The notes under the pieces: generated by a model
Seen by the model: only the letters and a program-made list of their open reading frames with translations
Databases searched by the model: none
Told to the model about the DNA's origin: nothing
IMG/VR virus record: IMGVR_UViG_2778261180_000005
DNA: 36,121 nucleotides
Reading direction: 5' to 3' (one strand)
DNA from: a virus
Lineage: Duplodnaviria > Heunggongvirae > Uroviricota > Caudoviricetes
In this document: one piece after another, positions 1 to 36,121 of the stretch
Position numbering within the stretch: the stretch's first letter is position 1
Layout: the number at the start of each line of letters is the position of its first letter
Program-made: the position numbers and the translations under genes

Positions 1-387
1 ATGTTCAATATCATGATTCGTAAATTTGGCGAGATGACTTTCGAGAAAGCTGGTGTTGCTCGTACCGAAGAAGAAGCAATGGCCTTAGTTCTGGTAGCAC
101 TGAGATCATCACCTGAGATTATCGACGCTGAATATGTAGCTGCTGAGGGTGAGATTAAAGAGATTAAAGCGGTGGCTAAGGAATTAGGTGTTAAAGGTTT
201 CCGTAAGCTGAGACTATCCCGCGAGTCATATGTAATTGGTAAGCAAGGACAATACCTAGATGAGAATACCGTGATTATTCTACTGAATAAGATCACCCGC
301 TATGGTTTCCAGATTGAGCAATATAAAACGTGTTTCGAATTATACGAAAAAGGTTTGCTGGATACTCTGACCATCGTTCGCGCTTAA
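1..387 (+). CDS. hypothetical protein (128 aa; could extend upstream of the window)
   Basis: Intact ORF starting at the window edge, followed by hairpin GGTGGG-7nt-CCCACC (402-420). No recognisable motif. Confidence 0.5.
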   Translation: MFNIMIRKFGEMTFEKAGVARTEEEAMALVLVALRSSPEIIDAEYVAAEGEIKEIKAVAKELGVKGFRKLRLSRESYVIGKQGQYLDENTVIILLNKITRYGFQIEQYKTCFELYEKGLLDTLTIVRA

Positions 388-443
388 TTAATTTCTAATT
401 TGGTGGGTGTAATTCCCACCGCTGTTTAAATGGAGAATCAAAC

Positions 444-524
444 ATGTTAGCTTTTATCTCATTCGTGGGAGGTAGTCTCACAACTATGATTAGTCTTGCT
501 TATCTTGTCGTTAGTATGGGGTGA
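444..524 (+). CDS. putative 26-aa hydrophobic peptide (MLAFISFVGGSLTTMISLAYLVVSMG)
   Basis: Below the ORF-track cutoff. GGAG 8 nt upstream of the ATG. Almost entirely one hydrophobic helix. The next mini-ORF starts 3 nt after its stop. Confidence 0.35.
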   Translation: MLAFISFVGGSLTTMISLAYLVVSMG

Positions 525-527
525 GCA

Positions 528-653
528 ATGAAACAATTTCATGATGGCATTTCATCTAAGACATTCAAGAAAGAATATAGCGGATTGTGTATTAACTGGA
601 TGGATTTGATTGGCGCGGTTGTGTTTGGTCTGATTATTAGTATTAACTTTTAA
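528..653 (+). CDS. putative 41-aa membrane peptide
   Basis: SD GGGGTGAG just upstream. C-terminal hydrophobic helix LIGAVVFGLIISINF. Followed by the palindrome ACGATATA-AA-TATATCGT (653-670). Confidence 0.4.
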   Translation: MKQFHDGISSKTFKKEYSGLCINWMDLIGAVVFGLIISINF

Positions 654-698
654 CGATATAAATATATCGTAATTCAAACAACAAGAGGAAATTCTACT

Positions 699-944
699 AT
701 GAAAAAGATTATCGCTGGTGTTGTTCTTGCTCTGGGTTTGGTTGGTGCTGCGAATGCCGAACAATATGTACAGGGTGATAGTGTCAAACGTGCTGCCGTT
801 GCACCTTCTTTAAATCAACTGTGTACTGAATTAGCACAGGTTGCCGGAGTTGGTGACGATGACGACTTTATTACTGCGTGTGTATGGAGTCATATCGAGG
901 ATATTAATAAACGTGATGCAAAACTAACTGGAAAGAAATATTAA
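699..944 (+). CDS. small secreted protein (81 aa) with Sec signal peptide
   Basis: N-terminus MKKIIAGVVLALGLVGAANA/EQ is a canonical signal peptide with an AxA cleavage site. SD GAGGAA. A terminator follows. Confidence 0.7.
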   Translation: MKKIIAGVVLALGLVGAANAEQYVQGDSVKRAAVAPSLNQLCTELAQVAGVGDDDDFITACVWSHIEDINKRDAKLTGKKY

Positions 945-960
945 TGACTTACTAACCAAT

Positions 961-1000
961 GCCCCTATCGTTATAATACGCGGTAGGGGCGTTTTTGTTT
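961..1000 (+). terminator. rho-independent terminator
   Basis: GCCCCTATCG / CGGTAGGGGC stem (one G.T pair), 10-nt loop, then TTTTT. The loop contains TATAAT (973-978). Confidence 0.7.
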
Positions 1001-1009
1001 GGAAATGGT

Positions 1010-2689
1010 ATGAAAACTAAACTGTATTCGTATATTCGCTTCTCGTCTATGAAGCAAGCGGATGGTAGTTCTTATGAACGCCAGAAGAGAACAGCCGCAG
1101 AGATAGCCGCAAAATATGATCTTGAGCTAGTTACAAGCTATCAGGATTTTGGTGTATCTGCATTCAAAGGGGCTAACAGTAGAACAGGTGCACTATCTCG
1201 CTTTCTGGATGAGATTGGTCGATCCGTTCCGGTTGGTAGCTGGCTGGTTGTGGAAAACTTAGACCGTATCTCTCGCCAATCCATCATTGAAGCACAAGAG
1301 CTATTTCTCTCGATTATCCGTAGGGGAATAACTATCGTAACTGGCATGGATGGTAAGGTCTATAGCAAGGAATCGGTTAATGCCAATCCTATTGATTTGC
1401 TGTTGAGTGTCATGTTGTTTGCGAGAGCTAACGAGGAAAGTCAGACTAAGCGCAATCGTACTAACTCAAGCGCATTGATTAAGATTAAAGCTCATCAAGA
1501 AAATCCACAAAATCCGGCTGTTGCAATCGAGGAAATTGGAAAGAATATGTGGTGGACTGATACCACATCTGGTTATGTGCTTCCTCATCCGGTCTTCTTC
1601 CCTATTGTTCAGGAAGTTGTGGAATTACGCAGGAATGGACGGTCAACCGCCGAGATACTGGATCACCTTAACGCGACATACACACCACCACCAGCCGCAA
1701 GTCACAAGAGGCATTCAAACTGGTCACGGGCAATGATTGAAAGGTTGTTCCATACCCGCGCTTTGATTGGTATCAAGGAAATCTCTGTAGATGGCGTTAA
1801 GTATGAGTTAAAGGATTATTATCCTCGTGTGCTAGATGACGCTGAGTTTTATCACCTTAAGAAAAGCATTGGTGTTAGAGCATGTAACTATGGAGACAAG
1901 GAAGAAGTTAAACCTATTCCCTTGCTTAGTGGTGTTGGTCTATTGAAATGTGAACATTGCGGTTCCGCTATGGTTAAGGTGAAAGGAACTAACAAACGTC
2001 CTAACCAATATCGTTATTCATGCGATGCAATGCGCTCTAGTCGTATTGCATGTGTGCATACAAACTGGAGTTTTCGAGGTGATCAATTAGAGAAAGCTGT
2101 ATTGCAATTGCTGGCTGATAAAATCTGGATTGCTGAGGATAAGGCTAATCCGGTTCCGGCTTTGAAAGTACAGATTGATGAAATATCACGCAAGATTGAT
2201 AACCTGATTACCCTTTCTGCTATGACAGGAGCAACGAAGGAGCTAGCCGATCAGATTACTACCCTCAATAGCGAGCGTGAAACACTCTACAATCAAATTA
2301 AGATGGCAGAAGAGGAAATGTATTCTGTTGACTCTCAAGGCTGGGAGAAGCTCGCAGAATTTGATTTAGAAGATGTTTACAACGAGGATCGCATTAAGGT
2401 CCGGTTTAAGATTAAGCAAGCTCTAAAACGGATCGGGTGTAGCAGGATTGACAAGTACAAAAACTTGTTTGTACTGGAATACATCGATGGCAAGACCCAG
2501 AGAGTTGTAATAGAAAATTCAAGAGGACCGAGGAAAGGCCGGATCTTCGTTGATTTGAAAACTATCAATGATAGACAGATTCTGGAAAGTAACGGGCTTG
2601 TTTTGCATCCATGTTTAGACATGCTGACAGATAAGAACTGGAAACCAGAAGAGGAAATACCAGGTCCATTACAGGAATTTGGAATTTAA
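1010..2689 (+). CDS. large serine recombinase (integrase-type), 559 aa from ATG 1010
   Basis: N-terminal resolvase-type catalytic domain (YSYIRFSSMKQ...SYERQ). Central recombinase domain. Zn-ribbon CEHCGS...YSCD...IACVH. C-terminal coiled coil. The track start at 995 is a TTG inside the terminator T-run, so ATG 1010 is preferred. Confidence 0.9.
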   Translation: MKTKLYSYIRFSSMKQADGSSYERQKRTAAEIAAKYDLELVTSYQDFGVSAFKGANSRTGALSRFLDEIGRSVPVGSWLVVENLDRISRQSIIEAQELFLSIIRRGITIVTGMDGKVYSKESVNANPIDLLLSVMLFARANEESQTKRNRTNSSALIKIKAHQENPQNPAVAIEEIGKNMWWTDTTSGYVLPHPVFFPIVQEVVELRRNGRSTAEILDHLNATYTPPPAASHKRHSNWSRAMIERLFHTRALIGIKEISVDGVKYELKDYYPRVLDDAEFYHLKKSIGVRACNYGDKEEVKPIPLLSGVGLLKCEHCGSAMVKVKGTNKRPNQYRYSCDAMRSSRIACVHTNWSFRGDQLEKAVLQLLADKIWIAEDKANPVPALKVQIDEISRKIDNLITLSAMTGATKELADQITTLNSERETLYNQIKMAEEEMYSVDSQGWEKLAEFDLEDVYNEDRIKVRFKIKQALKRIGCSRIDKYKNLFVLEYIDGKTQRVVIENSRGPRKGRIFVDLKTINDRQILESNGLVLHPCLDMLTDKNWKPEEEIPGPLQEFGI

Positions 2690-2725
2690 GCGGCCTAAAT
2701 CGACGTATAACGAGCTAAAACAGTT

Positions 2726-2750
2726 AAGGGGTACATTCGTACCCCTTTTG
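2726..2750 (+). terminator. rho-independent terminator (possibly bidirectional)
   Basis: GGGGTAC-ATTC-GTACCCC followed by TTTT. AA upstream pairs with the T-run. Confidence 0.75.
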
Positions 2751-2762
2751 AATTTAATTGCG

Positions 2763-3761
2763 TTAGAGAGCCTCTAAAGGGCTTAAATCGAGTTCTAAGT
2801 TTTCCGGTGTTAAATCAGCTAACGGTGCATTCATCCACTGCGATAAATCTCGTTCTATGTCTTCATCACTAATGTAGTTGTTCAGATTGATTGCGTTGGT
2901 ATCATCAAAATACATTGGCTTAGATGGGTTGGTGTGGATGTATTCATTGATGAATGATTTAACATCTTTCAGCTTGCTAATCGGTAGCGTTTCTGTGAAT
3001 CCGCTATTCATTACCTTACGTGGGATTTTCTTGCCCTGAATATTCTTTTTAATCCCCATTTCTAAATCACCAGCTTTCCATCCAATGTTAAACAAATGTG
3101 AGCATTCAAAGGTGATTTTCTCGCTGGTGTGCTTCTGGTGTTCTCTTACCCGTTGCATCGGATCTTTGCGAGTGGTAATTCCATATTTGAAAAACTTCTC
3201 GCCAACACGAATTAGATAAAAGTGCATAGGGCGCTGTGCAAACTTGTTTCTGATAACCTGTTTTCTACCATTCTGAATTGATTTAAGTACACCCCTAACC
3301 AAAGGGCATGTTAACCCGCCTTGTCTGCGGTTATTGTGTAAATCACCTTTCTTGTGAATCTTTCCGTGGCACTTACAACGAAGAATTAGTTTAGTGTCAA
3401 CACCCTGATAAGGTTCAGCCAGACCTAACACATCCCACCCTATCGGCTTGTAGAACTTGCGAGCGTTTTCTAAGTGTTCTTCTTCGGTAAATCTAAACTT
3501 CTTCTTAGGCGGTGATACTCTATCTTTGCCAGTAAACTGACCAGTTAGAACATGACTAATACATGGCGTTTTAACCTTTCCGTTAACTTCTATGCAAACT
3601 TTGGTGTTCTGGAATGGTTTCTTTACAGGAAGCACAAAACCACTGTATAACCATCCATGCGCTTGACAAACTTTAATGATTCTGGTTTCATATTCGACCG
3701 GAGGGGTCGCACGTTTGCTTTTTGCGGTAAATTCGATATCCTTTGCTAAAGTAGTATTCAT
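2763..3761 (-). CDS. T5orf172/GIY-YIG-superfamily nuclease-like protein (332 aa from ATG 3761)
   Basis: Motif HFYLIRVGEKFFKYGITTRKDPMQRVREH ... SGFTETL. Two N-terminal Cys/His-containing repeat modules. SD GAGGA before ATG 3761. The upstream 47 codons of the track ORF lack an SD. Confidence 0.7.
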   Translation of the reverse strand: MNTTLAKDIEFTAKSKRATPPVEYETRIIKVCQAHGWLYSGFVLPVKKPFQNTKVCIEVNGKVKTPCISHVLTGQFTGKDRVSPPKKKFRFTEEEHLENARKFYKPIGWDVLGLAEPYQGVDTKLILRCKCHGKIHKKGDLHNNRRQGGLTCPLVRGVLKSIQNGRKQVIRNKFAQRPMHFYLIRVGEKFFKYGITTRKDPMQRVREHQKHTSEKITFECSHLFNIGWKAGDLEMGIKKNIQGKKIPRKVMNSGFTETLPISKLKDVKSFINEYIHTNPSKPMYFDDTNAINLNNYISDEDIERDLSQWMNAPLADLTPENLELDLSPLEAL

Positions 3762-3796
3762 ATTAGTGTCCTCGAAAATAATAAGTTCACTACTAT

Positions 3797-4249
3797 TTAT
3801 TGAGAAAAATTTGTTGTAATGGTTGAAGACCACGGGCATGAGTAGTAACCACGACCGCCACCGATCAAGCAAATGGTCGGACGGAAGCCAGTAAGATCGC
3901 AAAATGAATCAGTGTCATGTGCTGGGGAACGATGCTCTGCTTCGTTAGAGAAAATGTTGGCTACCGGAGATTCCACTTTAACTTCCGGTGCTTCTTCAAC
4001 ATCTGACTTAACTTCTTCGACCACTGGTTCAACTGCCGGAGATTCTTCTTTTGTTTCTTCAATGACGATCTCAGGTTCTTTCATTGCTTCAACCAGAGAC
4101 GGATCAACTTCGTCGAATACCACTTTATCATCTGCGGTGTCTGCTGCCAGAATAAGATCGTTAATACTGGTTCCTTCTGCCGGAGTTTCTTCTTCCATTT
4201 CGGAAGCCAGTTTAGTTAATTCGGTTTCTACGAACTCGATCATCAACAT
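3797..4249 (-). CDS. hypothetical highly acidic protein (150 aa)
   Basis: About 30 D/E in the first ~100 residues. Same strand as the 332-aa nuclease-like gene and 35 nt upstream of it. Weak SD. The antisense S/T-rich ORF is judged an artefact. Confidence 0.45.
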   Translation of the reverse strand: MLMIEFVETELTKLASEMEEETPAEGTSINDLILAADTADDKVVFDEVDPSLVEAMKEPEIVIEETKEESPAVEPVVEEVKSDVEEAPEVKVESPVANIFSNEAEHRSPAHDTDSFCDLTGFRPTICLIGGGRGYYSCPWSSTITTNFSQ

Positions 4250-4289
4250 TAAAGGTAATGCCTATAAGATAAATTAAGTGAGGTTTTTT

Positions 4290-4871
4290 ATGATGAATGA
4301 TGTGCGCAAAGCATGTGATATCCCGTTCAATTTTATCCGCACCAAAAATGGCAAAGCGCCATCACATCCAATTGATATGGAAGCAAGGATCGTGACCCGT
4401 ATTGAAAACGAGGGTTTACCCTTGATTTATCACGGATTCAAAGGTGAGTATAAATCAATCAATAGCCGTATTGTGCTAGAGTGTGAAAGCTGCGCAAGAA
4501 TCAGAGATATAACAGCAAAACAATTCTTACATAATCCTACTGTGTGCCCGTGTAATCGTAGCAAATATGACAACAAATATAAAAATGGGCAACCAGTATT
4601 ATATGTTATGCGGTGTGGTGATGTGGGTAAGGTTGGAGTAAGTCACAATGTGTTGACGAGAAAACATAAGCTAAGATGCCAGAATAAGATGAAATTTGAT
4701 ATCATCGAGACTTTCGAATTTCAAGACGAAAAAGACGCATACGCGGCAGAATTGTTTATCAAGAAAAACCTAGTAAAAGGTGATTTTGATATTAAAGAAG
4801 GTGCTACAGAAACGTTTGTTTATAATGAAAAAATGGTCAGAAATATAGCTAACGTCGCCAGCATATTCTAA
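4290..4871 (+). CDS. T5orf172/GIY-YIG-like protein (193 aa from ATG 4290)
   Basis: Motif PVLYVMRCGDVGKVGVSHNVLTRKHKL ... EGATETF. The N-terminal module (EARIVTRIENEG...LECESC...CPCN) is paralogous to the modules of the 332-aa protein. SD GTGAGG. Confidence 0.65.
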   Translation: MMNDVRKACDIPFNFIRTKNGKAPSHPIDMEARIVTRIENEGLPLIYHGFKGEYKSINSRIVLECESCARIRDITAKQFLHNPTVCPCNRSKYDNKYKNGQPVLYVMRCGDVGKVGVSHNVLTRKHKLRCQNKMKFDIIETFEFQDEKDAYAAELFIKKNLVKGDFDIKEGATETFVYNEKMVRNIANVASIF

Positions 4872-4872
4872 C

Positions 4873-4902
4873 AAAAAAGCGCCCACTAGAGGCGCTTTAA
4901 TT
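4873..4902. terminator. bidirectional rho-independent terminator between convergent genes
   Basis: AGCGCC-7nt-GGCGCT stem flanked by an A-run upstream and a T-rich run downstream. Confidence 0.7.
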
Positions 4903-5256
4903 TTATCCATTCCACCGTGATTTTTTTGATCTGGAATCAATATGCGTAAAGGTTTTATATTTTCCTAAGCCGTATTGAGTAGGATATTTCCCATCAAGAT
5001 AAGCATGGACAATATCAGGGGAGACACCCTTGACCACAATGTCAGCCGCACGGCCTCGAACGTGATAGCTGTTGGTTGCCCCGCCTACATTCTTGTTATG
5101 AGCCGGGCAACGGTTGCCACTGTTAATAATCACTGGTTTACCGAAGTGTTCTCGTACATCCTCAAGAATTACCAGTAATTCAGCGTCGATTGTATCATAA
5201 TCACATTTTCCGCATTTACATTTAAATTCCTTGCGAGAAAAATGTTTGCTTAACAT
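4903..5256 (-). CDS. peptidase M15 family cell-wall hydrolase (endolysin candidate)
   Basis: SGNRCPAHNKNVGGATNSYHVRGRAADI ... THIDSR carries the H/D/H zinc ligands of M15-type peptidoglycan peptidases. Last gene of the late operon. SD GGGGG. Confidence 0.85.
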   Translation of the reverse strand: MLSKHFSRKEFKCKCGKCDYDTIDAELLVILEDVREHFGKPVIINSGNRCPAHNKNVGGATNSYHVRGRAADIVVKGVSPDIVHAYLDGKYPTQYGLGKYKTFTHIDSRSKKSRWNG

Positions 5257-5265
5257 ATTACCCCC

Positions 5266-5613
5266 TTAGATCATTTCGAAGATATAACCAATAAAGCGCA
5301 TACCCTTGATATAATAAGGAGCAGTGCCTACACACACCGCGCGTGCATCACCCAGACAGTTAAAGCTATAAGGATTAACCACATCAACTTCTTGCCCTAC
5401 ACGAAAACGATATTTAGGACGTTTAGCCAATGTAGCGACACAAAACACGGTCCCTTTTTCATGATCGCGGATACATTCTTTATATTGTTTATGTTTAACT
5501 CTCTTCGCCTCAAAATCATGTGTCATAGATTCTGGGCTAATGCCATTAATAAAAATACCGGAAAGCTGATCGACCGGATAAGTAGGAAATTCAGTGAAAA
5601 TATTTTTAGCCAT
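5266..5613 (-). CDS. hypothetical protein (115 aa)
   Basis: ORF with SD GGGGG, tightly packed in the operon. No motif recognised. Confidence 0.6.
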   Translation of the reverse strand: MAKNIFTEFPTYPVDQLSGIFINGISPESMTHDFEAKRVKHKQYKECIRDHEKGTVFCVATLAKRPKYRFRVGQEVDVVNPYSFNCLGDARAVCVGTAPYYIKGMRFIGYIFEMI

Positions 5614-5651
5614 GTTATACCCCCATAAGTTTCTATGAGGGTATTTATGGA

Positions 5652-6335
5652 TTAAACGTATTTCATGCGCGATTTAATGTGCTTATTGATGTTTTCAAGC
5701 ATCATTGCTTCGTTGCTTTCCCACGATCCTAGCGTCGAATAACGAGTAGAAATTTTATCCGATTTAACGGCAACAATTCGCTTACTCTGTTTCTGTATGC
5801 GTTTCTCTAAGCGACGTTTTGCCACCGCCGATCCATTCTTAGCGCGTTTGGTTCGGGATTTCTTAGGCTTGTACTTCTTCATGATAAAAGTCCCTTCCTT
5901 GTTCTCTACCTTGATGAAGTTGCCATTTTCGATGTTACGCATCATCTTACCGCCTTTGATGGCCTTAATGTTCCCGTGGGAGTCTAAGACCTTGCCGTTA
6001 GCGATTGGAACTAGCTTATTGATTTTGCCACCATCGAAATAGTGTTTCAAATAGTCGTCCTGACTTCCGATCTTCTTGTCCTTATCCCTTGCGCCCTTGA
6101 TGAAGATTTGGTGTCTGGTCCCTGATCGGTTCTTGTAGTTGGTATTACCTACAGCTTGCTGAGTCCAGCGAGTAGGTCTATCAACATTCTTGTTAATCTT
6201 CTTCTGGAGTGCTCTGGAAGCAAAGATCGCCCCTTCCCCTATCGCCCTTTCGAATGTATCGGTTGCCTTTTCAGACCATTGCCGTAACGCTTTCTTAGTC
6301 CTTAGAGCGTTTCGTTTATTGGTACTGGTTGCCAT
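5652..6335 (-). CDS. hypothetical basic protein (227 aa), possible virion/morphogenesis protein
   Basis: Lys/Arg-rich ORF. Its start follows the stop of the upstream mini-ORF by 1 nt. Function not recognisable. Confidence 0.6.
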   Translation of the reverse strand: MATSTNKRNALRTKKALRQWSEKATDTFERAIGEGAIFASRALQKKINKNVDRPTRWTQQAVGNTNYKNRSGTRHQIFIKGARDKDKKIGSQDDYLKHYFDGGKINKLVPIANGKVLDSHGNIKAIKGGKMMRNIENGNFIKVENKEGTFIMKKYKPKKSRTKRAKNGSAVAKRRLEKRIQKQSKRIVAVKSDKISTRYSTLGSWESNEAMMLENINKHIKSRMKYV

Positions 6336-6336
6336 G

Positions 6337-6507
6337 TTAGCCCCCTAATAACGAAAAGACCCCCGCCAGTGTCCTTAGCAATTGTTCGTCCACGGTCATA
6401 GCCGGGAGTTCAAGCCCAAAGGACGTAAGCAGAGGTCTAATTGCTACGTTATAAGTGAGGGCGATAATCAAGAGATAACCAAAATATTTCTTAAGTTTAT
6501 TCTTCAT
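6337..6507 (-). CDS. putative small membrane protein (56 aa), holin candidate
   Basis: Not in the ORF track. MKNKLKKYFGYLLIIALTYNVAIRPLLTSFGLELPAMTVDEQLLRTLAGVFSLLGG. SD AAAGGGG 8 nt upstream. Fills the gap between flanking genes exactly. Confidence 0.45.
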   Translation of the reverse strand: MKNKLKKYFGYLLIIALTYNVAIRPLLTSFGLELPAMTVDEQLLRTLAGVFSLLGG

Positions 6508-6525
6508 ATATTCACCCCTTTATTA

Positions 6526-6804
6526 TTATTTTTGTTTGAGTATGTCGAGAACTTGGTCAAATTTAGCGTCCATCGCAACCACTTTCTTTTCTATACCGTG
6601 AAGGGTTTGTTCCATGCGATAAACTCTCTCGGCGATCTGGTCATGGTTACTTTGCATCGTCTCAAACTTCTGGTTTAACAATGCGTCGCTGGATTCTAAT
6701 TTCGACAATCTATTTTCTGTGGCTAATTGATTTCGGTGAAGTCTCCATAATCCACCACAAATTAAGGCGATAACACCGATACCGCCATATATAATTTCAG
6801 TCAT
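6526..6804 (-). CDS. membrane-anchored coiled-coil protein (92 aa from ATG 6804), holin/spanin-like
   Basis: N-terminal TM IIYGGIGVIALICGGLW followed by a heptad-rich region. SD GGGGG before ATG 6804. The longer track start overlaps the upstream terminator. Confidence 0.6.
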   Translation of the reverse strand: MTEIIYGGIGVIALICGGLWRLHRNQLATENRLSKLESSDALLNQKFETMQSNHDQIAERVYRMEQTLHGIEKKVVAMDAKFDQVLDILKQK

Positions 6805-6849
6805 TACGCCCCCGATATTTTTATATAGTTTAATGGCAAAATTATTTAG

Positions 6850-6891
6850 ATAAAAATAATCCCGCCTAACCACAAAGAATTAAGCGGGATT
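6850..6891 (-). terminator. terminator-like hairpin after the host-specificity gene
   Basis: AATCCCGC / GCGGGATT 8-bp stem with an 18-nt loop, followed on the minus strand by ATTTTTAT. Confidence 0.55.
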
Positions 6892-6909
6892 AATTATAAA
6901 AATTAAATT

Positions 6910-9900
6910 TTAAGAAACAGAAATACCCGTAGCGGCTTTCTTAGTAACAATTACAGAAAGATCGCTGATCCATGTGCTGGGAGTCCAGTTGTTGATTGCG
7001 CTTGAACTTACTTCAAAAGTTAGCGTAACTGGTCCGTGTCCGGCTGGCATATCAATAACAGCACTATACAATCCAGTCTGTCTACCATATGCACGGTTAT
7101 ATAATTCAGCACCGTTCTTGCGAACAATCAAGCGACAGTTATCATAGTAAGTATTGTTATTCGAGCCTTCACGCGCATTAAGACCACCAAAGCTAATAGC
7201 AGGAACGATAATCTGACGATCAAACGGGTGATCATCTTCAATTCGAACAGTGATTGTACCTTGCGGATAACCGGGATAGCCCAATGATGGGTTTTCGTCC
7301 CAATGTGGGAATCGACGACCAATAGCTTTCACGAAGTCACCACGCACCTGATTAGCATCAAGCATACCCAAAATGCGGCAACTTGAATTAATCGTTACGT
7401 TGTTCATTTCGCCGGAATCAGCCACCAAATGACCACGAATATTAGCGTGTCTAAAATGACAAGTGCCATCTTTGCCGATATACCATCCATCGTTACCATT
7501 CCAGTTATAAGACTGGATATAGTTACCAATTTTAGCATTATCGATAGAGCCATCAATAATATGACCTGTTCCGATCTGTGCGTGTTGGATGTGAGCGCCG
7601 TTAATCTGGGCTGTGCCGATCTTAGCCGTGGTAATAGCCGCATCACTAATCTGGGCTGTGCCAATTGCAGCATTACGAATCATCGCATTATCGAGATAAA
7701 CTTTGTTATCTTCGATGCCAAACGGACAAACTTCTGATCCGTCTTGTGGAGCTACCGCGATTTTATCAGCCGTAAAGATGATTCTCGTCGGTTCTGCCGG
7801 ATCATTGGTTGCGCTCATATGAATACCAGCCACGCGACCATCTGCATTAACTGCCAGATTATATTTGCTGTTAATGGTTCCCTTCAAAGCATCGATTTTT
7901 ACATCTGCTTCCTGATTCACACCAGCAATCTTGCCATCCATTTCTACCCGAACTTGATCAATCTTACTTGCGCTTGCTGCCTCACTGGTAGCAATTGCTT
8001 GTTTCAGGGTAGTAGCAGATGCGCTAACTTCATTGGTGATATCGCCTTTCAGTTCAGCTTTAACCTGATCAATCTTAGTGGAGCTAGCTTGCTCGCTGGT
8101 AGCAATCAGACTCTTTAAGGTATTGGCTGAGGCTTGGACCGTCTGCCCTGTTTCGGTAGTGATTTGCTTATGCATTGCATCAATTTTAGCATCGGCATTA
8201 GCGCCAGCTTGAGCAATAGCATCCGCGATAGTTTCATCTAAGCGGTCTTGTAAACCAATCAGGTCTTCCAGTGCTTCTTTGTCCTGATCGTCCCAACTAA
8301 TGGTAGATTTCATTTGCATGAAATACGGTTCAGACCAAACAGCATCATCCATACCGAAAATATCATAGTGAGCACCACGGATATAATAATCACCGTCAGC
8401 CAAATCAAAGGAAGTATGACTAACGCTATTGGTAGTCACTGCCCTTGCATCGGAGAAAGTATTATCGGTTGCATACTGAATGATTGACCCTGCATAGTCA
8501 TGTTCTACGTCATCCGCCCAGCTAACAAACGCAGTATTAAAGCCACCACGCGCACTAAAACCTTTCATTGGCTTATGCTGTGGGTTAATAGCCACTAAAC
8601 GCGCTGGGGCGCTCTCTGAGTTGTTATAGCCCTTAGCCGATACTTCTACCGTAAGTTGACGCGAAAGGCCGTTAAACTGGTTCATATCAAGCGTATAAGT
8701 CCATGATTCAGGATCGCGGGTACGGTACTGAATAGACTTACCAGCCTTGTTAGTTACCTTGATAATGTAGGCTTCAAACAGGTCACTAAACTTGTTAGTT
8801 TCACCGTTGATAACCACATCTAAGGCTTGCTGATTTTCCCATTCGATAATCAGATCATTGCCTTCGAAAGTACCAGGTGAGCTACCCTGATTTTTGATGC
8901 GGATCACTGGCGTAGGCAGTTCATAGGTAACTTCTGGATTCTGGTTAACCAGTTCCACCCATTCGGAACGAGCAATAATACCGAAAGCACAAACGCGGTA
9001 ATCGTAGGAACGATCTTTAGCCAGTGCATTGATATTGAAAATTTGCTGTGAAGTCTGTCCCAGCTTAATCCAGTTAGGTGATCCACTCACACGATAATCA
9101 ATCTGGAAACCGTAGCGGTTAAAATCTTCCGGTGCGTCCCATGTCAAAGTTACGTTTTTACCGTGGATTGTCTCACCAGTTGCCTTAATTCTGAAATTAG
9201 TCGGTTTCTGTACTGTCATTGAATCCGGTAAACCAGTCGGTCTATTGTCTGGAGTCGCCGCATAGTTCAGGTCAGTATAAACCTGAGAATTATATTCTGT
9301 GGCGGTGATAGTCATCATCCCAGCAATACCAGAATCAATCGAGCGATCAATTGCAGTAATACGCCATAAGGAATTATTCAGCTTCAATTCATCATAGGTT
9401 ACGCTGATAACATCCCAAACTTCGGCAGTGAATGCGTCAGTAGTCATAAAGCTGATAACCTGAGTGATACGAGATTTATTTCGCTCAATGCTCGCGAGTT
9501 TATCAATCTGGGTTTTAGACTTAACAAAACGATATTCAATATCTTTAGCGATAATTCGACCATCTTGACGAATAGTAGCATCGTTTTCAGCATCAGCCGG
9601 ATAACGGAGCATTTGCTCGGAATAGTCAATTGATGGTTCTTGATACATCGCGTTAATGGTATTGAAATAACCGTTAGTGCCACCTGTTTTCAGTGATACT
9701 TTTCCCATCATGATATTGTCTTCATTGAAGGTATGCTTAACAATATCAGGAGCATCCAGTTTCAGAGTAATACGTCCAAAGGATTCGAACATTACCCCGC
9801 CGAAAGTCTGCATAAGGCTAGTCAAGTTCTCTTTAAAGCTGGCGTTCGGATCACATGCACCGTTTGAATGCAAATCCATCTGGCGTACTTGCTTACGTAC

Positions 9901-10686
9901 TTTCAGGAATGAATCAACGTTAATGTTTTCAATCGGTACGGATAATCCATATTTTTCATTTGTTAGGTAGTGGAAAATCTGGTCCACGCCGTTAGTGCTA
10001 GCCTCAATAGCATTGGTTTCGAGGTTACGAATTTTAAGGCCGCAAACGTCTACCGCTACCTGGCTATTAGGCTGGAGAATATCAACACCAGCAGCCAAAG
10101 ATTTGTCATCACGACGTAAAACAATACACATAGTCGCAATGCCGTTACCCTGATACCGGTCATCCCAATCAGCGCCCAAATGATGTTTAGCAAGATCTAA
10201 TGCAGTGTTAGGATTTTTACCAGTGCGAAACTCGACTTCTAACACTTTGCGATATTCGTCTTTAATGTTTCCTTTATCGAGAATACCATCACGAATTGTC
10301 ATATTCTGACTAATGAGAACGTTTTTATTATCGATGTGCAGTGCTTTAAAGTGATCGATCTCACCTTCGGCAATAGCAAAAATTTGTACCAGTTTGTTAT
10401 TTTCACGCTGTGAAATTGCTTTGTAAACGCAGATTGCACCAGTTCGGGTAGTACCGAAAAGAACGGGTAATACTGTCTTAGGATCGTTTGATGTTCCTAG
10501 TGTCACCGCATTATCTGGGCTTTGTACTTTCGGTGTTTTTGGTGCGCCTACAGTGGAAGCAATCAAGGTCATTGCACCAGCAGCCATACCGATAGCGACT
10601 GCGGTCATAACAGAAAATGTTGCAGCAGCAGCCATCCCAGCAGACGCACCAGCAATAACCGCGCCTACCAATACTTCAAATCCCAT
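6910..10686 (-). CDS. host-specificity / central tail-tip protein (lambda J-like, 1258 aa)
   Basis: Size and position after the NlpC/P60 gene. Ala/Gly-rich hydrophobic N-terminus (gpI-like). FN3-like region. Coiled repeats (ATSEQASSTKIDQVK / ATSEAASASKIDQVR). AxIxxAxI pseudo-repeats near the C-terminus. Confidence 0.9.
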   Translation of the reverse strand: MGFEVLVGAVIAGASAGMAAAATFSVMTAVAIGMAAGAMTLIASTVGAPKTPKVQSPDNAVTLGTSNDPKTVLPVLFGTTRTGAICVYKAISQRENNKLVQIFAIAEGEIDHFKALHIDNKNVLISQNMTIRDGILDKGNIKDEYRKVLEVEFRTGKNPNTALDLAKHHLGADWDDRYQGNGIATMCIVLRRDDKSLAAGVDILQPNSQVAVDVCGLKIRNLETNAIEASTNGVDQIFHYLTNEKYGLSVPIENINVDSFLKVRKQVRQMDLHSNGACDPNASFKENLTSLMQTFGGVMFESFGRITLKLDAPDIVKHTFNEDNIMMGKVSLKTGGTNGYFNTINAMYQEPSIDYSEQMLRYPADAENDATIRQDGRIIAKDIEYRFVKSKTQIDKLASIERNKSRITQVISFMTTDAFTAEVWDVISVTYDELKLNNSLWRITAIDRSIDSGIAGMMTITATEYNSQVYTDLNYAATPDNRPTGLPDSMTVQKPTNFRIKATGETIHGKNVTLTWDAPEDFNRYGFQIDYRVSGSPNWIKLGQTSQQIFNINALAKDRSYDYRVCAFGIIARSEWVELVNQNPEVTYELPTPVIRIKNQGSSPGTFEGNDLIIEWENQQALDVVINGETNKFSDLFEAYIIKVTNKAGKSIQYRTRDPESWTYTLDMNQFNGLSRQLTVEVSAKGYNNSESAPARLVAINPQHKPMKGFSARGGFNTAFVSWADDVEHDYAGSIIQYATDNTFSDARAVTTNSVSHTSFDLADGDYYIRGAHYDIFGMDDAVWSEPYFMQMKSTISWDDQDKEALEDLIGLQDRLDETIADAIAQAGANADAKIDAMHKQITTETGQTVQASANTLKSLIATSEQASSTKIDQVKAELKGDITNEVSASATTLKQAIATSEAASASKIDQVRVEMDGKIAGVNQEADVKIDALKGTINSKYNLAVNADGRVAGIHMSATNDPAEPTRIIFTADKIAVAPQDGSEVCPFGIEDNKVYLDNAMIRNAAIGTAQISDAAITTAKIGTAQINGAHIQHAQIGTGHIIDGSIDNAKIGNYIQSYNWNGNDGWYIGKDGTCHFRHANIRGHLVADSGEMNNVTINSSCRILGMLDANQVRGDFVKAIGRRFPHWDENPSLGYPGYPQGTITVRIEDDHPFDRQIIVPAISFGGLNAREGSNNNTYYDNCRLIVRKNGAELYNRAYGRQTGLYSAVIDMPAGHGPVTLTFEVSSSAINNWTPSTWISDLSVIVTKKAATGISVS

Positions 10687-11105
10687 TATTCACCCCCGAA
10701 TCTATAAACTTGTTCATAGTCAATGTCTGAAACAGGAATGGTCATCCAGATACCATCTTCTTCAACGAGGCCATAACCGGAATAATGAGGAACTACGGAA
10801 TAATATTTGCGGTTTCCTAATTTGTGGGCTGTGACCAGTAAGTCGCCGTCCTGTAAGTCATCAGTGACTAATTTGAAATGTTTCTTAATTGGTTGAAGGA
10901 TATTTGAATACCCGCTTAATTCTTTGCAGATTTTCAAGCCTTCTTCTTTAGTTGAATATTTTTTATAAAGAGAATTATATAGGTCAGTACCAGCGAGAAT
11001 ATCGATGATCTTACATGCAATGAGATTGCAATCATTCTCGCCTTGAACGAACTCCTGACCTATTAAAGAATTGATATAATCGGTGATAAGCCTAGTTTTT
11101 AGCAT
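10686..11105 (-). CDS. NlpC/P60-type tail peptidase (gpK-like), 139 aa from ATG 11105
   Basis: QGENDCNLIACK contains the catalytic-Cys context. Position between the minor tail and J-like genes. GGAGGT 8 nt before ATG 11105. Its stop overlaps the J-like start (TAATG). Confidence 0.75.
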   Translation of the reverse strand: MLKTRLITDYINSLIGQEFVQGENDCNLIACKIIDILAGTDLYNSLYKKYSTKEEGLKICKELSGYSNILQPIKKHFKLVTDDLQDGDLLVTAHKLGNRKYYSVVPHYSGYGLVEEDGIWMTIPVSDIDYEQVYRFGGE

Positions 11106-11151
11106 GTTGAATACCTCCATGCTGTTATTTACTAGGCTTAGGGAGAAGGGA

Positions 11152-11805
11152 TTATTTCTTCGATGAATGCCACTTACTTTCGCTATTCCAGCGACCCGTC
11201 CTTGAGAAGAATAGATCGTTCTCGTTTCCAACATAGGATCGGTGGATACCATCGGAGGCATGACTTCGAGCGTTTTTATCTAGAACTTCCCAGATACTAT
11301 TAAGCTGAAATTCTGATTCGTTTTTACACTCATCATCTTCATGTTCGATGTTAATACCGATGGAATCGACTACCCCACGGAAAACAGGGTAAGTGGTTTC
11401 AACCTTGCCCGTGTTGGGGTTAAGGAAAACCATCTCGATTTTCACATCAGATTTATCGAATTGCTTGTTTCGAATCAGGGTAATGTATTCTTCGCGAACG
11501 TTAGAAACAGTTACGTTGATCCCGTTGTTGTTGATCTCCTTCTCTTCGGTATTCGATGAGATTTGAAGAAAATCACCCGTTGCGAGATACGTAAAACCGT
11601 TATAGTCCAAATCGAAATACCCATCTGTAAGCCGTAGAACGTCCCCTGACGCTGTTATCACTTCGATAATGTGAAACATCGATCCAGTGGAGAAAAGCTG
11701 CGGTAGTGTCAATCTAGACACGTTCTGACCTGTCTGGTCGTTGTATACCTCGATGAAGTCCAGATTAGTGCATAGTTTGCTGAATGATTCCTGAATAGTT
11801 GCCAT
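11152..11805 (-). CDS. minor tail / baseplate-hub protein (gpL position), 217 aa
   Basis: Call is by synteny (second gene after the tape measure). The start ATG overlaps the upstream stop (TAATG at 11805). Confidence 0.6.
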   Translation of the reverse strand: MATIQESFSKLCTNLDFIEVYNDQTGQNVSRLTLPQLFSTGSMFHIIEVITASGDVLRLTDGYFDLDYNGFTYLATGDFLQISSNTEEKEINNNGINVTVSNVREEYITLIRNKQFDKSDVKIEMVFLNPNTGKVETTYPVFRGVVDSIGINIEHEDDECKNESEFQLNSIWEVLDKNARSHASDGIHRSYVGNENDLFFSRTGRWNSESKWHSSKK

Positions 11806-12365
11806 TATACATTCTCCACTAATTCGAATTTCATCTTGCCAATCTGGGCGATCTTCCAATCGATATTTTCAGTTTTGAGAACAAATTCACCTTCTACGTT
11901 CTGATACTTGATCACCTCACCCGCCAGGACGTTCTGACGCAAGTTAGGGAAGAGTTTCATTTCGCCACCTGATTTCACATCTTCGGTGATCGTGTAGATT
12001 TTCTTGTGGTTCTCAAACTGTACAATCGTTCCCGCTTTCAGTGTTCCGGTGAAGTTGGAGAGTCTTACCTTACGCCCACCGCGAGCAGTACCAGCAGCAG
12101 CCGTAACCATCTGGCGTACATCACCTGTATATTTTGAAAAGTAAGACAGTGGCACACTAAAAGGACGACCAAAAAGGTGACGTGCTACAAATTCTTTTAC
12201 TTCGTTAATATCCTGAGCCATGAAATTCGCGGTAAATTCTGCTTCGTAAAAATGGATGCCAGTAAAGCGACGTTGGAACTTACCAGAAATAGATTGCGCC
12301 TTGAAGAAAGGCTGTTTTGATTTAAGAGTAAAATCTGTGATTTTAATATTCTTGGATTTGAACAT
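11805..12365 (-). CDS. distal tail / minor tail protein (gpM position), 186 aa from ATG 12365
   Basis: First gene after the tape measure. The alternative ATG at 12380 lies inside the terminator stem. Confidence 0.6.
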   Translation of the reverse strand: MFKSKNIKITDFTLKSKQPFFKAQSISGKFQRRFTGIHFYEAEFTANFMAQDINEVKEFVARHLFGRPFSVPLSYFSKYTGDVRQMVTAAAGTARGGRKVRLSNFTGTLKAGTIVQFENHKKIYTITEDVKSGGEMKLFPNLRQNVLAGEVIKYQNVEGEFVLKTENIDWKIAQIGKMKFELVENV

Positions 12366-12414
12366 AGAAAAAGCCCCCATAGTTTTATGATTATTTATGA
12401 CTATGGGGGCTTTT
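12366..12414 (-). terminator. hairpin/terminator between tape measure and next gene
   Basis: AAAGCCCCCATAG / CTATGGGGGCTTT stem, 18-nt loop, T-run on both strands. Confidence 0.55.
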
Positions 12415-12416
12415 AA

Positions 12417-14846
12417 TTACATCTTACGGCGCTGTGCGTCTTCTACCGCCTGAGCAACTAACTTAGCGTGACGTTTGATAGCATCCATGACCATCTTGTC
12501 TGAGCTATTAACGTTGCCGTTAATGTTCAAAGGCGCATTAACTTCAATCGGCTGAGAGTTACCACCGCCTGATTTTTGAGCAGCAAGGAAGTCTTTCAAA
12601 TCACCGTTAGTACGCTGATCAACTACTCGTTCACCCTTATCAAGCAACCATGTACCCTCACGAGGGATGTTATCAATACCATCATGAGCCATACCGCTAA
12701 CGTTAGTAGACTTGATGTTTGCGATGCTCCCCATGTTCTGAGAAACAGCCAATGCAGCAGCCGCGATTTTTTGACCTGTGGTTACGTTGGTTGGATCGTT
12801 CCATGCATCGGTAGCAGCCGTCCACATGTTCACCGTCGCTTGTCCAATGGAGAATGCTTTATGAGCAGTGAAAGCCATCTGCATAGCTTTAGTGTTTTCC
12901 TGCCCGAAGAGAGTCATTGCAGCAGCAAAACCGCCATACATATCATCGGCTATTGACTGTCGAGCATCAGCATATTTCTTCTCAATTGCAGCCATTCGTT
13001 TTTGATGGTTTTCATTGAGTTTTTCTAATGCTTCCATCCGTTTAGCCGGATCGGTGATCCCATCAATCTTGAGTTTATCGGTTTTATAATCTTGTTCAGC
13101 GTCCGATTTCTCTTTATCGATTGCATTAAATTTAGCAAACGGGTTATTCGAGTCCTGATAATCTAAACCATTGGTCAACTGATTGGTTTTAAAACCATCC
13201 ATTCCCTGTAAAGAATTTTCAATCTGAGAATAGTTTTGCTCGGTATCGTTCACACGACGCATATATTCTTCGTAGGAGATAGCTTTACCATCAAGTAACC
13301 GTTTATGGCTTTCTAGCTCGTTGTCCCTTATTTGTTGCAATTGTGTTAAGGCATTCAAAGCATCAACCGGATCAGCACCTAAAACCATTTTGTATACGTT
13401 TTCAGTATTCTGATCGATTAAGGATTGGCGTTTCGCGGCTGCGTCTTGCTGAGAGATTAAGCCCAGATCTAAAGCAGTGTCCAAATCTTTCAAGCTGGCT
13501 TCTAACTGCTTGTTCTGAGAAGCAATAGACGCGGCGACCTGCCCTTGCAATTTAACATCAAGTGCATTCAGACGCTTGATTGCATCCTCACGTTCTTTCT
13601 GTGCTTTTTCTGCGGCTTCCTTAGCCTTTTTAGCTGCCTCTTCCGCTTTCTTGCGTGCTTCTTCTTCGGCTTTCTTCTCATTGCCAGACTTACCCAATGA
13701 TTCTGGTCTTACTGGTTTATTTGGTATAGTCAAATCACGGTTAGGATCTGCCTTGCGAGTTAGATGTTCCCCGTTATCGACAACAATCAGAGAGCCATTT
13801 TTCTTATAAGAATCACCAAAACGTTTCTTAAATCCTTCAACATCAAAGCCAGCAGTACGAGGATCGACACCAGCACCACGGATCGCGGCCTTTTCCCAAT
13901 CTGCCAGATTATTCCAACGCTTTTCTTTATTGTACTTGTCAATAATCTTTTGAGCGTCTTTATGGTTGGTGTTAAGAATACCACCAGTTGCGGTCTTGCC
14001 TTCTTTATTCAGTCGATCTAATGCCCTGAATAGAGAACTCTTTTCCCAATCAATATTAAACCAGTCAAATAGCCAGTTTAAGCTATCAACCAAAGGACCA
14101 GTAATGGTCATGCCGACACCTTTCAGGTTATTTTCCAGCTTATTAATATTCTGAGAAAATTTATCATATTTTTTAGCGTTTTCTTCGGTGACGTTAACAG
14201 ATTGATTCTGAATAGCGATCATCGCCTCTTGAGCACTATTATATTTCTCAAGCTGGCTGGTCATATGGCTTGAATCACTGGCTAAAGATTCCATCATGAA
14301 CTTGATTTCAGCCATTGATTTTCCGGCTTTCTTCATGTCATAGAACACTTGGATCGCCGCTTTCATACCACCTTGCGGATCTGTCATGAAGTGAGCATAG
14401 TTTTCTAACTTAAGGCCAACCGATTCTAAGTCATCAGCAATACCACCACCGTTAGCCCACGCATCACCCATCTTATCTAAGGTGTCTTTGTTGATATCGC
14501 CAAATTTTTCAACTGTTAAGCCAGTGCCAGAAAATTCCTTTTCCAGTCTTTGAAGGGATTCAATCGAGAGTCCGGTCGCCTTAGATACTTCTGAATACTG
14601 TTTAACGTATTCCGCGCCAGCTTTAGCGGCTGCAACCACTGCGGTCGCAACTAAGCCGATACCACCAGCAGCCAAACCAGCAGAGCCAGCGATCCCACGA
14701 AGAGACCCAGTCAGACCAGATAAGCCACCACCAAAATCAATATTACTTGCCTTTTCAGACAAACTATCGAGAAGGTCGGCGGCTTCATTGGTACTTCTCC
14801 TTAGACCTTTATTATCCCCTTCTATTGTTACTATATGTCTTGTCAT
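12417..14846 (-). CDS. tail tape measure protein (809 aa)
   Basis: Length, Gly/Ala-rich hydrophobic segments, long EK-rich coiled coil, and position after the G/T chaperone pair. Confidence 0.9.
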   Translation of the reverse strand: MTRHIVTIEGDNKGLRRSTNEAADLLDSLSEKASNIDFGGGLSGLTGSLRGIAGSAGLAAGGIGLVATAVVAAAKAGAEYVKQYSEVSKATGLSIESLQRLEKEFSGTGLTVEKFGDINKDTLDKMGDAWANGGGIADDLESVGLKLENYAHFMTDPQGGMKAAIQVFYDMKKAGKSMAEIKFMMESLASDSSHMTSQLEKYNSAQEAMIAIQNQSVNVTEENAKKYDKFSQNINKLENNLKGVGMTITGPLVDSLNWLFDWFNIDWEKSSLFRALDRLNKEGKTATGGILNTNHKDAQKIIDKYNKEKRWNNLADWEKAAIRGAGVDPRTAGFDVEGFKKRFGDSYKKNGSLIVVDNGEHLTRKADPNRDLTIPNKPVRPESLGKSGNEKKAEEEARKKAEEAAKKAKEAAEKAQKEREDAIKRLNALDVKLQGQVAASIASQNKQLEASLKDLDTALDLGLISQQDAAAKRQSLIDQNTENVYKMVLGADPVDALNALTQLQQIRDNELESHKRLLDGKAISYEEYMRRVNDTEQNYSQIENSLQGMDGFKTNQLTNGLDYQDSNNPFAKFNAIDKEKSDAEQDYKTDKLKIDGITDPAKRMEALEKLNENHQKRMAAIEKKYADARQSIADDMYGGFAAAMTLFGQENTKAMQMAFTAHKAFSIGQATVNMWTAATDAWNDPTNVTTGQKIAAAALAVSQNMGSIANIKSTNVSGMAHDGIDNIPREGTWLLDKGERVVDQRTNGDLKDFLAAQKSGGGNSQPIEVNAPLNINGNVNSSDKMVMDAIKRHAKLVAQAVEDAQRRKM

Positions 14847-14857
14847 AAATTACCCCT

Positions 14858-15199
14858 TTAACCGCTTCTGAGTTTCTCAAGCAAAGATGGATCAAACATG
14901 TTCAGCATTGCCGCTTTACGTTCTTCTTCTTTCTTGCGTGCAATTTCTTCCAGTTCTTCTTTAGTTTTAAAGAGTTTTTCTTCTCTAATTAATTGGAATT
15001 GGCTAGGCTTGAGTTTACGTGCAGTTTCGCGTGTCATTCCTTGCGACGTCATATACATGGAATATTGCAACATCGCATTCTGCATATCATGAAACGCGGG
15101 GCTTTGTGGTTCTAAGTAGGTGTCGAAAATGTATAATTTCCAAAACAGAGTGATTGGCATATTATCCATTTCATCTTTACTAAGCCCCGATCTCATCAT
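14858..15199 (-). CDS. tail assembly chaperone, T-like distal part (probably made as a G-T frameshift fusion)
   Basis: ORF in the -1 frame relative to the upstream chaperone ORF. No SD before its ATG. The -1 frame is open from just upstream of the G stop codon. Confidence 0.6.
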   Translation of the reverse strand: MMRSGLSKDEMDNMPITLFWKLYIFDTYLEPQSPAFHDMQNAMLQYSMYMTSQGMTRETARKLKPSQFQLIREEKLFKTKEELEEIARKKEEERKAAMLNMFDPSLLEKLRSG

Positions 15200-15228
15200 T
15201 TGCCGGAAATAGAAATTCAGAAGCGGGT

Positions 15229-15537
15229 TTACTTTACCTCGTTTTCAATTACTGCCGGATCTTGCATCAATGACGCTTGAGCAACTAAACCGATTAATTC
15301 ACTTCGAACGTTAGTATACAGTGCCTTAACTTGTTCCATAGATTCAAATACTGGCTTACCGTCTTCATCTTCAATACAACGAAGAATAGAACGTTCATCA
15401 CGGTCTTCTTTATCAGTATTGAAAACATGTTCGTTAAATTCTTTTACTGACATAGGGCGAGCATAGAAAGTGAATCCACCGATGGTCAAAGATTCACGTT
15501 TCGGAGAGAGTGCGGCTAACATTTCATTAATATTCAT
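15229..15537 (-). CDS. tail assembly chaperone (gpG-like, 102 aa)
   Basis: Small acidic ORF between the tube and tape measure genes, the canonical position. Confidence 0.65.
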   Translation of the reverse strand: MNINEMLAALSPKRESLTIGGFTFYARPMSVKEFNEHVFNTDKEDRDERSILRCIEDEDGKPVFESMEQVKALYTNVRSELIGLVAQASLMQDPAVIENEVK

Positions 15538-15585
15538 TCTTGTTTCCTCTTAAGTTAATTCGATATGTTTATTTAGAATTGGAAA

Positions 15586-15611
15586 CAAAAAAGCCACCCC
15601 GAAGGATGGCT
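15586..15611 (-). terminator. rho-independent terminator after the tube gene
   Basis: Minus strand reads GCCATCC-TTCG-GGGTGGC followed by TTTTTT. Confidence 0.8.
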
Positions 15612-15619
15612 AGATAATA

Positions 15620-16093
15620 TTAGACGACTTTCTGGAAAACAGCTTGTTTAACCGGAGCACCATCTACTACAAAGGTGAAGGTACGGCCTACTACAGCATC
15701 CTCACCACCAGTCATGGTAGTTTTAGACAGGAAGCCGTTATAAGCGATATGTACACCAGATTTTTTCGTAGCATCGATGTAGTAAGCAATTTTAAGCTGT
15801 ACGCGCTTACCGTCTTCGGTTGCTTTAATCAGTTTTTCGTGTACTTCGTTACCCGGCATGTAGTTGATCGAAAGTTCGATATCCGGTACAGACATACGAC
15901 CAACCAGCTTACGGTTATAAGCACCAGAGAAGTTAGGAACATCGATCGTAGAACGTTCTACACCAGTTTCCGGGAACGCTGCGCATTCTGGGATTTCCAG
16001 ATAGGTTTCAGCATCAAGGTCTTTATTGCTTACGTCTTCTTGCAGAAACAGACCAACGAGGCCACCAGAGAAAATATCAAATTTAGTAGTCAT
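15620..16093 (-). CDS. major tail tube protein (157 aa)
   Basis: Immediately upstream of the chaperone pair, optimised codons, strong terminator. Paralogous to the N-terminal half of the 277-aa protein. Confidence 0.8.
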   Translation of the reverse strand: MTTKFDIFSGGLVGLFLQEDVSNKDLDAETYLEIPECAAFPETGVERSTIDVPNFSGAYNRKLVGRMSVPDIELSINYMPGNEVHEKLIKATEDGKRVQLKIAYYIDATKKSGVHIAYNGFLSKTTMTGGEDAVVGRTFTFVVDGAPVKQAVFQKVV

Positions 16094-16147
16094 TATTCTT
16101 TTCCTTCTATTTTAAACAATAGGGCACATACCCGTAATTCTATTTAT

Positions 16148-16450
16148 TTAGCGGTTGCTCAAACGTCTATAACGAAGATGAGCGACCCCCCTATTTGTGC
16201 TAACGGTAATTACCGCCCCTTGCGGTGCAATACAAGAATGGATCTGTCCCCAATCATGCCCCTTATGGCTTCCAGAAACACAAAAACCATGAATAAACAA
16301 TTCAGAGTCACCGCCGCCACCACCGGAAGAATGAGCACAGAATGAAATAGTCCCGAAAGCGTCGGCTGTCCAACCGTTAGGAATATCAAACCATCCTTGA
16401 TTTGCTTTACCCGCCCTATTCCCCAAAGCGCCATCTACCCAAAATGCCAT
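16148..16450 (-). CDS. Gly-rich small protein, paralogue 3 of 3 (100 aa)
   Basis: Shares W..(5-15)..FDIPNGW, a Gly-rich loop and a V(S/T)F/V...(Y/R)(F/Y)(K/R) C-terminus with the two upstream ORFs. Start overlaps the upstream stop (TAATG). Confidence 0.7.
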   Translation of the reverse strand: MAFWVDGALGNRAGKANQGWFDIPNGWTADAFGTISFCAHSSGGGGGDSELFIHGFCVSGSHKGHDWGQIHSCIAPQGAVITVSTNRGVAHLRYRRLSNR

Positions 16451-16755
16451 TAGTGCATTCTCCTGAATTTGAAATAATGCAATCCACCTTTACCCAATGT
16501 AAAGCTAACGGTAGCACCAGCGCCAACTAAAGAACTAGCGCCCCAACTTCCGGCATTACCAGCGTGATGACCTGATTCAATCAATCCATTTACAGCCAAT
16601 TCAGAATCAAGATCACCAGCACCGTTAATGGCTTCCATATGAGCAAAAACAATTCCGCATGAATCAGTGACCCAACCGTTGGGGATATCAAAATATCCAC
16701 CATTAGCCCAAATACTAATAGCGTTTGACATTCTTTGATTTATCCATCCAGCCAT
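16450..16755 (-). CDS. Gly-rich small protein, paralogue 2 of 3 (101 aa)
   Basis: YFDIPNGW ... GATVSFTLGKGGLHYFKF. GGAG SD lies inside the end of paralogue 1. Confidence 0.7.
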   Translation of the reverse strand: MAGWINQRMSNAISIWANGGYFDIPNGWVTDSCGIVFAHMEAINGAGDLDSELAVNGLIESGHHAGNAGSWGASSLVGAGATVSFTLGKGGLHYFKFRRMH

Positions 16756-16757
16756 AA

Positions 16758-17054
16758 TTAAAACTCCATGAATTTAAAATATTCAACACCACCTTCACCC
16801 CCTAAACCAAAGGAGACGGTGCAGCCAGCAGGAACAAACGAATTTATAGTAGATCCCCAATTGGACCCACCACGACGACGAGCAACGGTCAAACCATCTA
16901 CGTTAATATGTGCATCAGACCATCCACCACCAGCATTATGACGCATGACAGCAACGCCAGCGCGAGCAGTACCATAGCCGTTAGGAATATCAAATACATG
17001 CCATTTTAAAGCATCGATTTTAGTATTAATTTCACTACTTACCCAATATCCCAT
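16758..17054 (-). CDS. Gly-rich small protein, paralogue 1 of 3 (98 aa)
   Basis: VFDIPNGY ... GCTVSFGLGGEGGVEYFKF. SD AAGGA. Preceded by hairpin GCGGGGA-GAAA-TCCCCGC (17068-17085). Confidence 0.7.
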   Translation of the reverse strand: MGYWVSSEINTKIDALKWHVFDIPNGYGTARAGVAVMRHNAGGGWSDAHINVDGLTVARRRGGSNWGSTINSFVPAGCTVSFGLGGEGGVEYFKFMEF

Positions 17055-17091
17055 ATAAGAATCCTTAGCGGGGATTTCTCCCCGCTTCCAA

Positions 17092-20000
17092 TTACCCTAA
17101 TTTAGCTTCAATTGCAGCAAGACGTTCACGAAGAAGTTTATTTTCTTCGCTCATTTCTTGGACCGCTTTAATTAAAAGCGCGTTCACTGCGGAGTTTGAA
17201 ATTGTTAAAATTTCTTCTGGGTTATCAAGAGATCCGACATTAGAAGTGCTAACAGCTTCCGGTAAAATTTCTTGTAAATCCTGTGCGATAATACCAATCT
17301 CATGTGCGATGACTTCTCTGTCAGAAAGAGACTTAACTTTATCGTAGGTTTTAACTTTTAGTTTATTTACCTTATCTACCGCATTTTCTTCGTAGTCTTC
17401 AACGTTAATTTTCAGACGACGGTCGGAACGAATATAAACATCGTTACAGTAAACCGACGCACTAGATGTGAAATCACCATTTGCAGCCCATGAATACCAG
17501 CCGCCTTTGTTCATATGCATCATTACGGTAGCTTGACCACCGCCAGCATGAACACCCATTGCCGCAAGATGATCAACACCCCAATGAGTTGCTTTCCAAA
17601 TTGAATATGCTTGGGTATGTGAATCCTGACAATCTAAGAGAATACCAGCAGGACGGTTGCGCCAGTCATCCCATGCACCACCAGAAACCTCACCACGGAT
17701 AAGAGCGTATTCACCATTATATGGAACACGTTCTCCCGCTTTAATCATTGCACCCTGGAAGTGATGACTAAATGAACCCCCATGATTATTTCGTATATGT
17801 AAAATACCATCATCTGTAGCCCAGATAACAGCCTTTTCCGATTCGCTGTCATCTCTAAACCAGATATGGCGTGCACCAGTTGAGTTTTTGATGGTTATTC
17901 CGGTAGGTCCATGCACGGTCAAAGCACCAGCTACATCAAATAAAACGGTGTTATCTGTTCTACGTTCAGTATAGAAGTGATAACCTTTGGAATCGCCGAT
18001 TTCCATTACTGCCGCGCGTCCAACTTCTGAATTTCCCCAATTGTTGATAGAGAATCGTTCAGAGCTATTATTCATCTGATTTAGGTATAATGTACCGTCA
18101 GTGAATGTTTCGCCAAAGAATCTAGTTTTAATGCTATTGGTTCCGGTGCGTTCAAATTCGGCTAAAAATCCTTTTGAGTCACGAAGACTTAAAACGTTAT
18201 TTCGACCTGTATTGCTTGCCCCCCAATGGACGAGTTCCATATAGTCCATAGATTGACGAGAACCAGATTTAAATAAAAGGTTGTCTTCGAGACGAGTGCT
18301 ACCATCAATTCCCAGGTGCAAACAACGAGCGGTTTCAGTACCACCTAAATATAGTCCACCATCATCAAAATTATAGCTGAATGGTCTGCGATTATTCCAA
18401 CTACCAAAAGAATCTTTTAAATTGGTAGTAAGAATATGGAAGCTAGAACCGTCATTGCGTAACATCAAACCATAGTTACCGCCTTTAACAGCCAAACGAG
18501 CATTTTCAGATAATGCAACTTCGCTATTCATTACAATTTTCTGGCCTTTACCACCAGTAATATGTAATTCACCGTCTTCGATCAAATTTATCGAGTTTTG
18601 ACCGTTATCGTTCCACCAAATAAAATCTTTGGTCGTCAAATCACCAAAACCAAACCAGCCATTACGAACATCTTGACCAGTGCGATAATCCATAAAATTA
18701 AAATGGCTTGCTTCGTTTGGTCCTCGACGAATATCAATACCAGCATTAGAACCGGAACCTAAGCCACCATCGATGGTCAATCTACGAATATGCAAACCGG
18801 TTACAGCCGAAAGCAATAATTGTTGGGTTACATCGGTATATCCAGTAGCAAGACGATAATTTTGGTCATCAACACTTTCGTGCCAGATAGTGGCAGGAGC
18901 AGAACTACGGAAGCGACGCAACATCTTTTTAGCATTTGTCGGTTGTTCGTTCATATGCTCAATGTCGTATTGGCCTTGATGGTTTCCAGCAAAATTTAAC
19001 GTTCCACGGTTGCTAAAGTTATTGAACGATGAAATGTTAAGAGCATCAAAAATTTCATCTGCAACAGGTTTTTCACCACCCAGATATTCAGGAGTATCCA
19101 ACAGGTTTAAAGAAACACCACCGGAAGAAACTTGATATTCTGCTAAAACAAATCCTGTATGTGCACCGTAGTAAGCGTAAAGATCGTAATTATCACCATC
19201 GGTTGGAATAGCGCAAAAATGTTGTTCATAATGCCAAATAGTATAATACGCATTGAATACAACACCTTTCGGGCTATTGTTGCCGCATCGAATCACCAAT
19301 TCGATAATATTGGCTTGTCCATTCATCCCGACGTTATAACCGTTACCACCAACCAAACGGATCTTAGCGGTGCGACCGTGTTGCTGTGGCATTGTCAAAG
19401 TGCCTAGTTTAAACCAACCACCCTCGATCCCAAAATTAAGCGTCTTCTGGAACAGTCGGTCAATTTCTGCTTTCGAATATGCGCCAATTTCAGCCGGAGT
19501 AGGTTTATCGCCTTCATGATACATGCGGTGAGAATATGACAAGTTACCCAATTCATCGTAGCCGTATGTTCTTACCGTATGAACCGGATTAGACCCATAA
19601 GTGAACTCAAAGCCACGAGCATGATTAACACCAGATGGATGCGGAACATGCAAGATCATTGCAATATGACCCGCCAGGTCATTCATGCGGAATGCACCAA
19701 AGTAGTCAAGATTACGCGCACTCGGATCATCAAAATAGTTTGCGGTCTTAGACAACAAATAACCATCAGTATAAGTGTTTACGTGTTTTTTGATGTACTT
19801 GCCATCACTCGATCCGTCGGCTGCATCAATACGGCTTTCTAAGCGTGCCAGTTCAGAATCAGTGTAAGACTTGTTATTGTCAACTTTGCTATGAATTGCT
19901 GAATTTTTGGCTTCAACATCACGGGTTAATGCTGCGACGTTATCCGCTGCCTCTTGCTTATTAGCCGCAATCACACCAGTAAGGTTATTGTAGGTGTCAG

Positions 20001-20613
20001 TTAACTGATTTTCCGCATAGACTTTATTTGCTGCGATAGTGCGGTCAGTTTCTGTCTTAATCAGATCAACTTTGTCATTGATTGCTTTGTCATTACTTGC
20101 GATTGTCGCGTCGGTACGGGATTTAATATCATCAACTTTTTTATTGATGCGGGTGTCCAGTTCCTGAGTTGCTACAGCAGCCGCATTTTTATTAGCGTTG
20201 ATGGTATCCGACAATTCAGCTTTAACACCAGCAAGATCGGAAGCAGCTTTATTTTTATTAGCTTCGATTGTCGCGTCGGTTTCGCGTTTAATTACATCAA
20301 CTTTATTGTTAATTTCTGCATGATTTGCTGCGATAGTAGAATCAGTAGTTTGTTTAATTTCATCTACTTTAGCGTGAATATTGCGGTCATTTACTGCAAT
20401 TGTGCTATCCAATTCTTGTTTGTTAGCATCAACTTTAGATTCTAGTGCCGCGTGAGTTTCAGGAGAAACAGAGATTTGAACTACTTCATGATCTCGGTCT
20501 TTGGTAAAAATAACATGGTCTTTAAGGTTGATTGCCACCTCACCGACCTGTAATTGTTCCGGCGTTGGCTTTTTGCCAGAAACATTAGTTCGTTTAAATT
20601 GGATTGATTGCAT
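17092..20613 (-). CDS. long tail fibre with C-terminal intramolecular-chaperone (peptidase S74) domain, 1173 aa
   Basis: Fibre-type N-terminus (IQFKRTNVSGKKPTPEQLQVGEVAINLKD). About 22-aa TDxTIAANxxxINxKVDxIK shaft repeats. KPTPAEIGAYS motif. C-terminus YIRSDRRLKINVEDY...GIIAQDLQEILPEAV is typical of S74 autoproteolytic chaperones (endosialidase, T5 pb1). Confidence 0.9.
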   Translation of the reverse strand: MQSIQFKRTNVSGKKPTPEQLQVGEVAINLKDHVIFTKDRDHEVVQISVSPETHAALESKVDANKQELDSTIAVNDRNIHAKVDEIKQTTDSTIAANHAEINNKVDVIKRETDATIEANKNKAASDLAGVKAELSDTINANKNAAAVATQELDTRINKKVDDIKSRTDATIASNDKAINDKVDLIKTETDRTIAANKVYAENQLTDTYNNLTGVIAANKQEAADNVAALTRDVEAKNSAIHSKVDNNKSYTDSELARLESRIDAADGSSDGKYIKKHVNTYTDGYLLSKTANYFDDPSARNLDYFGAFRMNDLAGHIAMILHVPHPSGVNHARGFEFTYGSNPVHTVRTYGYDELGNLSYSHRMYHEGDKPTPAEIGAYSKAEIDRLFQKTLNFGIEGGWFKLGTLTMPQQHGRTAKIRLVGGNGYNVGMNGQANIIELVIRCGNNSPKGVVFNAYYTIWHYEQHFCAIPTDGDNYDLYAYYGAHTGFVLAEYQVSSGGVSLNLLDTPEYLGGEKPVADEIFDALNISSFNNFSNRGTLNFAGNHQGQYDIEHMNEQPTNAKKMLRRFRSSAPATIWHESVDDQNYRLATGYTDVTQQLLLSAVTGLHIRRLTIDGGLGSGSNAGIDIRRGPNEASHFNFMDYRTGQDVRNGWFGFGDLTTKDFIWWNDNGQNSINLIEDGELHITGGKGQKIVMNSEVALSENARLAVKGGNYGLMLRNDGSSFHILTTNLKDSFGSWNNRRPFSYNFDDGGLYLGGTETARCLHLGIDGSTRLEDNLLFKSGSRQSMDYMELVHWGASNTGRNNVLSLRDSKGFLAEFERTGTNSIKTRFFGETFTDGTLYLNQMNNSSERFSINNWGNSEVGRAAVMEIGDSKGYHFYTERRTDNTVLFDVAGALTVHGPTGITIKNSTGARHIWFRDDSESEKAVIWATDDGILHIRNNHGGSFSHHFQGAMIKAGERVPYNGEYALIRGEVSGGAWDDWRNRPAGILLDCQDSHTQAYSIWKATHWGVDHLAAMGVHAGGGQATVMMHMNKGGWYSWAANGDFTSSASVYCNDVYIRSDRRLKINVEDYEENAVDKVNKLKVKTYDKVKSLSDREVIAHEIGIIAQDLQEILPEAVSTSNVGSLDNPEEILTISNSAVNALLIKAVQEMSEENKLLRERLAAIEAKLG

Positions 20614-20640
20614 CTAATCACCTCACATAAAACAGGAATA

Positions 20641-20658
20641 AGGGAGGCGTTAACCTCC
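20641..20658 (-). terminator. intercistronic hairpin / weak terminator
   Basis: GGGAGG-6nt-CCTCCC, followed on the minus strand by T-rich TTATTCCTGTTTTAT. Confidence 0.4.
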
Positions 20659-20688
20659 CCGCGTCATGTTTTATTTAGGAAGTGAATA

Positions 20689-21522
20689 CTAGAACTCACC
20701 GAAGTCGATCCGGTCATGGATAGAAACGGCTTCAATCTCGGCTGGTGTCGGTTTTTCTTCTGTGGAATACACTTTCACCCATCCCGAATTACCGTCTTTC
20801 TGGACTGTGCGAACTCGTAAACGTGGTGCGCCGGAAGCGGTGCAAGTTAATTGCCATCCACCATCTTCATTAGGTTGAACGTGAATTAGTGAAGTATCAG
20901 CACTAAATGGATTAGATGCGCTCGATCCCTGATAAGTTACGAAACGGTTTCCGGCTAATGCTTCACTATCAATCGGACCAGTGAATGGATGTACACCAGC
21001 ACCAATACCAAAATCACCTTGTCGCAGAATTTTTCCCTCGGTCGCTATACCCCTTGCTAGAATCCCGCCATCTGGTTCAAGTTTAAATTCCAGTGTTACA
21101 GCTTTGTTATCACTACCACGGGTTTTATGTGATGTGACGTAAGCATCATAGATGACATAGTAACCAGTGTTAGCAGCACTATAGCCAGAGTTCACAACAT
21201 AGAACATACGGAAGCGTAAAGGTGTTTTATCCTCTACCGCTTTCATCAACATTGCTTGATGTTCGTCATCCAGAACACGGTTTAACGTGAGTGTCGTCGG
21301 TTCCAGTTTACGATAACCAGCAAGTTTCCCCGTAGCGTCCTGATCATACTCTTCTAACGTCTGGATATCTGTAGATTCGGTTATCGTCGGGAATGCTGCG
21401 ATGTTCTCGATAGGACTAAATGCAGGATCGAAAAAGTCCGGCTGGTTATCCACCATAGTAGACACGGAGACTTCAACATGCGACCCCGTGAAAATGTCTA
21501 AGTTATCTTGTGTAATATTCAT
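20689..21522 (-). CDS. tail-tube-like paralogue with C-terminal extension (277 aa), possible fibre-anchoring or decoration protein
   Basis: The first ~165 aa align by eye with the 157-aa tube protein (DIFxG, AAFP, KLxG, LxxN, KAxED, and the LRFRMFY / VQLKIAY strand). The C-terminal part ends EEKPTPAEIEAVS, the motif also found in the fibre. Confidence 0.65.
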   Translation of the reverse strand: MNITQDNLDIFTGSHVEVSVSTMVDNQPDFFDPAFSPIENIAAFPTITESTDIQTLEEYDQDATGKLAGYRKLEPTTLTLNRVLDDEHQAMLMKAVEDKTPLRFRMFYVVNSGYSAANTGYYVIYDAYVTSHKTRGSDNKAVTLEFKLEPDGGILARGIATEGKILRQGDFGIGAGVHPFTGPIDSEALAGNRFVTYQGSSASNPFSADTSLIHVQPNEDGGWQLTCTASGAPRLRVRTVQKDGNSGWVKVYSTEEKPTPAEIEAVSIHDRIDFGEF

Positions 21523-21531
21523 TATTACCCC

Positions 21532-21954
21532 TTAAAAACGCGCTAGATAAGAAAATTTAAGGCTAAGTGTCCCAACGATACCACCATCACTAGAATCATC
21601 GTCATAATCGGTATTAGAGGCTACTGGAGTGATATCTGAAATTGAGAAGCCCAAATCTTTAAAACGTGGGTTATCCGGCTGAATCTGGATTATCTGGCAA
21701 ATACCCTCATGAATTTTTGTTTCATGAATCTGAGAATATAATTGCATTTCGATAACACATTCAGCTTGCATTGCATTACCGCCACGAACACGCGTGTAAG
21801 TCTCATTCATTCCGGTGATCCAACAAACCACGTCATCACTAAAGCCTTGCTGAGTTTGTTCTACGTTTAAAGCCAGACCTAAATCTTGTTCGATAATATC
21901 TTGCAAGGCGCGTTTGATTTTCAGTCTAGGCATGTTATTAACGGTAGCGAGCAT
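21532..21954 (-). CDS. tail completion / terminator-like protein (140 aa from ATG 21954)
   Basis: Position between the head-tail joining gene and the tail genes. GGGGG SD 5 nt before ATG 21954. Confidence 0.5.
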   Translation of the reverse strand: MLATVNNMPRLKIKRALQDIIEQDLGLALNVEQTQQGFSDDVVCWITGMNETYTRVRGGNAMQAECVIEMQLYSQIHETKIHEGICQIIQIQPDNPRFKDLGFSISDITPVASNTDYDDDSSDGGIVGTLSLKFSYLARF

Positions 21955-22228
21955 GTGTACCCCCTGCCAGAGTAATAAAGCAATCAGAAGTATTATCACC
22001 ATTGCGCTTAACGTATTGAACTTTGAAACGCTGATTTTCTACAATGACAATATCACCCTGCTTTAAGTCTCCCTCACGACAAAATAGAAATTCTGTTTCT
22101 GTCATTACCCCTTGTTCGTCGGTAGTAGTAATTTCATGATAAGCACGAATTGATTTACCACCTTCCACCGAAAATACAGGAGCACTTCGGAACATTCTTG
22201 ATAATTGTGATTCTGATAATTTGAACAT
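21938..22228 (-). CDS. head-tail joining (head closure) protein, 96 aa
   Basis: First gene after the capsid gene. Size and beta-rich pattern (GDIVIVENQRFKVQYV) typical of the head-tail joining family. Confidence 0.55.
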   Translation of the reverse strand: MFKLSESQLSRMFRSAPVFSVEGGKSIRAYHEITTTDEQGVMTETEFLFCREGDLKQGDIVIVENQRFKVQYVKRNGDNTSDCFITLAGGTHARYR

Positions 22229-22257
22229 AGTTACCCCCTTTATGGAGTATTTACATA

Positions 22258-22286
22258 CAAAAAAGCCCCACCGTTAGGCAGGGCTA
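22258..22286 (-). terminator. rho-independent terminator after the capsid gene region
   Basis: Minus strand reads AGCCCTGCC-TAAC-GGTGGGGCT (with G.T pairs) followed by TTTTTT. Confidence 0.7.
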
Positions 22287-22425
22287 ATTATTATTTTGCT
22301 TTCGGTGGACGTCCCACCTTTTTAGCTGTGGCTTTCGCCGTAACCGTCTGGGATTCTTCTTCCTGAGATGGAATCAGATTTTCTTCCCCCAAATCGGGGG
22401 AAGGTACAGAAGGTTCTACGCTAGT

Positions 22426-24405
22426 TCATTCGGAGATGTGAAGAACTTTCAGAGCTTCCGGCTGGGTTACAACATAGTCCAGATCTACCCAGATACGCGG
22501 AACGATAGCGGACTGTGCACGGTAGGTGGTGTCGTCCATATCCAGTTCCAGACCGCCCCACTCACCGATAGTAATACCGGAGAAGTCACCCAGAACGATG
22601 TGATCTGCCGGGATAACACCAGAAGTAACTACATCGTAACCAGCCAGTTTGCCGTTTTCGATGATATAACCGGAAACACCGTTATCTTTCAGGGTAGATT
22701 CCAGTTCAGCAGCAGTTGCACCGCTCATCGCAAACTTGATCGCCTGAGCAGGAACGCCAGCGTCGGTCAGTGCTGCAATTTCTTTCAGGAAGTCTTTGTA
22801 GCTGAAAGCGGCTTTCTTAGTAACACGGCTTGCATCAACCAGTTGTTTAACCAGACCAGCAGGACCGCGCTCATTGTCTTTGTCAGACAGAATCAGTTGT
22901 TCCAGTTTGATGCGAACAGCCTGGTTGATGTGATCAGTGATCAGGGTAGCGATACCCGGAACGGTTTTAATGCTCTGACGGCTGATCGGGTTGCCACCAG
23001 CAAAAGTCTTAGGAGACAGTTTCACGTTTGCAAATTCAGCTTTGCCTTCCGGTGCAGCACCGTTTTCATCAACGAAGCCGAAAGCGTCAACGCTGGATTT
23101 AGTCATTTTTGGAATAGCGGTCGGAGCAGTCAAGCCACTGTAAACAGTCACACCCAGACGACCCAGAACGGATTCCGGCATCAGCATTTCGATGTAGGAT
23201 TCAGTCAGCAGTTTTTCGTCGGTGATAGCAGTCAGGTCAGCTTTGGTGTTACCAGCAGCAGCAGCACGCATAGCAGCAGCAGGAACGAATACAGAGCCAC
23301 CACGAGCAGCACGACCACGCTGCATAGTTGCAGTAGCAGCCATTGCGGAATATTCAGCTTCATGAGCGCCGAGCACGTCGCCATCTACCAGGGAGCGGAT
23401 TACGTTATTAAGATCGAAAGTTTTTTCCATTTTAGAGTCCTTAATTTGTTGTTCGTTGTTACGTTGAGCAGTAGCGATTTTATTTAGTGCCTTAGTGCGG
23501 AATGCTTCCGGCGTCATGTCTTTAATTGCTAATGCGCGTTTCAATTCTTCGTCATCAATATTTAGTTCGCGTGCAATTTCGCGAATTTCTAATTCGTCTT
23601 CTTCGGAACGTTCAGCCACTTCTTCGATTTTTTCTTCTTCAATCGGAGCGGCTTCACGTTCTTCTTTTACTTCTTCTGCTTCCCGAACAGTTGAACTATC
23701 ATCATCAACACTTTCAGGATGTTCAGCGTCTTTTCCGTCTTCGAGATTTTCATCTTCTTTATTCTCTTCAACTTTCGGTTCTTTATTTTCTTCTACCGGA
23801 GTTTCTTCAACCTGAGCGGGTTCTTGTTCTTCTTTGATTTCTTCGATTTGTTCTTTAGTCATATCGCGTTTAGCCTCCAAATTAACTGTGATAGTATTTA
23901 GAGAGCGATTTAAACCGACCGTATCGTCAGCAGGAACTGTCACAAATGAAATTTCAAAGGGTGCCCACTTAGTAACAATCAATTGTCCTTTAGCGTAATC
24001 GATGTGATACTCTTTAATGTCATAGCCGACCGATATTTTTTCCATCGTACCTTCAATGACTTTATTACGAATATCATTAGCCAAAGTCCCATGCTTAGAG
24101 AATTTAACCAGAGCACGGCCTACGTTATCCGCATCGATTCGAGCGTTACAGACAACACCAATGTGATTATCGAAATTATGATTGAACAGCAACGGAGCGT
24201 TATTATTCAGGCGAGACAGATCAACCGCTTCCGGTGTATGTACCAGAATTTCATCTAATACCACCATTTCTTGATTTTGCTCATCCCAGAATTGGCGCTG
24301 GTAAGGCTGGGTACTGGAGAAAGCAATTTCAAATTCGTATTGATCGTTATGCCCTTCGTTAATAACTCCACCGTAACCGTTAAGATCGCGGCGAAATTTA
24401 AGCAT
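22426..24405 (-). CDS. prohead protease / major capsid protein fusion (659 aa)
   Basis: N-terminal ~170 aa are prohead-serine-protease-like (LLFNHNFDNHIGVV). An acidic E/K-rich linker follows. The C-terminal ~350 aa are HK97-fold capsid-like. Codon usage is strongly optimised. Confidence 0.85.
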   Translation of the reverse strand: MLKFRRDLNGYGGVINEGHNDQYEFEIAFSSTQPYQRQFWDEQNQEMVVLDEILVHTPEAVDLSRLNNNAPLLFNHNFDNHIGVVCNARIDADNVGRALVKFSKHGTLANDIRNKVIEGTMEKISVGYDIKEYHIDYAKGQLIVTKWAPFEISFVTVPADDTVGLNRSLNTITVNLEAKRDMTKEQIEEIKEEQEPAQVEETPVEENKEPKVEENKEDENLEDGKDAEHPESVDDDSSTVREAEEVKEEREAAPIEEEKIEEVAERSEEDELEIREIARELNIDDEELKRALAIKDMTPEAFRTKALNKIATAQRNNEQQIKDSKMEKTFDLNNVIRSLVDGDVLGAHEAEYSAMAATATMQRGRAARGGSVFVPAAAMRAAAAGNTKADLTAITDEKLLTESYIEMLMPESVLGRLGVTVYSGLTAPTAIPKMTKSSVDAFGFVDENGAAPEGKAEFANVKLSPKTFAGGNPISRQSIKTVPGIATLITDHINQAVRIKLEQLILSDKDNERGPAGLVKQLVDASRVTKKAAFSYKDFLKEIAALTDAGVPAQAIKFAMSGATAAELESTLKDNGVSGYIIENGKLAGYDVVTSGVIPADHIVLGDFSGITIGEWGGLELDMDDTTYRAQSAIVPRIWVDLDYVVTQPEALKVLHISE

Positions 24406-24450
24406 TTAATCACCTTTAATTAATTGGGGGCATTGCGCCCCCGTTGGTTA

Positions 24451-25962
24451 TTAGGGATCGGCTGGGGAATTTTTTTCTTCACCCTCGCCATTAACGATAA
24501 TATTTAGTGCGCTCTTTTCGGCTTGAATCTCTGAGAATACTTTTTCAGGATCATCACCACGTTCCAATATAACGGCAGTACGTGATTTAAGTCCGTTATC
24601 AATTAAAGCAATCTCGGCGCTTACGTCTTTAAATGGATCGACGGATTCAAAACGCGGACGGATAATAGTTGTATTATCGATAATATGCGGAATTGCAGTA
24701 ATACGAATCGGAACAATACCACGCGCGGAATAATGGCGTAGATATGCTTCGAAAATTGGCAATACCACTGTTTCAATTAATTTGTTTTGCAGTGCTTTAA
24801 CTCGTGTGCGCTGGGTTAATTCACCAAAACGTGCGGCTGAGTAGTTGATCTGGGAAGTGTCACCAGTCAAGCCCTGTTTAAACACGCCTAAGCCCATTGA
24901 TACGCTAGTAAACATCGCATCATTGAAGCTGTTAAAATCATCGCCTGATTGAGTAGATTGGATTGATTTAATCGTTGCCCCTTCCGGTAATTCCTGAATA
25001 GTACCTGGCGCGAAATCGTGAATAACTTCTGGCGCTTGATATTGTTCATCATCTTCACCAGTATCAAAATCGTCACCAGAATCTTTCGGACGCTCGATGA
25101 ACGCCATGTTACAAGCTGAAATTCGTTTCATGACCAGTACAGCTTCGCGGAATGCGTCTTGATGTGCGATATCCTTAATCACTGGCAGGAAGTCAGTCAC
25201 ACCACGTAAACTTTCCGCGCACAGTGGCTGGTAGTAGTGGCACACCTGAGAAGCATCTACGCGATAATTTTCGCCAGTGTAGGTCTGAGTCAGTAGATTG
25301 ATTTTTCTAAACCAGTATGCTACAGGGCGCATTGTGTCTACGTCATACTCAATCCCCTGATAGATCGCACGTTCTTTGCTTATTTCACGACTAAGCGACC
25401 AGTCGCACCTATCAGCAGACAGAATAGAAACTTGTAACTCATTGTTCTCTTTGGTTAAAACGATGAAGCATTCTCCACCCTGAACACGTTCAGATTCTGC
25501 CATTGCCAGCATTTCACGGAAGTTAAAGCGACCGTTGCGAGAGAAGCGTTTAGCACTCTGCGCCCACTTCCAGAAAGCATTCTCGATCTGCTTATTCAGT
25601 GCGGTGTCAAGTTTGCCATTTGATTTAACGATTGATGGTTTCGGATCAAGCCCCGTACCAACAACTTGGTCAACGATATACTGCTTGTATCGCTTACCTA
25701 CAGCATTGTTTATAGCCAGAGTACGACCCTGATCATAAAGGCGCTTACCGTTCGATTTGAGAGCCTTATTGAAGGTTCCTGTAATGGTGTCTTGTTGAAG
25801 CTGTCCATCAATGCGATCACCGACTAAGCCCAAAGAACGCTTAGACAAATCTTTCTGGAATTTTTCTACTTGTTTGTCGATAAAGATTTTTTGTTGTTGC
25901 TGGCGGTGATTAGTTTTAACTGGAGTTTCTACCGCCTTTTTGCGTCGAAAAAGATTAAACAT
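24451..25962 (-). CDS. portal protein (503 aa)
   Basis: Size and position between the gpW-like gene and the protease-capsid gene, as in the lambda A-W-B-C order. Confidence 0.85.
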   Translation of the reverse strand: MFNLFRRKKAVETPVKTNHRQQQQKIFIDKQVEKFQKDLSKRSLGLVGDRIDGQLQQDTITGTFNKALKSNGKRLYDQGRTLAINNAVGKRYKQYIVDQVVGTGLDPKPSIVKSNGKLDTALNKQIENAFWKWAQSAKRFSRNGRFNFREMLAMAESERVQGGECFIVLTKENNELQVSILSADRCDWSLSREISKERAIYQGIEYDVDTMRPVAYWFRKINLLTQTYTGENYRVDASQVCHYYQPLCAESLRGVTDFLPVIKDIAHQDAFREAVLVMKRISACNMAFIERPKDSGDDFDTGEDDEQYQAPEVIHDFAPGTIQELPEGATIKSIQSTQSGDDFNSFNDAMFTSVSMGLGVFKQGLTGDTSQINYSAARFGELTQRTRVKALQNKLIETVVLPIFEAYLRHYSARGIVPIRITAIPHIIDNTTIIRPRFESVDPFKDVSAEIALIDNGLKSRTAVILERGDDPEKVFSEIQAEKSALNIIVNGEGEEKNSPADP

Positions 25963-25972
25963 GATTTACCCC

Positions 25973-26467
25973 TTATCGCGTAAGACGTACTTTAATATTT
26001 TTAATCGGGCTAATTCCCTGTTTACGTCGTTCGGCTTGAATTAATTTAGACAGTTGACGTTCATAATCAGTCTTTAATTGCTGGAGAACACCTAATGACT
26101 CATAGGCGAAAGTATTCCCTTTCACGGTCATTTGAGATAATGCGGCTTCGTCCCCAGATAAACGGGCGAAAATAACTTGCTCGATTAAGGCGATAGTTTC
26201 CCGCAGATATTCTTTTTTGGATTGTTTGGCGAATACTGGCAAAACAGTTAATTCCTGCATTGATACCAGTTCATCATCCAAAGTTATTACGATGGTATAT
26301 TTACCTTCGGCAAAATCTAAGGTTTTAATCTCATGATTAGCCGGAGTATCATCAACCTGATAAATGATACCTTTACTATTTCCTACCTGAATTGTTACAC
26401 CCTCTTCATTCGCCAGCGTGATTTTTTCGCCTTTACGAATTACTAAGGGAATTAGTTCTAAACTCAT
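25973..26467 (-). CDS. head-tail joining gpW-like protein with N-terminal extension (164 aa)
   Basis: Sits in the gpW position between terminase and portal. The C-terminal half (LRETIALIEQVIFARLSGDE...VKGNTFAYESLGVLQQLKTDYERQL...RRKQG) follows the lambda gpW pattern. Confidence 0.5.
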   Translation of the reverse strand: MSLELIPLVIRKGEKITLANEEGVTIQVGNSKGIIYQVDDTPANHEIKTLDFAEGKYTIVITLDDELVSMQELTVLPVFAKQSKKEYLRETIALIEQVIFARLSGDEAALSQMTVKGNTFAYESLGVLQQLKTDYERQLSKLIQAERRKQGISPIKNIKVRLTR

Positions 26468-26539
26468 AATTACCCCTTATTTAATTGTTATTGGATTAAC
26501 AATATTTAGGAGTAAGCCGCCCCGAAGGACGGCGAGTTA

Positions 26540-28444
26540 TTAGAACGATGTTACCCAACTACGGCCTCTATTTGGACGTCTGGCGATGTTTTTACGTTGT
26601 GGTCGTGTGATTGGCTTAGTTTCTTCGATTTTCTCGTCAGATTGCGATTTAGGAGCTTTTACGGGTTCTTCGACAACACGGTTTAAGCTGTCTTTCATTG
26701 CAATGAGTTTATCCCATGACATTTTTGAAAGGACGTAGCGAGAAGCCGCTGTAGCATACACGGCGCAGTCGAGCGCCTCGTTCCTAACGCCTGGGTTCTT
26801 TACCCATCTCACGCCAGTAGTAGTACGCTTGACAGATTCACTTAAAAGCTGATCGAGATAATCATCAGGAACGGTGTCTGATATTTCTAAGCCAATATGA
26901 GGATTATCTTTCAGGTTCCTAGCCAACATTTCACGAAATGCAGTTTTACCCACATTAACACCCAACATAAGCAATTCATGACCACCTGTGCGGGTAGGTT
27001 TAACCGGAATGATCGGAGCGTTACCAGCAGAACTACCTTTGATAGCGTGTAAGTTCTTCCACTTGCCGCAAATACGGTATCCAGCTTGAGTGAATCGACC
27101 GTTCGATGTATCAAGGAAGCTGGCGAGCATAGGAACACGATCACCCGATACAGTAGTAAATTTGGTTTTATGGAAGTTGATTAATCTATCCCATACAGGG
27201 GATTCATATCGTTCACAGTTATGATCGTAAAAGCTGCGATGATCCAGAATATAAATCTTATCCTTTGCCACGCCCATGATTGTAGTTTCTGCGCGATCTA
27301 ATTGCTGGTCGGTACCCGCACACAAGAAAATCACGTCATCAGGGATATTCTCGATAGAAACATCTGTTTTTAGTTGTTCCAGTTCATTTGCTTCTACTGC
27401 CGTGTCCTGATCGTCGTATACCTTGCCTAACACGGTGTTATAAAATGATTGTAAATCAAAGGATTGCCACGCATGGCTAAAATCAACCACACAAGCGCGG
27501 ATCGTGCTGAAAGGTGAATACAGACGGCTGATCCAGAATCCTGCTACCTCACTTTCACGGGTTGCTCTCCACTCGCCTTGTGCTACTGCCCTGATTCGTT
27601 CCCCTTCGGTCCATGCGTTCTTACAGTGGGGGCAAATATAACGAGCGGTATCAGGATCGGGTAAGTTCTTACCATCGATGTTACGCCATTCAAATTGAAC
27701 GTTTTCCCACTCGATCACCTGGTGTTCCCCGCAATGAGGACACGGAACAAAAAACATACGCATATCACTTGATAACCATTGCTGGTTAATGCTTCCGAGC
27801 TTACTGGTCGGGGTACTGGATACGACTAATCGGCCTTCATCGCCAAAGGTAGTTAAACGGTTAGCAGCCAGTGCCACCGGATCACCTTCTTCTGAGGCTG
27901 TAGCAGCATCGATTTCGTCAAGCAATCCAACCTTTGCGGTCTTACCGCGTAGGGTTGATGGACTAGTAAGCGATACCATATAAAGGAAGTGGTTTGATTT
28001 GAGCTGGAGCTGATTGTTGTTATTAACAGAATTGCGATCATTCTTGTCTGTAACCACGTCTTTTAATGCATCACATGCTTCGATAGACGGTCGGATCTTA
28101 CCCGCGAGATATTGAGACATTTCTTTAGCGGTTGATTGTCCGATAATCATATTGCATGGATCGTTAGCCATCTGGTTAAACAGGATACCGTTTAGGATGG
28201 TAGTTTTTCCGATCTGCGCACTGGTCATCAGTACATACTTTTTCTTATTCTCAAGGAAAGGAGCATCAATCATGCCTTTCTGGAATGACAGCAATTTAAC
28301 TTTATCCCCCGCTTGAGGACCATCTACCAGCACCATATTCGCTTCGCACCATTCAGAAGGAAGGAGTTTAGGCGGTGGCGTAATATATTTGGCTGCATTT
28401 TTGAGAATCTTTTTTAATTTGGCCTTATTAGAAATCAGTTTCAT
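26540..28444 (-). CDS. terminase large subunit, lambda gpA type (634 aa)
   Basis: Walker A SAQIGKTT, Walker [11 protein letters not shown], paired CxxC motifs (CPHCGEHQ ... CPHCKNAW). First gene of the late operon. SD GAGGGT. Confidence 0.95.
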
Positions 28445-28529
28445 GTAATTACCCTCATTACGAAATATGAAGGTATTTATTAAATTGTTGATATTTTGAT
28501 AAATACGGGTATTAATTAAAGGGGGGTGT

Positions 28530-29132
28530 ATGCTAATTAATCAGCAACAAAGAGATGAATTAGAATTAGCCTTGTCTTGTACCGATCATGAATATCGTTT
28601 ACCAGTTAAGCATAAGCATTTAAAAACCGACTACACAACATCTGGCTTTAGTCGTGAGGAAGCGAAAGAGATTTTAATAGAGTTTTACCGCGATAATGGT
28701 TATACAGACGTTCACAACTTCTTTAAGAAGCATAGAACATCACATACAGAGTTTCGGAGAGTCCGAGATTGGTTTGATTTTGATATCAAGCGTTATTATC
28801 GAGTGGATGACGGTCCTATCTATCGGTTGCAGTGGACACCGATCAGGGAAGTGTTGAAACAGAAGAGATTGAATCACGCAATTACACGCTATCGTAACGA
28901 GGCTTTCAAGAAAGGCTATGGTGATACAAGGGAACTATTCGTTGAACTCGCTAACGTGCGTTATAGCCACTATTACAACGATCCTAAAGGGTTCTTTGAA
29001 GTGCTTCGCAAGGTTGATATAAGTCGGGGTACATACTATTCACGGTTGAAGAAGTACGGGATTAAGGCAGAGTTCTTTATGAGTATTGACGATGGAGAAC
29101 TTTTTCCGATAAAATGTAAGTCCTCTAAATAA
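28530..29132 (+). CDS. DNA-binding protein with two tandem copies of a ~55-aa HTH module (200 aa)
   Basis: Internal duplication. The second module, [30 protein letters not shown], matches the 75-aa and 60-aa proteins. SD GGGGGG. Confidence 0.7.
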
Positions 29133-29166
29133 AGGTGAACATTCACTTTAATTTGGAGAAATGACT

Positions 29167-29394
29167 ATGACTACTAAAGCTACTCGCGGTCGTCCTTGCC
29201 GTTTTAACGCTGAACAGATGGCTGATATTGCCTACGCTTACTATACAGCGGATCGTGGTAAGGAAGCGAAAGAACAGATTCTTAGTGAACATGGGATCTC
29301 AATCGCCCAATTCTATAAGAATATGAAGAAGTTAGACATTAAATTCTATGTTCAGATCGGTGATGGTCAGATCGTAGAAGCAACAGGTTTTTGA
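29167..29394 (+). CDS. small HTH protein, paralogue family (75 aa from ATG 29167)
   Basis: RGRPCRF...GISIAQFYKNMKKLDIKFYVQIGDGQIV. GGAG lies 8 nt before ATG 29167 but only 2 nt before ATG 29161. Confidence 0.7.
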   Translation: MTTKATRGRPCRFNAEQMADIAYAYYTADRGKEAKEQILSEHGISIAQFYKNMKKLDIKFYVQIGDGQIVEATGF

Positions 29395-29409
29395 GTTTTG
29401 ATTCTCTTT

Positions 29410-29433
29410 GCCACTCTTCGGAGTGGCTTTTTT
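29410..29433 (+). terminator. rho-independent terminator
   Basis: GCCACTC-TTCG-GAGTGGC followed by TTTTTT. Confidence 0.85.
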
Positions 29434-29568
29434 GTATGTAAAACAATCTCGCCAGTTTTGGTGAGATCTATAGATGCCCTCAAAACTGAGGGGATGTGCT
29501 TAAAGTTCAGCATATCTATCTAAGTGGTTGATTCTTTCTAGAAATCCAAATCTGGATGCATCAGATAC

Positions 29569-29598
29569 AAAAAAGCCCAGCGCAATTATGCGCCGGGC
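29569..29598 (-). terminator. rho-independent terminator after the Rha-like gene
   Basis: Minus strand reads GCCCGGCGCA-TAAT-TGCGCTGGGC followed by TTTTTT. Confidence 0.8.
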
Positions 29599-29604
29599 GA
29601 TTAA

Positions 29605-30435
29605 TCAGATCCCAAAATCAACAAGGGAAATTACGTTACCTGATTCACGAATCTGTTTAGCAGCTTTGTTTTGAATCAGAATAGTGTTGTTCGGCTTAGG
29701 AAGATTCAGAGTTGCTTTTTGTTCTTCTTCCAGAATACCCAATTCAACCAACACAGGAAGAACATCAACCGTAAACTCAAGTTGGTAGTGAGCATTCATG
29801 CGGCAGAAAGACAGAGAAGAGTCATTAGCAACATACCCACACGGCTTGTTATTTTCATCGTAGACGCGCTCAATGTAGCCAGCAGTACGCAAGGCCGTTA
29901 GTGCTTCTTTAACCTTCGTAGCGCCCTTTTTAGCGCCTAACAGACGGGTCATTGAATGGCTATCTACTGATTTGCGAACATGAAGTTCAATCAGCTTTTT
30001 ATTTTCGCGAGTTTTCTTTAATGCCAGTTCGATCCAGTCTGTTTCTTCAAAGTCTGCATATGGATTAACGGCTAAACGTTCCTGACGCAGTTTTTCATTT
30101 TCTTCTTTCAGTCGCTTCCATTCCTGAATAACAACCATTCGACGCTTAACATCGTAACCAGTGACAAGAGTCAGCGTCATTTCTTCGTCTAAGTGATATA
30201 CTGGTTCTTTAACAGCATATCCTAAGTTATTGATTCTCTCGACAAATTCAGTTTTGAGCTGATCGATAATACCTAAAGATTCGTACATTTCGCGAATATC
30301 GCGCATTACATTGCTGTGCTTCTTATCGGTAAATTCAGCGATCTGACGAGAAGACATGGTCAGCGGTTTGGTGTTATCAACAACCAGAGACATTGAAGCA
30401 GTTTTAACAGTATTCATAGTAGTAACAGTATTCAT
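29605..30435 (-). CDS. Rha-family phage regulatory protein with C-terminal winged-helix-like domain (276 aa)
   Basis: MSSRQIAEFTDKKHSNVMRDIREM is the Rha N-terminal signature. The first 18 nt are tandemly duplicated (MNTVTT/MNTVKT). Confidence 0.8.
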   Translation of the reverse strand: MNTVTTMNTVKTASMSLVVDNTKPLTMSSRQIAEFTDKKHSNVMRDIREMYESLGIIDQLKTEFVERINNLGYAVKEPVYHLDEEMTLTLVTGYDVKRRMVVIQEWKRLKEENEKLRQERLAVNPYADFEETDWIELALKKTRENKKLIELHVRKSVDSHSMTRLLGAKKGATKVKEALTALRTAGYIERVYDENNKPCGYVANDSSLSFCRMNAHYQLEFTVDVLPVLVELGILEEEQKATLNLPKPNNTILIQNKAAKQIRESGNVISLVDFGI

Positions 30436-30538
30436 AGTAAAAATTCCCCTTAAACGGTTTAGTGATTGATTCTCCTGTTTTTAACTGTCCACACGCCAAC
30501 GGCGCGCGGAACAATTTTATTTATAAGAAGTTTTTATC

Positions 30539-30685
30539 TCATTTAGATTCAGCAATCGCGCGATCAATTTCTTCTTGAATGCGACGCTGGCGTTCATGGA
30601 AGTCAACCATTGAGAAATTCAGGTTTGGGGTCCACGGTTTGCGGTTCGGGTTTTTACGTCCATCAATTTTCTTAGTAGTGTTCAT
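30539..30685 (-). CDS. putative small basic protein (48 aa)
   Basis: Not in the ORF track. MNTTKKIDGRKNPNRKPWTPNLNFSMVDFHERQRRIQEEIDRAIAESK. SD AGAGGA 8 nt upstream. About 50 nt downstream of a strong promoter. Confidence 0.5.
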   Translation of the reverse strand: MNTTKKIDGRKNPNRKPWTPNLNFSMVDFHERQRRIQEEIDRAIAESK

Positions 30686-30743
30686 AATTAACATCCTCTT
30701 TACAAATCTAGGTCAAATAGGTTCAAAGTTGTCAAGTGCGATA

Positions 30744-30772
30744 ATCATAAAAAAGTCATAAAATTTTGTCAA
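30744..30772 (-). promoter_or_regulatory. sigma70-type promoter driving the 48-aa ORF and Rha gene
   Basis: Minus strand has TTGACA (30772-30767), a 17-nt spacer, and TATGAT (30749-30744). Confidence 0.7.
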
Positions 30773-30785
30773 TACCCCTTGACAA
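30766..30785. promoter_or_regulatory. operator-like palindrome TTGTCAA-N6-TTGACAA overlapping the -35
   Basis: Perfect 7-bp inverted repeat. Further TTGAC(A/C)-type half sites at about 30711, 30721, 30729 and 30798. Confidence 0.5.
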
Positions 30786-30807
30786 GACGCCAAAGGGTTG
30801 ACCTAAC

Positions 30808-31260
30808 TTACAGCATATCTAAGCCTTCATCGTAACCGTAGAAGCCATTCTGAGAAGAGAAGCAGATTGGTGCGTAGTCGTCGTCATCTTCGTCTTGTTC
30901 ATCGTGTTCTGGGGCTTCCTGAGCGGGTTGTTTACCATAATCAGCCATAATCTGGTCAAGATCGGCGATCCCATAGTAAGAGCCTAAATCAACGTCATAT
31001 TCACGAACATCAAACGGCAGGTCATCACGAACAATAATTGCCGGAATGTTGTTGTATTGTTCACGACCTTCATCAGTAAAGCAGTCTACGATCACCGTAG
31101 GGCGACCATTACGTTTAAGAGCATAGAAAGCAGTTGAGAAATTGGAGTCTTCGGAATGACGAATGATGTTATAACCACGATTAGCGAAAACATGCATCAT
31201 AGCCAGATTATCATCATGGTTCAGACCCAGAAGAATGAAAGGAGTTTTAGTATTGATCAT
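30808..31260 (-). CDS. hypothetical protein with highly acidic C-terminal tail (150 aa)
   Basis: SD AGAGGA. C-terminus EAPEHDEQDEDDDDYAPICF...YDEGLDML. No family recognised. Confidence 0.7.
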   Translation of the reverse strand: MINTKTPFILLGLNHDDNLAMMHVFANRGYNIIRHSEDSNFSTAFYALKRNGRPTVIVDCFTDEGREQYNNIPAIIVRDDLPFDVREYDVDLGSYYGIADLDQIMADYGKQPAQEAPEHDEQDEDDDDYAPICFSSQNGFYGYDEGLDML

Positions 31261-31356
31261 AGTGGAAATCCTCTAAAAGAAAGTGAATCAAAGTAAGTTC
31301 ACTATTATTTATAACGAGAAATTTTTGTCTAATTTGAAAGGAATTGGTATTCAGTC

Positions 31357-31858
31357 GGCTTCGCCTCCTTCATAGATTTTGATTAAATCATCATCAAAAC
31401 GAAGAAGTATCTTTAGAATATAAGAATCTTTCTTTTGGAGAAATAATAATCCGGAAGCAATTTAGCAACCGAAGGTTGCAATCCCGAAGGGATACCAATA
31501 CCTTTCATGATCATTAAAGTGATCTAGAATCATCTAGTAACCAGTTAACTACTATTATCTTCAAAGTGATTATTACTATCTTTCTAGAATCAGTTAGTAA
31601 CTAGTTTAAAATCCCTTTCAAGAAAATCCTTTCAGAAGTGATTCTCGATGCCACGCAGTGGCGTCGCAGACGTTTGAGAGTGAGCGAAGCGAGCGAGCAA
31701 ACTAGTTAATTCCTTCTAAGACCATCTAGTATCATCTAGTTTAAATTAGTGTTACTAGAAGTAATTGGTTAGCGCTTCGCGCAGTCGGGCTACGCCCTCC
31801 TAATATCTTTTTGGTTATTTGTTGTTTTTGGTTTTACACATGAGCGTAGCGAATGTGT
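31357..31858. repeat. cluster of G/C-clamped mini-hairpins with trinucleotide GNA (or complementary TNC) loops
   Basis: GGC-TTC-GCC 31357. GCAACC-GAA-GGTTGC 31465. ATCCC-GAA-GGGAT 31481. GATGCCAC-GCA-GTGGCGTC 31647. GC-GAA-GC 31684. GCGC-TTC-GCGC 31772. GGGC-TAC-GCCC 31787. ACACAT-ga(GC-GTA-GC)ga-ATGTGT 31836. Confidence 0.75.
31523..31606. repeat. two copies of a 24-bp CTAG-rich repeat exactly 60 bp apart
   Basis: TCTAGAATCATCTAGTAACCAGTT (31523-31546) and TCTAGAATCAGTTAGTAACTAGTT (31583-31606), 21/24 identical. Related CATCTAGT motifs at 31724-31740. Confidence 0.75.
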
Positions 31859-31890
31859 TATATAATATCTATGCACGCCCGATCCCCCGC

Positions 31891-32133
31891 TTTTGCCCCT
31901 CACTAAGTTAATGTTTTATAAAGAGTTTTTCTCACCAATCCTTTTCGGGGGCAAATTTCAGGGGCAAAAATTAGATTTTCAGGGGCAATTATTGGCATTT
32001 CAGGGGCAAAAATGAGGGGCAAAATCACTGTTTCCCAGAATTTCAGGGGCAAAAATAGTGGGTTTCAGGGGCAAAAATGGGATAGTGAAATCTAGGGGAT
32101 TTTGGTTCAGGGGCAAAATTCAGGGGCAAATTT
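31891..32133. repeat. iteron array: nine direct copies of (T)TTCAGGGGCAAA(A) plus one inverted copy
   Basis: GGGGCAA cores start at 31948, 31961, 31982, 32003, 32016, 32046, 32068, 32110 and 32123. The inverted copy is at 31893-31899. Confidence 0.9.
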
Positions 32134-32135
32134 CA

Positions 32136-32185
32136 TAGTGTAGGGCTAGTGTAGGTTTGAAAATCCTTTGTTGACACTGTGTAGG
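32136..32185. promoter_or_regulatory. three GTGTAGG operator-like repeats around the promoter
   Basis: TAGTGTAGG at 32136-32144 and 32147-32155. TGTGTAGG at 32178-32185, inside the -35/-10 spacer. Confidence 0.6.
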
Positions 32186-32199
32186 ATCGGTGGTATACT
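32171..32199 (+). promoter_or_regulatory. near-consensus sigma70 promoter with extended -10
   Basis: TTGACA (32171-32176), 17-nt spacer, TGgTATACT (32191-32199). Confidence 0.8.
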
Positions 32200-32465
32200 T
32201 GAAAATTCGAGATAAATATGTTATAATATTTGTATTGAAAGTGAAAATTTACCGATTTTCCTTCCTATTGTTATCACTGTGTTAAATTGTTATATGTCTG
32301 TGAAGATTTGGATCTGAGAGAAAATCTTGTAACAAATCTTTACAATTCATAGCTCAATTAATGCTCACCGCTTTAGCAAAAAGTGCTATGCCTTTTTCTA
32401 AATTGATTGAATAAACATCAATTTGGTTAATTCGTGTTCTTCTCTTTAGCAATTCGTGCTGCGGT

Positions 32466-32512
32466 TTAACACATTTAACACGCCTGATAACATCCAAATA
32501 ACATTTTAACAT
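32466..32512. repeat. five phased (T/A)TAACA(C/T) repeats in AT-rich DNA
   Basis: TTAACAC at 32466 and 32475. ATAACAT at 32487 and 32498. TTAACAT at 32506. Spacing is 8-12 bp. Confidence 0.5.
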
Positions 32513-32591
32513 ATCTCTGTTCTAAATACATATATAAGAGATAAATGTGAGGGGTTGAAAAATTAAAAACAATCCCCATATAAATAATAGT

Positions 32592-32612
32592 GAGCGGTTA
32601 ACGCTCTTTTTT
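32592..32612 (+). terminator. short terminator/attenuator at the end of the untranslated leader
   Basis: GAGCG-GTTAA-CGCTC followed by TTTTTT. Lies 35 nt before the start of the 60-aa HTH gene. Confidence 0.55.
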
Positions 32613-32647
32613 AAGAAATCATTAATCCAGATTTAGGAGGATTCAAG

Positions 32648-32830
32648 ATGGCACGACCTGTTAAGTTCACTCGTGAAATCGTTTTAGAAATGGCAAAGCG
32701 TTATTTTGAACTGACGCCTGATGTAGTGATTGGTGAATGGTTTAAAGGTGAAGGTATTGATCAATCAACCTTCCACAAACTCTTAAAGAAGTATGACATT
32801 AAAGTAAAGATAACCGCAGAGGTTTACTGA
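32648..32830 (+). CDS. small HTH protein, paralogue family (60 aa)
   Basis: ARPVKFTREIV...GIDQSTFHKLLKKYDIKVKIT. Strong SD AGGAGG. Confidence 0.75.
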   Translation: MARPVKFTREIVLEMAKRYFELTPDVVIGEWFKGEGIDQSTFHKLLKKYDIKVKITAEVY

Positions 32831-32872
32831 TACTTTGACTGAGAATTATATGATGGCTTTAAAAATAAAAAA

Positions 32873-32900
32873 GCCCCCTTGCGGCAACAAGGAGGCTTTT
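32873..32900 (+). terminator. terminator-like hairpin
   Basis: GCCCCCTTG-6nt-CAAGGAGGC (one mismatch) followed by TTTT. Confidence 0.6.
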
Positions 32901-32942
32901 GCGATGAACAATTAAAACTAACTTTCCACAGGAGTATTTATA

Positions 32943-33884
32943 ATGTTATTTTCCGCTAACTTTTTCACTAACGAAGTAACCAACGCTAAAGCAGTTATCA
33001 AATTTGGCACCGAAGCAAACAAGAAGATTCAGCCGAAAGTTGTTGCTCATGTTTCCTTTGCGCAGCAGAAATCCGCTTTCGCTGGCTTTAAAGCACATCG
33101 TGAAGCACTGATCGCGGCTGGCTTTGGTGTTGACGGTAAACTGCCTAACGGCATTCGTAAAGCAATCGACCGCGTTAAACCTGCTAAAGACGTTGCAGTA
33201 GACCACATCGTTACTTTTACCGTTAAGAACTCTTCTGAACTGTTCCACCTGGTTATTGCTGGTGATACTGCTATCGTTTCCGCTCCTAACATGGATTTTC
33301 AGGATACCGCTGATTGCCAGATCACCTTCGGTCGTCGTAAAGAAGTTACCGGAAAAGCTAAACTGAACTTCACTAAATCCGGCAATCCTTACTTTGCTGT
33401 TTTCTTTAACAGCCACGCTACCGAAAAAGAAGTTGTAGAACTGGTTGCTTATGAAGGTGAAGAGAAAGAACGTATTGAATCTTGCGAAGCATTTCTGGAA
33501 CTGGAAGCACAGGTGAATGCTGTTTCTCCGGTTGTTGAAGATCGCTTTGCTGCACTGGAAGCACAGATCGCAGAACTGAAAGCTGCACTGGAAGAAAAAG
33601 ACCAGATTATCGAAGCACAGAAAGCTGAGATTGAAGAACTGAAAGCTAAAGAAGTTGCTCCGGTAGCAGTAGTTGAAAACGCGGCTGATGAGGCCGCAAA
33701 TGATGAAGTAGAAGTGAAAATCGATGTGATGCGTGATCCGATGGCTGCACTGCAATTACTTCGTTCTTTTAAGGGCAAATCTCATTTTTCTAGTGATGTA
33801 GAAGATGAGGAAGAAGAACAGAAACGCAATGCTGCAATGCTTCATGATGAAATGTACGGTACTAACTTTTCTTACTGCCAATAA
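32943..33884 (+). CDS. abundant-expression-type protein of unknown function (313 aa): globular N-domain, coiled coil, acidic C-terminus
   Basis: SD AGGAG. Codon choice is dominated by E. coli high-expression codons (CTG, GAA, AAA, CGT, GGT, GCT). Coiled coil FAALEAQIAELKAALEEKDQIIEAQKAEIEELKAK. Confidence 0.85.
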   Translation: MLFSANFFTNEVTNAKAVIKFGTEANKKIQPKVVAHVSFAQQKSAFAGFKAHREALIAAGFGVDGKLPNGIRKAIDRVKPAKDVAVDHIVTFTVKNSSELFHLVIAGDTAIVSAPNMDFQDTADCQITFGRRKEVTGKAKLNFTKSGNPYFAVFFNSHATEKEVVELVAYEGEEKERIESCEAFLELEAQVNAVSPVVEDRFAALEAQIAELKAALEEKDQIIEAQKAEIEELKAKEVAPVAVVENAADEAANDEVEVKIDVMRDPMAALQLLRSFKGKSHFSSDVEDEEEEQKRNAAMLHDEMYGTNFSYCQ

Positions 33885-33906
33885 AAAAGGGACTCCGAAG
33901 AGTCCC
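33883..33906. terminator. hairpin terminator (T-run on the minus strand only)
   Basis: GGGACTC-CGAA-GAGTCCC, preceded on the plus strand by AAAAAA. Confidence 0.55.
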
Positions 33907-33983
33907 TAGTAAGTTTAGGTTAGGTTTTGCACAACAAAGATGAGGTTATAATGAACATAATGCTACATTATTCTTTAAAGCCA

Positions 33984-34010
33984 GAAAAATAACCGCCCCC
34001 TTCGGGGCGG
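33984..34010 (-). terminator. rho-independent terminator after the 94-aa membrane protein gene
   Basis: Minus strand reads CCGCCCC-GAAG-GGGGCGG followed by TTATTTTT. Confidence 0.7.
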
Positions 34011-34168
34011 GAGGATTAATACTCAATCTATACTTGTTATGTTTTTATGTTGTATAGTCACTGACTATGAAAACACTGTACTGAATGTGTTTTATGGCTT
34101 TTAATCGGGAACTCTCTTTCGAAAATTCCCTGTTAAAACCACATAAGGAGAAAAGGCAGATTACAATA

Positions 34169-34453
34169 TTATTTAGTCTGTTTGAAAACAAACGTTAAAA
34201 ATTCGATTAAGCAATATACCCAAAGTACGGTCAGCATCAAATGCATAGCAATAGTTGGATGGAAGTTAAAAAGTGTCATACTAACTAGGCCAACAATATA
34301 AGAAATCCCTTCGACAATTAACGCAAGGCTAGCAAATGCAACAAACGCACCTAAGAATAATTCGCCTCGTTCTTTCGGTTCGGTTCCGAGTTTATAAGCA
34401 GAGATAGCAGCCAGAATAGTAATGATGACAGCATAGGTAATAAAAGTAGCCAT
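34169..34453 (-). CDS. integral membrane protein (94 aa, 3-4 predicted TM helices)
   Basis: Hydrophobic throughout. SD AAGAGGA. Directly downstream of the Nu1-like gene. Confidence 0.7.
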   Translation of the reverse strand: MATFITYAVIITILAAISAYKLGTEPKERGELFLGAFVAFASLALIVEGISYIVGLVSMTLFNFHPTIAMHLMLTVLWVYCLIEFLTFVFKQTK

Positions 34454-34479
34454 AGTTTTATATCCTCTTAAAAGTTAAG

Positions 34480-34498
34480 CGGGGGATGTTCTCCCCCG
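34480..34498 (-). other. intercistronic stem-loop
   Basis: CGGGGGA-5nt-TCCCCCG between the Nu1-like gene and the membrane protein gene. Confidence 0.5.
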
Positions 34499-34547
34499 TA
34501 GACGTTGACCCGTTCAACATCTTTCTCACTATTATTTATAACGCGTT

Positions 34548-35105
34548 TTAAGACACATCAAATTCATCGTCTTCTTCTGGTTCTTGTTCTTCCGGTTCAT
34601 CCATTAATGGTAATTCTTCTTCCTCGTCTTCTCCCAAATCTGCATTTTCGAACAAGTCCCCTACTTCATTTAAACGACGCTCGATAATCTCCCTTAGCTT
34701 ATTCTTTAATGTTTTCTGGTCAGTGGCAGATTCGAGAATTTCTAAAGCGTCGATTGTGGCGATCTGCAAAATAGTCTGCTTCACTTTCCCGCAGTATTCC
34801 GCTAGCTCCTGCTCCACATAACCGACGGGAATCAGGAGATTCATTTTTTCCTGGTTCTCTCGTTCGATGGCGTCCGCTAATGCTCTTTCTCTGCGGAGAC
34901 GTTCTTGATCAATCGCTTCTTTGATTGAAGTTTGTTTAAGTGGGTTAATTACGTTCTTTAGCACCCAATCGCAACCTTCCTTTGCTGGTACACGACGCGT
35001 GTGGGTGTTCATCGGTAGTCCCCTTTCTAACCATCGCTTACCGCCACCATTCAATGTATAGCCATATAAACGGGAAATTTCTGTAAGGGTTAATTCTTCT
35101 TTCAT
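34548..35105 (-). CDS. putative terminase small subunit, Nu1-like winged-HTH protein (185 aa)
   Basis: The N-terminus LTLTEISRLYGYTLNGGGKRWLERGLPM...VPAKEGCDWV parallels lambda Nu1 (KKQLADIFGASIRTIQNWQEQGMPV...). Coiled-coil middle, acidic tail. SD GGAGGA. Confidence 0.55.
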   Translation of the reverse strand: MKEELTLTEISRLYGYTLNGGGKRWLERGLPMNTHTRRVPAKEGCDWVLKNVINPLKQTSIKEAIDQERLRRERALADAIERENQEKMNLLIPVGYVEQELAEYCGKVKQTILQIATIDALEILESATDQKTLKNKLREIIERRLNEVGDLFENADLGEDEEEELPLMDEPEEQEPEEDDEFDVS

Positions 35106-35401
35106 TGGTTATCCTCCATTAAATTTGCGTAATTTTATTTATTGGTTTTACGCAAAATCTAAGCGCCTAAATCGCATTCTAACGAAGGGAAAGATCCAGT
35201 AATGGTAAGGGTTAGGAAGTGGGTTAATAGTCGCGTAGCGACCGCGCCATGAGTGAAGTGATCACGTTTTAGATCCTGACGCGCACATCAAATAACGGGG
35301 TGCCGAAAACTCGCTTTATTTCACCCGTGGAACAGTACCTTTTGATTTTGTCAAGTCTTTTTTATAAATAATCGAAAATATTTTTCACGCGAGGGCAAAT
35401 C

Positions 35402-35707
35402 ATGAAGACTAAAGATATTAAGATTGAATTTGAAACTGTTGATGACGTTCGGGAACATCGTATTGATTCTACTGGCTGCATCTTCCAGCTTACTAACTCC
35501 CCTATTGGATTGATTATCTATGTAGCAGAAGATGACGTGTACGCTATGTGGGATGGACAGGATGAATTTAAAGGCGGGAATAGCCATCTGATCAATACTC
35601 ATGAGGGATTCGATCCGACTCCTGTCTGTATGCTTGCTTATCACGTAACACTGGATGAACTACCGGAAGCAAGCGCGCGTATCCGTAAAATGAAAGATAT
35701 TAAGTGA
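35402..35707 (+). CDS. hypothetical protein (101 aa)
   Basis: SD GAGGG 6 nt upstream, terminator downstream. Preferred over the overlapping minus-strand ORF 35351-35644. Confidence 0.6.
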   Translation: MKTKDIKIEFETVDDVREHRIDSTGCIFQLTNSPIGLIIYVAEDDVYAMWDGQDEFKGGNSHLINTHEGFDPTPVCMLAYHVTLDELPEASARIRKMKDIK

Positions 35708-35726
35708 TGTAAGTGATTGATTCTAT

Positions 35727-35754
35727 AGCCCTGTCCTTGTGATGGGGCTTTTTT
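35727..35754 (+). terminator. rho-independent terminator
   Basis: AGCCCTGTC-5nt-GATGGGGCT (with G.T pairs) followed by TTTTTT. Confidence 0.7.
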
Positions 35755-35770
35755 ATTGCAAAAATTTTAG

Positions 35771-36121
35771 TTATTGGGGTTTACAACATTTAGGTTTGCC
35801 AATTCGCCTGGCTAACTCTTGCTGAGTGATTTCTGACTGTAAAAAAGCATTTAACAGCAATACTTTAGAGGCGACGCTCAAAGGTACTTCAATAAAGTGA
35901 TCATGACTATTTAATGGCGAAGGTAACGGGATAAGCTCGTTATCTTCAAAATAAAAATCAAATGCGGTCAGTAAAGCATCTTTTGCCGCTTCCATCGCTT
36001 CAGCGACAGTTTCGCCCTGCGTCAACGCTTCAGGGATATCCACAAAAGAAACCATATAACCGCCTTCCGGCGCGGGTGTAAGAGTGACGGGATAACGCAT
36101 AATTTCGACTGTCTCTCGCAT
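35771..36121 (-). pseudogene. hicB: hicB antitoxin gene truncated by the phage insertion (HicB residues 1-104 plus 5 phage-encoded codons CCKPQ)
   Basis: MRYPVTLTPAPEGGYMVSFVDIPEALTQGETVAEAMEAAKDALLTAFDFYFEDNELIPLPSPLNSHDHFIEVPLSVASKVLLLNAFLQSEITQQELARRIGKPK matches E. coli HicB as I recall it. The native protein continues QEITRLFN...; here it continues CCKPQ-stop. Confidence 0.85.

Follow-up and report, generated by a model that had tools for sequence, protein, structure and literature searches.

A probable serine integrase system of a prophage in Escherichia coli hicB: attachment sites, relatives with other target genes and a candidate promoter

The window analysed here is a stretch of 36,121 nucleotides from a Caudoviricetes virus (IMG/VR record IMGVR_UViG_2778261180_000005), which carries near its left edge a gene, int, for a large serine recombinase and, at its other end, a single visible prophage junction, located in hicB. 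The preliminary description placed the two ~33 kb apart and the measured distance, from the int stop (2689) to the attR crossover (35796-35797), is 33.1 kb. Two readings had been offered: either the left prophage end lies just beyond the window, the phage then being compact and int lying about 1 kb from att, or the enzyme is internal to the element and has another role. The question raised by this locus is thus whether int is the enzyme that inserted the element. From the genome comparisons reported below, it is highly probable that int is the integrase of a temperate, siphovirus-like prophage of ~35.8 kb in E. coli hicB, in a model in which amino acids 196-356 would govern target choice and a promoter in a terminator loop would serve expression.

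The int gene and the left end of the prophage

The ORF listed for this region (995..2689, plus strand) opens with TTG, but the ATG at 1010 gives a protein of 559 aa and agrees with the RefSeq start in relatives; int was accordingly placed at 1010..2689 (+). Three Pfam domains were found in the canonical order, namely Resolvase (aa 6-153, PF00239, E = 7.5e-15), Recombinase (aa 198-286, PF07508, E = 1.3e-07) and Zn_ribbon_recom (aa 310-368, PF13408, E = 6.8e-10). The translation shows the motif Y8-x-R10-x-S12-x3-Q16 together with E82/D85/R86/R89. In an alignment of 20 sequences, with identity down to 35%, most of these eight catalytic residues are invariant, as are the zinc-ribbon cysteines C314, C317, C338 and C348. 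Combining the Pfam matches, motifs, alignment and an AlphaFold model, the protein was divided into a catalytic domain (aa 1-150, 1010-1459, with the Ser12 codon at 1043-1045), a recombinase domain (aa 196-290, 1595-1879), a zinc ribbon (aa 309-356, 1934-2077), a predicted coiled coil (aa 382-437, 2153-2320) and a predicted extra C-terminal alpha/beta domain (aa 441-559, 2330-2686), all on the plus strand.

The AlphaFold model (pLDDT 77) displays a long helix E, the recombinase domain, the zinc ribbon and a coiled coil, the latter predicted as an antiparallel pair of helices (382-406 and 410-437) that follows the ribbon. Its best fold matches in the PDB are full-length serine integrase-att complexes (9dxf, 9dxd, 9y66 and 9dxh), PhiC31 integrase (9rah) and the LI integrase-attP complex (4kis), with E-values from 5e-16 to 1e-7. 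A sequence search of the PDB returned a single match, the catalytic-domain structure 3guv (E = 3e-05). As for PHROGs, int matched integrases at 3e-56 vs. a weak match to invertases at 2e-11. A small serine invertase or resolvase of the Hin, Gin or Tn3 type (~180-200 aa, catalytic domain plus HTH) was considered and discarded, given the 559 aa of int and its recombinase and zinc-ribbon domains. Domains, catalytic motifs and fold matches thus agree with the earlier assignment: int is a phage large serine integrase of an ordinary type.

The left end was read in the genomes of relatives, with UTME-9 (int protein 100% identical) and ETEC1717/1718 (99.9% nucleotide identity over window positions 1-2760) as references. 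In these, 37 bp separate the end of the 3' hicB fragment from the base homologous to window position 1. All eight inspected contigs with the exact int protein show the order ydcR, short gap, ORF1, int, and in seven of them the sequence across the hicB attL junction could be read. The UTME-9 prophage measures 35,809 bp from crossover to crossover; int starts ~1.05 kb from the attL crossover in the E. coli relatives and in Edwardsiella no more than about 230 nt separate it from attL. As judged from these relatives, the element is a ~35.8-kb prophage whose attL lies some 42 bp outside the left window edge, and int appears 33 kb from the sole visible junction because the window edge falls just inside attL. 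Of the two initial readings, the first, with the end just outside and int ~1 kb from att, is the one that the relatives bear out.

Two small plus-strand ORFs lie between attL and int. ORF1 (1..387, 128 aa, phrog_14908, unknown function) is the first prophage gene, its ATG being 42 bp from the crossover TT in relatives. It is accessory, since other small ORFs replace or precede it in some relatives and it is not found in Edwardsiella. The second, of 81 aa (699..944), has a signal-peptide-like N-terminal segment (MKKIIAGVVLALGLVGAANA) and no family match, and is swapped for a 137-aa ORF in some relatives.

The second initial reading would make int an internal enzyme, acting in inversion, multimer resolution or regulatory rearrangement, with another enzyme integrating the prophage. 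It draws on the 33 kb seen in the window alone and on a YbcK-type homologue (30% identical) that is internal in lambdoid phages, without assigned role. It is opposed by the second junction, which genomes carrying this gene have 37 bp outside the window edge, and by the ORFs scanned with PHROGs, among which neither a tyrosine integrase nor any further integrase or transposase turned up, whether at the left end or farther in. Two further arguments come from the attachment sites and the integrase alleles.

Attachment sites and target genes

At the right end, attR (35770..35823, no strand assigned) consists of the P arm (35770-35795, GTTATTGGGGTTTACAACATTTAGGT), the predicted crossover TT (35796-35797) and the hicB-derived B' arm (35798-35823). 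Just before the P arm lies a plus-strand terminator-like hairpin with a T-run (35727..35755; -12.8 kcal/mol, with a weak z of -2.2), preceded by the last plus-strand gene (35402-35707). On the minus strand, 35771..36121 holds hicB', the 5' portion of the gene for the HicB antitoxin; the window ORF opens there at an upstream in-frame ATG. The gene is cut after codon 102, within the helix-turn-helix, and continues for five phage-encoded codons (CCKPQ). The truncated HicB retains its N-terminal domain, so the toxin may stay neutralised.

The att sites of the hicB and ycdX groups were derived by comparing attL, attR and the empty sites. For hicB, attP is GTTATTGGGGTTTACAACATTTAGGT-TT-CCCTAATATAATGCCCCCACAATAAC, an imperfect dyad (GTTATTG...CAATAAC) of ~54 bp (26+2+26) around the central TT, and attB is ...CTCCTGTTTAGGT-TT-GCCAATTCGCC...; the core common to both is TTTAGGTTT (35789-35797). 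The dyad score of this attP is 14/26, a value reached by 0.27% of the 54-mers of the window, and the scores of the other groups are 18/26 (ycdX type) and 16/27 (codB type). These are simple sites as in large serine integrases, with an imperfect-dyad attP, attP/attB identity limited to a short core, and a 2-bp crossover. Of the eight half-sites of hicB and ycdX type, seven contain an inner TTnGG motif, the exception being the B' arm of ycdX with CCCGG, and the outer GTTATTG is clear in both attP arms. A 5-bp inward shift of the zinc-ribbon motif in attB half-sites, of the LI integrase type, was looked for and set aside, the possible GT(A/T)A motifs, 7-8 bp inward, being too weak. Among 5426 complete E. 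coli genomes, split-hicB junctions were found in 37 for attR and in about 35 for attL, and thousands of the others have an empty hicB site.

The crossover was placed with the help of relatives inserted in ycdX, with attB GGGA-TT-TCCGGG, attL GGGA-TT-CCCTAAT and attR CGGG-TT-TCCGGG. More than 3000 genomes carry this attB sequence without a single difference. Since attP and attB of this group have only TT in common, with mismatches on either side, the crossover dinucleotide is placed at window positions 35796-35797; a 2-bp overlap is a signature of serine recombinases, which excludes a tyrosine-integrase mechanism. A third group of relatives is inserted in codB, where the K-12 attB has TTA and both junctions have TTG; placing the crossover within TGCC assumes a synonymous allele in the recipients, and a search for this hypothetical attB gave no perfect match. 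Insertion within an ORF, described beforehand as fitting the usual behaviour of serine integrases, is seen in hicB, ycdX and codB.

Between hicB-type and ycdX-type integrases, 32 amino-acid differences are fixed: 16 in aa 196-290, one in aa 291-308, ten in aa 309-356 and five in aa 441-559, vs. none in the catalytic domain and coiled coil. The two DNA-binding domains therefore hold 26 of the 32. Two very divergent alleles of the catalytic domain (dS 1.4) assort independently of the target. Orthologues at the same ycdX position are 73% identical in Salmonella and 58% in Edwardsiella. The distribution of differences suggests that target choice would be set by the recombinase and zinc-ribbon domains (aa 196-356): relatives that share the catalytic, coiled-coil and C-terminal parts but carry another 196-356 cassette and another P arm are inserted in ycdX or codB.

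These data also bear on int as an internal enzyme: the 2-bp crossover of the ycdX group fits a serine recombinase only, and the alleles of the DNA-binding domains co-segregate with the target gene. Together with the left junction, they make that alternative exceedingly improbable, and int is treated below as the integrase of the prophage.

Terminators around int and a candidate promoter

The claim that int is bracketed by two good terminators was confirmed. Directly 5' of the gene, a plus-strand terminator-like hairpin (958..993) has 14 pairs, 7 of them G-C, around a loop of 8 nt, with the T-run TTTGTTT behind it (-22.9 kcal/mol, z = -4.3); after the gene, a bidirectional terminator-like hairpin (2726..2747, both strands) has 9 pairs (-14.7 kcal/mol, z = -4.0). 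The former is near-invariant in 10 E. coli relatives, also where the upstream gene differs, and the latter has an invariant stem in relatives, with variation in the loop only. Window positions 1-5000 are enriched in terminator-like sites, with 14 vs. 3.5 +/- 1.9 in shuffles. The hairpin at 2726-2747 separates int from the convergent accessory, lysis and tail genes of the minus strand. Read from the sequence, the hairpin at 958-993 would close the transcription unit of ORF1 and the 81-aa ORF, and int would form a separate unit closed by terminators on both sides.

No sigma-70-like promoter on the plus strand 5' of int passed the scanner. The only perfect -10 hexamer 5' of the gene is a TATAAT in the loop of the 958-993 hairpin. 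It had been pointed out before as the sole obvious promoter element; the element and the loop hold, but its position is 972..977 (+) rather than 973-978. Based on this position and on its conservation, it was retained as the candidate int promoter. At a 17-bp spacing, the -35 is TTACTA, a 3/6 match.

The combination of hairpin, T-run and TATAAT in the loop is conserved in E. coli, two Salmonella lineages and Edwardsiella, with differing stems (GCCCUGC/GCGGGGC in Edwardsiella vs. GCCCCUAUCG/... in E. coli). The loop reads TTATAATA in E. coli and Edwardsiella and ATATAATG in one Salmonella lineage, and the spacing between hairpin and int ATG is about 16-22 nt across lineages. Such a hairpin is not present in the Enterobacter homologue (39% identical). 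A MAFFT-based count gave no compensatory pair in the hairpin, MAFFT having misaligned the Edwardsiella sequence; by eye and by separate folding, two compensatory stem pairs were found in the latter.

Concerning expression, the hairpin could simply terminate the preceding genes, with an incidental TATAAT and with int served by read-through or by another promoter. The 3/6 match of the -35, the scanner result and the lack of formal covariation are in line with this, and such a hexamer may occur by chance in A+T-rich loops, the whole window having 27 TATAAT on both strands. Conversely, the hexamer is retained in the loop across four lineages with differing stems and flanks, the spacing to the ATG is also retained, and low read-through is expected from a terminator of this strength with its T-run. 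For the expression of int, this alternative is a serious, if somewhat doubtful, contender.

The preferred reading, an insulated int unit with its -10 in the terminator loop, gains support from the comparison as a candidate. We infer that the TATAAT at 972-977 is used and that int is probably transcribed from a weak promoter. Transcription would start about 7 nt past the hexamer and give an mRNA without the 5' arm of the hairpin; read-through from upstream would be halted at the hairpin, and the int mRNA, beginning within it, would escape termination.

As a whole, the relatives could form a natural re-targeting series, in which 87-93% identical enzymes swap aa 196-356 (27 fixed changes, and five more C-terminal) and the P arm to reach orthogonal hicB and ycdX specificities, with a diverged cassette for codB, and with the int promoter nested in a terminator loop. 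This combined proposal is tentative, possible rather than probable. If true, it would show, in a compact and experimentally tractable form, which residues determine the DNA specificity of an integrase, and would also supply a reusable insulator-promoter part.

Prophage status, significance and comparison with known systems

For integration, dimers of the integrase would bind the ~54-bp attP and the shorter attB within hicB, cut both sites via Ser12 at the central TT with a 2-nt stagger, exchange half-sites by subunit rotation and religate the DNA. The expected products are attR at 35770-35823 and an attL situated about 42 bp to the left of window base 1. Excision would be expected to require a phage-encoded directionality factor. 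Strand-exchange chemistry and this requirement are carried over from the mechanism of the family, the part seen here being the geometry of the sites. A comparison of the small prophage ORFs with known families of excision factors gave no match. The two ORFs nearest to att, 1-387 and 35402-35707, cannot safely be proposed as the directionality factor either, since some relatives lack the one and some the other.

The prophage could be domesticated or defective, int having once inserted it and being now unused; neither excision nor virion production would then occur, and a functional directionality factor would be missing. An exact-match scan of viral and metagenome contig collections for the predicted hicB-type attP junction (TACAACATTTAGGTTTCCCTAATAT) found nothing, which speaks for such a state. 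A metagenome scaffold of 35,782 bp and an Edwardsiella contig of 35,941 bp, which looked like free phage genomes, begin in host DNA and are therefore prophages. No cultured relative is known beyond tail-fibre segments, the DNA-level matches to sequenced phages being restricted to those of T-even type; the capsid shares 31% identity or less with those of cultured phages, DCP80 (47%) excepted, and int was not found among sequenced phage isolates (best match 31% identity). Also in favour of a defective element are the lack of a recognisable repressor or replication gene in the prophage, the IS elements that degrade some copies, and the predicted extra C-terminal domain, of a type suggested to block RDF binding in some integrases (PMC12286644). 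On the other hand, int is intact in nearly all of 58 genomes and under purifying selection (overall dN/dS = 0.18), and the module for packaging, head, tail and lysis is complete. Moreover, prophages that are 5-8% divergent sit at precisely the same site in unrelated strains of pig, human, river and cattle origin; with three sites in all, this indicates many independent, recent integrations. A defective state is thus unlikely, and the element is better read as a temperate prophage.

Mechanistically, int appears as a textbook phage serine integrase that is valuable as a resource. The enzyme is enterobacterial and well delimited; its attP, attB and crossover dinucleotide can be written from genome comparison, and close natural variants exist for three intragenic targets, with hicB-vs-ycdX differences concentrated in the DNA-binding domains. 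Such variant pairs can help to work out how integrases read DNA, a current aim of genome engineering, and would be useful for orthogonal integration tools working natively in E. coli. They also mark hicB, ycdX and codB as prophage insertion points, where insertion inactivates or truncates the host gene.

No paper on a serine-integrase prophage in hicB, ycdX or codB was found in the literature. Among the rows listed from the tables that supplement Durrant et al. 2022 (PMC10083194), neither the int protein nor its att sites appear, and Ec05, as given there, is a different protein. The closest phage-encoded proteins are Bcep176 gp53 (Burkholderia phage), the Bcep22/JC1 serine recombinases and the E. 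coli YbcK type, which have the same three Pfam domains and align over 80-85% of the length at 28-31% identity, a level at which their sites cannot be taken to be those of int. Unlike int, YbcK-type genes are internal in lambdoid genomes (e.g. near 40 kb of 49 kb) and not adjacent to att.

SPbeta in spsM and A118-like prophages in comK split a host gene, which is restored on precise excision. The hicB element resembles them as a serine-integrase prophage interrupting a coding sequence, and precise excision would by analogy restore hicB, ycdX or codB; it differs in that no sign of a regulated excision tied to host physiology was seen.

As for characterised serine integrases, int has the domain order of Listeria LI/A118 Int, Streptomyces PhiC31 Int and the 9dxf, 9dxd, 9y66 and 9dxh enzymes, with a predicted coiled coil inserted in the zinc ribbon. 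Like them, it has an imperfect-dyad attP of ~50 bp, a shorter attB, a 2-bp non-palindromic crossover, insertion in a host ORF and proximity of its gene to attP. It differs from them by an identity of only 13-17% in structural alignments and by the predicted extra C-terminal alpha/beta domain of ~100 aa. Studied serine integrases come mostly from Gram-positive bacteria, whereas the host of int is an enterobacterium.

Ends and gene content of the prophage

By its matches to sequenced genomes, the window is an E. coli prophage: relatives of its first 25 kb occur in 60 of 5426 complete E. coli genomes, and window 1-2760 is carried by 58 of the 5426. The rightmost 350 bases constitute the 5' part of hicB and so find a match in nearly all E. 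coli genomes. Concerning int, the gene of a 559-aa large serine recombinase (window 1010-2689, +), the preliminary description had left two readings: either the left prophage end lies just outside the window, giving a compact phage with int about 1 kb from att, or the enzyme is internal and serves something other than integration. In E. coli UTME-9, whose int protein is identical, a 3' fragment of hicB, with ydcR beyond it, stops 37 bp short of the position homologous to window base 1, and ETEC1717, 99.9% identical over window 1-2760, has the same left junction; the left end is therefore placed about 42 bp outside the window. The int start is about 1.05 kb from the left crossover, and the UTME-9 prophage is 35,809 bp long. 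The exact int protein is indexed in 739 blocks of a public collection; the left context ydcR-ORF1-int, ORF1 (window 1..387, +) being the first prophage gene inside attL, was present in all eight inspected contigs carrying it, and the hicB attL junction sequence was read in seven of them (six plus L021). No second integrase or transposase was found in PHROG scans of 40 candidate prophage ORFs, mostly of at least 56 aa, a set that left out three ORFs of 51-52 aa. The first reading thus holds, and the internal, non-integration role is refuted, since int lies close to attL in the relatives; its apparent distance from the junction came from the position of the window's edge.

The same scan called the structural and lysis module complete, with terminase, portal, protease-capsid fusion, tail genes (major tail protein, tape measure, distal tail protein, tail tip and long tail fibre) and endolysin, alongside a Rha/Ant-type regulator. 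The 659-aa 'major capsid protein' (22426-24405, -) is a protease-scaffold-capsid fusion, whose nearest cultured-phage relatives are 27-31% identical (Rhodobacter RcCronus group, Halomonas phiHAP-1, Dinoroseobacter R4C), with the exception of Escherichia phage DCP80 (47%). In the 1173-aa tail fibre (17092-20613, -), the C-terminal half is T4 gp37-like and shares 87-95% DNA identity with distal subunits of the long tail fibre of virulent T-even phages. Elsewhere in the prophage, no sequenced phage matches at the DNA level. This pattern suggests that receptor-binding modules were recently exchanged between T-even phages and this temperate, siphovirus-like prophage. Immediately downstream of int, a slot (2763-4871; also in L021, L027, L028, L033 and L035) holds variable cargo of T4-like accessory genes: the window has a pair of phrog_681 'endonuclease'-like proteins, one of them bearing a CapR domain, and a Phage_Inh_N/'inhibitor of protease' homologue, and relatives have a GIY-YIG nuclease, a UvsW-like helicase or UvsY.

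In the non-structural region of about 7 kb (28530-35707), no CI-type repressor, Cro, excisionase or replication protein was recognisable, the sole family matches being the Rha/Ant-type regulator (29605-30435) and a weak terminase-small-subunit-like protein (34548-35105). Some 1.1 kb of A+T-rich sequence devoid of ORFs (31261-32353) contains an iteron-like array (31944-32143) of at least eight copies of TTCAGGGGCAAA(A/T) at 21/22/43-bp spacing, with inverted copies at 31884-31902, and a second repeat family (31523-31748) of four copies of TCTAGAATCATCTAGTA. The array is probably a replication origin or a regulator-binding array, and the neighbouring 313-aa ORF (32943-33884), for which no family match was found, could be an initiator. 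Rfam gave no match anywhere in the window.

As for free phages, exact attP scans of viral and metagenome collections gave no match to an excised form, and two phage-sized contigs considered as free phage genomes were rejected, both beginning in host DNA. Sequenced phage isolates lack int, their best matches being 28-31% identical (Bcep176 gp53, JC1, Bcep22, YbcK-type), and the prophage lineage appears to be without a described isolate. No paper was found on this int prophage or its hicB, ycdX or codB insertion sites, nor is int among the entries in part of the tables of PMC10083194.

Attachment sites and crossover

The hicB sites were derived by aligning K-12 hicB with attL (UTME-9) and attR (window): attB reads ...GGCGAGTAATCTCCTG-TTTAGGTTT-GCCAATTCGCCTGG..., attL ...CTCCTG-TTTAGGTTT-CCCTAATATAATGCCCCCACAATAAC... 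and attR ...GTTATTGGGGTTTACAACA-TTTAGGTTT-GCCAATTC.... Since attL has C right after the core where attR and attB have G, the exchange falls within TTTAGGTTT. The attR junction was counted in 37 genomes, the attL junction in about 35 and the uninterrupted site in thousands. The reconstructed attP, GTTATTGGGGTTTACAACATTTAGGT-TT-CCCTAATATAATGCCCCCACAATAAC, bears out the expected imperfect dyad about a central dinucleotide: its two 26-nt arms around TT agree at 14 positions (outer GTTATTG, inner TTAGG), a score reached by only 0.27% of window 54-mers.

About twenty relatives are inserted in ycdX, between ycdY and ghrA, where the K-12 attB (...CATATTTGGGA-TT-TCCGGGATGG...) is 100% identical in more than 3000 genomes. 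With attL ...TTTGGGA-TT-CCCTAATATCATGTACCCACAATAAC and attR GTTATTGGGGGTTGACTACGTTCGGG-TT-TCCGGGATGG, length bookkeeping gives attP as ...GTTCGGG-TT-CCCTAAT...; in the register yielding the observed attL and attR, the two T's alone match attB around the crossover, with a mismatch on each side. This 2-bp overlap is what a serine recombinase requires, whereas a tyrosine integrase would need a longer one. The ycdX-type attP has the same 26+2+26 geometry and a stronger dyad (18/26), and by homology with it the hicB-type crossover would be the TT that ends the core (window 35796-35797). Int orthologues from Salmonella (73% identity) and Edwardsiella tarda (58%) lie at the same ycdX position, the latter within some 230 nt of the junction and without an intervening gene; a 39%-identical Enterobacter homologue also directly adjoins a host gene.

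A third group, in codB, comprises strain 06-00048, whose prophage is IS3-deleted, and contigs carrying protein P0053, both inspected ones (L035, L036) adjoining codB. Its attP is a 27+2+27 dyad (16/27), and the crossover is narrowed to TGCC only. Both junctions of these relatives (L012/L017 for 06-00048; L035/L036) read TTG vs. TTA in K-12 codB (L015), at a synonymous GGT/GGC position, so the recipients probably had the GGC allele; either only GGC-allele strains can be lysogenised at codB, or the crossover assignment there is incomplete.

Insertion in hicB (window 35771-36121, -; K-12 hicB, L003 3509-3925) interrupts HicB after codon 102; the break falls between the helix-turn-helix helices (ITQQELARRIGKPK/QEITRLFN, cut at the stroke) and leaves the N-terminal part intact, with 5 phage-encoded residues added. 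A lysogen may for that reason still neutralise HicA but lose hicAB autoregulation, and precise excision would restore hicB.

Terminators and expression of int

Int was described as bracketed by two good terminators, and both were called and fold stably: upstream at 958-993 (+; 14 pairs, then TTTGTTT; -22.9 kcal/mol, z -4.3) and downstream at 2726-2747 (called on both strands; 9 pairs; -14.7 kcal/mol, z -4.0). Terminator-like sites are over-represented in window 1-5000 (14 vs. 3.5 ± 1.9 in shuffles). The perfect TATAAT does lie in the upstream loop on the + strand, at 972-977 rather than 973-978, and no other promoter is obvious, the scanner calling no sigma-70-like site upstream of int on that strand.

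Ten E. coli relatives, two of them with a different upstream gene, keep the upstream hairpin almost unchanged, and variation in the downstream one is confined to the loop. One Salmonella lineage has a shorter upstream stem, GCCCCUAU/GUAGGGGC, with UAUAAU in the loop, and a second has an E. coli-like stem; in Edwardsiella the hairpin is GCCCUGC-UUAUAAUA-GCGGGGC, which departs from E. coli by two compensatory double changes and by a U-G in place of one G-C. This support comes from inspection, as no covariation was counted in the automatic alignment, where the Edwardsiella sequence was misplaced. In both genera a U-run follows each hairpin, with the int start 16-22 nt on. The -35 is weak in all compared lineages (3-4 of 6), and the hairpin-TATAAT device is absent from the 39%-identical Enterobacter homologue. 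The hairpin would terminate transcripts of the att-proximal accessory genes, while a weak promoter in its loop would start int mRNA at about 984, within the 3' arm, so that the int transcript would be unable to form the terminator. We give this double role roughly an even chance of being correct.

The integrase and its target specificity

The int ORF is listed as 995..2689 (+), and the ATG at 1010, also used by RefSeq in relatives, gives 559 aa. The hallmarks of a serine integrase attributed to it are all present: Resolvase (aa 6-153, E 7.5e-15), Recombinase (198-286, 1.3e-07) and Zn_ribbon_recom (310-368, 6.8e-10) in canonical order, assignment to integrase family phrog_95 (E 2.8e-56), the catalytic motif Y8-I-R10-F-S12-S-M-K-Q16 and the segment E82-N-L-D85-R86-I-S-R89. 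Residues S12, R10, Q16, D85, R86 and R89, together with four cysteines (314, 317, 338, 348), are unchanged across 20 aligned homologues, down to 35% identity, and the overall dN/dS of 0.18 indicates purifying selection. The AlphaFold model (mean pLDDT 77) has a catalytic domain, a long helix (aa 127-164), a helical domain (196-289), a beta-ribbon (312-356), a coiled coil of two long antiparallel helices (382-406 and 410-437) and an extra alpha/beta domain (about 460-540). Its top PDB fold matches are all large serine integrases, several with att DNA bound (9dxf, 9dxd, 9y66 and 9dxh, E 5e-16 to 2.5e-14), with further matches to PhiC31 integrase (9rah) and the LI integrase-attP complex (4kis). 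A sequence search of the PDB returned a single catalytic-domain structure, so int is distant from the studied enzymes. It joins the large serine integrase family as a new member, so far uncharacterised.

An alignment was made of ten integrases whose targets are known (six hicB, three ycdX, one codB). Fixed hicB vs. ycdX differences number 16 in the recombinase domain (aa 196-290), 10 in the zinc ribbon (309-356), 5 in the C-terminal domain (441-559), one in the linker (291-308) and none in the catalytic domain (1-150), aa 151-195 or the coiled coil (357-440), the corresponding polymorphisms within the hicB group being 0, 4, 2, 2, 32, 1 and 3. The catalytic domain exists as two alleles (32 differing positions, dS 1.4), one of which the window-like hicB enzymes share with the codB enzyme, and the other of which occurs in the remaining hicB and all ycdX enzymes. 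As these alleles cut across targets, int is a mosaic whose 196-356 cassette tracks the target, and on this alignment specificity maps to the DNA-binding domains. Between targets, the cassette has a dS of 0.36 and a dN of 0.10, vs. a dS of about 0.1-0.2 in most of the remaining segments and of 0.29-0.44 in the short linker at 151-195, which points to the swap of a diverged module and not to a few point mutations.

In attP, the P arm reads TTTACAACATTTAGGT in hicB-type and GTTGACTACGTTCGGG in ycdX-type sites and so varies with the target. Independently of the target, the P' arm (attL of L001, L008, L009, L018, L020 and L021) varies both just right of the crossover (CCCTAAT, GCCTAAT or GCCAAAT) and in its middle (ATAATGCCCCC or ATCATGTACCC). 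This polymorphism among same-target prophages suggests relaxed recognition of that half-site. The variants GCCTAAT and GCCAAAT approach the attB sequence GCCAATT. With the att sites and crossover dinucleotide now defined by comparison, the natural target variants of int offer a convenient system for integrase specificity studies.

Concerning the directionality factor (RDF), the small prophage ORFs have no informative family matches, and the two att-proximal ORFs are each absent from some relatives. In some integrases, an extra C-terminal domain may interfere with RDF binding (PMC12286644), and that of int is of the kind treated there as a possible obstacle.

Follow-up and report, generated by a model that had tools for sequence, protein, structure and literature searches.

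A class of HEGs with a CapR plus T5orf172 architecture was described by Barth, Dunham & Seed 2023 (PMC10448857), together with 'HEG islands' and the ICP1 proteins gp165 and gp174. Members of this class carry one or several CxxC...CxC zinc-finger modules, variable in repeat number, followed by a T5orf172 domain of the GIY-YIG clan. They are free-standing and border tracts of high nucleotide identity between otherwise unrelated genomes. PLE CapR, which corresponds to the N-terminal DNA-binding region of the ICP1 proteins, and ICP1 Odn are domesticated HEG parts in phage-satellite conflict (PMC8096241, PMC10448857). The T4 seg/mob endonucleases (PMC2988022, PMC2330249) are also free-standing and intergenic and belong to the GIY-YIG superfamily; with them, as in T-even marker exclusion, co-conversion of flanking genes leaves mosaic identity.

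We analysed a window of 36,121 nucleotides (IMG/VR record IMGVR_UViG_2778261180_000005). At 2748-4875 it holds an E. coli prophage cassette, a terminator-bounded accessory slot beside the integrase of a temperate siphophage. The features are as follows.

1010-2689, plus strand: large serine recombinase (integrase), left flank; Pfam Resolvase, Recombinase and Zn_ribbon_recom; PHROG integrase, 9e-57
2726-2747, scoring on both strands: bidirectional terminator-like hairpin, left border of the cassette
2763-3761, minus strand: gene for the 332-aa protein, with two CapR-like modules, a T5orf172/GIY-YIG-type domain and an acidic C-terminal tail
3778-3806, minus strand: weak sigma-70-like promoter match upstream of the 332-aa gene (TTCTCA-17-TATTAT, 9/12)
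3797-4249, minus strand: acidic ORF of 150 aa, an abridged Inh made up of residues 49-186 with prophage-specific additions of 2 residues at the N-terminus and 10 at the C-terminus
3829-4243, unstranded: 415-bp tract matching Krischvirus inh at 99.5% (blastn)
4250-4289, unstranded: 40-bp divergent intergenic spacer carrying the RBS of the 193-aa gene (read from the sequence)
4290-4871, plus strand: gene for the 193-aa protein, with one CapR zinc-finger module (CxxC...CxC) and a T5orf172/GIY-YIG-type domain
4876-4898, scoring on both strands: bidirectional terminator hairpin, right border, common to the 193-aa gene and the endolysin gene
4903-5256, minus strand: M15 peptidase endolysin, last gene of the late/lysis operon, right flank; Pfam Peptidase_M15_3, 2e-28; PHROG endolysin, 2e-46

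This layout agrees with the initial annotation, which had placed the genes between the lysis genes and the recombinase, with a divergent gap of 40 bp (the acidic ORF starts at 4249 and the 193-aa gene at 4290) and a bidirectional terminator sealing the 193-aa gene. It had also described the position as an integrase-proximal accessory hotspot. The slot indeed varies among 57 complete E. coli genomes with the prophage junction: some have the whole cassette, others only portions, a UvsW helicase or next to nothing. The terminator scan returned 11 terminator-like sites against 2.1 expected; promoter-like sites were not enriched over shuffles, and the stretch around the promoter match (3757-3808) is kept at 90% identity in the UvsW-type allele L007. 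In sister genomes, PGAP annotates the recombinase as a 559-aa protein and picks the 332-aa form of the minus-strand gene, for which a longer TTG-initiated ORF reaches 3902. The 193-aa gene is preceded by GAGG 8 nt upstream, and its GTG form (197 aa) starts at 4278. The T4 late promoter (TATAAATA) was sought in 2500-5400 and was absent there, and the possibility that T-even infection switches on the cassette through this motif was rejected.

The acidic ORF proved to be the core of a T-even protein. Over bases 3829-4243 the DNA matches the inh gene of Krischvirus, a group of RB49-like T4-type phages, at 99.5% identity, and the two differences are both synonymous. In a blastn search against 50,697 phage records, 59 Krischvirus-type records matched, this being the best identity. 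BLASTP aligned 138/138 identical residues with Inh residues 49-186 of phage kvi, and the ORF also matched PHROG 1051 'minor head protein inhibitor of protease' (4e-21). The T-even tract has sharp ends, which coincide exactly with Met49 of Inh at one border and with W186 at the opposite one. Unlike Krischvirus Inh, the prophage ORF lacks both ends (residues 1-48 and 187-241); it also lies outside the head-gene cluster beside hoc and uvsW, in a carrier whose head module is HK97-like and unrelated. The 241-aa Krischvirus proteins bear the precomputed Pfam families PF26098 and PF26097, and none of the 150-aa forms has either. The composition noted earlier, about 30 D/E in the first 100 or so residues, was reproduced by our count (30 D/E and 6 K/R in the first 100; pI 4.05). 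The accompanying suggestion, that the protein is a partner, an inhibitor or a DNA mimic, gave way to the Inh identity; since the sequence is that of Inh residues 49-186, we rejected a DNA mimic or orphan partner. A literature search on T4 Inh biochemistry returned only C1-inhibitor papers; the putative 'protease inhibitor' role of Inh, which we take to be inhibition of the prohead protease gp21, comes from database annotation.

The short form is not confined to this window. Short Inh forms with the same start occur in a Proteus prophage (L011) and in alleles L014 and L027, and the start residue is kept among prophage copies that are only 50-76% identical. The dN/dS of the Inh-like gene is 0.19-0.29, at dS up to saturation. 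In the 50,697-record phage collection, no Inh homologues were found outside T4-like phages. The best phage match of the Proteus gene reached only 51%, which leaves a recent origin of that gene from a local T4-like phage unsupported. In the L003-type alleles, PGAP calls longer ORFs; their first ~30 codons cross the terminator hairpin, antisense to the 3' end of the 193-aa gene, and we treated them as artefacts.

Comparison of alleles placed the cassette in a T-even context. In the Krischvirus genome, inh and uvsW are adjacent and divergent, a geometry that the prophage alleles reproduce. In sister prophages the slot contains genes for UvsW, 71-84% identical in amino acids to kvi, and for UvsW.1 (96%). 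They follow immediately on a T5orf172 gene of 188-192 aa, whose stop overlaps the start of uvsW or lies 2 bp from it. In T4-like phages, the counterpart of the cassette is the locus with divergent inh and uvsW-uvsW.1. In the cassette, one nuclease gene lies downstream of inh, and the other lies between inh and the uvsW position of the sister alleles. The inh tract itself differs from allele to allele. That of L009 is 97.5% identical to the MIZ6/G5211 inh allele and only 83% to kvi, that of L027 is only 79% identical to any Krischvirus, and in L010 and P0035 the T-even tract extends to Inh residue 13. These identities show that conversion from differing inh alleles of Krischvirus has happened recently and independently two or three times at the least. 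That a prophage has a near base-for-base copy of inh shows that a temperate and a virulent phage have exchanged DNA recently and more than once. Petrov et al. 2010 (Table 4) do not list RB49-type phages as carrying gene 42 (dCMP hydroxymethylase), so the DNA of these phages should contain ordinary cytosine and be able to recombine with that of the host.

The borders of the divergence were mapped against L027. Identity drops from 96-97% to 60-80% just past the 2726-2747 hairpin and resumes at about 89% from 4900; the cassette divergence begins and ends at the two terminators. The recombinase shows a dS of 0.16, against 1.7 for the 332-aa gene (dN/dS 0.09) and 0.79 for the Inh-like gene (dN/dS 0.21), and the 193-aa gene is only 39% identical. 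Judged by sequence divergence, the cassette alleles are shown to predate the prophage backbone by far. At 4201-4300, L027 retains 94% identity even though the genes on either side have diverged. Mosaic identity of the co-conversion type is present between the two nuclease-type genes; it is compatible with nuclease-driven conversion, without proving it.

We assign the two flanking proteins as paralogous homing-endonuclease-type proteins, predicted nucleases made of CapR zinc-finger modules and a T5orf172/GIY-YIG-type domain. The 332 and 193 families are homologous (hhalign E 2.6e-13), with an alignment that spans the CapR modules. Pfam CapR (PF21817; cut-off 24.2) scored 26.0 bits in the 193-aa protein and only 16 bits in the 332-aa protein, where it is a variant. 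For Pfam T5orf172 (PF10544; cut-off 20), the window's 193-aa protein scored 16.8 bits and its 332-aa protein gave no match. Relatives of the 193-aa protein exceeded the cut-off (36.1 in L027, 27.8 in L014, 22.4 in L012 and 20.7 in L024), as did the Proteus orthologue of the 332-aa protein (20.6). T5orf172, MUG113 and GIY-YIG were all above cut-off in relatives 35-55% identical to the 193-aa protein, with MUG113 at 25.3 and GIY-YIG at 22.6 in the L014 relative. By profile, the family reaches the T5orf172 cut-off, and the two window copies alone fall below it. The initial annotation had named the lack of any GIY-YIG/T5orf172 profile match as grounds for abandoning the assignment, an objection that does not apply because such matches exist in the family. 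PHROG 681 'endonuclease' matched both proteins at about 1e-20. The NCBIfam search gave no match for any of the three cassette proteins.

The structural features point the same way. The T5orf172 domain, at approximately residues 178-280 of the 332-aa protein, has the GIY-YIG alpha/beta fold. Its core, a Tyr in strand 1, K-x-G in strand 2, an Arg in helix 1 and an acidic residue in the 'TE' motif, is present, and the motifs recognized earlier in both proteins correspond to residues invariant throughout each family (Y182, K192, G194, R204, E234 and E257 in the 332 family; Y105, K114, G116, R124, E154 and E174 in the 193 family). The catalytic roles of these residues, including that of the acidic residue in metal binding, are putative and assigned by analogy. 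The earlier reading of Cys/His modules, one in the 193-aa and two in the 332-aa protein, as in phage homing-endonuclease-like proteins, was also borne out, and the zinc fingers are CapR homology domains. In the 193-aa protein all four cysteines of the CxxC...CxC module (C65, C68, C86 and C88) are invariant. The AlphaFold model of the 332-aa protein contains two helix-plus-three-strand modules; only the second (CxCH...C) keeps invariant residues (C129, C131, H132 and C152), the conserved cysteines of the first being lost. The C-terminal tail of this protein is acidic and conserved (DLELDLSPLEAL). In structure, the viral proteins that come closest are CapR/T5orf172/GIY-YIG proteins of Krischvirus, RaK2, K64-1 and Aeromonas phages, the top two coming from the Krischviruses JEP8 and kaaroe.

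We favour, with about even confidence, the reading that this is an HEG-type nuclease cassette marking the borders of recurrent exchange with T-even phages. The nucleases would make sequence-specific double-strand breaks in cognate DNA without the nuclease genes, that is, in sibling prophages and, most plausibly, in infecting RB49-type phages at or near inh/uvsW. Recombinational repair would then copy sequence across the homologous stretch. Breakage and repair of this kind would leave the nuclease genes sitting at the borders of a tract repeatedly exchanged with Krischvirus. The cassette shares with the ICP1 gp165/gp174 class the zinc-finger and T5orf172 architecture, the variable repeat number and the free-standing position beside high-identity tracts. 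In contrast to that class, its genes reside in a temperate siphophage beside the integrase and not in a virulent phage near essential genes, the bracketed tract is only 415 bp (or uvsW-uvsW.1) and is common with a virulent phage of a different family, and the pair is a long-term resident of one prophage lineage, for which no T-even phage or prophage with an intact empty target site was identified. Sequence identity to any described CapR/T5orf172 member is at most 35%. Like PLE CapR and ICP1 Odn, the cassette combines CapR zinc-finger and T5orf172 domains with an integrated mobile element that meets a virulent phage and has recently exchanged DNA with it. Unlike PLE CapR, both cassette proteins keep a nuclease domain with all family-invariant residues, and the carrier is a full temperate phage, not a satellite. 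The DNA-binding domains differ from those of the T4 seg/mob endonucleases, which the genes resemble in superfamily, placement and mosaic flanks; exchange would link a prophage with the virulent phage that superinfects it, instead of two co-infecting T-evens.

Several results count against the HEG reading. The T5orf172 scores of the window copies are below cut-off. In tblastn searches against 50,697 phages, the nuclease genes matched at 35% identity or less and elsewhere in the genome, and no sequenced T4-like phage was found with these genes or close relatives beside inh/uvsW. IMG/VR scans with the 332, 193 and Inh alignments retrieved only this prophage family and two ordinary Krischvirus contigs, and a scan of GTDB representative genomes found nothing. 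A T4-like donor was rejected on these searches, and its absence weighs against the reading. All full-length 332-aa homologues examined come from one prophage family and one position, a distribution unlike that of promiscuous HEGs. In addition, the conversions could arise by ordinary homologous recombination without a nuclease.

The homing signature, presence/absence polymorphism among related prophages, was also sought. In E. coli, clean presence/absence of the two window genes was not seen, which counts against the HEG reading as well. Every allele lacking them keeps 3' remnants: those without the 193-aa gene are missing window 4139-4814 and retain the last 57 bp of the gene, and in 'empty' alleles 31-68 bp of the inh tract survive together with the final 46 bp of the 332-aa gene. 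Given these remnants, the lacking alleles arose by deletion and do not represent empty homing sites. Most E. coli carriers have a decaying cassette or have lost it by deletion, and in one allele the 332-aa gene is interrupted by a nonsense mutation. The same cassette persists in distant relatives from Proteus and Salmonella, where it is under purifying selection (dN/dS 0.1-0.3). Relatives with 193-aa copies 40-51% identical have the gene in the same place and orientation. The initial annotation had regarded the 193-aa gene as a plus-strand insert; a recent homing insertion was rejected in view of the deletion remnants and the conservation in distant relatives. It had further held that conservation in all relatives would speak against a selfish or defence element. 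The position beside the serine recombinase is indeed conserved in E. coli, Salmonella, Proteus and unassigned contigs, but within E. coli the cassette is dispensable and often lost. Also on the negative side for the HEG reading, the genes are under long-term purifying selection, which is as compatible with a benefit to the prophage as with a selfish element.

We also weighed functions other than homing. An interference cassette, in which captured T-even proteins, mistimed or truncated, sabotage superinfecting RB49-type phages, is possible though unlikely. The captured proteins would be the Inh core (a prohead-protease inhibitor and internal head protein) or UvsW/UvsW.1, and the CapR/T5orf172 proteins would be nucleases against phage DNA or CapR-like repressors; gene conversion from the attacker would keep the decoy matched to its target. 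UvsW is reportedly a T4 late helicase that unwinds R-loops and ends origin-dependent replication. The integrase-proximal, terminator-insulated and variable slot, the purifying selection on all three genes, the short Inh start kept across Proteus, L014 and E. coli, and the tight coupling of the T5orf172 gene to uvsW all suit such a role. Prophage Inh alleles also track contemporary Krischvirus alleles, including the hypervariable acidic linker, which is the sole strongly divergent block when kvi and MIZ6 are compared over 6.3 kb. Odn and CapR provide precedents for these domains as weapons between phage and satellite (PMC10448857, PMC8096241). However, the window proteins gave only marginal short matches to PADLOC-DB v2 (E ~0.004-0.007), four relatives gave none and UvsW matched only generic helicase models, so a known defence system was rejected. 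The decay in most E. coli carriers, including the nonsense allele, the lack of a T4-late-promoter motif and the poor RBS of the acidic ORF also speak against interference, and a dominant-negative activity of the Inh fragment is pure conjecture. The fuller version, a replaceable anti-T-even cassette built from enemy parts, with Inh core or UvsW/UvsW.1 decoys and CapR/T5orf172 nucleases that cut or bind the RB49-type genome, all updated by conversion, seems to us somewhat less probable still. If this decoy reading were true, escape selection would explain the hypervariable acidic linker of Krischvirus Inh.

Two further explanations are improbable. The middle ORF may be a dead T-even DNA fragment, caught by chance and unexpressed between two otherwise ordinary selfish nuclease genes. 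It is an internal piece of inh lacking both protein ends, its RBS is poor, many alleles shorten it further and its PGAP extension across the terminator hairpin is an artefact; an ORF open for so long, with the same start in divergent copies and low dN/dS at saturating dS, is nevertheless unlikely to be dead. Repeated renewal from functional T-even genes could mimic purifying selection in the E. coli alleles, but such renewal is not obvious for the Proteus copy, given its 51% best phage match. A role in the prophage's own life cycle has, in our estimate, marginally less chance again. The nuclease-like proteins could act on the neighbouring serine integrase as regulators or as recombination directionality factors; UvsW could be a helicase for the prophage's own recombination, and the Inh-like protein could modulate the capsid protease of the prophage. 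The conserved position beside the recombinase, the purifying selection and the protease similarity of the prophage head protein fit this idea. Against it, the complete-looking sisters L006, L007, L008 and L024 lack the cassette or have quite different contents, exchange of the alleles does not follow the integrase (a recombinase 98.9% identical goes with a 193-aa protein 39% identical), and Inh homologues in the phage collection are confined to T4-like phages.

Gene flow between virulent and temperate phages is generally considered rare. Here, one terminator-bounded prophage slot holds a T-even uvsW/uvsW.1 block, a 415-bp tract that matches almost base for base, and several alleles that were converted independently. 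Natural lysogens infected with RB49-type phages offer a genetically tractable E. coli system in which one can ask whether the limits of exchange across phage lifestyles are fixed by nuclease genes, and whether HEG-type nucleases of prophages act on superinfecting T-even phages. The maintenance of a short Inh-like protein outside T4-like phages raises the question of the role of this poorly studied head protein.

A third CapR/T5orf172 paralogue, a 345-aa gene, was found in L025 and speaks for mobility of the family, in line with the HEG reading. It fits exactly into the space that separates the stop of the 115-aa gene from the endolysin RBS, and it is found nowhere else. This clean intergenic insertion is the one place where the presence/absence pattern of an HEG was observed.

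The window covers most of an E. coli prophage. The layout given in the initial annotation for the cassette between recombinase and endolysin was accurate: coordinates, acidic composition, intergenic gap and bidirectional terminator were all recovered.

Features of the cassette and its flanks
1010-2689, plus strand: large serine recombinase, left flank
2726-2747: terminator-like hairpin, terminator score on both strands
2763-3761, minus strand: 332-aa gene
3797-4249, minus strand: 150-aa acidic ORF (30 D/E against 6 K/R within the first 100 residues)
4290-4871, plus strand: 193-aa gene, its start 40 bp from that of the acidic ORF
4876-4898: terminator-like hairpin, terminator score on both strands
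4903-5256, minus strand: Peptidase_M15_3 endolysin, right flank

Beyond the endolysin lie the lysis-region, tail-tip, tape-measure, tail-fibre, head, portal and terminase genes, every one on the minus strand.

Profiles, predicted structures and invariant residues supported the proposed T5orf172/GIY-YIG assignment of the 332-aa and 193-aa proteins. Both matched PHROG 681 'endonuclease' (3e-20 and 2e-22, respectively). In the 193-aa protein, the CapR homology domain scored above the Pfam cut-off (26.0 vs. 24.2 bits) and T5orf172 slightly below it (16.8 vs. 20 bits). Relatives 35-55% identical to this protein exceeded the T5orf172 cut-off, one of them also those of MUG113 and GIY-YIG, and the Proteus orthologue of the 332-aa protein exceeded the T5orf172 cut-off as well. 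Compared with predicted viral structures, the 332-aa model matched multi-zinc-ribbon CapR/T5orf172/GIY-YIG proteins of virulent phages, the best two being proteins of JEP8 and kaaroe, both Krischviruses (RB49-like T4-type coliphages). By hhalign the two families are homologous (probability 98%, E 2.6e-13), and one additional N-terminal module distinguishes the 332-aa protein. The T5orf172 core residues are invariant in both families, and CxxC...CxC, the motif reported for CapR (PMC10448857), is invariant in the 193-aa family. The combination of CapR and T5orf172 defines a homing-endonuclease class of ICP1 and many other phages (Barth, Dunham & Seed 2023, PMC10448857), and the CapR of the satellite PLE is related to it (PMC8096241). 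The 332-aa family ends in a near-invariant acidic tail, ...(E)DLELDLSPLEAL (window 2763-2805). Model confidence is low from about residue 280 onwards. The tail, which lies apart from the nuclease domain, may serve as a docking peptide that binds a partner protein.

The acidic ORF, once considered a possible partner, inhibitor or DNA mimic, proved to be a piece of Krischvirus inh, which encodes a minor head protein and is annotated 'inhibitor of prohead protease'. At the DNA level, window 3829-4243 and inh share 99.5% identity with two differences, both synonymous; the protein is identical to residues 49-186 of Krischvirus kvi Inh (138/138). Identity ends sharply at Met49 on one side and W186 on the other, leaving the ORF without either end of the 241-aa phage protein. 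No Inh homologue was found outside T4-like phages among a 50,697-record phage collection. In Krischviruses, inh lies next to the helicase gene uvsW in divergent orientation, and in the window the 193-aa gene occupies the would-be uvsW position. The 659-aa major head protein of the prophage (22426-24405(-)) has further matches to two PHROGs, 'major head and protease protein' and 'head maturation protease', suggesting a fused protease-capsid gene. Such a fusion matters for the question of whether an Inh-like protein might influence maturation of the prophage's own head.

In more distant relatives the layout is the same and again adjoins a recombinase of this kind.

Slot contents in relatives
Proteus columbae (L011): endolysin, 146-aa Inh-like, 325-aa protein
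Unassigned contig (L014): 194-aa, 118-aa Inh-like, 331-aa
Salmonella (L012): 188-aa then UvsW; 331-aa
E. coli (L026): 189-aa, then UvsW, then UvsW.1; 394-aa
E. coli (L027): 198-aa, 139-aa Inh-like, 330-aa
Metagenomic contig (L036): 192-aa, then 500-aa ORF at the UvsW position; 416-aa ORF

The short Inh form begins at the identical residue in all relatives that carry it. Sister slots also hold full-length T-even-type UvsW (L007 3367-4857, L012 2772-4277, L026 2480-4276; 71-84% amino acid identity to kvi), directly downstream of the 188-192-aa T5orf172 gene where a nuclease gene is present.

Between the window and L027, dS was 0.16 for the recombinase, 1.7 for the 332-aa gene (dN/dS 0.09) and 0.79 for the Inh-like gene (dN/dS 0.21), and the 193-aa proteins were 39% identical. 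The onset and end of the drop in identity coincide with the two terminators. These contrasts indicate that the cassette alleles are much older than the backbones carrying them and are swapped as units; their proteins are under purifying selection.

Prophage Inh-like alleles are 79% to 99.5% identical to the nearest Krischvirus, whereas divergence between the backbones is no more than a few percent. The L009 inh tract is 97.5% identical to the allele of Krischviruses MIZ6 and G5211, against 83% to kvi. Across 6.3 kb around hoc-inh-uvsW, kvi (L001) and MIZ6 (L015) share at least 93% identity in 60-bp windows, except for the inh acidic linker (52-80%, L001 5120-5281), a 65% block near 3080-3139 and windows at 90% and 88%. 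Apart from that one short block, only the linker is strongly divergent. Since prophage alleles mirror this difference, the same polymorphism is present in virulent phages and prophages. In L010 and P0035, a further prophage allele, T-even sequence reaches Inh residue 13, which fixes the direction of exchange in these two as phage to prophage. In L026, UvsW.1 is 96% identical to kvi at the amino acid level and the neighbouring UvsW only 71%. Judged by these alignments, exchange with Krischviruses is recurrent. RB49-type phages are absent from the listed carriers of dCMP hydroxymethylase (PMC2993671), from which we infer that their DNA should be chemically compatible with host recombination.

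The recombinase-endolysin junction is present in 57 of 5,426 complete E. coli genomes, and its variable contents supported the idea of an accessory hotspot. Seven of the 57 carry the whole cassette, about 11 the 332-aa gene with a shortened Inh-like ORF, and 16 a 496-aa UvsW homologue 80% identical to kvi UvsW; some of the remaining alleles are nearly empty. The 193-aa gene had been taken for a recent insert, which was not borne out: alleles without it lack window 4139-4814 but retain its last 57 bp, encoding family-conserved residues. 'Empty' alleles likewise retain 46 bp from the 3' end of the 332-aa gene, together with 31-68 bp of inh sequence. Given these remnants, gene-poor alleles are deletion products of a window-like arrangement and do not represent unoccupied homing sites. 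In shortened alleles PGAP calls longer ORFs that start within the hairpin of the terminator and are likely to be artefacts. Decay is under way in many E. coli copies, by deletion, nonsense mutation (L010) or IS1 insertion (strain 39EVA).

A third paralogue, a CapR(x3)/T5orf172-type gene of 345 aa (L025 2836-3873), sits exactly between the stop codon ending the 115-aa lysis-region gene and the endolysin RBS, equivalent to window 5257-5265. It brought along its own upstream hairpin and is absent elsewhere. As a clean presence/absence insertion it has the pattern typical of free-standing homing endonuclease genes; the family is mobile. No T-even phage carrying the 332-aa or 193-aa genes was found by tblastn against 50,697 phages or in IMG/VR scans.

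The best-supported reading of these sequence comparisons is a homing-endonuclease-type cassette, in which two predicted CapR/T5orf172 nuclease genes border a T-even-derived tract that is repeatedly exchanged with RB49-type phages. Phage exchange modules bordered by such genes are already known; here the module connects a temperate phage with a virulent one. A hypothetical interference cassette against T-even phages, in which the captured Inh core or UvsW would serve as decoy, fits the same data; PADLOC finds no known defence system. Because the slot contents vary, a function in the life cycle of the prophage itself is less likely, and conservation of the short Inh form makes a dead fragment a less likely account of the acidic ORF.

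The distal part of the tail-fibre gene (1173 aa, 17092-20613(-)) and the small ORFs downstream (16148-17054) are 80-95% identical in DNA to gp37, the long-tail-fibre distal subunit of T4-like coliphages. The T-even-like region spans 16132-19750 (IME340, 95% over 17137-18132; vB_EcoM_G37-3, 87% over 16132-19527) and is a second locus of T-even exchange in this prophage. Outside it and the inh tract, the window had no megablast-level match among 50,697 deposited phage genomes; the prophage family appears to lack a sequenced isolate in that collection, despite its presence in the 57 E. coli genomes.

Two more plus-strand ORFs in this mostly minus-strand genome, 28530-29132(+) (200 aa) and 32943-33884(+) (313 aa), had no PHROG matches and could be further accessory genes. 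Just outside window position 1, at their left ends, sister prophages sit in different host genes: L003 and L007 are flanked by a remnant of ycdX, L005 and L009 by one of hicB. The window recombinase is 87-99% identical to those of the compared sisters (L007, L010, L024, L026 and L027), and together these observations suggest several attachment-site specificities within the family.

Follow-up and report, generated by a model that had tools for sequence, protein, structure and literature searches.

The way in which side fibres are held on a flexible tail is understood in few phages: by a collar in T5, by the Stf collar in lambda and by fibres on the central shaft in F-pyocins. In T5, p140, a paralogue of the tube protein, forms one ring that supports the fibre collar (PMC10038345). 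It is a trimer, with two fused tube domains and without an extension; the fibres are held in a collar made of 12 copies of a separate Ig-like protein, p132. In Ur-lambda, flexible linkers connect three anchoring domains with one trimeric fibre (PMC12617516). The anchor of lambda Stf is a six-stranded sheet plus a helix of ~94 residues, and 12 copies of it encircle the tube from outside at the gpV/gpM junction. As for T4, the trimeric connector gp36 binds gp37, the distal protein of the long tail fibre, at its N-terminal region (PMC3004832).

Here we analyse a locus in an E. coli prophage. The window, that is, the whole stretch of 36,121 nucleotides (IMG/VR virus record IMGVR_UViG_2778261180_000005), holds on its minus strand the gene of a 157-residue tube protein and the gene of a 277-residue protein in which a tail-tube domain is followed by a flexible linker rich in Gly and by a shortened T4 gp36 homologue. 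Our reading, to which we give a probability of roughly 0.65, is that the 277-residue protein would form a minor, specialised ring of tube fold that carries T4-type side fibres through its gp36-like connector.

Like T5 p140, the 277-residue protein is a tube-protein paralogue from gene duplication, but it has a single tube domain with its own connector, and anchor and connector are one polypeptide. Judged from the genes alone, no collar protein is evident here. The gene lies upstream of the tube gene, whereas that of p140 is found among baseplate genes. The succession of N-terminal anchor, short flexible linker and trimeric fibre recalls Ur-lambda Stf, as do side fibres that supplement a J-type central fibre (PMC12617516); a J-type tip protein is also encoded in this prophage. 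On the other hand, the ~94-residue Stf collar domain is absent from the fibre, which has a gp37-type N-terminus; the anchor is a tube-protein paralogue, predicted to be part of the tube itself. With T4 gp36 and gp37 the junction is homologous on both sides (gp36-type C-terminus, gp37-type N-terminus), and the fibre body and the genes following it are shared with T4-like phages at the DNA level. Unlike in T4, there is neither a gp34 proximal half-fibre nor a gp35 knee, a gp36-like part shortened to about 80 residues is joined to a tube domain, and the particle is that of a non-contractile, lambda-like siphophage. Another comparison is with siphophage Dit and T4 gp54/gp48. Dit genes follow the tape measure gene and carry OB or galectin-type domains, whereas the sequence of the paralogue resembles the tube protein more than it resembles any Dit; at the Dit position, the phage has a gene of its own (11805-12380).

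Results

Gene order

The genes follow one another in the order 96-residue FII-like protein, 140/156-residue terminator-like protein, 277-residue paralogue, 1173-residue fibre, three paralogous proteins of ~100 residues, 157-residue tube protein, chaperones G and T, and tape measure (809 residues). From the paralogue to the chaperones, this is the order given in the first-pass annotation of this DNA. The features are listed in Table 1. Further along, a lambda-J-type central fibre is encoded at 6910-10686 (Ig_GpJ_C, 1.8e-35).

Table 1. Features of the fibre and tube region, in the direction of transcription
Feature	Position	Strand	Basis
96-aa head-tail joining protein (lambda FII-like)	21938..22228	-	Pfam Phage_attach, E 1.9e-4, below curated cut-off
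140-aa candidate tail terminator, immediately upstream of the paralogue	21532..21954	-	conserved position, weak gpU similarity
Tail-tube domain of the 277-aa paralogue (residues 1-165)	21028..21522	-	PHROG 158, hhalign
Gly-rich linker (residues 166-195), LRQGDFGIGAGV...GNRF	20938..21027	-	pLDDT, family conservation
Mini-gp36 connector (residues 196-277 and stop), ending ...YSTEEKPTPAEIEAVSIHDRIDFGEF and the stop	20689..20937	-	gp36 similarity
Stem-loop with weak T tract between paralogue and fibre genes	20641..20660	-	terminator-like scan
1173-aa gp37-type side fibre	17092..20613	-	gp37 similarity, Pfam, PHROG 1699
Three ~100-aa paralogous genes (16758-17054, 16450-16755, 16148-16450)	16148..17054	-	mutual similarity
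157-aa major tail tube protein	15620..16093	-	PHROG 158
Terminator-like hairpin with T run after the tube gene	15592..15611	-	terminator-like scan
Tail assembly chaperone genes G (15229-15537) and T (14858-15199)	14858..15537	-	weak Pfam Phage_TAC_13 and Phage_tail_T; PHROG 344 tail assembly chaperone

The position of the 140-residue protein is kept in all relatives. It resembles lambda gpU weakly (hhalign E 0.011, 92 collinear columns), and a comparison with gpZ gave no similarity (E 0.29). Tentatively, we regard this protein as the putative tail terminator.

Two tube proteins

It had been proposed, from an alignment by eye, that the first ~165 residues of the 277-residue protein correspond to the tube protein. 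Since a pairwise BLASTP comparison of the two proteins is not significant (E 2.3), such an alignment alone does not suffice for paralogy. Comparisons at the level of the families decide the question. Both proteins match PHROG 158, "major tail protein", at the same profile positions (paralogue 8.9e-9, tube protein 6.7e-20). An hhalign comparison of the 277-residue family (alignment of 19 sequences) with the tube family (13 sequences) gave a probability of 98.5% and an E of 1.9e-15 over 155 columns, in which tube residues 2-156 correspond to paralogue residues 5-165. All the shared motifs named in the first-pass annotation (DIFxG, AAFP, KLxG, LxxN and KAxED) lie inside this alignment. Furthermore, a search with the profile of the 277-residue family in a library of 1.84 billion proteins found nine tube-sized proteins (151-165 residues, E 1e-11 to 3e-17), one of which is 34% identical to the tube protein of the window.

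The paralogue's N-terminal domain is a beta-sandwich with one flanking alpha-helix and a long hairpin loop, which is the canonical tail tube fold. The profile and structure comparison that had been named as a check of the duplication finds two paralogues, both with this fold. Three motifs show no variation in either family and no gap in the alignment, namely the N-terminal DIFxG and, bounding the hairpin, FP and KLxG. In T5, the contacts from ring to ring are mediated by long loops and the N-terminus (PMC10038345). Going by the sequence, the paralogue appears to have retained the elements with which the tube protein stacks its rings.

Which of the two is the major tube protein? The position directly before the chaperone G/GT and tape-measure genes is held by the 157-residue gene in all relatives, with the fibre cassette standing between it and the paralogue. 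Because of this canonical position, its higher conservation, an Ig-like decoration in one clade and the terminator-like hairpin after its gene, we take the 157-residue protein, and not the paralogue, to be most probably the major tube protein.

Linker and connector

In the structure model, pLDDT falls below 50 at residues 162-210, around the linker, and is 53-66 in the C-terminal part. Seven residues of the linker (G169, G172, G174, G176, G191, N192 and R193) are nevertheless invariant across the family, and in the fused proteins of the Pantoea clade the linker can still be recognised (GDYGVGANG...GNSF).

The tail of the paralogue had been called fibre-like. We can now be more precise: it is a shortened T4 gp36 connector. 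Its last 28 residues match the last 28 residues of the gp36 homologue of phage G37-3 in 14 of 28 positions, with aligned C-termini (E 1e-5); in a tblastn search of the whole window the gp36 C-terminal match has an E of 7e-4. T4 gp36 ends in ...VQDFGYY and the stop, and the paralogue ends in a sequence of the type (I/V)DFG(Y/T/E)(Y/F), preceded by Y-x3-KPxxA(D/E), an end motif kept in all split family members. A Klebsiella member of the family, P0172 (395 residues), aligns with residues 6-165 of T4 gp36 (E 1e-15) and joins a tube domain to an almost complete gp36; the 277-residue protein of the window appears to retain only the two ends of gp36. Since the profile of the 277-residue family matches T4 gp36 weakly (E 0.004 over 22 columns), the assignment rests on the C-terminal 28 residues and on this bridging sequence from Klebsiella. 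Residues 196-270 of the paralogue are also similar to fibre residues 300-380 (E 3e-4). The stretches EEKPTPAEIEAVS and GDKPTPAEIGAYS, which had been picked out in the paralogue tail and the fibre, are present, and both are part of this longer similarity.

Fibre and small genes

The N-terminal 64 residues of the fibre match residues 4-61 of T4 gp37 (E 3e-9); over residues 285-1173 the fibre shares 79% identity with gp37 from the T4-like phage G37-3. The fibre matches PHROG 1699, long tail fibre distal subunit (1e-132), and contains the Pfam domains Gp34_trimer (647-747) and Peptidase_S74, an intramolecular chaperone (1063-1121), as well as a weak Apolipoprotein-type repeat match (80-249). Where the DNA of the fibre gene and of the three small genes matches T4-like phage fibre genes, the identity is 80-95%.

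The three small genes match one another with 35-47 bits and have no match in Pfam, PHROG or NCBIfam. They are found at the position which gp38 takes after gp37 in G37-3, where the middle one has a counterpart with 98% identity. Three relatives (L007, L008 and L011) are without them, which suggests that these genes travel with the type of fibre tip. A tblastn search with gp35 of T4 and G37-3 gave no match in the window, T4 gp34 gave only internal repeat similarity within the fibre, with no homologue in the window, and the window has no gp38 homologue. This suggests that the tube domain replaces the proximal half-fibre and the knee.

Relatives and origin

Flanking DNA is sufficient in ~70 related loci, and in every one of them the terminator-like gene is followed by paralogue, fibre and tube gene; the paralogue is always paired with a fibre gene. 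Among the 150 best representative protein clusters, the tube domain is at the N-terminus in 125; 99 of these have 560-1563 residues (median 960) and include the whole fibre in the examples that we read. For example, in Pantoea-type prophages one polypeptide of 709-1019 residues consists of tube domain, linker and whole fibre (Collar and Peptidase_S74 domains), and its gene lies directly upstream of a 150-residue tube gene. In the split relatives the paralogue has 277, 299, 446, 465-485, 468 or 699 residues; in every case it ends with ...KPTxxE/DI..A....(I/V/L)D(F/L/A)G.., and the next gene opens with a gp37-type N-terminus. Since the same domain heads a fibre-length polypeptide in most lineages, there is strong comparative support for a role of the tube-fold domain as the probable anchor of the fibres.

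The 277-residue family comprises 84 clusters at 90% identity, from E. coli, Salmonella, Providencia, Edwardsiella and Proteus; 42 columns are invariant. Across lineages, tube proteins and paralogue domains form two separate groups, which points to one old duplication. Of the two, it is the paralogue domain that evolves faster, as expected for a specialised part of low copy number. The arrangement is best explained by a tandem duplication of the tube gene. The first-pass annotation had described the fibre cassette as inserted between the neck genes and the tube gene: the location holds in every relative examined, but the arrangement is no recent insertion, being ancestral to a group of Enterobacterales prophages. 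What has been exchanged recently is the fibre itself.

Discussion

If the reading given at the outset is correct, the tube domain would form one ring, or very few, in line with the 157-residue tube, stacking via the elements used there too, the DIFxG arm at the N-terminus and the long beta-hairpin. Three adjacent subunits would unite their C-terminal tails in a trimeric, gp36-like stub, which would capture the fibre by its gp37-like N-terminus. Two fibres would then be carried by a hexameric ring; for six subunits to feed trimeric fibres, the sixfold symmetry would have to be broken, which is plausible. Such side fibres may speed adsorption alongside the central fibre. By analogy with T5 p140, and with a place near that of the lambda Stf collar, the ring would most probably sit next to the distal tail protein; a place under the terminator is considerably less probable, and positions scattered along the tube or elsewhere are less probable still.

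The order of the genes itself suggests otherwise. In all relatives, the paralogue gene comes after the terminator-like gene and before the tube gene, and the order of tail proteins in the virion often follows gene order (PMC11784142). This points to a head-proximal ring directly under the terminator, from which neck fibres would hang along the tail; with a fibre of roughly 100 nm and a tail of roughly 120 nm (residue counts times textbook rises), they could nearly reach the tip. The docking chemistry would be unchanged and only the location would differ. On the other hand, tandem duplication of the tube gene explains the gene position equally well, T5 p143 is a counter-example to the gene-order rule (PMC11784142), and side fibres are expected to cooperate near the tip with the lambda-J-type central fibre, so that we think a head-proximal ring unlikely, though it is the strongest of the alternatives. 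Lambda synteny (FII, Z, U, V) could also be read differently: if the 140-residue protein were Z-like, that is, the tail completion protein, the 277-residue protein would stand at U, as a terminator in the role of gpU with a fibre-binding extension. There are only two small neck genes before it, and the terminator fold is related to the tube domain (PMC11784142). Yet the paralogue shows neither the four-stranded sheet with two helices of a terminator nor homology to gpU, and we consider this reading very improbable.

Potentially, the paralogue could instead co-polymerise with the tube protein at many positions, or even be the main tube protein, giving a tail decorated with fibres along its length. 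It keeps the stacking motifs, we saw no sequence feature that would restrict it to one ring, and both genes have reasonable ribosome-binding sites. But most family members have 560-1563 residues, and making ~180 copies of them for each tail would cost a great deal and cause steric crowding; moreover, the 157-residue protein carries all the marks of the major tube protein, and the paralogue domain is the faster-evolving one. This makes such a decorated tail improbable. Least credible of all is a decaying or non-structural duplicate, with the fibre attached elsewhere, e.g. to tail tip proteins: the paralogue is full-length and as widely conserved as described above (84 clusters, 42 invariant columns), always paired with a fibre gene, and covalently fused to the fibre in many lineages.

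We found no published description of fibre anchoring by a tube paralogue and a gp36-type joint. It is possible, with the balance slightly against it, that fibres headed by a tube domain are a widespread and undescribed kind of side-fibre attachment, in which the anchor would be a ring of the tube instead of a collar around it; that in the E. coli/Salmonella lineage the protein was split exactly at the gp36/gp37-type joint; and that a pool of plug-compatible receptor-binding fibres would be shared, with direct swaps between temperate lambda-like prophages and lytic T4-like phages. If true, this would be a fourth solution to the fixing of side fibres, with a duplicated tube subunit as the carrier, to which the fibre is attached covalently or via the T4-type joint. 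It would assign a role to a conserved "hypothetical protein" that ~1% of complete E. coli genomes and many prophages of Enterobacterales encode, explain why the fibre cassette stands in the middle of the neck-to-tube gene block, and offer a defined joint for grafting T4-like fibres onto siphophage or tailocin scaffolds in host-range engineering. The locus also documents a recent exchange of fibres between a temperate siphophage and lytic T4-like phages.

As for the terminator-like structures in Table 1, G37-3 has an annotated terminator at the gp36/gp37 boundary that corresponds to the stem-loop between the paralogue and fibre genes, and a hairpin similar to the one behind the tube gene follows the capsid gene (22264-22285).

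Homology between the tube protein and its paralogue

In the first-pass annotation, the beginning of the 277-aa protein (hereafter the paralogue) was aligned by eye with the 157-aa tube protein. Since a pairwise BLASTP comparison of the two is not significant (E 2.3), this alignment required a stronger test. Both proteins match PHROG 158, 'major tail protein', at equivalent profile positions (8.9e-9 for the paralogue, 6.7e-20 for the tube protein). We gathered homologues (84 clusters at 90% identity for the paralogue and 31 for the tube protein) and aligned diverse subsets of 19 and 13 sequences, respectively. Comparing the two alignments with hhalign gives a probability of 98.5% (E 1.9e-15, 155 columns) and places residues 5-165 of the paralogue onto residues 2-156 of the tube protein; every one of the shared motifs listed in the annotation falls inside this alignment. 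In a search of 1.84 billion representative proteins, the profile of the paralogue family returned nine tube-sized matches (151-165 aa, E 1e-11 to 3e-17), one of which is 34% identical to the tube protein of the window.

Taken as a whole, the AlphaFold models of the paralogue and the tube protein are moderate in quality (pLDDT 63.5 and 68.6), but the paralogue's tube domain is for the most part at 77-93. In both, the strands follow in the same order, along with a long hairpin, a single helix and four more strands. The top PDB match carries the misleading label 'putative neck whiskers protein': this protein, gp24, is a tail tube protein (PMC12724387). Foldseek searches against viral models likewise returned major tail proteins. 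Pfam and NCBIfam gave nothing for the paralogue except Phage_tail_2 at E 0.096, and profile searches of the PDB sequences with both families found no solved relative. In summary, the profile matches, the family alignments and the matching model folds confirm that the tube gene has been duplicated, and the relationship is far beyond chance.

The C-terminal extension resembles gp36

After its tube domain the paralogue has a glycine-rich stretch that is conserved in the family, although residues 162-210 are modelled with a pLDDT below 50. Behind it lie a small beta-rich part and the C-terminal end ...KVYSTEEKPTPAEIEAVSIHDRIDFGEF. The annotation had described this tail as fibre-like, and this is borne out: residues 196-270 are similar to residues 300-380 of the 1173-aa fibre (E 3e-4), and the end matches gp36. 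The gp36 homologue of phage G37-3 terminates in ...ELYHEGHKPTPAEVGAVPLNAVIDFGTF; with the C-termini aligned, 14 of the last 28 residues are identical (E 1e-5), and a search of the whole window with this protein gave the same match (E 7e-4). The C-terminus of T4 gp36 itself reads ...KDSVQDFGYY. P0172, a 395-aa protein of the paralogue family from Klebsiella, matches the family profile from end to end (2.3e-73), and its residues 225-381 align to residues 6-165 of T4 gp36 (E 1e-15). Because of these two lines of evidence, we read the paralogue, from its sequence, as a tube domain joined to a gp36 homologue that is reduced to its two ends.

Prophage and late gene order

The window is an Escherichia coli prophage of about 36 kb. 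Of 5426 complete E. coli genomes, 60 have chromosomal regions with 94-95% identity to bases 1-25000, and in 24 these cover at least 80% of this part. In strain ETEC1718 the prophage is integrated in hicB, adjoining the gene of a large serine recombinase, which is presumably the prophage integrase (see table).

The late genes lie on the minus strand. They begin with the large terminase, a 164-aa gene, the portal and a fused prohead protease and capsid protein, and continue with the 96-aa FII-like protein, the 140-aa protein (156 aa if counted from the first start codon), the paralogue, the fibre and three genes of about 100 aa. The 157-aa tube gene follows, and after it the chaperones G and T, the tape measure, three tail-tip genes and the 1258-aa tip protein. 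Since the latter ends in the C-terminal receptor-binding domain of lambda gpJ, the phage probably has T4-type side fibres in addition to a central fibre of the lambda type.

Coordinates of features in the window and in related loci
Feature	Position	Remarks
Halves of the antitoxin gene hicB flanking the prophage in ETEC1718	L002 10845-10964 and 44282-44593	at both window ends
564-aa large serine recombinase	window 995-2689	Resolvase, Recombinase and Zn_ribbon_recom domains
1258-aa tail tip protein	window 6910-10686	C-terminal lambda gpJ receptor-binding domain, Ig_GpJ_C 1.8e-35
157-aa tube protein	window 15620-16093 (-)	
Longest megablast match (phage G37-3)	window 16132-19527	L003 6001-9386
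Three paralogous genes of about 100 aa	window 16148-17054	common motif W..FDIPNGW
1173-aa fibre	window 17092-20613 (-)	gp37-type
Repeat segment of the fibre, about 210 residues (about 55-265)	window 19819-20451	VDxIKxxTDxTIxAN... repeats
277-aa paralogue	window 20689-21522 (-)	
140-aa protein	window 21532-21954 (-)	
96-aa FII-like protein	window 21938-22228 (-)	
Capsid gene, single 659-aa polypeptide	window 22426-24405	Peptidase_S78 40-162; acidic middle; Phage_capsid 402-656
Additional 340-aa hypothetical gene in ETEC1718	L002 35460-36482	between portal and capsid
Chaperone G gene in two pieces	L005 10557-12203	separated by about 1.2 kb
Siphophage head and tail module in the DCP80 record	L001 1-21560	

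The fibre genes and their T4-like counterparts

Residues 1-64 of the fibre match residues 4-61 of T4 gp37 (E 3e-9), and residues 285-1173 are 79% identical to gp37 of G37-3. In T4, assembly of the distal half-fibre starts when trimeric gp36 attaches to gp37's N-terminal part (PMC3004832). Searching the whole window gave no homologue of gp35 or of gp38, and similarity to gp34 is confined to internal repeats inside the fibre.

Over matching stretches, megablast finds 80-95% DNA identity between the fibre and the three small genes and those of T4-like phages. The longest match, at 87%, is to Krischvirus vB_EcoM_G37-3, where the counterparts are gp37 and three small genes at the gp38 position; shorter stretches reach up to 95% identity to Tequatrovirus fibre genes. 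Such high identity implies, at the level of sequence, a recent exchange of fibres between a temperate siphophage and lytic T4-like phages.

Pfam, PHROGs and NCBIfam give no match for the three tandem small genes. Within the phage collection only three T4-like phages have them, always as a triplet at the gp38 position, and relatives with another fibre tip do not have them. Their products may be tip adhesins or assembly factors. The repeat segment of the fibre, which gp37 of G37-3 does not have, separates the gp37-like N-terminus from the gp37-like body; residues 80-249 give a weak match of the Apolipoprotein type. The segment probably serves as a helical spacer and makes the fibre longer.

Conservation of the arrangement in relatives

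For the comparison we drew on about 100 loci; these came from annotated records, viral contigs and a single species-representative genome. Their neighbouring genes were mapped with HMMER; a profile search of genome contigs with the tube family gave one locus, from Buttiauxella. In every locus with enough flanking DNA the order is FII-like protein, 140-aa protein, paralogue, fibre, optional small genes and tube, followed by the chaperones, the tape measure and the next tail gene. The fibre cassette that the annotation had placed upstream of the tube gene, with the paralogue at its head, is thus a constant feature of these relatives, and none of them lacks the paralogue or the fibre. In very distant Vibrio phages (26-28% identity in the tube protein) the tube gene is single and a fibre is absent from this site.

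The paralogue is not equally long in all lineages: it has 277 aa in E. coli and 299 aa in one clade, reaches 446-485 aa in several others, Buttiauxella among them, and measures 699 aa in the record of phage DCP80. In all relatives with separate genes the paralogue ends in the gp36-type motif and the next gene opens with a gp37-type N-terminus. In a more distant clade found in Pantoea agglomerans genomes, a single polypeptide of 709-1019 aa unites the tube domain and the same glycine-rich linker with an entire fibre, Collar and Peptidase_S74 domains included, and its gene lies directly upstream of a 150-aa tube gene. An N-terminal tube domain of the paralogue type is present in 125 of the 150 best clusters of the representative-protein search. 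Most of these (99) are 560-1563 aa long, with a median of 960, and in 111 the match covers the linker and enters the beta part behind it. Members with a named source belong to Serratia, Klebsiella, Leclercia, Kluyvera, Erwinia and E. coli and are annotated as 'tail fiber protein' or 'hypothetical'.

In an identity matrix and a rough tree, the tube proteins group together (33-66% identity) and so do the paralogue domains (20-55%), with 16-31% between the groups. On these sequence comparisons, the pattern points to a single, old duplication and to a paralogue that evolves faster. For the Pantoea paralogue, identity alone is ambiguous, but it has the linker of the family. Among the E. coli relatives, two tube types with only 58% identity to each other are each found together with paralogue, terminator-like and distal tail genes that are almost the same; relatives with the second type of cassette also have a different fibre.

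Which protein is the tube and which the terminator

Could the paralogue itself be the major tube protein? We rejected this, as it is the 157-aa protein that occupies the canonical position ahead of the chaperone and tape-measure genes and is the more conserved of the two. In one clade its C-terminus bears an Ig-like decoration, a trait shared by many major tail proteins, and a terminator-like hairpin with a run of T follows its gene, as it does the capsid gene. A protein of the paralogue type, usually about 1000 aa, is also unlikely to be present at about 180 copies per tail. We likewise rejected the paralogue as tail terminator: terminators have a four-strand sheet plus two helices (PMC11784142), the paralogue is modelled as a canonical tube domain, and it has no match to gpU (E 0.24). 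The 140-aa protein is the likely terminator, with low certainty, because its family shows a weak but collinear hhalign alignment with lambda gpU (E 0.011 over 92 columns) and no similarity to gpZ. Searches of the PDB with its single sequence and with its profile gave only chance-level matches, and neither the protein nor its 44 homologues have a Pfam assignment.

A possible mode of fibre attachment

In the paralogue's tube domain the N-terminal arm and the hairpin motifs are retained; in solved tubes these mediate ring stacking (PMC10038345). We infer that the domain builds a ring aligned with the tube. Flexible linkers would let three neighbouring C-terminal mini-gp36 parts join as a trimeric stub, which would bind the N-terminus of the gp37-type fibre; with three such parts per stub, a hexameric ring would carry two fibres. 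Precedents exist for both elements of the proposal. In Ur-lambda, three anchor domains of Stf join one trimeric fibre via flexible linkers (PMC12617516), and in T5 a single ring of the tube paralogue p140 supports fibre attachment (PMC10038345). Given these precedents and the J-type central fibre, we favour a ring near the tip. The order of the genes would rather speak for a ring directly under the terminator, but a tandem duplication of the tube gene explains this order equally well.

The tube fold, the gp36/gp37 joint and the specialised paralogue ring are already known, and we found no description in the literature of a tube subunit acting as a fibre anchor, either covalently or by a T4-type joint. 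The papers on Alishewanella LSH1, Alteromonas R7M and the F-pyocin are not relevant to an architecture that leads from a tube domain to a fibre. The proposed arrangement bears on fibre attachment in siphophages and on fibre exchange between temperate and lytic phages, and the gp36/gp37-type joint is a natural splice point for engineering.

Further observations in related loci

The window does not have the additional gene that ETEC1718 carries in the portal/capsid interval. In E. coli relatives with the second type of cassette, an additional gene of 168 aa (L021 10643-11149) separates the tube gene from chaperone G; the N-terminus of its product resembles that of a 265-aa gene (L085 14658-15455) located between fibre and tube in another clade. 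The 141-kb record of 'Escherichia phage DCP80' (PQ671644.1) is classed as Gaprivervirus (T4-like), yet it starts with a complete siphophage module for head and tail from this prophage family, with terminase, portal and capsid, then paralogue, fibre, tube and tape measure; it may be a chimeric assembly or derive from a lysate contaminated by an induced prophage. In one close relative (L005) the split chaperone G gene suggests an insertion within it.

Follow-up and report, generated by a model that had tools for sequence, protein, structure and literature searches.

The window, that is, the whole stretch of 36,121 nucleotides that was analysed, carries on its minus strand three consecutive small genes (ORF A, ORF B and ORF C, together the triplet) between a tail-fibre gene and the tail tube gene (Table 1). 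The coupled reading frames of 98, 101 and 100 aa reported by the first-pass annotation are confirmed, and so is their placement, with the S74 chaperone domain recognised upstream and the tube protein (Pfam Phage_TTP_12/11) downstream. The junctions of 2 nt and -1 nt are also seen in the sequence. The TAA stop codon of ORF A is followed by TT and by the ATG of ORF B, and the stop codon of ORF B overlaps the start codon of ORF C by one nucleotide (TAATG). A Shine-Dalgarno-like AGGA/GGAG lies approximately 9 nt 5' of each of the three starts. The hairpin that precedes the Shine-Dalgarno sequence of ORF A, a putative element, folds as RNA with a centroid energy of -16.3 kcal/mol. A terminator is annotated at the equivalent position in phage G2248, and a similar hairpin is placed 3' of the T7-like fibre gene of a metagenomic contig (L029).

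Comparison with the orthologues indicates purifying selection on all three genes. The dN/dS values, estimated where changes suffice, range from 0.04 to 0.45 and are mostly 0.1-0.2, so A, B and C are real functional coding genes. A plus-strand ORF that overlaps ORF C (15644-16345, 233 aa) was judged a by-product of the minus strand and dismissed.

Table 1. Features of the triplet locus and its surroundings (positions of the window)
Feature	Coordinates	Strand	Description
Tail tube gene	15620..16093	-	Pfam Phage_TTP_12/11; phrog_158 major tail protein, 6.7e-20
Mobile cassette (distal fibre + chaperone + A-B-C)	16132..19527	-	87% nt identity to T4-like Krischvirus vB_EcoM_G37-3 (Megablast)
ORF C	16450..16148	-	100 aa; third paralogue; orthogroup end ...RYRRLSNR
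ORF B	16755..16450	-	101 aa; predicted N-terminal helix (aa 2-13) and jelly roll; orthogroup end ...FKFRRMH
ORF A	17054..16758	-	98 aa; predicted N-terminal helix and C1q/TNF-like jelly roll; orthogroup end ...FKFMEF
GC-rich hairpin (putative)	17067..17086	-	GCGGGGAG-AAAU-CUCCCCGC type, 8 bp; 3' of the fibre stop codon, 5' of the ORF A Shine-Dalgarno
Tail-fibre gene	17092..20613	-	1173 aa; Pfam Gp34_trimer + Peptidase_S74
Peptidase_S74 chaperone core	17251..17427	-	aa 1063-1121; Pfam PF13884, E 2.4e-14

The distal part of the fibre, approximately 330 aa, consists of a T2/T6-type gp37 tip followed by the C-terminal intramolecular chaperone, and the segment 17137-18132 of the window is 95% identical in nucleotides to gp37 of Tequatrovirus IME340. 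The chaperone is predicted to cut itself off within ...NDVYIR/SDRRLK, between R1062 and S1063 (nt 17428/17427), a position deduced from the known behaviour of S74 proteins. The motif ...YIR/SD.R.K is kept in every aligned fibre, either triplet-linked or gp38-linked. The difference in the extreme C-terminal tail of the chaperone (EENKLLRERLAAIEAKLG vs EEIKELKTPFFTKIARKISKYFKF) might have marked the triplet functionally, an idea that was set aside. It is more simply the recombination border, since divergent loci have other generic endings. The tube gene forms the downstream border of the slot and lies outside the cassette.

Paralogy, sequence variation and reach of the family

Pairwise BLASTP comparisons (A-B 3e-13, B-C 3e-14, A-C 1e-8) place the similarity of the three proteins well beyond chance and, judged from their sequences, A, B and C are clearly paralogues. 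The residues common to the three are M1, W4, the block FDIPNG(W/Y), G33, D47, G54, WG and G77. The Gly-rich loops described at the outset (NAGGGWSD, INGAGDLDSE and SSGGGGGDSE) are present as claimed. The block (F/Y)FDIPNG(W/Y) stands in part: FDIPNG(W/Y) is shared, and the preceding residue is V, Y or W instead of F or Y. The proposed V(S/T)F strand and (Y/R)(F/Y)(K/R) C-terminus are not those of ORF C, which has VITV and ...LRYRRL in place of V(S/T)F and ...YFKF.

Ortholog pairs are closer to each other than paralog pairs, and each of the orthogroups A, B and C has its private invariant residues. The tryptophan at position 4 is invariant across the retrieved members from E. coli, Shigella and Salmonella. 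In distant members it is replaced by L, M, Y, Q or N, and the fibre tips of these distant lineages differ too. The strong hypervariability expected from the first inspection is not borne out: the variation of the triplet is moderate, and among the E. coli loci ORF C varies least, being nearly invariant there (dN 0.004-0.08). Variation of this extent is modest for a receptor-binding surface, which counts against the reading of the triplet as an adhesin.

The family had not been recognised in the first-pass annotation, and the profile searches with A, B and C are consistent with this. Pfam returns nothing real (one match, E 0.16), PHROGs only weak, non-chaperone matches (E of at least 0.02), and neither NCBIfam nor the PADLOC defence models give any match. 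The sequence search of the PDB gives no meaningful match either. An indexed search retrieves 35 clusters, whose members come without exception from E. coli, Shigella or Salmonella and carry the annotation 'hypothetical'. When 1.84 billion representatives were scanned exhaustively with the HMM, 18 matches were obtained, 15 of which are stand-alone proteins of approximately 100 aa, and no version of the family fused to a fibre as its head. In the remaining three (P0047, P0050 and P0053), all very long proteins, the match is broken up into many short stretches. They were considered as possible fibre-fused versions of the triplet and rejected: P0050, which was inspected, is an unrelated repeat protein, and P0047 and P0053 are similarly very long with short matches. 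A pattern scan of genome contigs gives no confirmed relatives of the triplet, and no paper describing A, B or C was found in the literature on Krischvirus, on gp38/gp37 long tail fibres or on UPWr_E1.

Predicted fold

The AlphaFold2 models of ORF A (pLDDT 83.3) and ORF B (pLDDT 86.9) are independent and agree with each other. Both contain an N-terminal helix of lower confidence (pLDDT 58-71), followed by a compact eight-strand beta-sandwich. The low confidence of the helix is as expected for an element that needs a partner. The topology of the sandwich is that of the C1q/TNF jelly roll, and the best fold matches of both models are C1q/TNF heads, including the A and C chains of the heterotrimeric C1q. 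Further matches are collagen VIII NC1, adiponectin, cerebellin, many TNF ligands, BclA and XepA, and the sequence identity to these structural matches is 4-14%. The neighbours among predicted viral structures are mostly C-terminal tail-fibre heads, with C1q-domain and collagen-repeat proteins among the neighbours. The early suggestion of a small jelly-roll receptor-binding head thus agrees with two independent models and with the viral neighbours. On the other hand, the Gly runs (5-8 residues) are modelled as short inter-strand loops of the sandwich, and polyglycine helices of the gp38 kind are not supported. Judging by the alternation of the strands, the two termini would be together at one end of the sandwich, and the FDIPNG, Gly-rich, WG and G-x-GG loops would be at the opposite end.

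The likeness to C1q/TNF is at the level of the fold, in single-chain models, and may be convergent. The triplet proteins are also smaller, with approximately 80 residues and eight strands in the predicted domain, whereas the C1q/TNF domains have approximately 130 residues and ten strands. They lack the Pfam signatures C1q (PF00386) and TNF (PF00229) as well as a collagen stalk, the stalk being here a separate fibre protein. By analogy, the closest counterpart of the triplet is the C1q head, in which the products of three tandem paralogous genes come together as a heterotrimer. The C1q/BclA-like fibre heads and the collagen-like phage proteins are the nearest predicted viral structures and share the same presumed distal position, but these heads are fused to the fibre chain and homotrimeric, whereas the triplet is encoded by three separate genes.

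Mobility of the cassette and alternation with gp38

The cassette in Table 1 is shared with a T4-like phage, whereas nothing close to the rest of the window, searched over positions 1-25000, is contained in a set of 50,697 phage records. Among the phage records searched, the triplet is present in three only, namely G37-3, G2248 and UPWr_E1. In complete E. coli genomes, the triplet occurs in 24 of 5,426 and is full-length in 22 of these 24; the related tail region is present in approximately 55 E. coli genomes, roughly 31 of which lack the triplet.

The family HMM was used to scan 19 loci from the window, prophages and phages. Sixteen of them have an intact A-B-C, always downstream of the fibre, and three are degraded (KFS-EC, TO6 and L019). 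The order fibre, A, B, C is kept in all 16 intact loci, some of them in Salmonella prophages at approximately 30-60% identity, and four shorter contigs agree with it. The loci that bear this order include those of E. coli and Salmonella siphoprophages, of three T4-like Krischviruses and of a T7-like podovirus. Six metagenomic contigs show the A-B-C order after an S74-terminated fibre, although two of them end before the end of ORF C. In three metagenomic contigs (L029-L031) the fibre is of the T7 gene-17 type (Phage_T7_tail + Peptidase_S74) with a gp37-like tip, and it is followed by the hairpin, by A-B-C with the same junctions and then by a T7 gp17.5-like holin. It follows that the cassette serves phages of three morphotypes, namely siphoviruses, myoviruses and podoviruses. 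A tblastn search with the T7-like B protein gave no cultured T7-like phage with the triplet. Fibre tip, chaperone and A-B-C move as one recombination cassette among the three morphotypes.

In T2/T6/S16-type gp37, the C-terminal intramolecular chaperone is cut off and the monomeric gp38 subsequently caps the trimeric tip (PMC6851490). It docks through three N-terminal helices, whose apex Trp residues, placed every 120 degrees, enter equivalent hydrophobic pockets of gp37 (PMC6851490, section 2.7). The triplet occupies the same position. In G37-3, G2248 and UPWr_E1 it comes after gp37 and is followed by an ORF of 79 aa and then by the holin gene, and in the Tequatroviruses RB32 and IME340 gp38 lies between gp37 and the holin. 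The mature tips of triplet-linked and gp38-linked fibres are near-identical in three independent pairs (window/IME340, G37-3/RB32 and ETEC1739/TO6), and all fibres of these pairs end ...YIR/SDRRLK. Like gp38, the triplet thus immediately follows an S74-terminated gp37-type fibre gene and is paired with the tip of this fibre.

A sister prophage in E. coli TO6 has a gp38 adhesin (Pfam GP38 1e-69, Gp38_N 6e-19) in the same slot, flanked by the fibre and tube genes, and 70 aa of ORF C (family HMM E 9e-24) are left as a remnant 3' of gp38. The borders of this replacement correspond to position 17137 of the window, in the chaperone tail, and to approximately 16338, in the Gly-run of ORF C. Phage KFS-EC has gp38 at a Krischvirus-specific site (Pfam 5e-71) and, adjacent to gp37, only a decayed A/C fusion, the deletion spanning from the Gly-run of A to the Gly-run of C. 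That KFS-EC is viable with no functional triplet counts against a need for the triplet, although this phage has gp38. RB49 and its relatives have gp38 at the Krischvirus-specific site and no triplet; this site is empty in G37-3 and G2248, both of which have an intact triplet.

Among the genomes examined, an intact gp38 and an intact triplet never occur together. The search for gp38 covered the window, the whole genome of G37-3, and the first 50 kb and the gp37 region of G2248. The window, with its intact triplet, has no gp38, and none is detected by tblastn (E<=10) in the whole genome of G37-3, which also has the triplet intact. The link to gp38-type adhesins drawn by the first-pass annotation is therefore upheld at the level of the slot, where the triplet alternates with gp38 behind near-identical tips.

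Homology to gp38 is a different matter. A, B and C give no match to Pfam GP38 or Gp38_N even at E<=10, in the same test that returns 1e-69 and 5e-71 for the gp38 of TO6 and KFS-EC, and the fold differs. Since both the profile and the fold tests fail, the triplet is outside the gp38 family. The N-termini of the triplet proteins show a weak likeness to the gp38 helices, with an empirical p of 0.01-0.05 for the E. coli proteins and no significance for those of Salmonella. Homology with the three Trp helices of gp38 was considered on this basis, and the weak signal is treated as a resemblance.

The parallels to gp38 (T2/T6/S16; PF05268 + PF21721; PDB 6F45) can be listed as follows. Both occupy the same slot after an S74-ended gp37-type fibre with near-identical tips. 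Gp38 is separately encoded and caps the processed trimeric tip; the triplet is separately encoded and a predicted cap. Gp38 docks by helices with apex aromatics; a possible counterpart in the enterobacterial triplet is W4, present in each of its three chains within an N-terminal helix predicted from the models of A and B. On the other hand, gp38 is a single monomeric chain of 260 aa that is built as a beta-helix and a polyglycine-II sandwich, whereas the triplet consists of three jelly-roll chains of approximately 100 aa, as modelled, without sequence homology to gp38. Attachment and receptor binding are proven for gp38, whereas those of the triplet are proposed.

A candidate fibre-tip cap and the competing explanations

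The triplet probably encodes a fibre-tip cap that is made separately from the fibre and built from a new protein family. We favour, with a probability of roughly 0.6, a tripartite and probably heterotrimeric cap or adhesin that replaces gp38 on the processed gp37-type tip. The comparative evidence largely bears out the first functional guess, which had envisaged alternative or heteromeric fibre tips. The heteromeric option is the better supported of the two, because every intact locus has exactly three copies in one fixed order. The more specific proposal, that the module is one A:B:C heterotrimer, is tentative and stands slightly below even odds.

In the proposed mechanism, one coupled transcript just 3' of the fibre would give A, B and C in roughly equal amounts, as three paralogous C1q/TNF-like jelly-roll protomers of approximately 10.5 kDa, each with a short N-terminal helix. 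The protomers would then assemble, the A:B:C heterotrimer being the most likely arrangement, into a globular cap. The S74 chaperone would fold the fibre and cut itself off, and the cap would subsequently dock on the new C-terminal end of the trimeric tip and be carried on the virion. The three N-terminal helices may be the counterpart of the three-helix attachment bundle of gp38; their weak likeness to the gp38 helices and the replacement of W4 in distant members speak against this. The distal face, presumably the one that binds the receptor, would be formed by the apex loops, i.e. FDIPNG[W/Y], the Gly-rich loop, WG and G-x-GG. The cap would thus take the place of the monomeric gp38 and probably also its role in receptor binding. 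The fullest version of this proposal describes an obligate heterotrimeric C1q-like adhesin with an asymmetric binding face, carried by enterobacterial siphoviruses, myoviruses and podoviruses in a portable cassette of tip, chaperone and head; it is offered with reserve, as a possibility that narrowly misses an even chance.

The host range of T-even phages is decided by tip adhesins that have genes of their own, and exchanging gp38 is already a means of re-targeting phages. If the favoured reading is correct, the triplet would be a second, unrelated solution for the fibre tip that gp38 serves, and it would explain host recognition both in a prophage family of E. coli and Salmonella and in the gp38-less Krischviruses, such as G37-3. 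Gp38 alone is taken into account in recent surveys of this adhesin and in recent receptor predictors, and genome-based predictors that now look for gp38 only would be corrected. The triplet would also offer a compact and naturally portable module (approximately 0.9 kb in addition to the fibre end), one already in use on siphovirus, myovirus and podovirus chassis. Structurally, it would be a phage counterpart of the heterotrimeric C1q head, and it would be well suited to the question of how an asymmetric binding surface is presented by a threefold fibre.

Among the competing explanations, an improbable one is that A, B and C are assembly factors which fold, trim or cap the tip and are then released, the gp37 tip itself binding the receptor. 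The strict linkage of the triplet to the fibre gene and its modest sequence variation would suit such a role, and the gp38 of T4, in the same genetic slot, is a chaperone and not an adhesin (PMC6851490). T4 gp38 and Tfa are also small proteins that are encoded directly 3' of a fibre and act on its tip. However, no similarity of these proteins to the triplet was found in sequence or fold, and an S74 intramolecular chaperone is already part of the fibre. Such tips are also assembled in phages equipped with gp38 only. In addition, the C1q/TNF-like jelly roll predicted for the triplet is typical of distal heads and is no known chaperone fold. Profiles of tail-fibre assembly chaperones (Tfa, T4 gp38 and gp57A, in Pfam, NCBIfam and PHROGs) give no match to A, B or C.

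It is quite unlikely that the three proteins are alternative homotrimeric heads, with AAA, BBB or CCC on each fibre and up to three specificities on each virion. C1q/TNF-like heads are usually homotrimers, and the N-terminal helix and FDIPNG are kept in all three proteins, so that each could dock on the same tip. But interchangeable copies are expected to be gained, lost and shuffled, whereas the copy number of three and the A-B-C order are constant at 25-60% identity and across three morphotypes. Each orthogroup keeps its private invariant positions, and the tight translational coupling suggests equimolar synthesis.

Finally, it is very improbable that A, B and C are passenger genes for superinfection exclusion, receptor masking or anti-defence, placed beside a fibre whose naked gp37 tip is the one used: genes that adjoin receptor-binding genes are sometimes exclusion or masking factors, as is T5 llp, and the family is without an annotated function, but A, B and C have no signal peptide, lipobox or transmembrane segment (maximum 19-residue hydropathy 0.66-0.90) and no PADLOC match, they are placed in late structural operons, between fibre and holin in strictly lytic T4-like and T7-like phages, and their coupling, the purifying selection on all three and the gp38-or-triplet pattern are hard to explain in passengers.

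Genes and features bordering the fibre cassette

The gene located directly upstream of the S74-chaperone tail-fibre gene encodes a 277-aa protein, with a tail-tube-like domain at its N-terminus (phrog_158, aa 11-154, E 9e-9). Consequently, tube-type genes lie on both sides of the cassette formed by the fibre and the triplet of paralogous ORFs A, B and C. The C-terminus of the 277-aa protein, EEKPTPAEIEAVS, resembles the KPTPAEIGAYS motif found within the fibre, and the protein might anchor the fibre. The N-terminal part of the fibre itself contains a series of alike segments spaced by about 11 residues (…IAAN…KVD.IK..TD.TI…) and gives a weak Pfam Apolipoprotein match, a feature also present in the Salmonella fibres. 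This part probably forms a coiled-coil shaft built of repeats.

A GC-rich hairpin lacking a strong U-tract separates the fibre stop codon from ORF A. A hairpin is placed at the equivalent position in the T7-like locus (L029, ~1957-1980), and in the annotation of the Krischvirus G2248 this position is assigned as a terminator. The hairpin may hold the expression of A, B and C below that of the fibre.

In every Krischvirus examined, a conserved 79-aa ORF directly precedes the holin gene. This ORF follows the triplet in G37-3, G2248 and UPWr_E1, and is placed outside the cassette because in RB49, which has no triplet, it comes directly after gp37.

Coordinates of the features and of the loci compared
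Feature	Location	Strand	Basis
277-aa ORF directly upstream of fibre gene	window 20689-21522	-	phrog_158 match
Fibre N-terminal part, aa ~60-250	window ~19860-20430	-	similar segments in series
GC-rich hairpin, fibre stop codon to ORF A	window 17067-17086	-	RNA fold
233-aa ORF overlapping tube gene and ORF C	window 15644-16345	+	open reading frame
Conserved 79-aa ORF	L001:4722-4961; L027:8700-8939	- (L001)	phrog_402 (function unknown)
gp38 at displaced site	KFS-EC L026:13142-13918; RB49 NC_005066 45370-46143
Loci compared for Gly-run end-points	L003:4121-4444; L005:3146-3358
ORF B with N-terminal extension	L009:5609-6001; L011:5947-6339; L029:2289-2657; L034:1255-1632

Rearrangement and displacement of gp38

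The rearrangement end-points match the Gly-run coding stretches of ORFs C and A (window ~16310-16338 and ~16786, respectively). The stretch missing from the Krischvirus KFS-EC by deletion corresponds to window 16325-16786, and the gp38 replacement in the sister E. coli prophage TO6 ends at about window 16338. The GGT/GGC repeats may be recombination hot spots. In RB49-like Krischviruses, the tip adhesin gene gp38 is located about 55 kb away from gp37, flanked by two small ORFs, a displacement likewise remarked in a 2026 preprint. In G37-3 and G2248 only an empty 62-nt gap is left at this site (regions compared: L021 45627-46200 and L028 44960-45533).

Variation of the middle paralogue and a rejected ORF

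In Salmonella prophages, T7-like contigs and other divergent loci, ORF B carries an extra conserved N-terminal segment of approximately 13-30 aa (for example, MEKKFINxPVxTEEIKQ...RIP). In one IMG/VR prophage contig (L019:6001-6222), a frameshift shortens ORF B to 73 aa while A and C are intact, which reflects either decay or a sequencing error. The 233-aa plus-strand ORF was rejected as a gene; it almost certainly just shadows the coding sequence on the other strand.

Follow-up and report, generated by a model that had tools for sequence, protein, structure and literature searches.

Our analyses show that the ~6-kb island between the two terminase genes of an E. coli prophage is a conserved control module belonging to the phage itself, an ancestral arrangement kept across three genera. 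Judged from their co-variation in sequence, a protein of this island, p313, and an adjacent iteron array form a matched specificity pair. With somewhat less than even confidence, we propose that the array and p313 constitute a replication origin and a new initiator relying on host replication proteins; the role of this cassette, in replication or in immunity, is something that we infer.

The prophage, ~35.8 kb long and inserted in hicB, is complete within the window, as we call the whole 36,121-nucleotide stretch analysed. Its left end (attL) lies ~45 bp left of window position 1, with ydcR and the 3' end of hicB beyond it. The features that define its extent and its packaging genes are the following:

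995–2689, plus strand: large serine recombinase (integrase) at the left prophage end (Pfam Resolvase 8e-15, Zn_ribbon_recom 7e-10, Recombinase 1e-7)
26540–28444, minus strand: terL, gpA-type large terminase (Pfam GpA_ATPase 8e-57, GpA_nuclease 8e-46; phrog_15 4e-141)
28445–28529: divergent intergenic region of 85 bp between terL and p200, read from the sequence
34480–34498, minus strand: terminator directly 3' of terS (terminator scan)
34548–35105, minus strand: terS, Nu1-like small terminase, 185 aa (phrog_57 'terminase small subunit' 6e-10, residues 58–169)
35106–35401: region upstream of terS, candidate cos/terminase recognition region
35402–35707, plus strand: 101-aa ORF in a cargo slot beside attR, with a terminator at 35727–35749
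35789–35797: attR crossover core TTTAGGTTT (AAACCTAAA on the hicB strand), the right prophage end, inside hicB

Other strains carry this element in ycdX, at a length of about 36–38 kb, and it is always chromosomal (0 plasmid placements). The two ends show that the prophage is not much larger than the window, the case that the first-pass annotation of this DNA had considered. Since both ends are placed, all non-structural functions must be within the window, and no hidden replication or repressor module exists beyond it. Besides the island, the non-structural content amounts to the integrase (the window had been said to lack any recombinase, which is incorrect), a variable cargo slot (2763–4871) and a few small ORFs; the slot beside attR carries an LprI-family or GIY-YIG protein instead in some relatives. 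The complete 35.8-kb prophage therefore has no replication or repressor candidates other than the island module. This supports the earlier proposal that the island carries regulation and replication, which the protein/iteron specificity cassette described below strengthens; which of these two functions the cassette serves is where we move to interpretation.

The packaging genes agree with the first reading of the sequence. terL is the first gene of a long minus-strand structural operon whose head genes, for a connector-like protein of 164 aa, a portal of the lambda family and a fused S78 protease–capsid, are arranged as in lambda, and the 185-aa ORF, the sole TerS-like gene, is separated from it by 6103 bp. 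TerS scores below the Pfam Phage_Nu1 model; its homologue profile gives weak matches to the TerS DNA-binding domains 6hn7 (0.075), 1j9i of lambda Nu1 (0.13) and 7lw0 (0.58), and some homologues are named 'terminase small subunit' by NCBI. As in the lambda module (cos–Nu1–A–W–B–C...), a gpA-type TerL precedes connector-like, portal and protease/capsid genes, TerS has a Nu1-like build (N-terminal HTH, central helical part, acidic C-terminus) and a candidate cos region lies immediately upstream of terS, with a conserved inverted repeat TTGCGTAA-N15-TTACGCAA (35125–35155) and a palindrome GTCGCGTAGCGAC (35230–35242). Unlike in lambda, terS and terL are separate transcription units on either side of a whole early/control region, the protease is fused to the capsid protein, and integration depends on a serine, not a tyrosine, recombinase. 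Because the terminator follows right after terS, co-transcription of terS with other genes is not obvious. The promoter scan found no good sigma-70 promoter in the 85 bp between terL and p200, which probably hold an activator-dependent late promoter.

Across E. coli, Salmonella and Proteus, ~55 relatives share the order terS, ~313 aa, ~60 aa, non-coding region, ~150 aa, ~75 aa, ~200 aa, terL, including those with TerS only 45–57% identical, and this order recurs in 34 IMG/VR prophages. None of the relatives examined has terS beside terL, none is an isolated phage, and no homologues occur among 72,556 plasmids. An insertion of a foreign element (satellite, moron island or hitch-hiker) into a once-contiguous terS–terL operon, the alternative first offered, would fit the slightly lower G+C of the island (0.35–0.40) relative to the structural genes, its mixed strands and numerous terminators, and the fact that certain inner genes differ among relatives. 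Yet the inner genes that vary are only Rha and the ORFs of 48/110 aa and 94 aa; integrase, flanking direct repeats and satellite hallmark genes are all missing from the island; and the prophage without the island would have zero regulatory genes. As the order is shared by relatives of three genera, with TerS identity down to 45%, foreign insertion is refuted, and we give it hardly any credence.

The island contains these genes:

28530–29132, plus strand: p200, basic protein (pI 9.4), with two copies of the small orphan domain of p75 and p60
29161–29394, plus strand: p75 (77-aa ORF; 75 aa as called in relatives), a single small orphan domain; terminator at 29410–29427
29605–30435, minus strand: Rha/Ant-family regulator, 276 aa (Pfam PF09669 Phage_pRha 3e-12, 47 bits against a cut-off of 29.9; PHROGs anti-repressor families 3e-17); terminator at 29575–29598
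30539–30694, minus strand: small ORF of 51 aa (48 or 110 aa in relatives), transcribed together with Rha (ORF list; near-consensus promoter 30744–30772 in the promoter scan)
30808–31260, minus strand: p150, with an alpha/beta N-terminal domain and a disordered acidic tail
32648–32830, plus strand: p60, the third small-orphan-domain gene; terminator at 32869–32900
32943–33884, plus strand: p313, candidate iteron-binding protein from its co-variation with the iterons
33888–34013, minus strand: two terminator hairpins (33888–33907 and 33993–34013) between the p313 unit and the 94-aa unit on the minus strand
34169–34453, minus strand: 94-aa membrane protein in a variable slot (IS421 or other ORFs in relatives)

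The best-conserved island protein is p200 (67–73% across genera, at least 88% within E. coli), which has no match in Pfam, PHROGs, NCBIfam, PADLOC, PDB, or phage or plasmid collections. The small domain that it shares with p75 and p60 follows the pattern GRPxxF...GIS..FY..KK.DIK, and p75 and p60 are 33% identical over 52 aa (BLASTP, E 3e-6). The acidic tail of p150, a gene transcribed away from the control region, terminates in a conserved ...YGYDEGLDML. p313 combines a basic, beta-rich N-terminal domain (residues 1–~165, pI 9.6), a ~55-residue helix (182–236) and an acidic C-terminal part (pI 4.3), and it is intact in 45 of 46 prophages; neither its sequence nor its fold, in a predicted model of moderate quality only (pLDDT 59), resembles any known initiator. 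The earlier impression that the island proteins belong to no recognisable family holds for the core proteins, which lack homologues in phage isolates, plasmids, Pfam and PDB, but not for Rha, whose gene had been left out of the protein list. This gene is a variable accessory, which the Proteus relative lacks and other relatives have replaced. The minus strand carries two or three units (150 aa; 51 aa plus Rha; 94 aa), rather than one. The count of at least seven terminators was sound: there are 14 terminator-like sites in the gap, against 5.8 ± 2.1 in shuffles, with at least eight distinct hairpins. Strong promoters are present as announced, three having 11 of 12 consensus positions (32171, 32199 and 30772), whereas promoter-like sites taken together show no enrichment (12 versus 19 ± 4.6).

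At the heart of the island, the 1.4 kb from 31261 to 32647 are, as previously described, filled with repeats and devoid of any conserved ORF. Their centre consists of ~830 bp between divergent promoters, in which clustered C-GNA-G mini-hairpins are followed by a T-rich tract, ten iterons and a strong promoter:

31304–31331, minus strand: p150 promoter-like site TAGACA-16-AATAAT (promoter scan)
31353–31860: clustered mini-hairpins, short and rich in G+C, with C-GNA-G triloops (hairpin search)
31893–32129, plus strand: type-A iteron array, (T)CAGGGGCAA(A) in 10 copies, of which seven are exact and the leftmost is inverted
32137–32227, plus strand: two boxes of the type-B iteron sequence, TAGTGTAGG, followed by a pair of overlapping near-consensus promoters
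32206–32615, plus strand: untranslated leader of ~410 nt with a terminator at its end (32592–32612)

The mini-hairpins occur on the plus strand (31465–79, 31481–93, 31650–62, 31662–72) and on the minus strand (31772–82, 31787–97), together with a 3-bp hairpin (31357–65), GCGAAGC at 31684 and interspersed copies of a TTCTAGAA-like palindrome. Six of the eight C-GNA-G mini-hairpins of the window fall within 335 bp beside the iterons (binomial p 3.8e-10; 0 of 2000 shuffles), and relatives keep their positions with different stems, that is, with compensatory changes. This hairpin region is called untranscribed by a consensus promoter scan only. Both overlapping promoters (TTGACA-17-TATACT, 32171–32199; TTGAAA-17-TATAAT, 32199–32227) point to p60 and p313. 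The leader folds at -99.1 kcal/mol, against -70.4 ± 4.9 when shuffled (z = -5.8), carries two AGCA-N5-TGCT boxes and is 93–95% conserved across specificity types; it matches no Rfam family. The non-coding control region of the window has neither DnaA boxes nor a textbook AT-rich unwinding element, and no LexA box was found in the island. By contrast, perfect DnaA boxes and AT-rich repeats, three of each, are present in the corresponding cassette of one relative, L026.

All exact iteron copies of the window are confined to the array, at spacings of 13, 21, 21, 13, 30, 22, 42 and 13 bp, and end 36 bp upstream of the -35 element. Across relatives there are at least five iteron types, and the iteron sequence changes only jointly with the N-terminal domain of p313, type matching type with zero exceptions. 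Among type-A loci that include the non-coding region, 26 of 26 have AGGGGCAAA (4–8 copies), and among the tabulated type-B loci, 16 of 16 have GTGTAGG (9–14 copies); type C consists of CTAGGGAT in 9–13 copies, and types D and E of other repeats with other ORFs. Types C and D have ~8-bp cores phased by 11 bp in runs of at least seven. Variants of terS, terL, p60, p75, p150 and p200 reassort freely relative to this cassette. Between the window and its relative L024, non-homology is limited, with exact boundaries, to 31641–32267 and the p313 ORF, the leader and p60 flanked by them being 93% identical. This bears on the array as a packaging recognition site (pac/cosB) for TerS, an idea suggested by its location between both terminase genes and by the repeated sites that small terminases often bind. 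The iteron type is independent of the TerS and TerL types; instead, the TerS N-terminus co-varies with the 200 bp immediately upstream of terS and with TerL type, and 35106–35401 swaps jointly with it (window versus L024 and L020). We consider such a packaging role extremely improbable.

Several observations argue for an origin. The prophage is complete, its gene order conserved, and iteron type tracks p313 type; the exact iterons occupy one locus, and p313 has a basic N-terminal domain with an acidic remainder; GNA mini-hairpins cluster beside the iterons, and L026 adds DnaA boxes and AT-rich repeats. The rep genes of P1, F and pSC101, which are autoregulated, have the same order of iterons, promoter and gene. 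Against an origin stand the dissimilarity of p313 to known initiators and the control region without DnaA boxes or an AT-rich unwinding element. Rep iterons typically measure 17–22 bp; iterons such as those of types C and D, with ~8 bp phased at 11 bp, are seen more typically in arrays for centromere-binding proteins or transcription factors. Moreover, a multiplicity of exchangeable specificities among phages that are nearly identical is the classic signature of immunity regions. Accordingly, p313 might be a prophage repressor that coats the array and controls the divergent promoters of p150 and of leader–p60–p313 in a lysis–lysogeny switch, the five or more cassette types being heteroimmune variants and replication being left to host functions alone or to another orphan protein. 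The protein/site cassettes swap among phages otherwise 90–95% identical, as lambdoid immunity regions typically do; divergent promoters flank the array, the strong one adjoining it; a variable Rha/Ant-type anti-repressor gene is next door; p313 is almost always intact; and types A and B coexist in one double lysogen. The direct-repeat arrays of P2 Cox and 186 Apl sites are likewise phased by one helical turn. However, HTH_3/XRE and S24 domains and a Cro-like partner are all missing (Pfam), and the type-A iterons, because they end 36 bp upstream of the -35 element at a single locus, could control at most two promoters, not terS, terL, p200 or Rha. In strain BS74R-D, two family members that are distinct from each other share an identical p313 and the same iteron type. 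This is easier to understand if the cassette is an origin than if it determines immunity, and a switch leaves the GNA hairpin cluster and the L026 DnaA boxes without a role. We regard an immunity switch as rather unlikely, yet as the chief rival of the origin model.

The phased short repeats of types C and D, together with the long coiled-coil-like helix of p313, could also suggest a centromere-like segregation or DNA-organising module, in which p313, as a ParR/TubR-like adaptor, would organise the excised or replicating genome or silence the prophage without initiating replication. The array is upstream of the p313 operon, and R1 parC is similarly upstream of its own operon. Nevertheless, a partner NTPase (ParA, ParM, TubZ) is nowhere in the prophage, the element integrates by a serine integrase and is always chromosomal, and plasmids hold no homologue; this explanation appears improbable.

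The candidate origin resembles iteron replicons (lambda O/ori-lambda, P1 RepA/incC, F RepE, pSC101 RepA) in its direct repeats, which cluster beside the promoter of a neighbouring protein and match the N-terminal domain of that protein, in its exchangeable specificity types and, if it is an origin, in needing host replication proteins. It departs from them in that p313 shares neither sequence nor predicted fold with Rep_3/winged-helix initiators or lambda O, its iterons of 9–13 bp (in relatives 8 bp, phased at 11 bp) are shorter, and a leader and a small gene separate repeats from protein gene. With RSF1010 oriV and G4-type complementary-strand origins it shares iterons beside stable G+C-rich hairpins on both strands: C-GNA-G-type hairpins mark the priming origins of G4, St-1 and alpha3 and the ssiA (CCGAAGG) of RSF1010 oriV (PMC13037366). 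Nonetheless, six to nine very short hairpins, with a priming role that is putative and drawn by analogy, contrast with two long ssi palindromes, and RepB'-like primase and RepA helicase are absent from the prophage. The mosaic cassette, its position between divergent promoters and its phasing recall lambdoid immunity regions and P2 Cox/186 Apl arrays, from which it differs by the lack of a CI/Cro-type HTH protein and, in type A, of an operator overlapping a core promoter, by its single-locus sites and by the existence of same-type double lysogens. A Rha/Ant-family gene with its own strong promoter inside the control region is reminiscent of Gifsy-type Ant/Rha-mediated induction, unlike which the Rha of this lineage is dispensable and the island has no LexA box.

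Under the origin model, the island would be a compact early/control region that, in this lineage, lies between terS, with its cos region, and terL. The iteron/hairpin region would be the replication origin and p313 an initiator of a new kind, binding iterons by its basic N-terminal domain, oligomerising through its central helix and recruiting host replication proteins by its acidic C-terminus. Opening of the adjacent T-rich DNA would then allow stable mini-hairpins to extrude on both strands. p313 bound beside its own promoter, together with the terminated leader, would keep p313 expression low, and the small basic p200, p75 and p60 would probably act as transcriptional and excision regulators. 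terS would form its own unit beside cos, and terL would have a separate activator-dependent promoter. Host primase may use the extruded mini-hairpins as signals for single-strand initiation (priming), and the phage would then not need a helicase, loader or primase of its own.

Our analyses show that the window is an E. coli chromosomal segment with one complete prophage of low G+C content (about 41%), ~35.8 kb in size and lying essentially all inside the window. Its genes run, in the left part, from three small ORFs through a serine recombinase to a variable cargo slot; on the minus strand, through the lysis, tail and head genes, the portal, a connector-like gene and a gpA-type large terminase gene (terL, 26540-28444); and, in the right part, through an island (28445-34547) to the small terminase gene (terS, 34548-35105, minus strand), one ORF and attR. 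The separation of the two terminase genes to which the first-pass annotation had drawn attention is real: terL starts at 28444 and the sole TerS-like gene ends at 34548, a gap of 6103 bp. In lambda-type terminases (Nu1 plus gpA), terS lies directly 5' of terL in one operon, whereas here opposite-strand genes and at least eight terminators stand between them. The features bearing on the ends of the prophage and on packaging are:

1-944, plus strand: three small ORFs (128, 41 and 81 aa) 5' of the integrase
995-2689: large serine recombinase with the triad of Resolvase, Recombinase and zinc-ribbon domains
2763-4871: variable cargo slot between integrase and endolysin, encoding endonuclease-like and CapR-domain proteins
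35125-35155: inverted repeat TTGCGTAA-N15-TTACGCAA, just 5' of the terS ribosome-binding site and conserved in E. coli and Salmonella relatives
35230-35242: 13-bp palindrome GTCGCGTAGCGAC upstream of terS, with a GNA loop
35771-36121, minus strand: host gene hicB at the right end, adjoined by the K-12 order tehAB-ydcL-ydcO-ydcN-ydcP-yncJ-hicA-hicB in loci with an identical 185-aa protein

The prophage shows both hallmarks of integration by a serine recombinase, namely the domain triad and an insertion within a host gene at a short shared core, and the earlier statement that no recombinase is present was wrong. The hicB gene is split at AAACCTAAA (35789-35797 on the plus strand) and, on the left side, its 3' remainder and ydcR lie ~45 bp and ~235 bp outside window position 1; in other strains ycdX, between ghrA and ycdY, is a second insertion site. 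The hicA gene is intact, the 112 N-terminal codons of the hicB antitoxin gene are now fused to 4 phage-encoded codons, and the HicB C-terminal DNA-binding part has been moved 36 kb away by the insertion (as seen from the window and from 9880-9960 of the compared locus L013). A circular or virion form among metagenome-derived IMG/VR contigs was ruled out: these contigs end in hicB and are therefore integrated prophages. Among the left-end ORFs, the 128-aa protein (p128) matches the unnamed phrog_14908 and is very common among public assemblies; of the other two, the 81-aa protein has a signal peptide and the 41-aa product is a membrane peptide, and excision would bring all three next to the 101-aa ORF (p101) across attP. 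The cargo slot, which may be a defence or anti-defence locus, encodes here 379-aa and 197-aa proteins with a common endonuclease-like (phrog_681)/CapR-type domain together with an acidic 150-aa ORF matching phrog_1051; in relatives the slot is occupied instead by a UvsW-like DEAD helicase with CapR and GIY-YIG proteins. PADLOC gave no match in this slot. In the structural part, a 1173-aa gene annotated by PGAP as 'tail fiber domain-containing' (17092-20613) lies between the head and tail modules, an odd place for a fibre gene, and a single 659-aa ORF (22426-24405) fuses an S78 prohead protease to an HK97-type major capsid protein.

TerL possesses the gpA ATPase and gpA endonuclease domains (Pfam PF05876, 8e-57; PF20454, 8e-46). 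The closest TerL (45%) is found in 'Escherichia phage DCP80' (PQ671644.1; loci L018 and L061), a 141-kb record filed under Tevenvirinae in which a ~25 kb siphovirus-like structural module is joined to T4-like genes and rIIA is duplicated; it looks like a chimeric assembly and is uninformative. The first-pass annotation had left room for the 185-aa protein not being a terminase subunit. The C-terminal two thirds of this protein hit PHROG 57 (6e-10), the family named 'terminase small subunit', and NCBI gives the same name to some of its homologues. Of the eleven best PDB matches of a profile built from 18 homologues, three are solved DNA-binding domains of TerS proteins, with weak E-values (6hn7, 0.075; 1j9i, lambda Nu1, 0.13; 7lw0, 0.58), and there was no Pfam Phage_Nu1 match at E <= 0.1. 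TerS residues 1-75 and the 200 bp of DNA 5' of its gene swap as one, tracking the TerL type (window versus loci L024 and L020), and the upstream region (35106-35300) co-varies with the TerS N-terminus and the TerL type. Because they are exchanged together, the terminase recognition site most likely lies upstream of terS, as in lambda, with the palindrome GTCGCGTAGCGAC as a candidate, putative cosN-like site. Binding of TerS to the iterons of the island, a direct repeat array described below, was considered and rejected, since the iteron type is free of the TerS and TerL types and the TerS N-terminus tracks the upstream 200 bp instead. The iterons are not a pac or cosB site, and we give a packaging role of these repeats almost no credence.

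The idea that the island might be a foreign element, satellite or moron, inserted into the packaging operon has become highly improbable, as the island is found in identical order in every relative and lacks both an integrase and flanking repeats. Of 5426 complete E. coli genomes, 64 contain a member of the element family, in each case in the chromosome, and the family is mosaic at 82-96% identity; TerS homologues are restricted to E. coli, Salmonella and Proteus. The loci of the most distant ones (45-57% identity) have the gene order of the window: terS and a small ORF come first; a gene of 318/330 aa on the opposite strand and one of 61/71 aa lead to ~1.4 kb of non-coding DNA; and a gene of 151 aa, variable genes and genes of 74 aa and 201/203 aa complete the series up to terL. 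The order is also kept in 34 IMG/VR prophage contigs (35-38 kb) and in further complete genomes, and terS stands beside terL in none of the relatives examined from the three genera. This shared layout defines a core set of terS, p313, p60, the non-coding region, p150, p75, p200 and terL (island proteins being named by their length in residues). The question of whether the island is variable thus has a divided answer: the core order is fixed, and the accessory part comprises Rha, the ORFs of 48/110 aa and that of 94 aa. IS insertions in relatives, looked at to test whether p313 is dispensable, fall in the p94 slot, with none in p313. Several transcriptional features of the original description held: at least 8 terminators where at least seven had been proposed, with 14 terminator-like hairpins versus 5.8 +/- 2.1 in shuffles; three strong promoters within the island, with 11/12 positions matching; and a 1.4-kb stretch without conserved ORF. 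By contrast, its gene list had left out a 276-aa Rha/Ant gene (Phage_pRha, 47.3 bits versus a Pfam gathering cut-off of 29.9), and its single minus-strand unit was an undercount. No Rfam family was detected in the island.

The island proteins are largely orphans. The family searches proposed by the first-pass annotation returned no informative match for p200, p75, p60, p150, p313 or p94, and across Pfam, PHROGs, NCBIfam and PADLOC these proteins, p101 and p128 yielded nothing informative beyond the unnamed PHROG of p128. Against 50,697 phage records (megablast, tblastn), neither the island nor terS, p200 or p313 of types A and C had a match, tblastn of 72,556 plasmids with p313 of types A and C was empty, and a p200 profile found no relative in the genome contigs of species representatives. 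An exhaustive representative search with the p313 N-domain recovered only proteins of the same family and spurious repeat proteins, and p313 has no homology to known Rep or O initiator families. Three of the proteins are built from one small domain, p75 and p60 being 33% identical over 52 residues (E 3e-6) and p200 consisting of two copies of it. This domain has no match in Pfam, NCBIfam or the PDB, and profile searches of PDB sequences were empty for it, for p200 and for p150. All three proteins, p200, p75 and p60, are basic. By inference, they are the likely transcriptional and excision regulators. The p150 protein combines an alpha/beta domain, for which there is only a generic P-loop-like fold match and which lacks a P-loop motif, with an acidic, disordered tail whose C-terminal peptide is invariant.

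At the centre of the island stands the combination of p313 and the iterons. The array of the window (type A) comprises ten copies of (T)CAGGGGCAA(A) at 31893-32129; no exact copy exists elsewhere in the window. Matches with at most one mismatch number 17 versus 5.2 +/- 2.4 expected. Relatives have arrays in the corresponding place with different repeat sequences:

Type B: TAGTGTAGGTTT
Type C: CTAGGGAT(G/A), with 11-bp phasing and palindromic pairs
Type D: ACGGGGA
Type E: CCTTGTACATC plus CTAATACCGGGGGAT

The protein in the p313 position changes with them, with identities of 27% between A and B, 18% between A and C, 89-95% within B and 57% within C; in types D and E, two unrelated ORFs each stand there. 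The association between iteron type and protein type is perfect in about 45 loci, in many recombinant backgrounds. In a table of 52 loci, all type-A proteins (in loci including the non-coding region) occur with 4-8 AGGGGCAAA, all type-B proteins with 9-14 GTGTAGG, and type-C proteins with 9-13 CTAGGGAT, and variants of terS, terL, p60, p75, p150 and p200 combine in many ways with either type. A place for p150 in the cassette was rejected, its variants reassorting independently. Between the window and L024 only two segments are non-homologous: one (31641-32267) takes in the iterons and the promoter, and the other (32943-33883) coincides exactly with the p313 ORF. The leader and p60 between them are 93% identical, and in L026 a p313 N-domain 54% identical to that of the window goes with a retained AGGGGCAAA core. 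The tracking of iteron type by p313 type, the segments of L024 and the core of L026 constitute strong comparative evidence that p313 would recognize the iterons via its N-terminal domain. The type-B p313 gene of L024 itself (6713-7709; strain ETEC1739) is broken into two ORFs of 177 and 146 aa by a frameshift or an error in sequencing, the sole disrupted copy among 46 loci. Copies of the type-B iteron core (TAGTGTAGG / GTGTAGG) also occur in the window between the type-A array and the promoter (32137-32155) and in the promoter spacer (32179-32185), and a type-B box is likewise promoter-proximal in elements of type A (L026) and type C (L020); these boxes may be the scar of a recombination event or else be bound by a conserved factor.

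A near-consensus promoter, TTGACA-17-TATACT (32171-32199), lies 36 bp downstream of the array end and is overlapped by a second one; the two drive an untranslated leader of 410 nt ending in a terminator, beyond which lie p60, another terminator and p313. The leader (32206-32615, ~410 nt) folds with z = -5.8 versus shuffles, is 93-95% conserved, more so than the flanking cassette, and contains two AGCA-N5-TGCT boxes, of which one is preserved unchanged across 19 nt in a Salmonella relative. The leader could be a regulatory RNA or an attenuator. It matches no Rfam family, and its sequences are either >=92% identical or unalignable, which makes covariation analysis impossible. LexA boxes are absent from the regulatory regions of the window, and no strict ones exist across loci. 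Leaders of some relatives (L020, 12940-13110; L030, 13875-13985) have two or three LexA-box-like palindromes, CACTG-N10-CAGTG, and that of L020 two exact CTGT-N8-ACAG, of which the window leader has none.

Six perfect G+C-rich C-GNA-G triloop hairpins, four on the plus and two on the minus strand, form a cluster on the left side of the array, in the interval up to the divergent p150 promoter (31304-31331), the loop motif being defined as in PMC13037366. Such mini-hairpins are exceptionally stable DNA structures, known at the primase-dependent origins of G4, St-1 and alpha3 and also in ssiA of RSF1010 oriV and in N4 early promoters (PMC13037366). These six are clustered out of only eight in the window (binomial p 3.8e-10; reached by 0/2000 shuffles), the other two being a terminator and the GTCGCGTAGCGAC palindrome 5' of terS. 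Relatives of all three genera have hairpins at matching positions with different stems (GCCAC-GCA-GTGGC; ACGCC-GTA-GGCGT; GTCCC-GTA-GGGAC), including stem swaps between conserved flanks (GGGC/GCCC; GTGC/GCAC; TGGC/GCCA), and this conservation of position with divergent stems means that the hairpin structure is under selection. A T-rich tract (31803-31840) lies between hairpins and iterons. The non-coding control region of the window has no DnaA box at <=1 mismatch. In L026, an insertion between the p60 and p313 homologues (9690-9860) contains three AT-rich repeats resembling GATTAAAAATCAA as well as three perfect DnaA boxes (AGTTATCCACAA); the window and all other loci lack them.

A matched protein/site cassette of many types fits both a replication origin with its initiator and an immunity system. 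We tentatively favour origin plus initiator, at a little under an even chance. The repeats form a cluster confined to a single locus and their specificity matches the neighbouring protein, as in iteron replicons, and none of the sites overlaps a core promoter belonging to another unit. For the hairpin cluster and the T-rich tract there are precedents in origins, and a switch would have no use for them; the cassette of L026 additionally contains DnaA boxes, and the complete prophage has no other replication candidate. Iterons, promoter and attenuated gene follow one another in the usual order for autoregulated rep genes. Also in favour of an origin are two complete genomes that are double lysogens of the family, BS74R-D and UTME-9 (NZ_CP063332.1, loci L064 and L065, and NZ_CP157110.1). 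BS74R-D holds two different members, one in ycdX and one in hicB (the latter 99.4% identical to the right end of the window), which differ in TerS, p150, Rha, p200 and TerL and have identical p313, p60 and type-A iterons; UTME-9 holds one type-A and one type-B element.

An immunity function, which we consider possible but doubtful, would account for the cassette diversity, typical of immunity regions, and for the different types of the UTME-9 co-residents, but those of BS74R-D share identical p313 and iterons, and no island protein contains an XRE/HTH_3 repressor or S24-type domain or has a Cro-like partner. Besides this diversity, several points count against an origin: the identical p313 of BS74R-D could stem from gene conversion, p313 resembles no initiator, the control region of the window lacks DnaA boxes, and some relatives have short, 11-bp-phased repeats. 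A centromere-like role of the same confined, protein-matched repeats seems improbable. A more specific and speculative version of the origin reading, to which we attach no greater likelihood than to immunity, is a minimal replicon of a kind not previously recorded, in which p313, whose basic, beta-rich DNA-binding domain is an orphan and is joined to a coiled coil and an acidic tail, would be the initiator of a new family binding the exchangeable iterons, and the C-GNA-G hairpins on both strands would serve as G4/ssiA-like priming signals. If so, a 36-kb temperate dsDNA phage would replicate without its own helicase, loader or primase, and the cassette types would be replication-specificity (incompatibility) groups.

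As a kind of region, the island is a known one, a temperate-phage early region with a mosaic specificity cassette. We found no record or paper describing its placement between terS and terL, a full-length prophage without recognizable replication and repressor proteins, or the orphan p313 domain, the small domain occurring fourfold and the battery of GNA hairpins; the interest lies mainly in the natural cassette series and in a testable origin model. At least five exchangeable protein/repeat cassettes offer a clean natural experiment to read the DNA-recognition rules of a new DNA-binding domain, and the serine integrase, with two defined attB sites (hicB and ycdX), is a ready candidate for genome engineering. 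For annotation, the lesson is that a prophage without recognizable replication or repressor genes can be complete and that terS can lie far from terL. These elements define an uncharacterised temperate phage lineage of Enterobacterales. About 1% of complete E. coli genomes carry it, it is likewise present in Salmonella and Proteus, and its whole non-structural programme consists of ~7 kb of orphan genes that separate terS from terL. Should the origin reading be right, the lineage would provide a new initiator family and would be the first among dsDNA temperate phages to use clustered GNA mini-hairpins as priming signals.

Follow-up and report, generated by a model that had tools for sequence, protein, structure and literature searches.

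Three small genes of a temperate enterobacterial phage encode four copies of what appears to be one short helix-turn-helix (HTH) module, and the genes lie on either side of a repeat-rich control region. The question raised by this locus is whether the modules form a genuine protein family and what the proteins act on. The DNA analyzed (the window, 36,121 nucleotides) represents a temperate phage of approximately 36 kb, of which a 95%-identical copy is inserted in the chromosome of Escherichia coli 39EVA, where it occupies 1216578–1252406 of NZ_CP138416.1 and splits codB. A large serine recombinase is encoded at one phage end (995–2689). The late operon encodes, following the large terminase, a head–tail joining protein, the portal, a protease–capsid fusion, tail genes, and an M15 endolysin. 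The features needed for the following sections are:

From 28444 downwards, minus strand: late operon, starting with a gpA-type large terminase (TerL)
26540–28444, minus strand: gpA-type TerL, first gene of the late operon
28445–28529, no strand assigned: spacer of 85 bp between the divergent TerL and A genes, conserved across all A and TerL types
28530–29132, plus strand: gene A, 200 amino acids, two HTH modules (open reading frame; 43 homologues)
28629–28829, plus strand: module A_N, residues 34–100 of A (AlphaFold2, hhalign, shuffle control, HMM domain 1)
28911–29114, plus strand: module A_C, residues 128–195 of A (AlphaFold2, hhalign)
29167–29394, plus strand: gene B, 75 amino acids, single module (open reading frame; AlphaFold2)
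29410–29427, plus strand: intrinsic-terminator-like hairpin closing the A–B transcription unit
32592–32606, plus strand: terminator-like hairpin with T-run, directly upstream of the ribosome-binding site of C
32648–32830, plus strand: gene C, 60 amino acids, single module with ARPVKF arm, lacking the D-G hairpin turn
32943–33884, plus strand: p313, 313 amino acids

Prophages of this lineage are present in 58 of 5426 complete E. coli genomes (approximately 1%), and further members are carried by Salmonella and Proteus. The A/B/C gene set and its order are kept in about 40 prophages of the three genera. The conserved order comprises TerL on the minus strand, A and B on the plus strand, Rha, a small gene, and p150 on the minus strand, a non-coding section of 1.2–1.9 kb, and finally C and p313 on the plus strand. 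A and C were never absent from the related loci compared, B is accessory (missing from L049 and L051), and Rha is missing from L039 and L044. The loci are strongly mosaic: when clustered at 80% identity, they contain 4 TerL, 11 A, 5 B, 10 p150, 6 C, and 11 p313 types, which are combined in many different ways. All genes of the control region are annotated as hypothetical, and literature searches on this prophage and its RefSeq protein accessions retrieved no papers. Among 50,697 phage records searched with megablast and tblastn, nothing matched the region or A, and TerL shared at most 45% identity with its counterparts in isolate phages. One such record, Escherichia phage DCP80 (L037, PQ671644.1), is classified as a T4-like member of the Straboviridae and contains a gpA terminase of the lambda type that shares 45% identity with the TerL of the window, which might result from a chimeric assembly. 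None of the small genes that precede TerL in DCP80 is related to the HTH module.

Several observations concern the ends of the window. The right end (35771–36121 on the minus and 35402–35707 on the plus strand) is unlike the codB-inserted copy in E. coli 39EVA, neither a codB nor a PHP flank was found there, and the last open reading frame resembles, by eye, a HicB-type antitoxin. Between the lysis genes and the integrase, the expected place of a lysogeny module, two open reading frames (2763–3902, minus strand, 379 amino acids; 4278–4871, plus strand, 197 amino acids) match the same part of phrog_681 ("endonuclease"); the shorter one additionally contains a CapR-homology domain.

The open reading frames A, B, and C were recovered at the positions given by the sequence-only reading, and RefSeq lists them as hypothetical proteins in a near-identical prophage. 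That reading had proposed four paralogous modules in three genes, and this was confirmed by profile–profile comparison, a shuffle control, and a module HMM. Each copy covers about 55–65 amino acids, two of them in A and one each in B and C. Already in BLASTP comparisons of the module pieces, all pairs except A_N versus A_C were related with E-values between 5e-5 and 6e-7. Using hhalign on family alignments built for the homologues of A, B, and C, the pairs B–C (96.8% probability, E 2.5e-10), A_N–C (96.0%, E 4e-9), A_N–B (95.9%, E 6e-9), A_C–C (95.3%, E 2e-8), A_C–B (91.1%, E 1e-6), and A_N–A_C (76.3%, E 2e-5) were aligned, and the alignments of the two halves of A, B, and C spanned 47–66 columns. 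When the columns of one partner were shuffled 60 times, the null scores averaged 9–13 (standard deviation about 2.5, maximum 19), compared to observed scores of 32–51; not one of the 60 shuffles reached the observed score for any module pair. The similarity is thus statistically solid. The combined module HMM detected exactly four modules among the 556 open reading frames of at least 30 amino acids in the window (next match E 0.73), leaving no fifth copy in this set.

The same four-module set was found in 40 related loci. Homologues labeled "hypothetical" form a separate family for each of the three proteins and occur in E. coli, Shigella, Salmonella, Proteus, and Edwardsiella. Both arms described before, RGRPxRF in B and ARPVKF in C, are present and nearly invariant, and the signature I-(S/D)-x-x-x-(F/Y)-(Y/H)-x-x-(L/M)-K-K of the third helix is common to A, B, and C. 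Some details of the original description need adjustment. The first copy in A had been called degenerate, which holds at the motif level but not by profile, where A_N resembles B and C more closely than A_C does. The D-G hairpin turn said to end the module is missing in C. A profile search of genome contigs with the A alignment yielded no confirmed locus. A C-like single-module protein of 64 amino acids (MARPVKFTREIV...) is encoded in a T4-like phage contig (L080, 5454–5648; L081, 167–361), where its gene is part of an opposite-strand insert of three genes between genes matching the Pfam families of the T4 gp19-like tail tube and gp2. Judging from this protein, the module travels outside the present prophage lineage, too.

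AlphaFold2 models of A and B predict the HTH fold that had been suspected. The module consists of three helices forming the HTH, with a four-residue turn before the third helix, and a subsequent β-hairpin. In A, a conserved N-terminal tail (residues 1–33) modeled with low confidence is followed by the first module (helices 42–56, 61–67, and 72–82, β-hairpin 86–99), a basic linker (residues 101–127, pI 11) of equally low confidence, and the second module (helices 134–147, 152–161, and 166–175, β-hairpin 180–192); the modules (residues 42–99 and 134–192) reached pLDDT values of 84–91. A_C is the better conserved of the two, with a mean pairwise identity of 0.65 versus 0.53 for A_N, and within A, conservation is strongest in the β-hairpins. 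B was modeled as a disordered RGRPxRF arm, three helices (pLDDT 81–87), and a β-hairpin at residues 61–71; throughout the family, hardly any variation is seen in its third helix (ISIAQ(F/Y)YK). Given the paralogy, the predicted HTH, and the basic character of the three proteins (pI 8.8–9.4), DNA binding is naturally to be expected, and we infer it from these properties.

None of the models in Pfam, PHROG, and NCBIfam passed its threshold for A, B, or C, HTH_17, an example of a family with directionality factors and excisionases, gave no match to any of the three, and when PDB sequences were searched with profile HMMs of the module and of A, nothing below E 0.09 was returned. The closest similarity is to HTHs of the transposase and resolvase types (HTH_Tnp_1, HTH_23, HTH_7), all of them below threshold. 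HTH_Tnp_1 (PF01527) scored 12.3 bits with C (E 0.2; gathering threshold 24.1 bits) and did not match A; a sub-threshold match was obtained for 9 of the 28 B/C members (best E 0.017). HTH_7 (PF02796) matched three of the 28 (best E 0.059) without reaching its gathering threshold of 23.8 bits. When the B+C profile was compared with 1.8 billion cluster representatives, only 17 proteins were found at E ≤1e-3. Most matches outside the family contain four to seven matched stretches, and the six that were scanned lie well above the Pfam thresholds for HTH_Tnp_1, most of them also passing HTH_23, HTH_28, or HTH_7. These metagenomic proteins (P0087, P0088, P0090, P0091, P0093, and P0096) contain four to seven tandem transposase-type HTH modules (HTH_Tnp_1, HTH_23, HTH_28) and carry no informative names.

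The tri-helical HTH fold is common to the module and to HTH_Tnp_1 of the IS3-family OrfA. In contrast to HTH_Tnp_1, HTH_23, and HTH_28, the module members stay below the gathering scores, possess a conserved β-hairpin after helix 3, and are located in a phage control region; no transposase (OrfB/DDE) was found among the neighbors in about 40 loci. Unlike the HTH_7 domain of resolvases and Hin, the module is free-standing or duplicated and not fused to a serine recombinase catalytic domain. The large serine integrase of the phage itself contains Resolvase, Recombinase, and Zn_ribbon_recom domains and no HTH_7. The predicted arrangement of three helices followed by a β-hairpin "wing" (A 86–99, A 180–192, B 61–71) is also found in winged-helix proteins, and no specific winged-helix family was matched. 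The module therefore belongs to the transposase/resolvase-type HTHs as a divergent branch that lacks annotation and possesses an additional β-hairpin, and by formal criteria it falls outside each of the named Pfam families.

The 43 homologues of A, found in E. coli, Salmonella, and Proteus, are all labeled hypothetical. The spacer between A and TerL contains two back-to-back TATAAATA-like boxes (28474–28481 on the minus and 28498–28505 on the plus strand), which are merged into the palindrome ATATTTATAAATAT in L038 and L049. The late promoter within this spacer, which is shared with A, has no good −35 element. The inverted repeat GTATTTAT/ATAAATAC of the spacer was considered as an operator of A and rejected, because the box is common upstream of genes. 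The (D)ATAAATA box precedes many genes, correctly oriented and at a distance of 25–60 nt (13 observed versus 8.4 expected overall, a marginal enrichment) and therefore reads as a −10-like element rather than an operator. It had been assumed that each of the three genes has its own promoter. This applies to B, for which a 10/12 match to the sigma-70 consensus is located within the 3′ end of A; A is preceded only by the TATAAATA-like −10 box, and C is located behind a terminator hairpin. Codons 14–17 of A contain a (CTTGT)n tract, with two units in the window (about 28572–28581), nine in L033 (10042–10086), and seven in L035 (10042–10076). The expansion frameshifts A in both prophages and could represent a hypermutable or phase-variable inactivation. 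Since A is frameshifted in these two lysogens, it is not required to keep the prophage silent.

C is the first gene to the right of a gene-free section of about 1.4 kb (31261–32647; 1.2–1.9 kb in the relatives), which is kept in every relative and contains GC-rich hairpins, CTAGT repeats, an iteron array, and tandem promoters. An Rfam scan of 28300–33100 gave nothing near any gathering score. From the strong tandem promoters at 32171–32227, a leader of about 450 nt extends to C. Its last part (32579–32612) comprises a TATAAATA box followed by the GC hairpin and T-run listed above. The palindrome GAGCGGTTAACGCTC at this site was examined as an operator of C and rejected in favor of a terminator, since each of the six C types retains hairpin and T-run, with stem substitutions that compensate each other, such as GAGC/GCTC to GGGC/GCCC. 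The expression of C and p313 thus appears to need read-through of this terminator, and a second, bidirectional terminator is located between the two genes (32869–32900). The leader also contains a 19-mer, CTCTTTAGCAATTCGTGCT (core CTTTAGCA-N5-TGCT), at 32442–32460 and an imperfect second copy at 32369–32387. In 26 retrieved loci, very divergent ones from Salmonella included, the 19-mer is 100% identical. The sequences on both sides of it are not conserved, and its spacing from C is variable; it could be a control element acting at the RNA level or by protein binding.

The explanation we favor, with moderate confidence, is that the lytic program is regulated by A, B, and C as DNA-binding proteins specific to this lineage, with A beside the late operon, C in a Cro-like position, and B as an accessory component. 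The module combines a short arm of basic character, which reads (G)RPxxF in B and C, with a predicted three-helix HTH of the transposase/resolvase (homeodomain-like) kind and a two-stranded β-hairpin. It was duplicated inside A and also came to occupy two other genes of the early/regulatory region in this Enterobacterales lineage. With two unlike modules joined by a basic linker, A is similar to bipartite two-HTH domains (CENP-B 1–129, Tc3 transposase, paired domain) and might likewise read a composite DNA site. Placed back to back with the TerL-first late operon, it would control the lytic (late) program. Because A shares the 85-bp spacer with a late promoter that lacks a good −35 element, its favored role is to activate or gate the transcription of the late genes. 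C, which opens the rightward unit before the initiator-like p313, may be an early regulator in the position of Cro or an autoregulator. Like lambda Cro, it is a small (60 amino acids) HTH protein encoded by the first rightward gene before a candidate initiator and beside a divergent control region. In contrast to Cro, it shows no sequence or family relationship to that protein, no operators were found for it, and a terminator hairpin lies directly upstream. B would be an accessory single-module modulator. All of these individual roles are what we infer, while the analysis establishes the homology, the fold as predicted, the conservation, and the synteny; among possible targets, the iterons are excluded by the covariation described below.

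A role of A or C as the prophage maintenance repressor, that is, as the immunity protein, is rather unlikely. Family scans found no CI-type repressor in the window, A and C are small HTH proteins in the control region, and C has diversified into six types, as is usual for immunity genes. The latter is set against the position of C behind a conserved terminator hairpin with no type-specific operator nearby. For A, the frameshift of the gene in two resident prophages argues against this role, as does its near uniformity: A is 88–100% identical across E. coli prophages that differ in all other control-region genes. Regulation of a repressor or antirepressor type, as raised by the sequence-only reading, may apply in a wider sense.

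It is distinctly improbable that B or C serves as the recombination directionality factor (RDF) of the large serine integrase, an idea raised by the sequence-only reading for which no support was obtained. The phage possesses such a recombinase and no annotated RDF, and known RDFs of serine integrases are diverse, some being small proteins of 58–75 amino acids. However, the types B1/B2 and C1/C2/C3 reassort freely with the identity classes of the integrase (100, 94, 87, and 77%), a weak test because a single integrase family with members at least 77% identical was covered. The same A1/B1/C1 set occurs at two integration sites (codB and a PHP-domain gene), two loci manage without B, and the genes are located approximately 27 kb from int in the prophage.

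A variant of the regulator hypothesis, to which we assign little probability, is a competitive switch in which A and the single-module proteins B and C compete for related half-sites and thereby time the transition from early to late expression, with immunity maybe exerted via a conserved leader RNA and terminator. Competition of this kind would be possible because the third-helix signature is common to all three proteins. This switch would operate in a phage lineage that lacks a CI/Cro-type repressor and whose small and large terminase genes are set apart by the early region.

The possibility that A and/or B is a small terminase (TerS), or a protein recognizing cos or pac together with the adjacent gpA-type TerL, is very unlikely. 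A immediately adjoins TerL, a place taken by a Nu1-type TerS in related packaging modules (Foxunavirus, Jilinvirus); the N-terminal domains of small terminases are HTHs of the same broad class, and the Pfam models Sf6_terminase and Phage_terminase match the proteins with tandem arrays. A Nu1-type TerS, however, is co-oriented with and directly upstream of a gpA-type TerL, whereas A is divergent, being transcribed away from TerL, and is not the sole candidate:

34548–35105, minus strand: small-terminase candidate, 185 amino acids, Nu1-like (phrog_57 "terminase small subunit", E 6.4e-10)

This separate open reading frame is conserved in the relatives. A showed no Pfam match to the Nu1-type small terminase (PF07471), and its profile was aligned by hhalign to the Nu1-type TerS of Murka and ECO1230-10 with a probability of only 0.1–0.3%. 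In addition, A of type A1 pairs with TerL types that are mutually only 58% identical. The dissimilarity of A to Nu1-type TerS, together with the separate phrog_57 match, indicates that A and B are not TerS. The TerS candidate is parted from TerL by the whole early/regulatory region of about 6 kb, which is an unusual layout for packaging modules of the Nu1/gpA type.

The remaining question is which protein belongs to the repeats, for which a dedicated set of HTH proteins, one for each of four repeat classes, had been envisaged. Two repeat features of the control region are relevant here:

30717–30790: TTGTCAA-N6-TTGACAA and a third TTGTCAA box, surrounding an 11/12 sigma-70 promoter of the small-gene/Rha unit
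31884–32135, no strand assigned: CAGGGGCAAA iteron array, at least eight direct copies and one inverted copy

In 43 mosaic loci (set L001–L051), the protein types were compared with the dominant repeat of the non-coding region. The dominant iterons include CAGGGGCAA, AGTGTAGG, CGGGGA, and ACTAGAAA, as well as CTAGGGAT, TGTACATC, CACGGACAAAA, and GTTATAGGACA. The iteron type maps one-to-one on the p313 cluster (11 clusters, 8 iteron types, and no cluster with two), although gene C intervenes between the repeats and p313. The HTH proteins behave differently: A1 is combined with no fewer than four iteron types and B1, B2, and C1 with five each, and the six C types reassort independently of the iterons. 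GTGTAGG, of which the window contains three copies, serves as the main iteron in loci with a different p313 type, and CTAGT repeats are most abundant in loci with p313 type R1. TTGTCAA/TTGACAA is a nearly invariant promoter/hairpin element whatever the type of A, B, or C; it was therefore rejected as the operator of one paralogue. The boxes are absent in L038 and L044 (loci without Rha), reduced to a single box in L049, and could act as a p150 terminator, an operator, or both. Among the candidate sites compared, no DNA site covaried with A, B, or C.

Proximity of the modules to the repeat-rich 1.4-kb region notwithstanding, it is highly improbable that they are origin- or iteron-binding proteins assigned one per repeat class, since iteron types follow p313 clusters, CTAGT counts peak in R1-type loci, and TTGTCAA does not vary. 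The origin-binding role fits p313 instead. Because of its covariation with the iterons, p313 is the best candidate for a protein that binds them, and the HTH proteins do not correspond to the repeat classes. The homologues of p313 comprise 313–330 amino acids, scans of Pfam, PHROG, and NCBIfam gave no family annotation, and from sequence comparison p313 is likely an iteron-binding replication initiator. The sequence-only reading is thus partly supported, being right on the fold class and wrong on the targets.

The preferred interpretation of A, B, and C as regulators of the lytic program describes a family that is new to the databases, yet it is a familiar kind of protein in a familiar place, as lineage-specific expansions of small HTH proteins are common biology. 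The control region is the more unusual object, with its gene-free 1.4 kb, iterons matched to p313 across gene C, the conserved 19-mer, and the split between TerS and TerL. As an unannotated branch of the transposase-type HTH superfamily, A, B, and C could become a Pfam or PHROG family, and the annotation of prophages would benefit. Assigning the iterons to p313 is a clean, testable prediction, and together these results provide a starting point for understanding how an uncharacterized prophage lineage is controlled.

Follow-up and report, generated by a model that had tools for sequence, protein, structure and literature searches.

What role might a 502-bp stretch of phage DNA play that is densely set with miniature hairpins and short repeats? 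The window analysed here (36,121 nucleotides) is an Escherichia coli prophage that encodes a serine recombinase and was found in ~60 (~1%) of 5426 complete genomes. A preliminary description of positions 31357-31858, drawn from the letters alone, reported G/C-clamped hairpins with GNA loops interleaved with CTAG-rich repeats and proposed a non-coding, structured, cis-acting region. The features discussed below are collected in Table 1.

Table 1. Positions of the hairpins, repeats, modules and neighbouring elements in the window
Feature	Position	Strand	Remarks
Leftward sigma-70 promoter (predicted)	31304-31331	-	TAGACA-16-AATAAT, 10/12 matches
Module A (~170 bp)	31335-31507		37-nt imperfect inverted repeats around a 99-bp centre
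IS-type motif copy 1	31352-31368	-	GGAGG-C-GAA-G-CCGACTG, containing GCGAAGC
Hairpin GGC-TTC-GCC	31357-31365		inside IS-type motif copy 1
Krischvirus-like core	31369-31451		~80% identity over 83 bp to intergenic DNA of RB49, Phi1, JSE and other Krischvirus phages
Hairpin GCAACC-GAA-GGTTGC	31465-31479		in tandem with the 31481-31493 hairpin
Hairpin ATCCC-GAA-GGGAT	31481-31493		in tandem with the 31465-31479 hairpin
First CTAG / AAAGTGAT repeat zone	31507-31641		holds the 24-bp pair and tandem ATCTAGWAWC decamers
CTAG tetranucleotides (start positions)	31524, 31534, 31584, 31601, 31702, 31726, 31736, 31755		
Allele-specific block	31642-32266		hairpin cluster, T-rich stretch, palindrome, iterons, promoters
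Hairpin GCCAC-GCA-GTGGC	31650-31662	+	GNA strand
Hairpin CGTC-GCA-GACG	31662-31672	+	GNA strand
Hairpin GCGAAGC, exact	31684-31690	+	GNA strand
Second CTAG zone (ACTAGTT..CATCTAGTATCATCTAGTTTA..TACTAGAAG)	31702-31758		type A and type D blocks only
Hairpin GCGC-TTC-GCGC	31772-31782	-	GCGAAGC on the minus strand
IS-type motif copy 2	31782-31801	-	AGGAGGGCGTAGCCCGACTG, 20-nt identity to the pan-bacterial consensus
Hairpin GGGC-TAC-GCCC	31787-31797	-	inside IS-type motif copy 2
T-rich stretch	31800-31835		follows the final hairpin in each of the four allele types
Hairpin GCGTAGC	31844-31850		within palindrome ACACAT-N11-ATGTGT, 31836-31858
Iteron array	31886-32144	+	~11 copies of TTCAGGGGCAAA, spacing 21/22 or 42/43 bp
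Two strong rightward sigma-70 promoters (predicted)	32171-32227	+	11/12 matches each
313-aa protein	32943-33884	+	beta-rich N-terminal part, ~55-aa coiled coil, acidic tail
Hairpin GTCGC-GTA-GCGAC	35230-35242	+	flanked by the TerS-like gene and a 101-aa ORF

The interval lies at the left of a 1.4-kb stretch without genes that has predicted divergent promoters on both sides. It makes up the left half of a spacer of ~0.85 kb that is free of promoters and separates the divergent early promoters of this temperate E. coli phage. Promoters were predicted by consensus scan alone, which found none in either direction within 31335-32170; the predicted leftward promoter at the left edge of this spacer serves the 150-aa ORF/Rha operon and is present in all alleles. 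As the preliminary description had held, the interval is free of genes: none of 15 RefSeq lysogens has an annotation inside it, and the minus-strand mini-ORFs of 33 and 34 codons, which are broken or replaced in several alleles, were rejected as coding because of frameshifts among alleles. The ORF at 31413-31514 carries 1-nt indels in alleles L007, L009, L012, L013 and L015, and its segment is swapped out in L008, L016 and L017. In the window, Rfam 15 gave no family at the gathering threshold (an E-value cut-off gave only chance snoRNA-like matches), no tRNA or tmRNA gene was found, and there was no convincing case for IHF sites, DnaA boxes or GATC clustering.

We searched for relatives of the region at several levels. 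Neither megablast against phages nor a search of a plasmid collection gave a match, and a more distant search against phages returned nothing beyond the 83-bp Krischvirus core. The 150-aa protein as query found no relatives in genome contigs, viral and metagenome scans through the neighbouring proteins recovered the same E. coli prophage family only, and a full-text literature search with the motif and repeat sequences yielded no relevant paper.

The interval contains nine hairpins rather than the eight first counted, all at the positions originally given, with stems of 4-6 bp (3 bp at 31357). The exact GCGAAGC, the GCGTAGC nested in the ACACAT/ATGTGT palindrome and the further hairpin upstream of the TerS-like gene are likewise present as described. 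Seven G/C-clamped GNA/TNC heptamers occur in the 502 bp against 0.30 expected, the mean of 2000 dinucleotide-preserving shuffles of the interval, in which the maximum was 4. The enrichment is also evident across the window: 7 of its 37 SS-GNA-SS heptamers are packed into 1.4% of the sequence (binomial P 7e-7); any other 502-bp segment has at most four. The heptamers are CCGAAGG (two, one in each of the tandem hairpins of module A), GCGAAGC/GCTTCGC (three) and GCGTAGC/GCTACGC (two). Where the stem reaches 4 bp or more, G/C-rich triloop hairpins have a GNA/TNC loop in 6 of 6 cases within the interval versus 3 of 20 elsewhere (Fisher P 4e-4).

Ordinary intrinsic terminators were rejected as an explanation, in agreement with the earlier observation that the hairpins lack T-runs: none has a T-run directly after it and 31335-32170 contains no terminator-like site, whereas this phage's own terminators have 7-bp stems, UUCG tetraloops and T-runs.

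The CTAG repeats are clustered as originally reported. All eight tetranucleotides at 31524-31758 were found, so that 8 of the 53 in the window fall in ~235-240 bp (binomial P 3e-9); only 2 of 2000 shuffles of the interval reached eight. In the window as a whole CTAG is rarer than expected (53 versus 82). The 24-bp repeats 60 bp apart (31523-31546 and 31583-31606) are 88% identical. Copy number of the CTAG/AAGTGAT repeats varies, as does the number of units in the first CTAG zone between alleles. Neither TrpR sites, for which the spacing does not fit, nor CRP sites, of which there is a single weak likeness, account for the repeats.

We used natural alleles to assess conservation and covariation, as the preliminary description had suggested. 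The allele-specific block is swapped as a unit and occurs in types A, B, C and D. Among 21 type-A alleles, the hairpins have 0-0.006 variants per site per sequence, compared with 0.125 in the rest of the interval, and the plus-strand GNA hairpins at 31650-31690 show 0-1 variant cells. Other allele types have different GNA hairpins at corresponding places: the type B counterpart of 31650-31690 is ACGCC-GTA-GGCGT together with an identical GTGAGCGAAGCGA, and the loops of the type-B block and of the RB49 hairpins discussed below are GNA/TNC too. Types A and B share a strand pattern: the hairpins on the left (31650-31690) have their GNA loops on the plus strand, those on the right (31772-31797) on the minus strand. 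The hairpin at 31772-31782 is invariant within type A and has TAC or TAAA loops in other alleles. The palindrome is ACACTT-N9-AAGTGT in type B, a compensatory change with a spacer 2 nt shorter and no inner mini-hairpin. The cluster is real and evolutionarily protected, and the allele sequences indicate that the stems are selected for pairing, through both compensatory changes and the substitution of unrelated stems in place. The near-invariant hairpin positions, the compensating stems and the GNA hairpins swapped in place support the view that the interval is a non-coding, structured, cis-acting region.

The same allelic variation could also arise if the hairpins had little direct function and were mainly homology patches that shuffle modules, as has been proposed for PeSLs (promoter-early stem-loops), and owed their conservation to recent spread instead of selection. 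The strong mosaicism of the region, with blocks exchanged and entire repeat units inserted or deleted, fits this idea, as does the sharing of one module with unrelated lytic phages and of one motif with IS elements, and the varying loops at the motif sites hint at template switching or gene conversion. We nevertheless consider recombination cassettes unlikely: in type A the hairpin positions are much less variable than the adjoining DNA, unrelated blocks have independently retained GNA hairpins at corresponding positions, and none of the mapped block boundaries (~31543, 31641 and 32266-32600) falls at a hairpin.

Two of the nine hairpins lie in minus-strand copies of a purine-rich motif, GAAGGA-GGGC-loop-GCCC-GACUG, that also occurs in IS21, IS3 and IS110 elements of many bacterial phyla. 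There it stands on the sense strand, 45-65 nt in from the IS end and 120-170 nt ahead of istA, usually within an 8-20-bp stem of free sequence. Its core, with stacked G-A pairs and the word AGGAGG, is conserved, and the outer stem covaries massively and includes G-U pairs, which points to a strand-specific fold. Copy 2 in the interval matches the covariance model at 28 bits (E 4e-4, model positions 24-43) and combines a hypervariable loop with an invariant stem and flanks. Copy 1 lies ~20 nt upstream of the -35 element of the predicted leftward promoter, in the same sense, and its allelic forms, GGGC-AAA/TAAA/ATA-GCCC and the compensatory TGGC-TAAA-GCCA, score 18-20 bits. The loops seen at the two sites are TTC, TAC, AAA, TAAA, ATA and TA. 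Because the loop is free there, a GNA loop is not what is selected at these positions, a correction to the preliminary description.

The motif matched no Rfam family and had no match in phage genomes, and a keyword search of the literature for a conserved IS leader stem-loop returned nothing specific. Comparison, mostly with consensus sequences, led us to drop hammerhead, hairpin, twister and pistol ribozymes, lookalikes of the k-turn, C/D box and SRP domain IV, the ssoA element CS-6, and the nic site of MOBQ. In this 20-25-nt hairpin of IS leaders and phages, GAAGGA-GGGC-loop-GCCC-GACUG(G/A)A, the core might be recognised by host machinery that all bacteria share (ribosome, RNA polymerase or primosome).

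A second outside relative lies in module A. The inverted repeats of this module (31335-31371 and 31471-31507) are 76% complementary, and allele L032 lacks it as a unit. The pattern of its Krischvirus-like core is confined to this prophage family and Krischvirus contigs, and inspection of the core revealed no promoter. At the site matching the tandem hairpins RB49 carries CTCC-GTA-GGAG and TCGC-GAA-GCGA, and alleles L008, L016 and L017 have GACGCTC-CCT(A)-GAGCGTC and TGC-GAA-GCA. In RB49 the module lies among early genes, between a terminator and the early promoters, and its copies are found downstream of promoter-like sequences. Although the preliminary description knew of no described system with such a combination of features, parts of the interval do have relatives, in RB49-like T4 phages and in insertion sequences. 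The interval combines at least four kinds of element, each with its own evolutionary history, among them the two IS-type motif copies, module A, the CTAG/AAGTGAT repeats and the allele-specific hairpin block; the original picture of one structured region is right about structure but not about a single element.

It is possible to read such a conserved, non-coding region as one or more small RNA genes, with module A, for example, giving a ~170-nt RNA with a long closing stem. The fold of module A has a z-score of ~ -5, and the position of the RB49 copies relative to promoter-like sequences would suit this reading. However, the z-score is the same on either strand, as for any inverted repeat, neither a promoter, a terminator nor an Rfam match accompanies the module, and the mini-hairpins are absent from its lowest-energy fold. 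We therefore regard a small RNA gene as very unlikely.

To the right, the hairpin block is inherited together with the iteron array, in which one adjacent pair is 13 bp apart and to which a further, inverted copy at 31886-31900 belongs. The order of hairpins, T-rich stretch, palindrome, iterons, promoter and gene is the same in four of four allele types, and iteron type co-varies with the allele of the 313-aa protein in 26 of 26 cases, across a conserved 680-bp spacer. This protein had no match in Pfam, PHROGs or NCBIfam. A homologue search found near-identical E. coli proteins only, its profile matched nothing but coiled coils in the PDB, and its single-sequence AF2 model (pLDDT 46) was unusable.

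The 313-aa protein might be a repressor of immunity, with the iterons as its operator array. Extended to the whole region, such a reading would have dimeric immunity regulators bind the palindromes, CTAG repeats and iterons as duplex DNA, with hairpins that never form. The setting between divergent promoters of a temperate phage and the heteroimmune-like replacement of repeat array and protein together are consistent with such operators, as are the retention of ACACAT/ATGTGT as ACACTT/AAGTGT in type B and the resemblance of the tandem CTAG decamers to protein-binding sites. However, the palindrome sequences all differ and so would be unreadable by one protein. Both arms change together (GGGC/GCCC to TGGC/GCCA) and entire stems are swapped, which fits pairing rather than half-site recognition, and duplex binding leaves the uniform 3-nt GNA spacer unexplained. 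Duplex operators as the explanation for the hairpins are accordingly improbable. The least probable explanation that we weighed is a site for packaging (cos or pac) at which terminase would recognise the hairpins or repeats: a large terminase of the lambda gpA type is encoded, TerS-like and TerL genes flank the region 6 kb apart, and the outlying hairpin lies upstream of the TerS-like gene, but the block co-varies with the 313-aa protein and not with terminase, and nothing resembles known cosN.

The best fit, which we advance tentatively, is that the hairpins are ssi-like single-stranded DNA signals of an iteron-type origin or control region. The hairpin block at 31650-31858 would be part of this module, in which the 313-aa protein would bind the phased iterons and the adjoining T-rich DNA would then open. 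Once single-stranded, the DNA would fold into the short G/C-clamped GNA hairpins, those of the plus strand on the left and those of the minus strand on the right. Since such mini-hairpins combine unusual stability in DNA with poor binding of SSB, they would mark the entry of host priming or primosome proteins, as in the ssi of phage G4 and RSF1010 oriV, and the CTAG/AAGTGAT repeats might be binding-site arrays for a further protein. We infer that the iterons form an origin and not an operator array, that the hairpins act as DNA and not as RNA, and each of the priming steps. The near-invariant hairpins with their compensating stems, the GNA bias, the iteron-protein pairing, the recurring order of elements, the strand pattern of types A and B, the lack of a predicted promoter inside 31335-32170 and the CCGAAGG shared with ssiA all speak for this model. 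The other functions suggested in the preliminary description, namely a partition site, a nuclease or recombinase site or a structured RNA, may also apply to the hairpin region.

Known single-strand signals provide the closest parallels to ssi-like hairpins. The extra stability of the C-GNA-G loop is a property of DNA, mini-hairpins bind SSB poorly, and their natural uses are as single-stranded DNA signals: the oric of G4, St-1 and alpha3, RSF1010 ssiA with its CCGAAGG, and the N4 promoters (PMC13037366). In RSF1010 oriV, ssi hairpins lie on both strands beside iterons (PMC13037366). The hairpins here are likewise short and G/C-clamped with GNA-type cores, and both module-A hairpins contain the heptamer of ssiA. 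Unlike ssi systems, this phage has no recognisable cognate primase (RepB') and no single-stranded DNA life stage, and its hairpins are more numerous and shorter, with no homology beyond the heptamer. The array of phased direct repeats beside a T-rich stretch, upstream of the promoter for a co-varying protein, is reminiscent of iteron origins (P1 oriR, F oriS, pSC101 and lambda ori), but the putative initiator is without similarity to Rep, O or other initiators.

The early promoters of N4, which its virion RNA polymerase reads, share the 3-nt loop and the GNA-type mini-hairpin, with stems of 5-7 bp there and 4-6 bp here, but the loops here include GCA and GTA. N4-type promoter hairpins can extrude from supercoiled DNA. 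No N4-like virion RNA polymerase was found in the window or the KSC64 prophage, where the largest ORFs encode tail proteins of 1258 and 1173 aa, and N4 promoters were set aside as an explanation of the hairpins.

Several observations weigh against an origin. The 313-aa protein resembles no Rep family, and neither a domain scan of the ORFs nor the RefSeq lysogen annotation, which lists hypothetical proteins and Rha only in the early region, revealed a recognisable primase, helicase or loader in the prophage. The evidence from AT-rich DNA and DnaA boxes is weak, since the DnaA-box-like TTTTACACA at 31832-31840 is one of a class with 68 near-matches in the window. The loop at the IS-type motif sites can be non-GNA, and both outside relatives, the IS motif and the RB49 module, suggest transcription units and not origins; the former lies in a leader upstream of transposase genes, and G-U pairs are typical of RNA.

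A role of the hairpins in transcription is nearly as likely as the ssi-like role. They could be insulators, attenuators or leader structures that affect transcripts running into the two divergent promoters, or ops-like hairpins of the non-template strand in the transcription bubble at which RNA polymerase would pause or a factor be recruited. Together they would make up a set of regulatory cassettes like the PeSLs of RB49/phi1, which are described as having polyG/polyC stems with terminator activity and sigma-70 promoters nearby (PMC2839356). The strand-specific fold of the IS-type motif in the sense leader of istA, the placing of motif copy 1 just upstream of a promoter of the same sense, and the position of the RB49 module between a terminator and early promoters all favour such elements; PeSL stem-loops of RB49/phi1 were shown to terminate transcription (PMC2839356). 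Like PeSLs, the hairpins here are small and lie near sigma-70 promoters in a highly mosaic non-coding setting, with homology to an RB49 intergenic module. They differ in having 3-6-bp stems with triloops and no T-run and a shared core without a recognisable promoter, and only motif copy 1 is ~20 nt from a predicted promoter, with none near the other hairpins.

GCGNAGC hairpins of the non-template strand recruit RfaH and UpxY; the UpxY opsX site, YGCGNAGCR, follows an RNA pause hairpin, and the RfaH ops site is GCGGTAGC (PMC11685472). The interval has both GCGAAGC and GCGTAGC heptamers and a longer hairpin followed by a mini-hairpin, and in allele L017 a hairpin is followed by CTGCGAAGCATA, the Bacteroides fragilis opsE 12-mer. 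However, no promoter is predicted upstream of these heptamers, none reads 31335-32170 in either direction, and a transcription-dependent role is therefore left with no obvious transcript. No NusG paralogue (NGN/KOW) is present among the ORFs scanned, and the E. coli RfaH ops consensus GGCGGTAGnnTG is unmatched in 31261-32647 with up to two mismatches. The hairpins also lack the T-runs of the phage's own terminators, and for RNA no gain in stability is known that would explain the GNA bias (PMC13037366).

Two linked ideas go further: the IS-type motif might be an undescribed structured element of mobile DNA across many phyla, and the other GNA hairpins might be a new kind of single-stranded DNA signal array by which a phage lacking its own replication genes recruits host priming to an iteron origin, a combination that we consider possible but hold with reserve. 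The motif, absent from Rfam, is in itself a candidate for a widespread IS regulatory element. The documented natural roles of GCGNAGC mini-hairpins are few (G4-type and IncQ priming signals, N4 promoters and ops sites), and here a dense, selected mini-hairpin array stands beside a repeat array that is paired with a protein of no known family. The natural allelic replacements at this locus behave as built-in compensatory-mutation experiments. A role of the hairpins in transcription would bring phages within the reach of ops-like or insulator mechanisms; a role as priming or entry signals would reveal how host enzymes can serve a small temperate phage that lacks replication genes.

The short G/C-clamped hairpins with GNA (or complementary TNC) loops that the preliminary description had listed in the 502-bp interval 31357-31858 are all present, as are the eight CTAG tetranucleotides and the 24-bp repeat pair. 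Seven of the 37 G/C-clamped GNA/TNC heptamers in the window lie within this interval (P = 7e-7); every other 502-bp window holds four or fewer, and dinucleotide-preserving shuffles of the interval give a mean of 0.3 and a maximum of 4. Among G/C-rich triloop hairpins whose stems reach 4 bp or more, the loop is GNA or TNC in 6 of 6 cases in the interval versus 3 of 20 elsewhere (P = 4e-4). The CTAG cluster is significant too, and the rest of the genome avoids CTAG. A ninth mini-hairpin, with a GTA loop (35230-35242), and a palindrome, TTTGCGTAA/TTACGCAAA (35124-35156), both lie upstream of the TerS-like gene, in the divergent intergenic region.

We compared alleles from 15 RefSeq lysogens, 28 viral-contig copies and 10 metagenome copies. 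In the 21 distinct alleles of type A, the version of the exchanged block carried by the window, the hairpin sites at 31650-31690, 31772-31797 and 31836-31858 show 0-0.006 variants per site per sequence, and the remainder of the interval 0.125. The stems show double-sided changes (GGGC/GCCC to TGGC/GCCA; ACACAT/ATGTGT to ACACTT/AAGTGT), which supports the structured cis-acting region that had been proposed, and the loops differ at their middle base (GAA/GCA, TTC/TAC). In other allele types different hairpins occupy the corresponding places: GCCAC-GCA-GTGGC and CGTC-GCA-GACG are replaced by ACGCC-GTA-GGCGT, GGGC-TAC-GCCC by ACGGC-TAC-GCCGT, and GCAACC-GAA-GGTTGC with ATCCC-GAA-GGGAT by GACGCTC-CCT-GAGCGTC with TGC-GAA-GCA. 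Because all of these palindromes differ in sequence, selection on them as protein half-sites is unlikely, and intrastrand pairing is the simpler target of selection to assume.

The interval is also non-coding, since in many alleles its 33- and 34-codon minus-strand ORFs carry single-base indels or have been replaced. It lies within a 1.39-kb stretch (31261-32647), between a 150-aa minus-strand ORF and a 60-aa plus-strand ORF, that has no annotated gene in any of the 15 RefSeq lysogens; Rfam and tRNA searches gave no match. Nor are the hairpins ordinary terminators: 31335-32170 has no terminator-like site, and the phage's own terminators combine a 7-bp stem, a UUCG tetraloop and a T-run. Of the three UUCG hairpins found, those at ~15592-15612 and 33990-34012 carry T-runs and are ordinary phage terminators; the one at 26515-26535, after the large terminase gene, has none. 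Given the promoters predicted on either side, the hairpins sit in a spacer of about 0.85 kb without a predicted promoter. The leader of about 420 nt (32231-32647) downstream of the two rightward promoters is 91% conserved in a type-B allele and may represent either an attenuator or a small RNA. The observation is genuine, with more structure than a first reading of the sequence could reveal, and the analysis firmly shows a composite, selected, non-coding cis-region in which the short hairpins matter as hairpins.

Features of the prophage and of its hairpin region
Feature	Coordinates	Strand	Remarks
Large serine recombinase gene	995-2689		
UUCG-tetraloop intergenic hairpins	~15592-15612, 26515-26535, 33990-34012	transcribed strand	7-bp stems; one with a G-U pair
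Large terminase gene	26540-28444		lambda gpA-type
Predicted leftward promoter	31304-31331		
IS-type motif, copy 1	31352-31368	purine strand minus	CAGTCGG-C-TTC-G-CCTCC (plus)
IS-type motif, copy 2	31782-31801	purine strand minus	CAGTCGGGC-TAC-GCCCTCC (plus, 31782-31800)
Iterons	31886-32144		about 11 phased copies of TTCAGGGGCAAA; in allele-specific block
Predicted rightward promoters	32171-32227		two, strong
Terminator-like hairpin	32592-32612		GAGCGGTTAACGCTC + T6; in leader, just before 60-aa ORF
Strong terminator	32869-32900	minus	14-bp stem and T-run; between plus-strand 60-aa and 313-aa ORFs

As DNA, mini-hairpins of the d(GCGNAGC) and d(GCGNNAGC) types have exceptional stability and are poor SSB binders; natural examples are found in the complementary-strand origins of G4, St-1 and alpha3, in RSF1010 ssiA (CCGAAGG) and in N4 virion-polymerase promoters (PMC13037366). 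At ops sites such hairpins form on the non-template strand and recruit RfaH (GCGGTAGC), and Bacteroides UpxY is recruited by a YGCGNAGCR hairpin with an RNA pause hairpin ahead of it (PMC11685472). In allele L017, one of the compared loci, the equivalent of 31465-31493 carries a GACGCTC-CCT-GAGCGTC hairpin followed by CTGCGAAGCATA, the same 12-mer as Bacteroides fragilis opsE, whose site also follows a pause hairpin. The region resembles these single-stranded-DNA hairpin signals but does not qualify for any of the families, each of which has at least one defining feature that fails here: among the prophage ORFs scanned there is no primase for ssi signals, no N4-type polymerase for N4 promoters and no NusG paralog for ops sites, and the region has neither an RfaH ops consensus nor a predicted upstream promoter.

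The allele comparison revealed a mosaic, in which a conserved left block (30760 to ~31543 or 31641) is followed by an allele-specific block (~31642 to 32266-32600), a conserved block holding the leader and the 60-aa gene, and an allele-specific 313-aa gene (32943-33884), beyond which the DNA is conserved again. The window's iterons are of GGGGCAA type, and other alleles have GTGTAGG, CGGGGAT or GGAATCTTGGGGATTT types instead. In 26 of 26 loci the iteron type agrees with the 313-aa protein allele, and the protein types share only about 25% identity. As a 680-bp segment, 91% conserved in allele L033, parts the co-varying repeats from the gene, the match speaks for recognition of the DNA by the protein over simple linkage. 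The protein combines a beta-rich N-terminal part with a coiled coil and an acidic tail, and matched no family; it may be an initiator or a repressor. Three occurrences of GTGTAGG, the type-B iteron word, also lie at 32138-32186, around and inside the type-A rightward promoter.

Tentatively, we place first a reading at the DNA level, in which the region would serve as an origin of iteron type, equipped with ssi-like entry signals and relying on host enzymes. This reading draws on the strict GNA bias, which adds stability only in DNA, on the absence of a predicted transcript, and on the opposite orientations of the GNA strand in the two hairpin sets (in type A and type B blocks, plus-strand GNA hairpins lie on the left and minus-strand ones on the right). 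It also draws on the order of hairpins, T-rich stretch, palindrome, phased iterons, promoter and cognate gene, which recurs in four of four allele types.

A role of the hairpins in transcription comes next and is only slightly less likely; the RNA-like G-U covariation of the IS leader motif described below favours it, as does a related module in the early region of phage RB49 that lies among promoters and terminators. Krischvirus phages (RB49, Phi1, JSE and others; 59 records) have intergenic DNA about 80% identical to positions 31369-31451, and the core pattern of these positions was found only in those phages and the present prophage family. RB49 has two tandem modules, with a canonical terminator on one side and an early-ORF promoter on the other; mini-hairpins come after each core (in the first module CTCC-GTA-GGAG and TCGC-GAA-GCGA, in the second CCGC-TAC-GCGG). 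The RB49/phi1 intergenic promoter-plus-stem-loop cassettes known as PeSLs have been shown to act as promoters and terminators, and they mediate the shuffling of modules (PMC2839356). The Krischvirus-shared core has no recognisable promoter, and the RB49 module is at most a putative PeSL. Because 37-nt inverted repeats flank the window core, its folding signal is strong yet strand-symmetric. Recombination cassettes, duplex operators, small RNAs and a packaging site rank after the DNA-level and transcriptional readings.

The window, 36 kb long, is a prophage whose head, tail and lysis genes lie on the minus strand. Segment 30800-33900 is present in 60 of 5,426 complete E. coli genomes, always chromosomally, and has no match in the plasmid collection and no high-identity match in any sequenced phage. 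The "early" end comprises about ten small genes, among which no replication protein, repressor, primase, RNA polymerase or NusG paralog was recognised. The TerS-like gene (PHROG 57; 34548-35105), near the prophage end, is 6 kb from the large terminase gene, and the entire early/control region lies between the two. The element spans about 38 kb in strain KSC64, where it interrupts ycdX. The window's HicB-like antitoxin ORF (35771-36121), at the window edge, lies past the point where the KSC64 prophage stops, so the window lysogen differs in its junction or carries additional cargo. Cargo beside the serine recombinase varies among lysogens, with ORFs of 379 and 134 aa and a CapR-domain ORF in the window (2763-4871) and a GIY-YIG nuclease and a DEAD/DEAH helicase in the KSC64 locus (L236 7712-11101); the site may be a hotspot for defence genes.

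The interval's purine-rich IS-type motif extends far beyond this family. The exact 19-mer of copy 2 has more than 120 matches listed among one-genome-per-species contigs, those listed including Alphaproteobacteria, Planctomycetes, Acidobacteria, Bacteroidales, Clostridia, Spirochaetes and others. Unrelated viral contigs with GC contents of 0.34 to 0.68 carry the motif as well, and 165 plasmids, most of them rhizobial, match a 35-nt consensus. The purine-rich strand reads stem-AAC-GGAAGGA-GGGC-GUA-GCCC-GACUGGA-GUU-stem', with stems of 8-20 bp of free sequence; the core consensus over the motif loci (the window copies, L068-L235, L237 and L238) is GAAGGA-GGGC-loop-GCCC-GACUG(G/A)A, enclosed outside E. 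coli by the covarying 8-20-bp stem. In 43 distinct copies 85% of this outer stem is paired, most positions show all four Watson-Crick pair types, and there are 347 double-sided changes versus 130 in shuffles, a signal that a register slide abolishes. The core-adjacent A-U pair becomes G-U in 14 of the 43, which identifies the purine strand as the folding strand.

Copies sit within insertion sequences (IS21, IS3 and IS110 elements), 45-125 nt from the element end. Those of IS21 precede istA on the sense strand by 70-170 nt (by 120-140 nt in two annotated plasmid copies); copies also adjoin IS3-type, IS110-type, tyrosine-recombinase or serine-recombinase genes, and a high-GC phage contig has three copies antisense to capsid and sheath genes. 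With the motif alignment as its basis, a covariance model finds the window's copy 2 on the minus strand as a core-only match (28 bits, E = 4e-4) and scores allelic forms of copy 1 at 18-20 bits. In the prophage family the mini-stem and flanks are fixed and the loop is hypervariable (TTC, TAC, AAA, TAAA, ATA, TA), so the GNA loop is incidental at these sites. The purine strand of both window copies is the leftward-operon sense, and some 20 nt separate copy 1 from the downstream -35 element of the predicted leftward operon promoter. No Rfam 15 family covers the motif, and its sequence is not quoted in the searchable literature. The IS-type motif is a separate element, possibly a new one, and merits study of its own.
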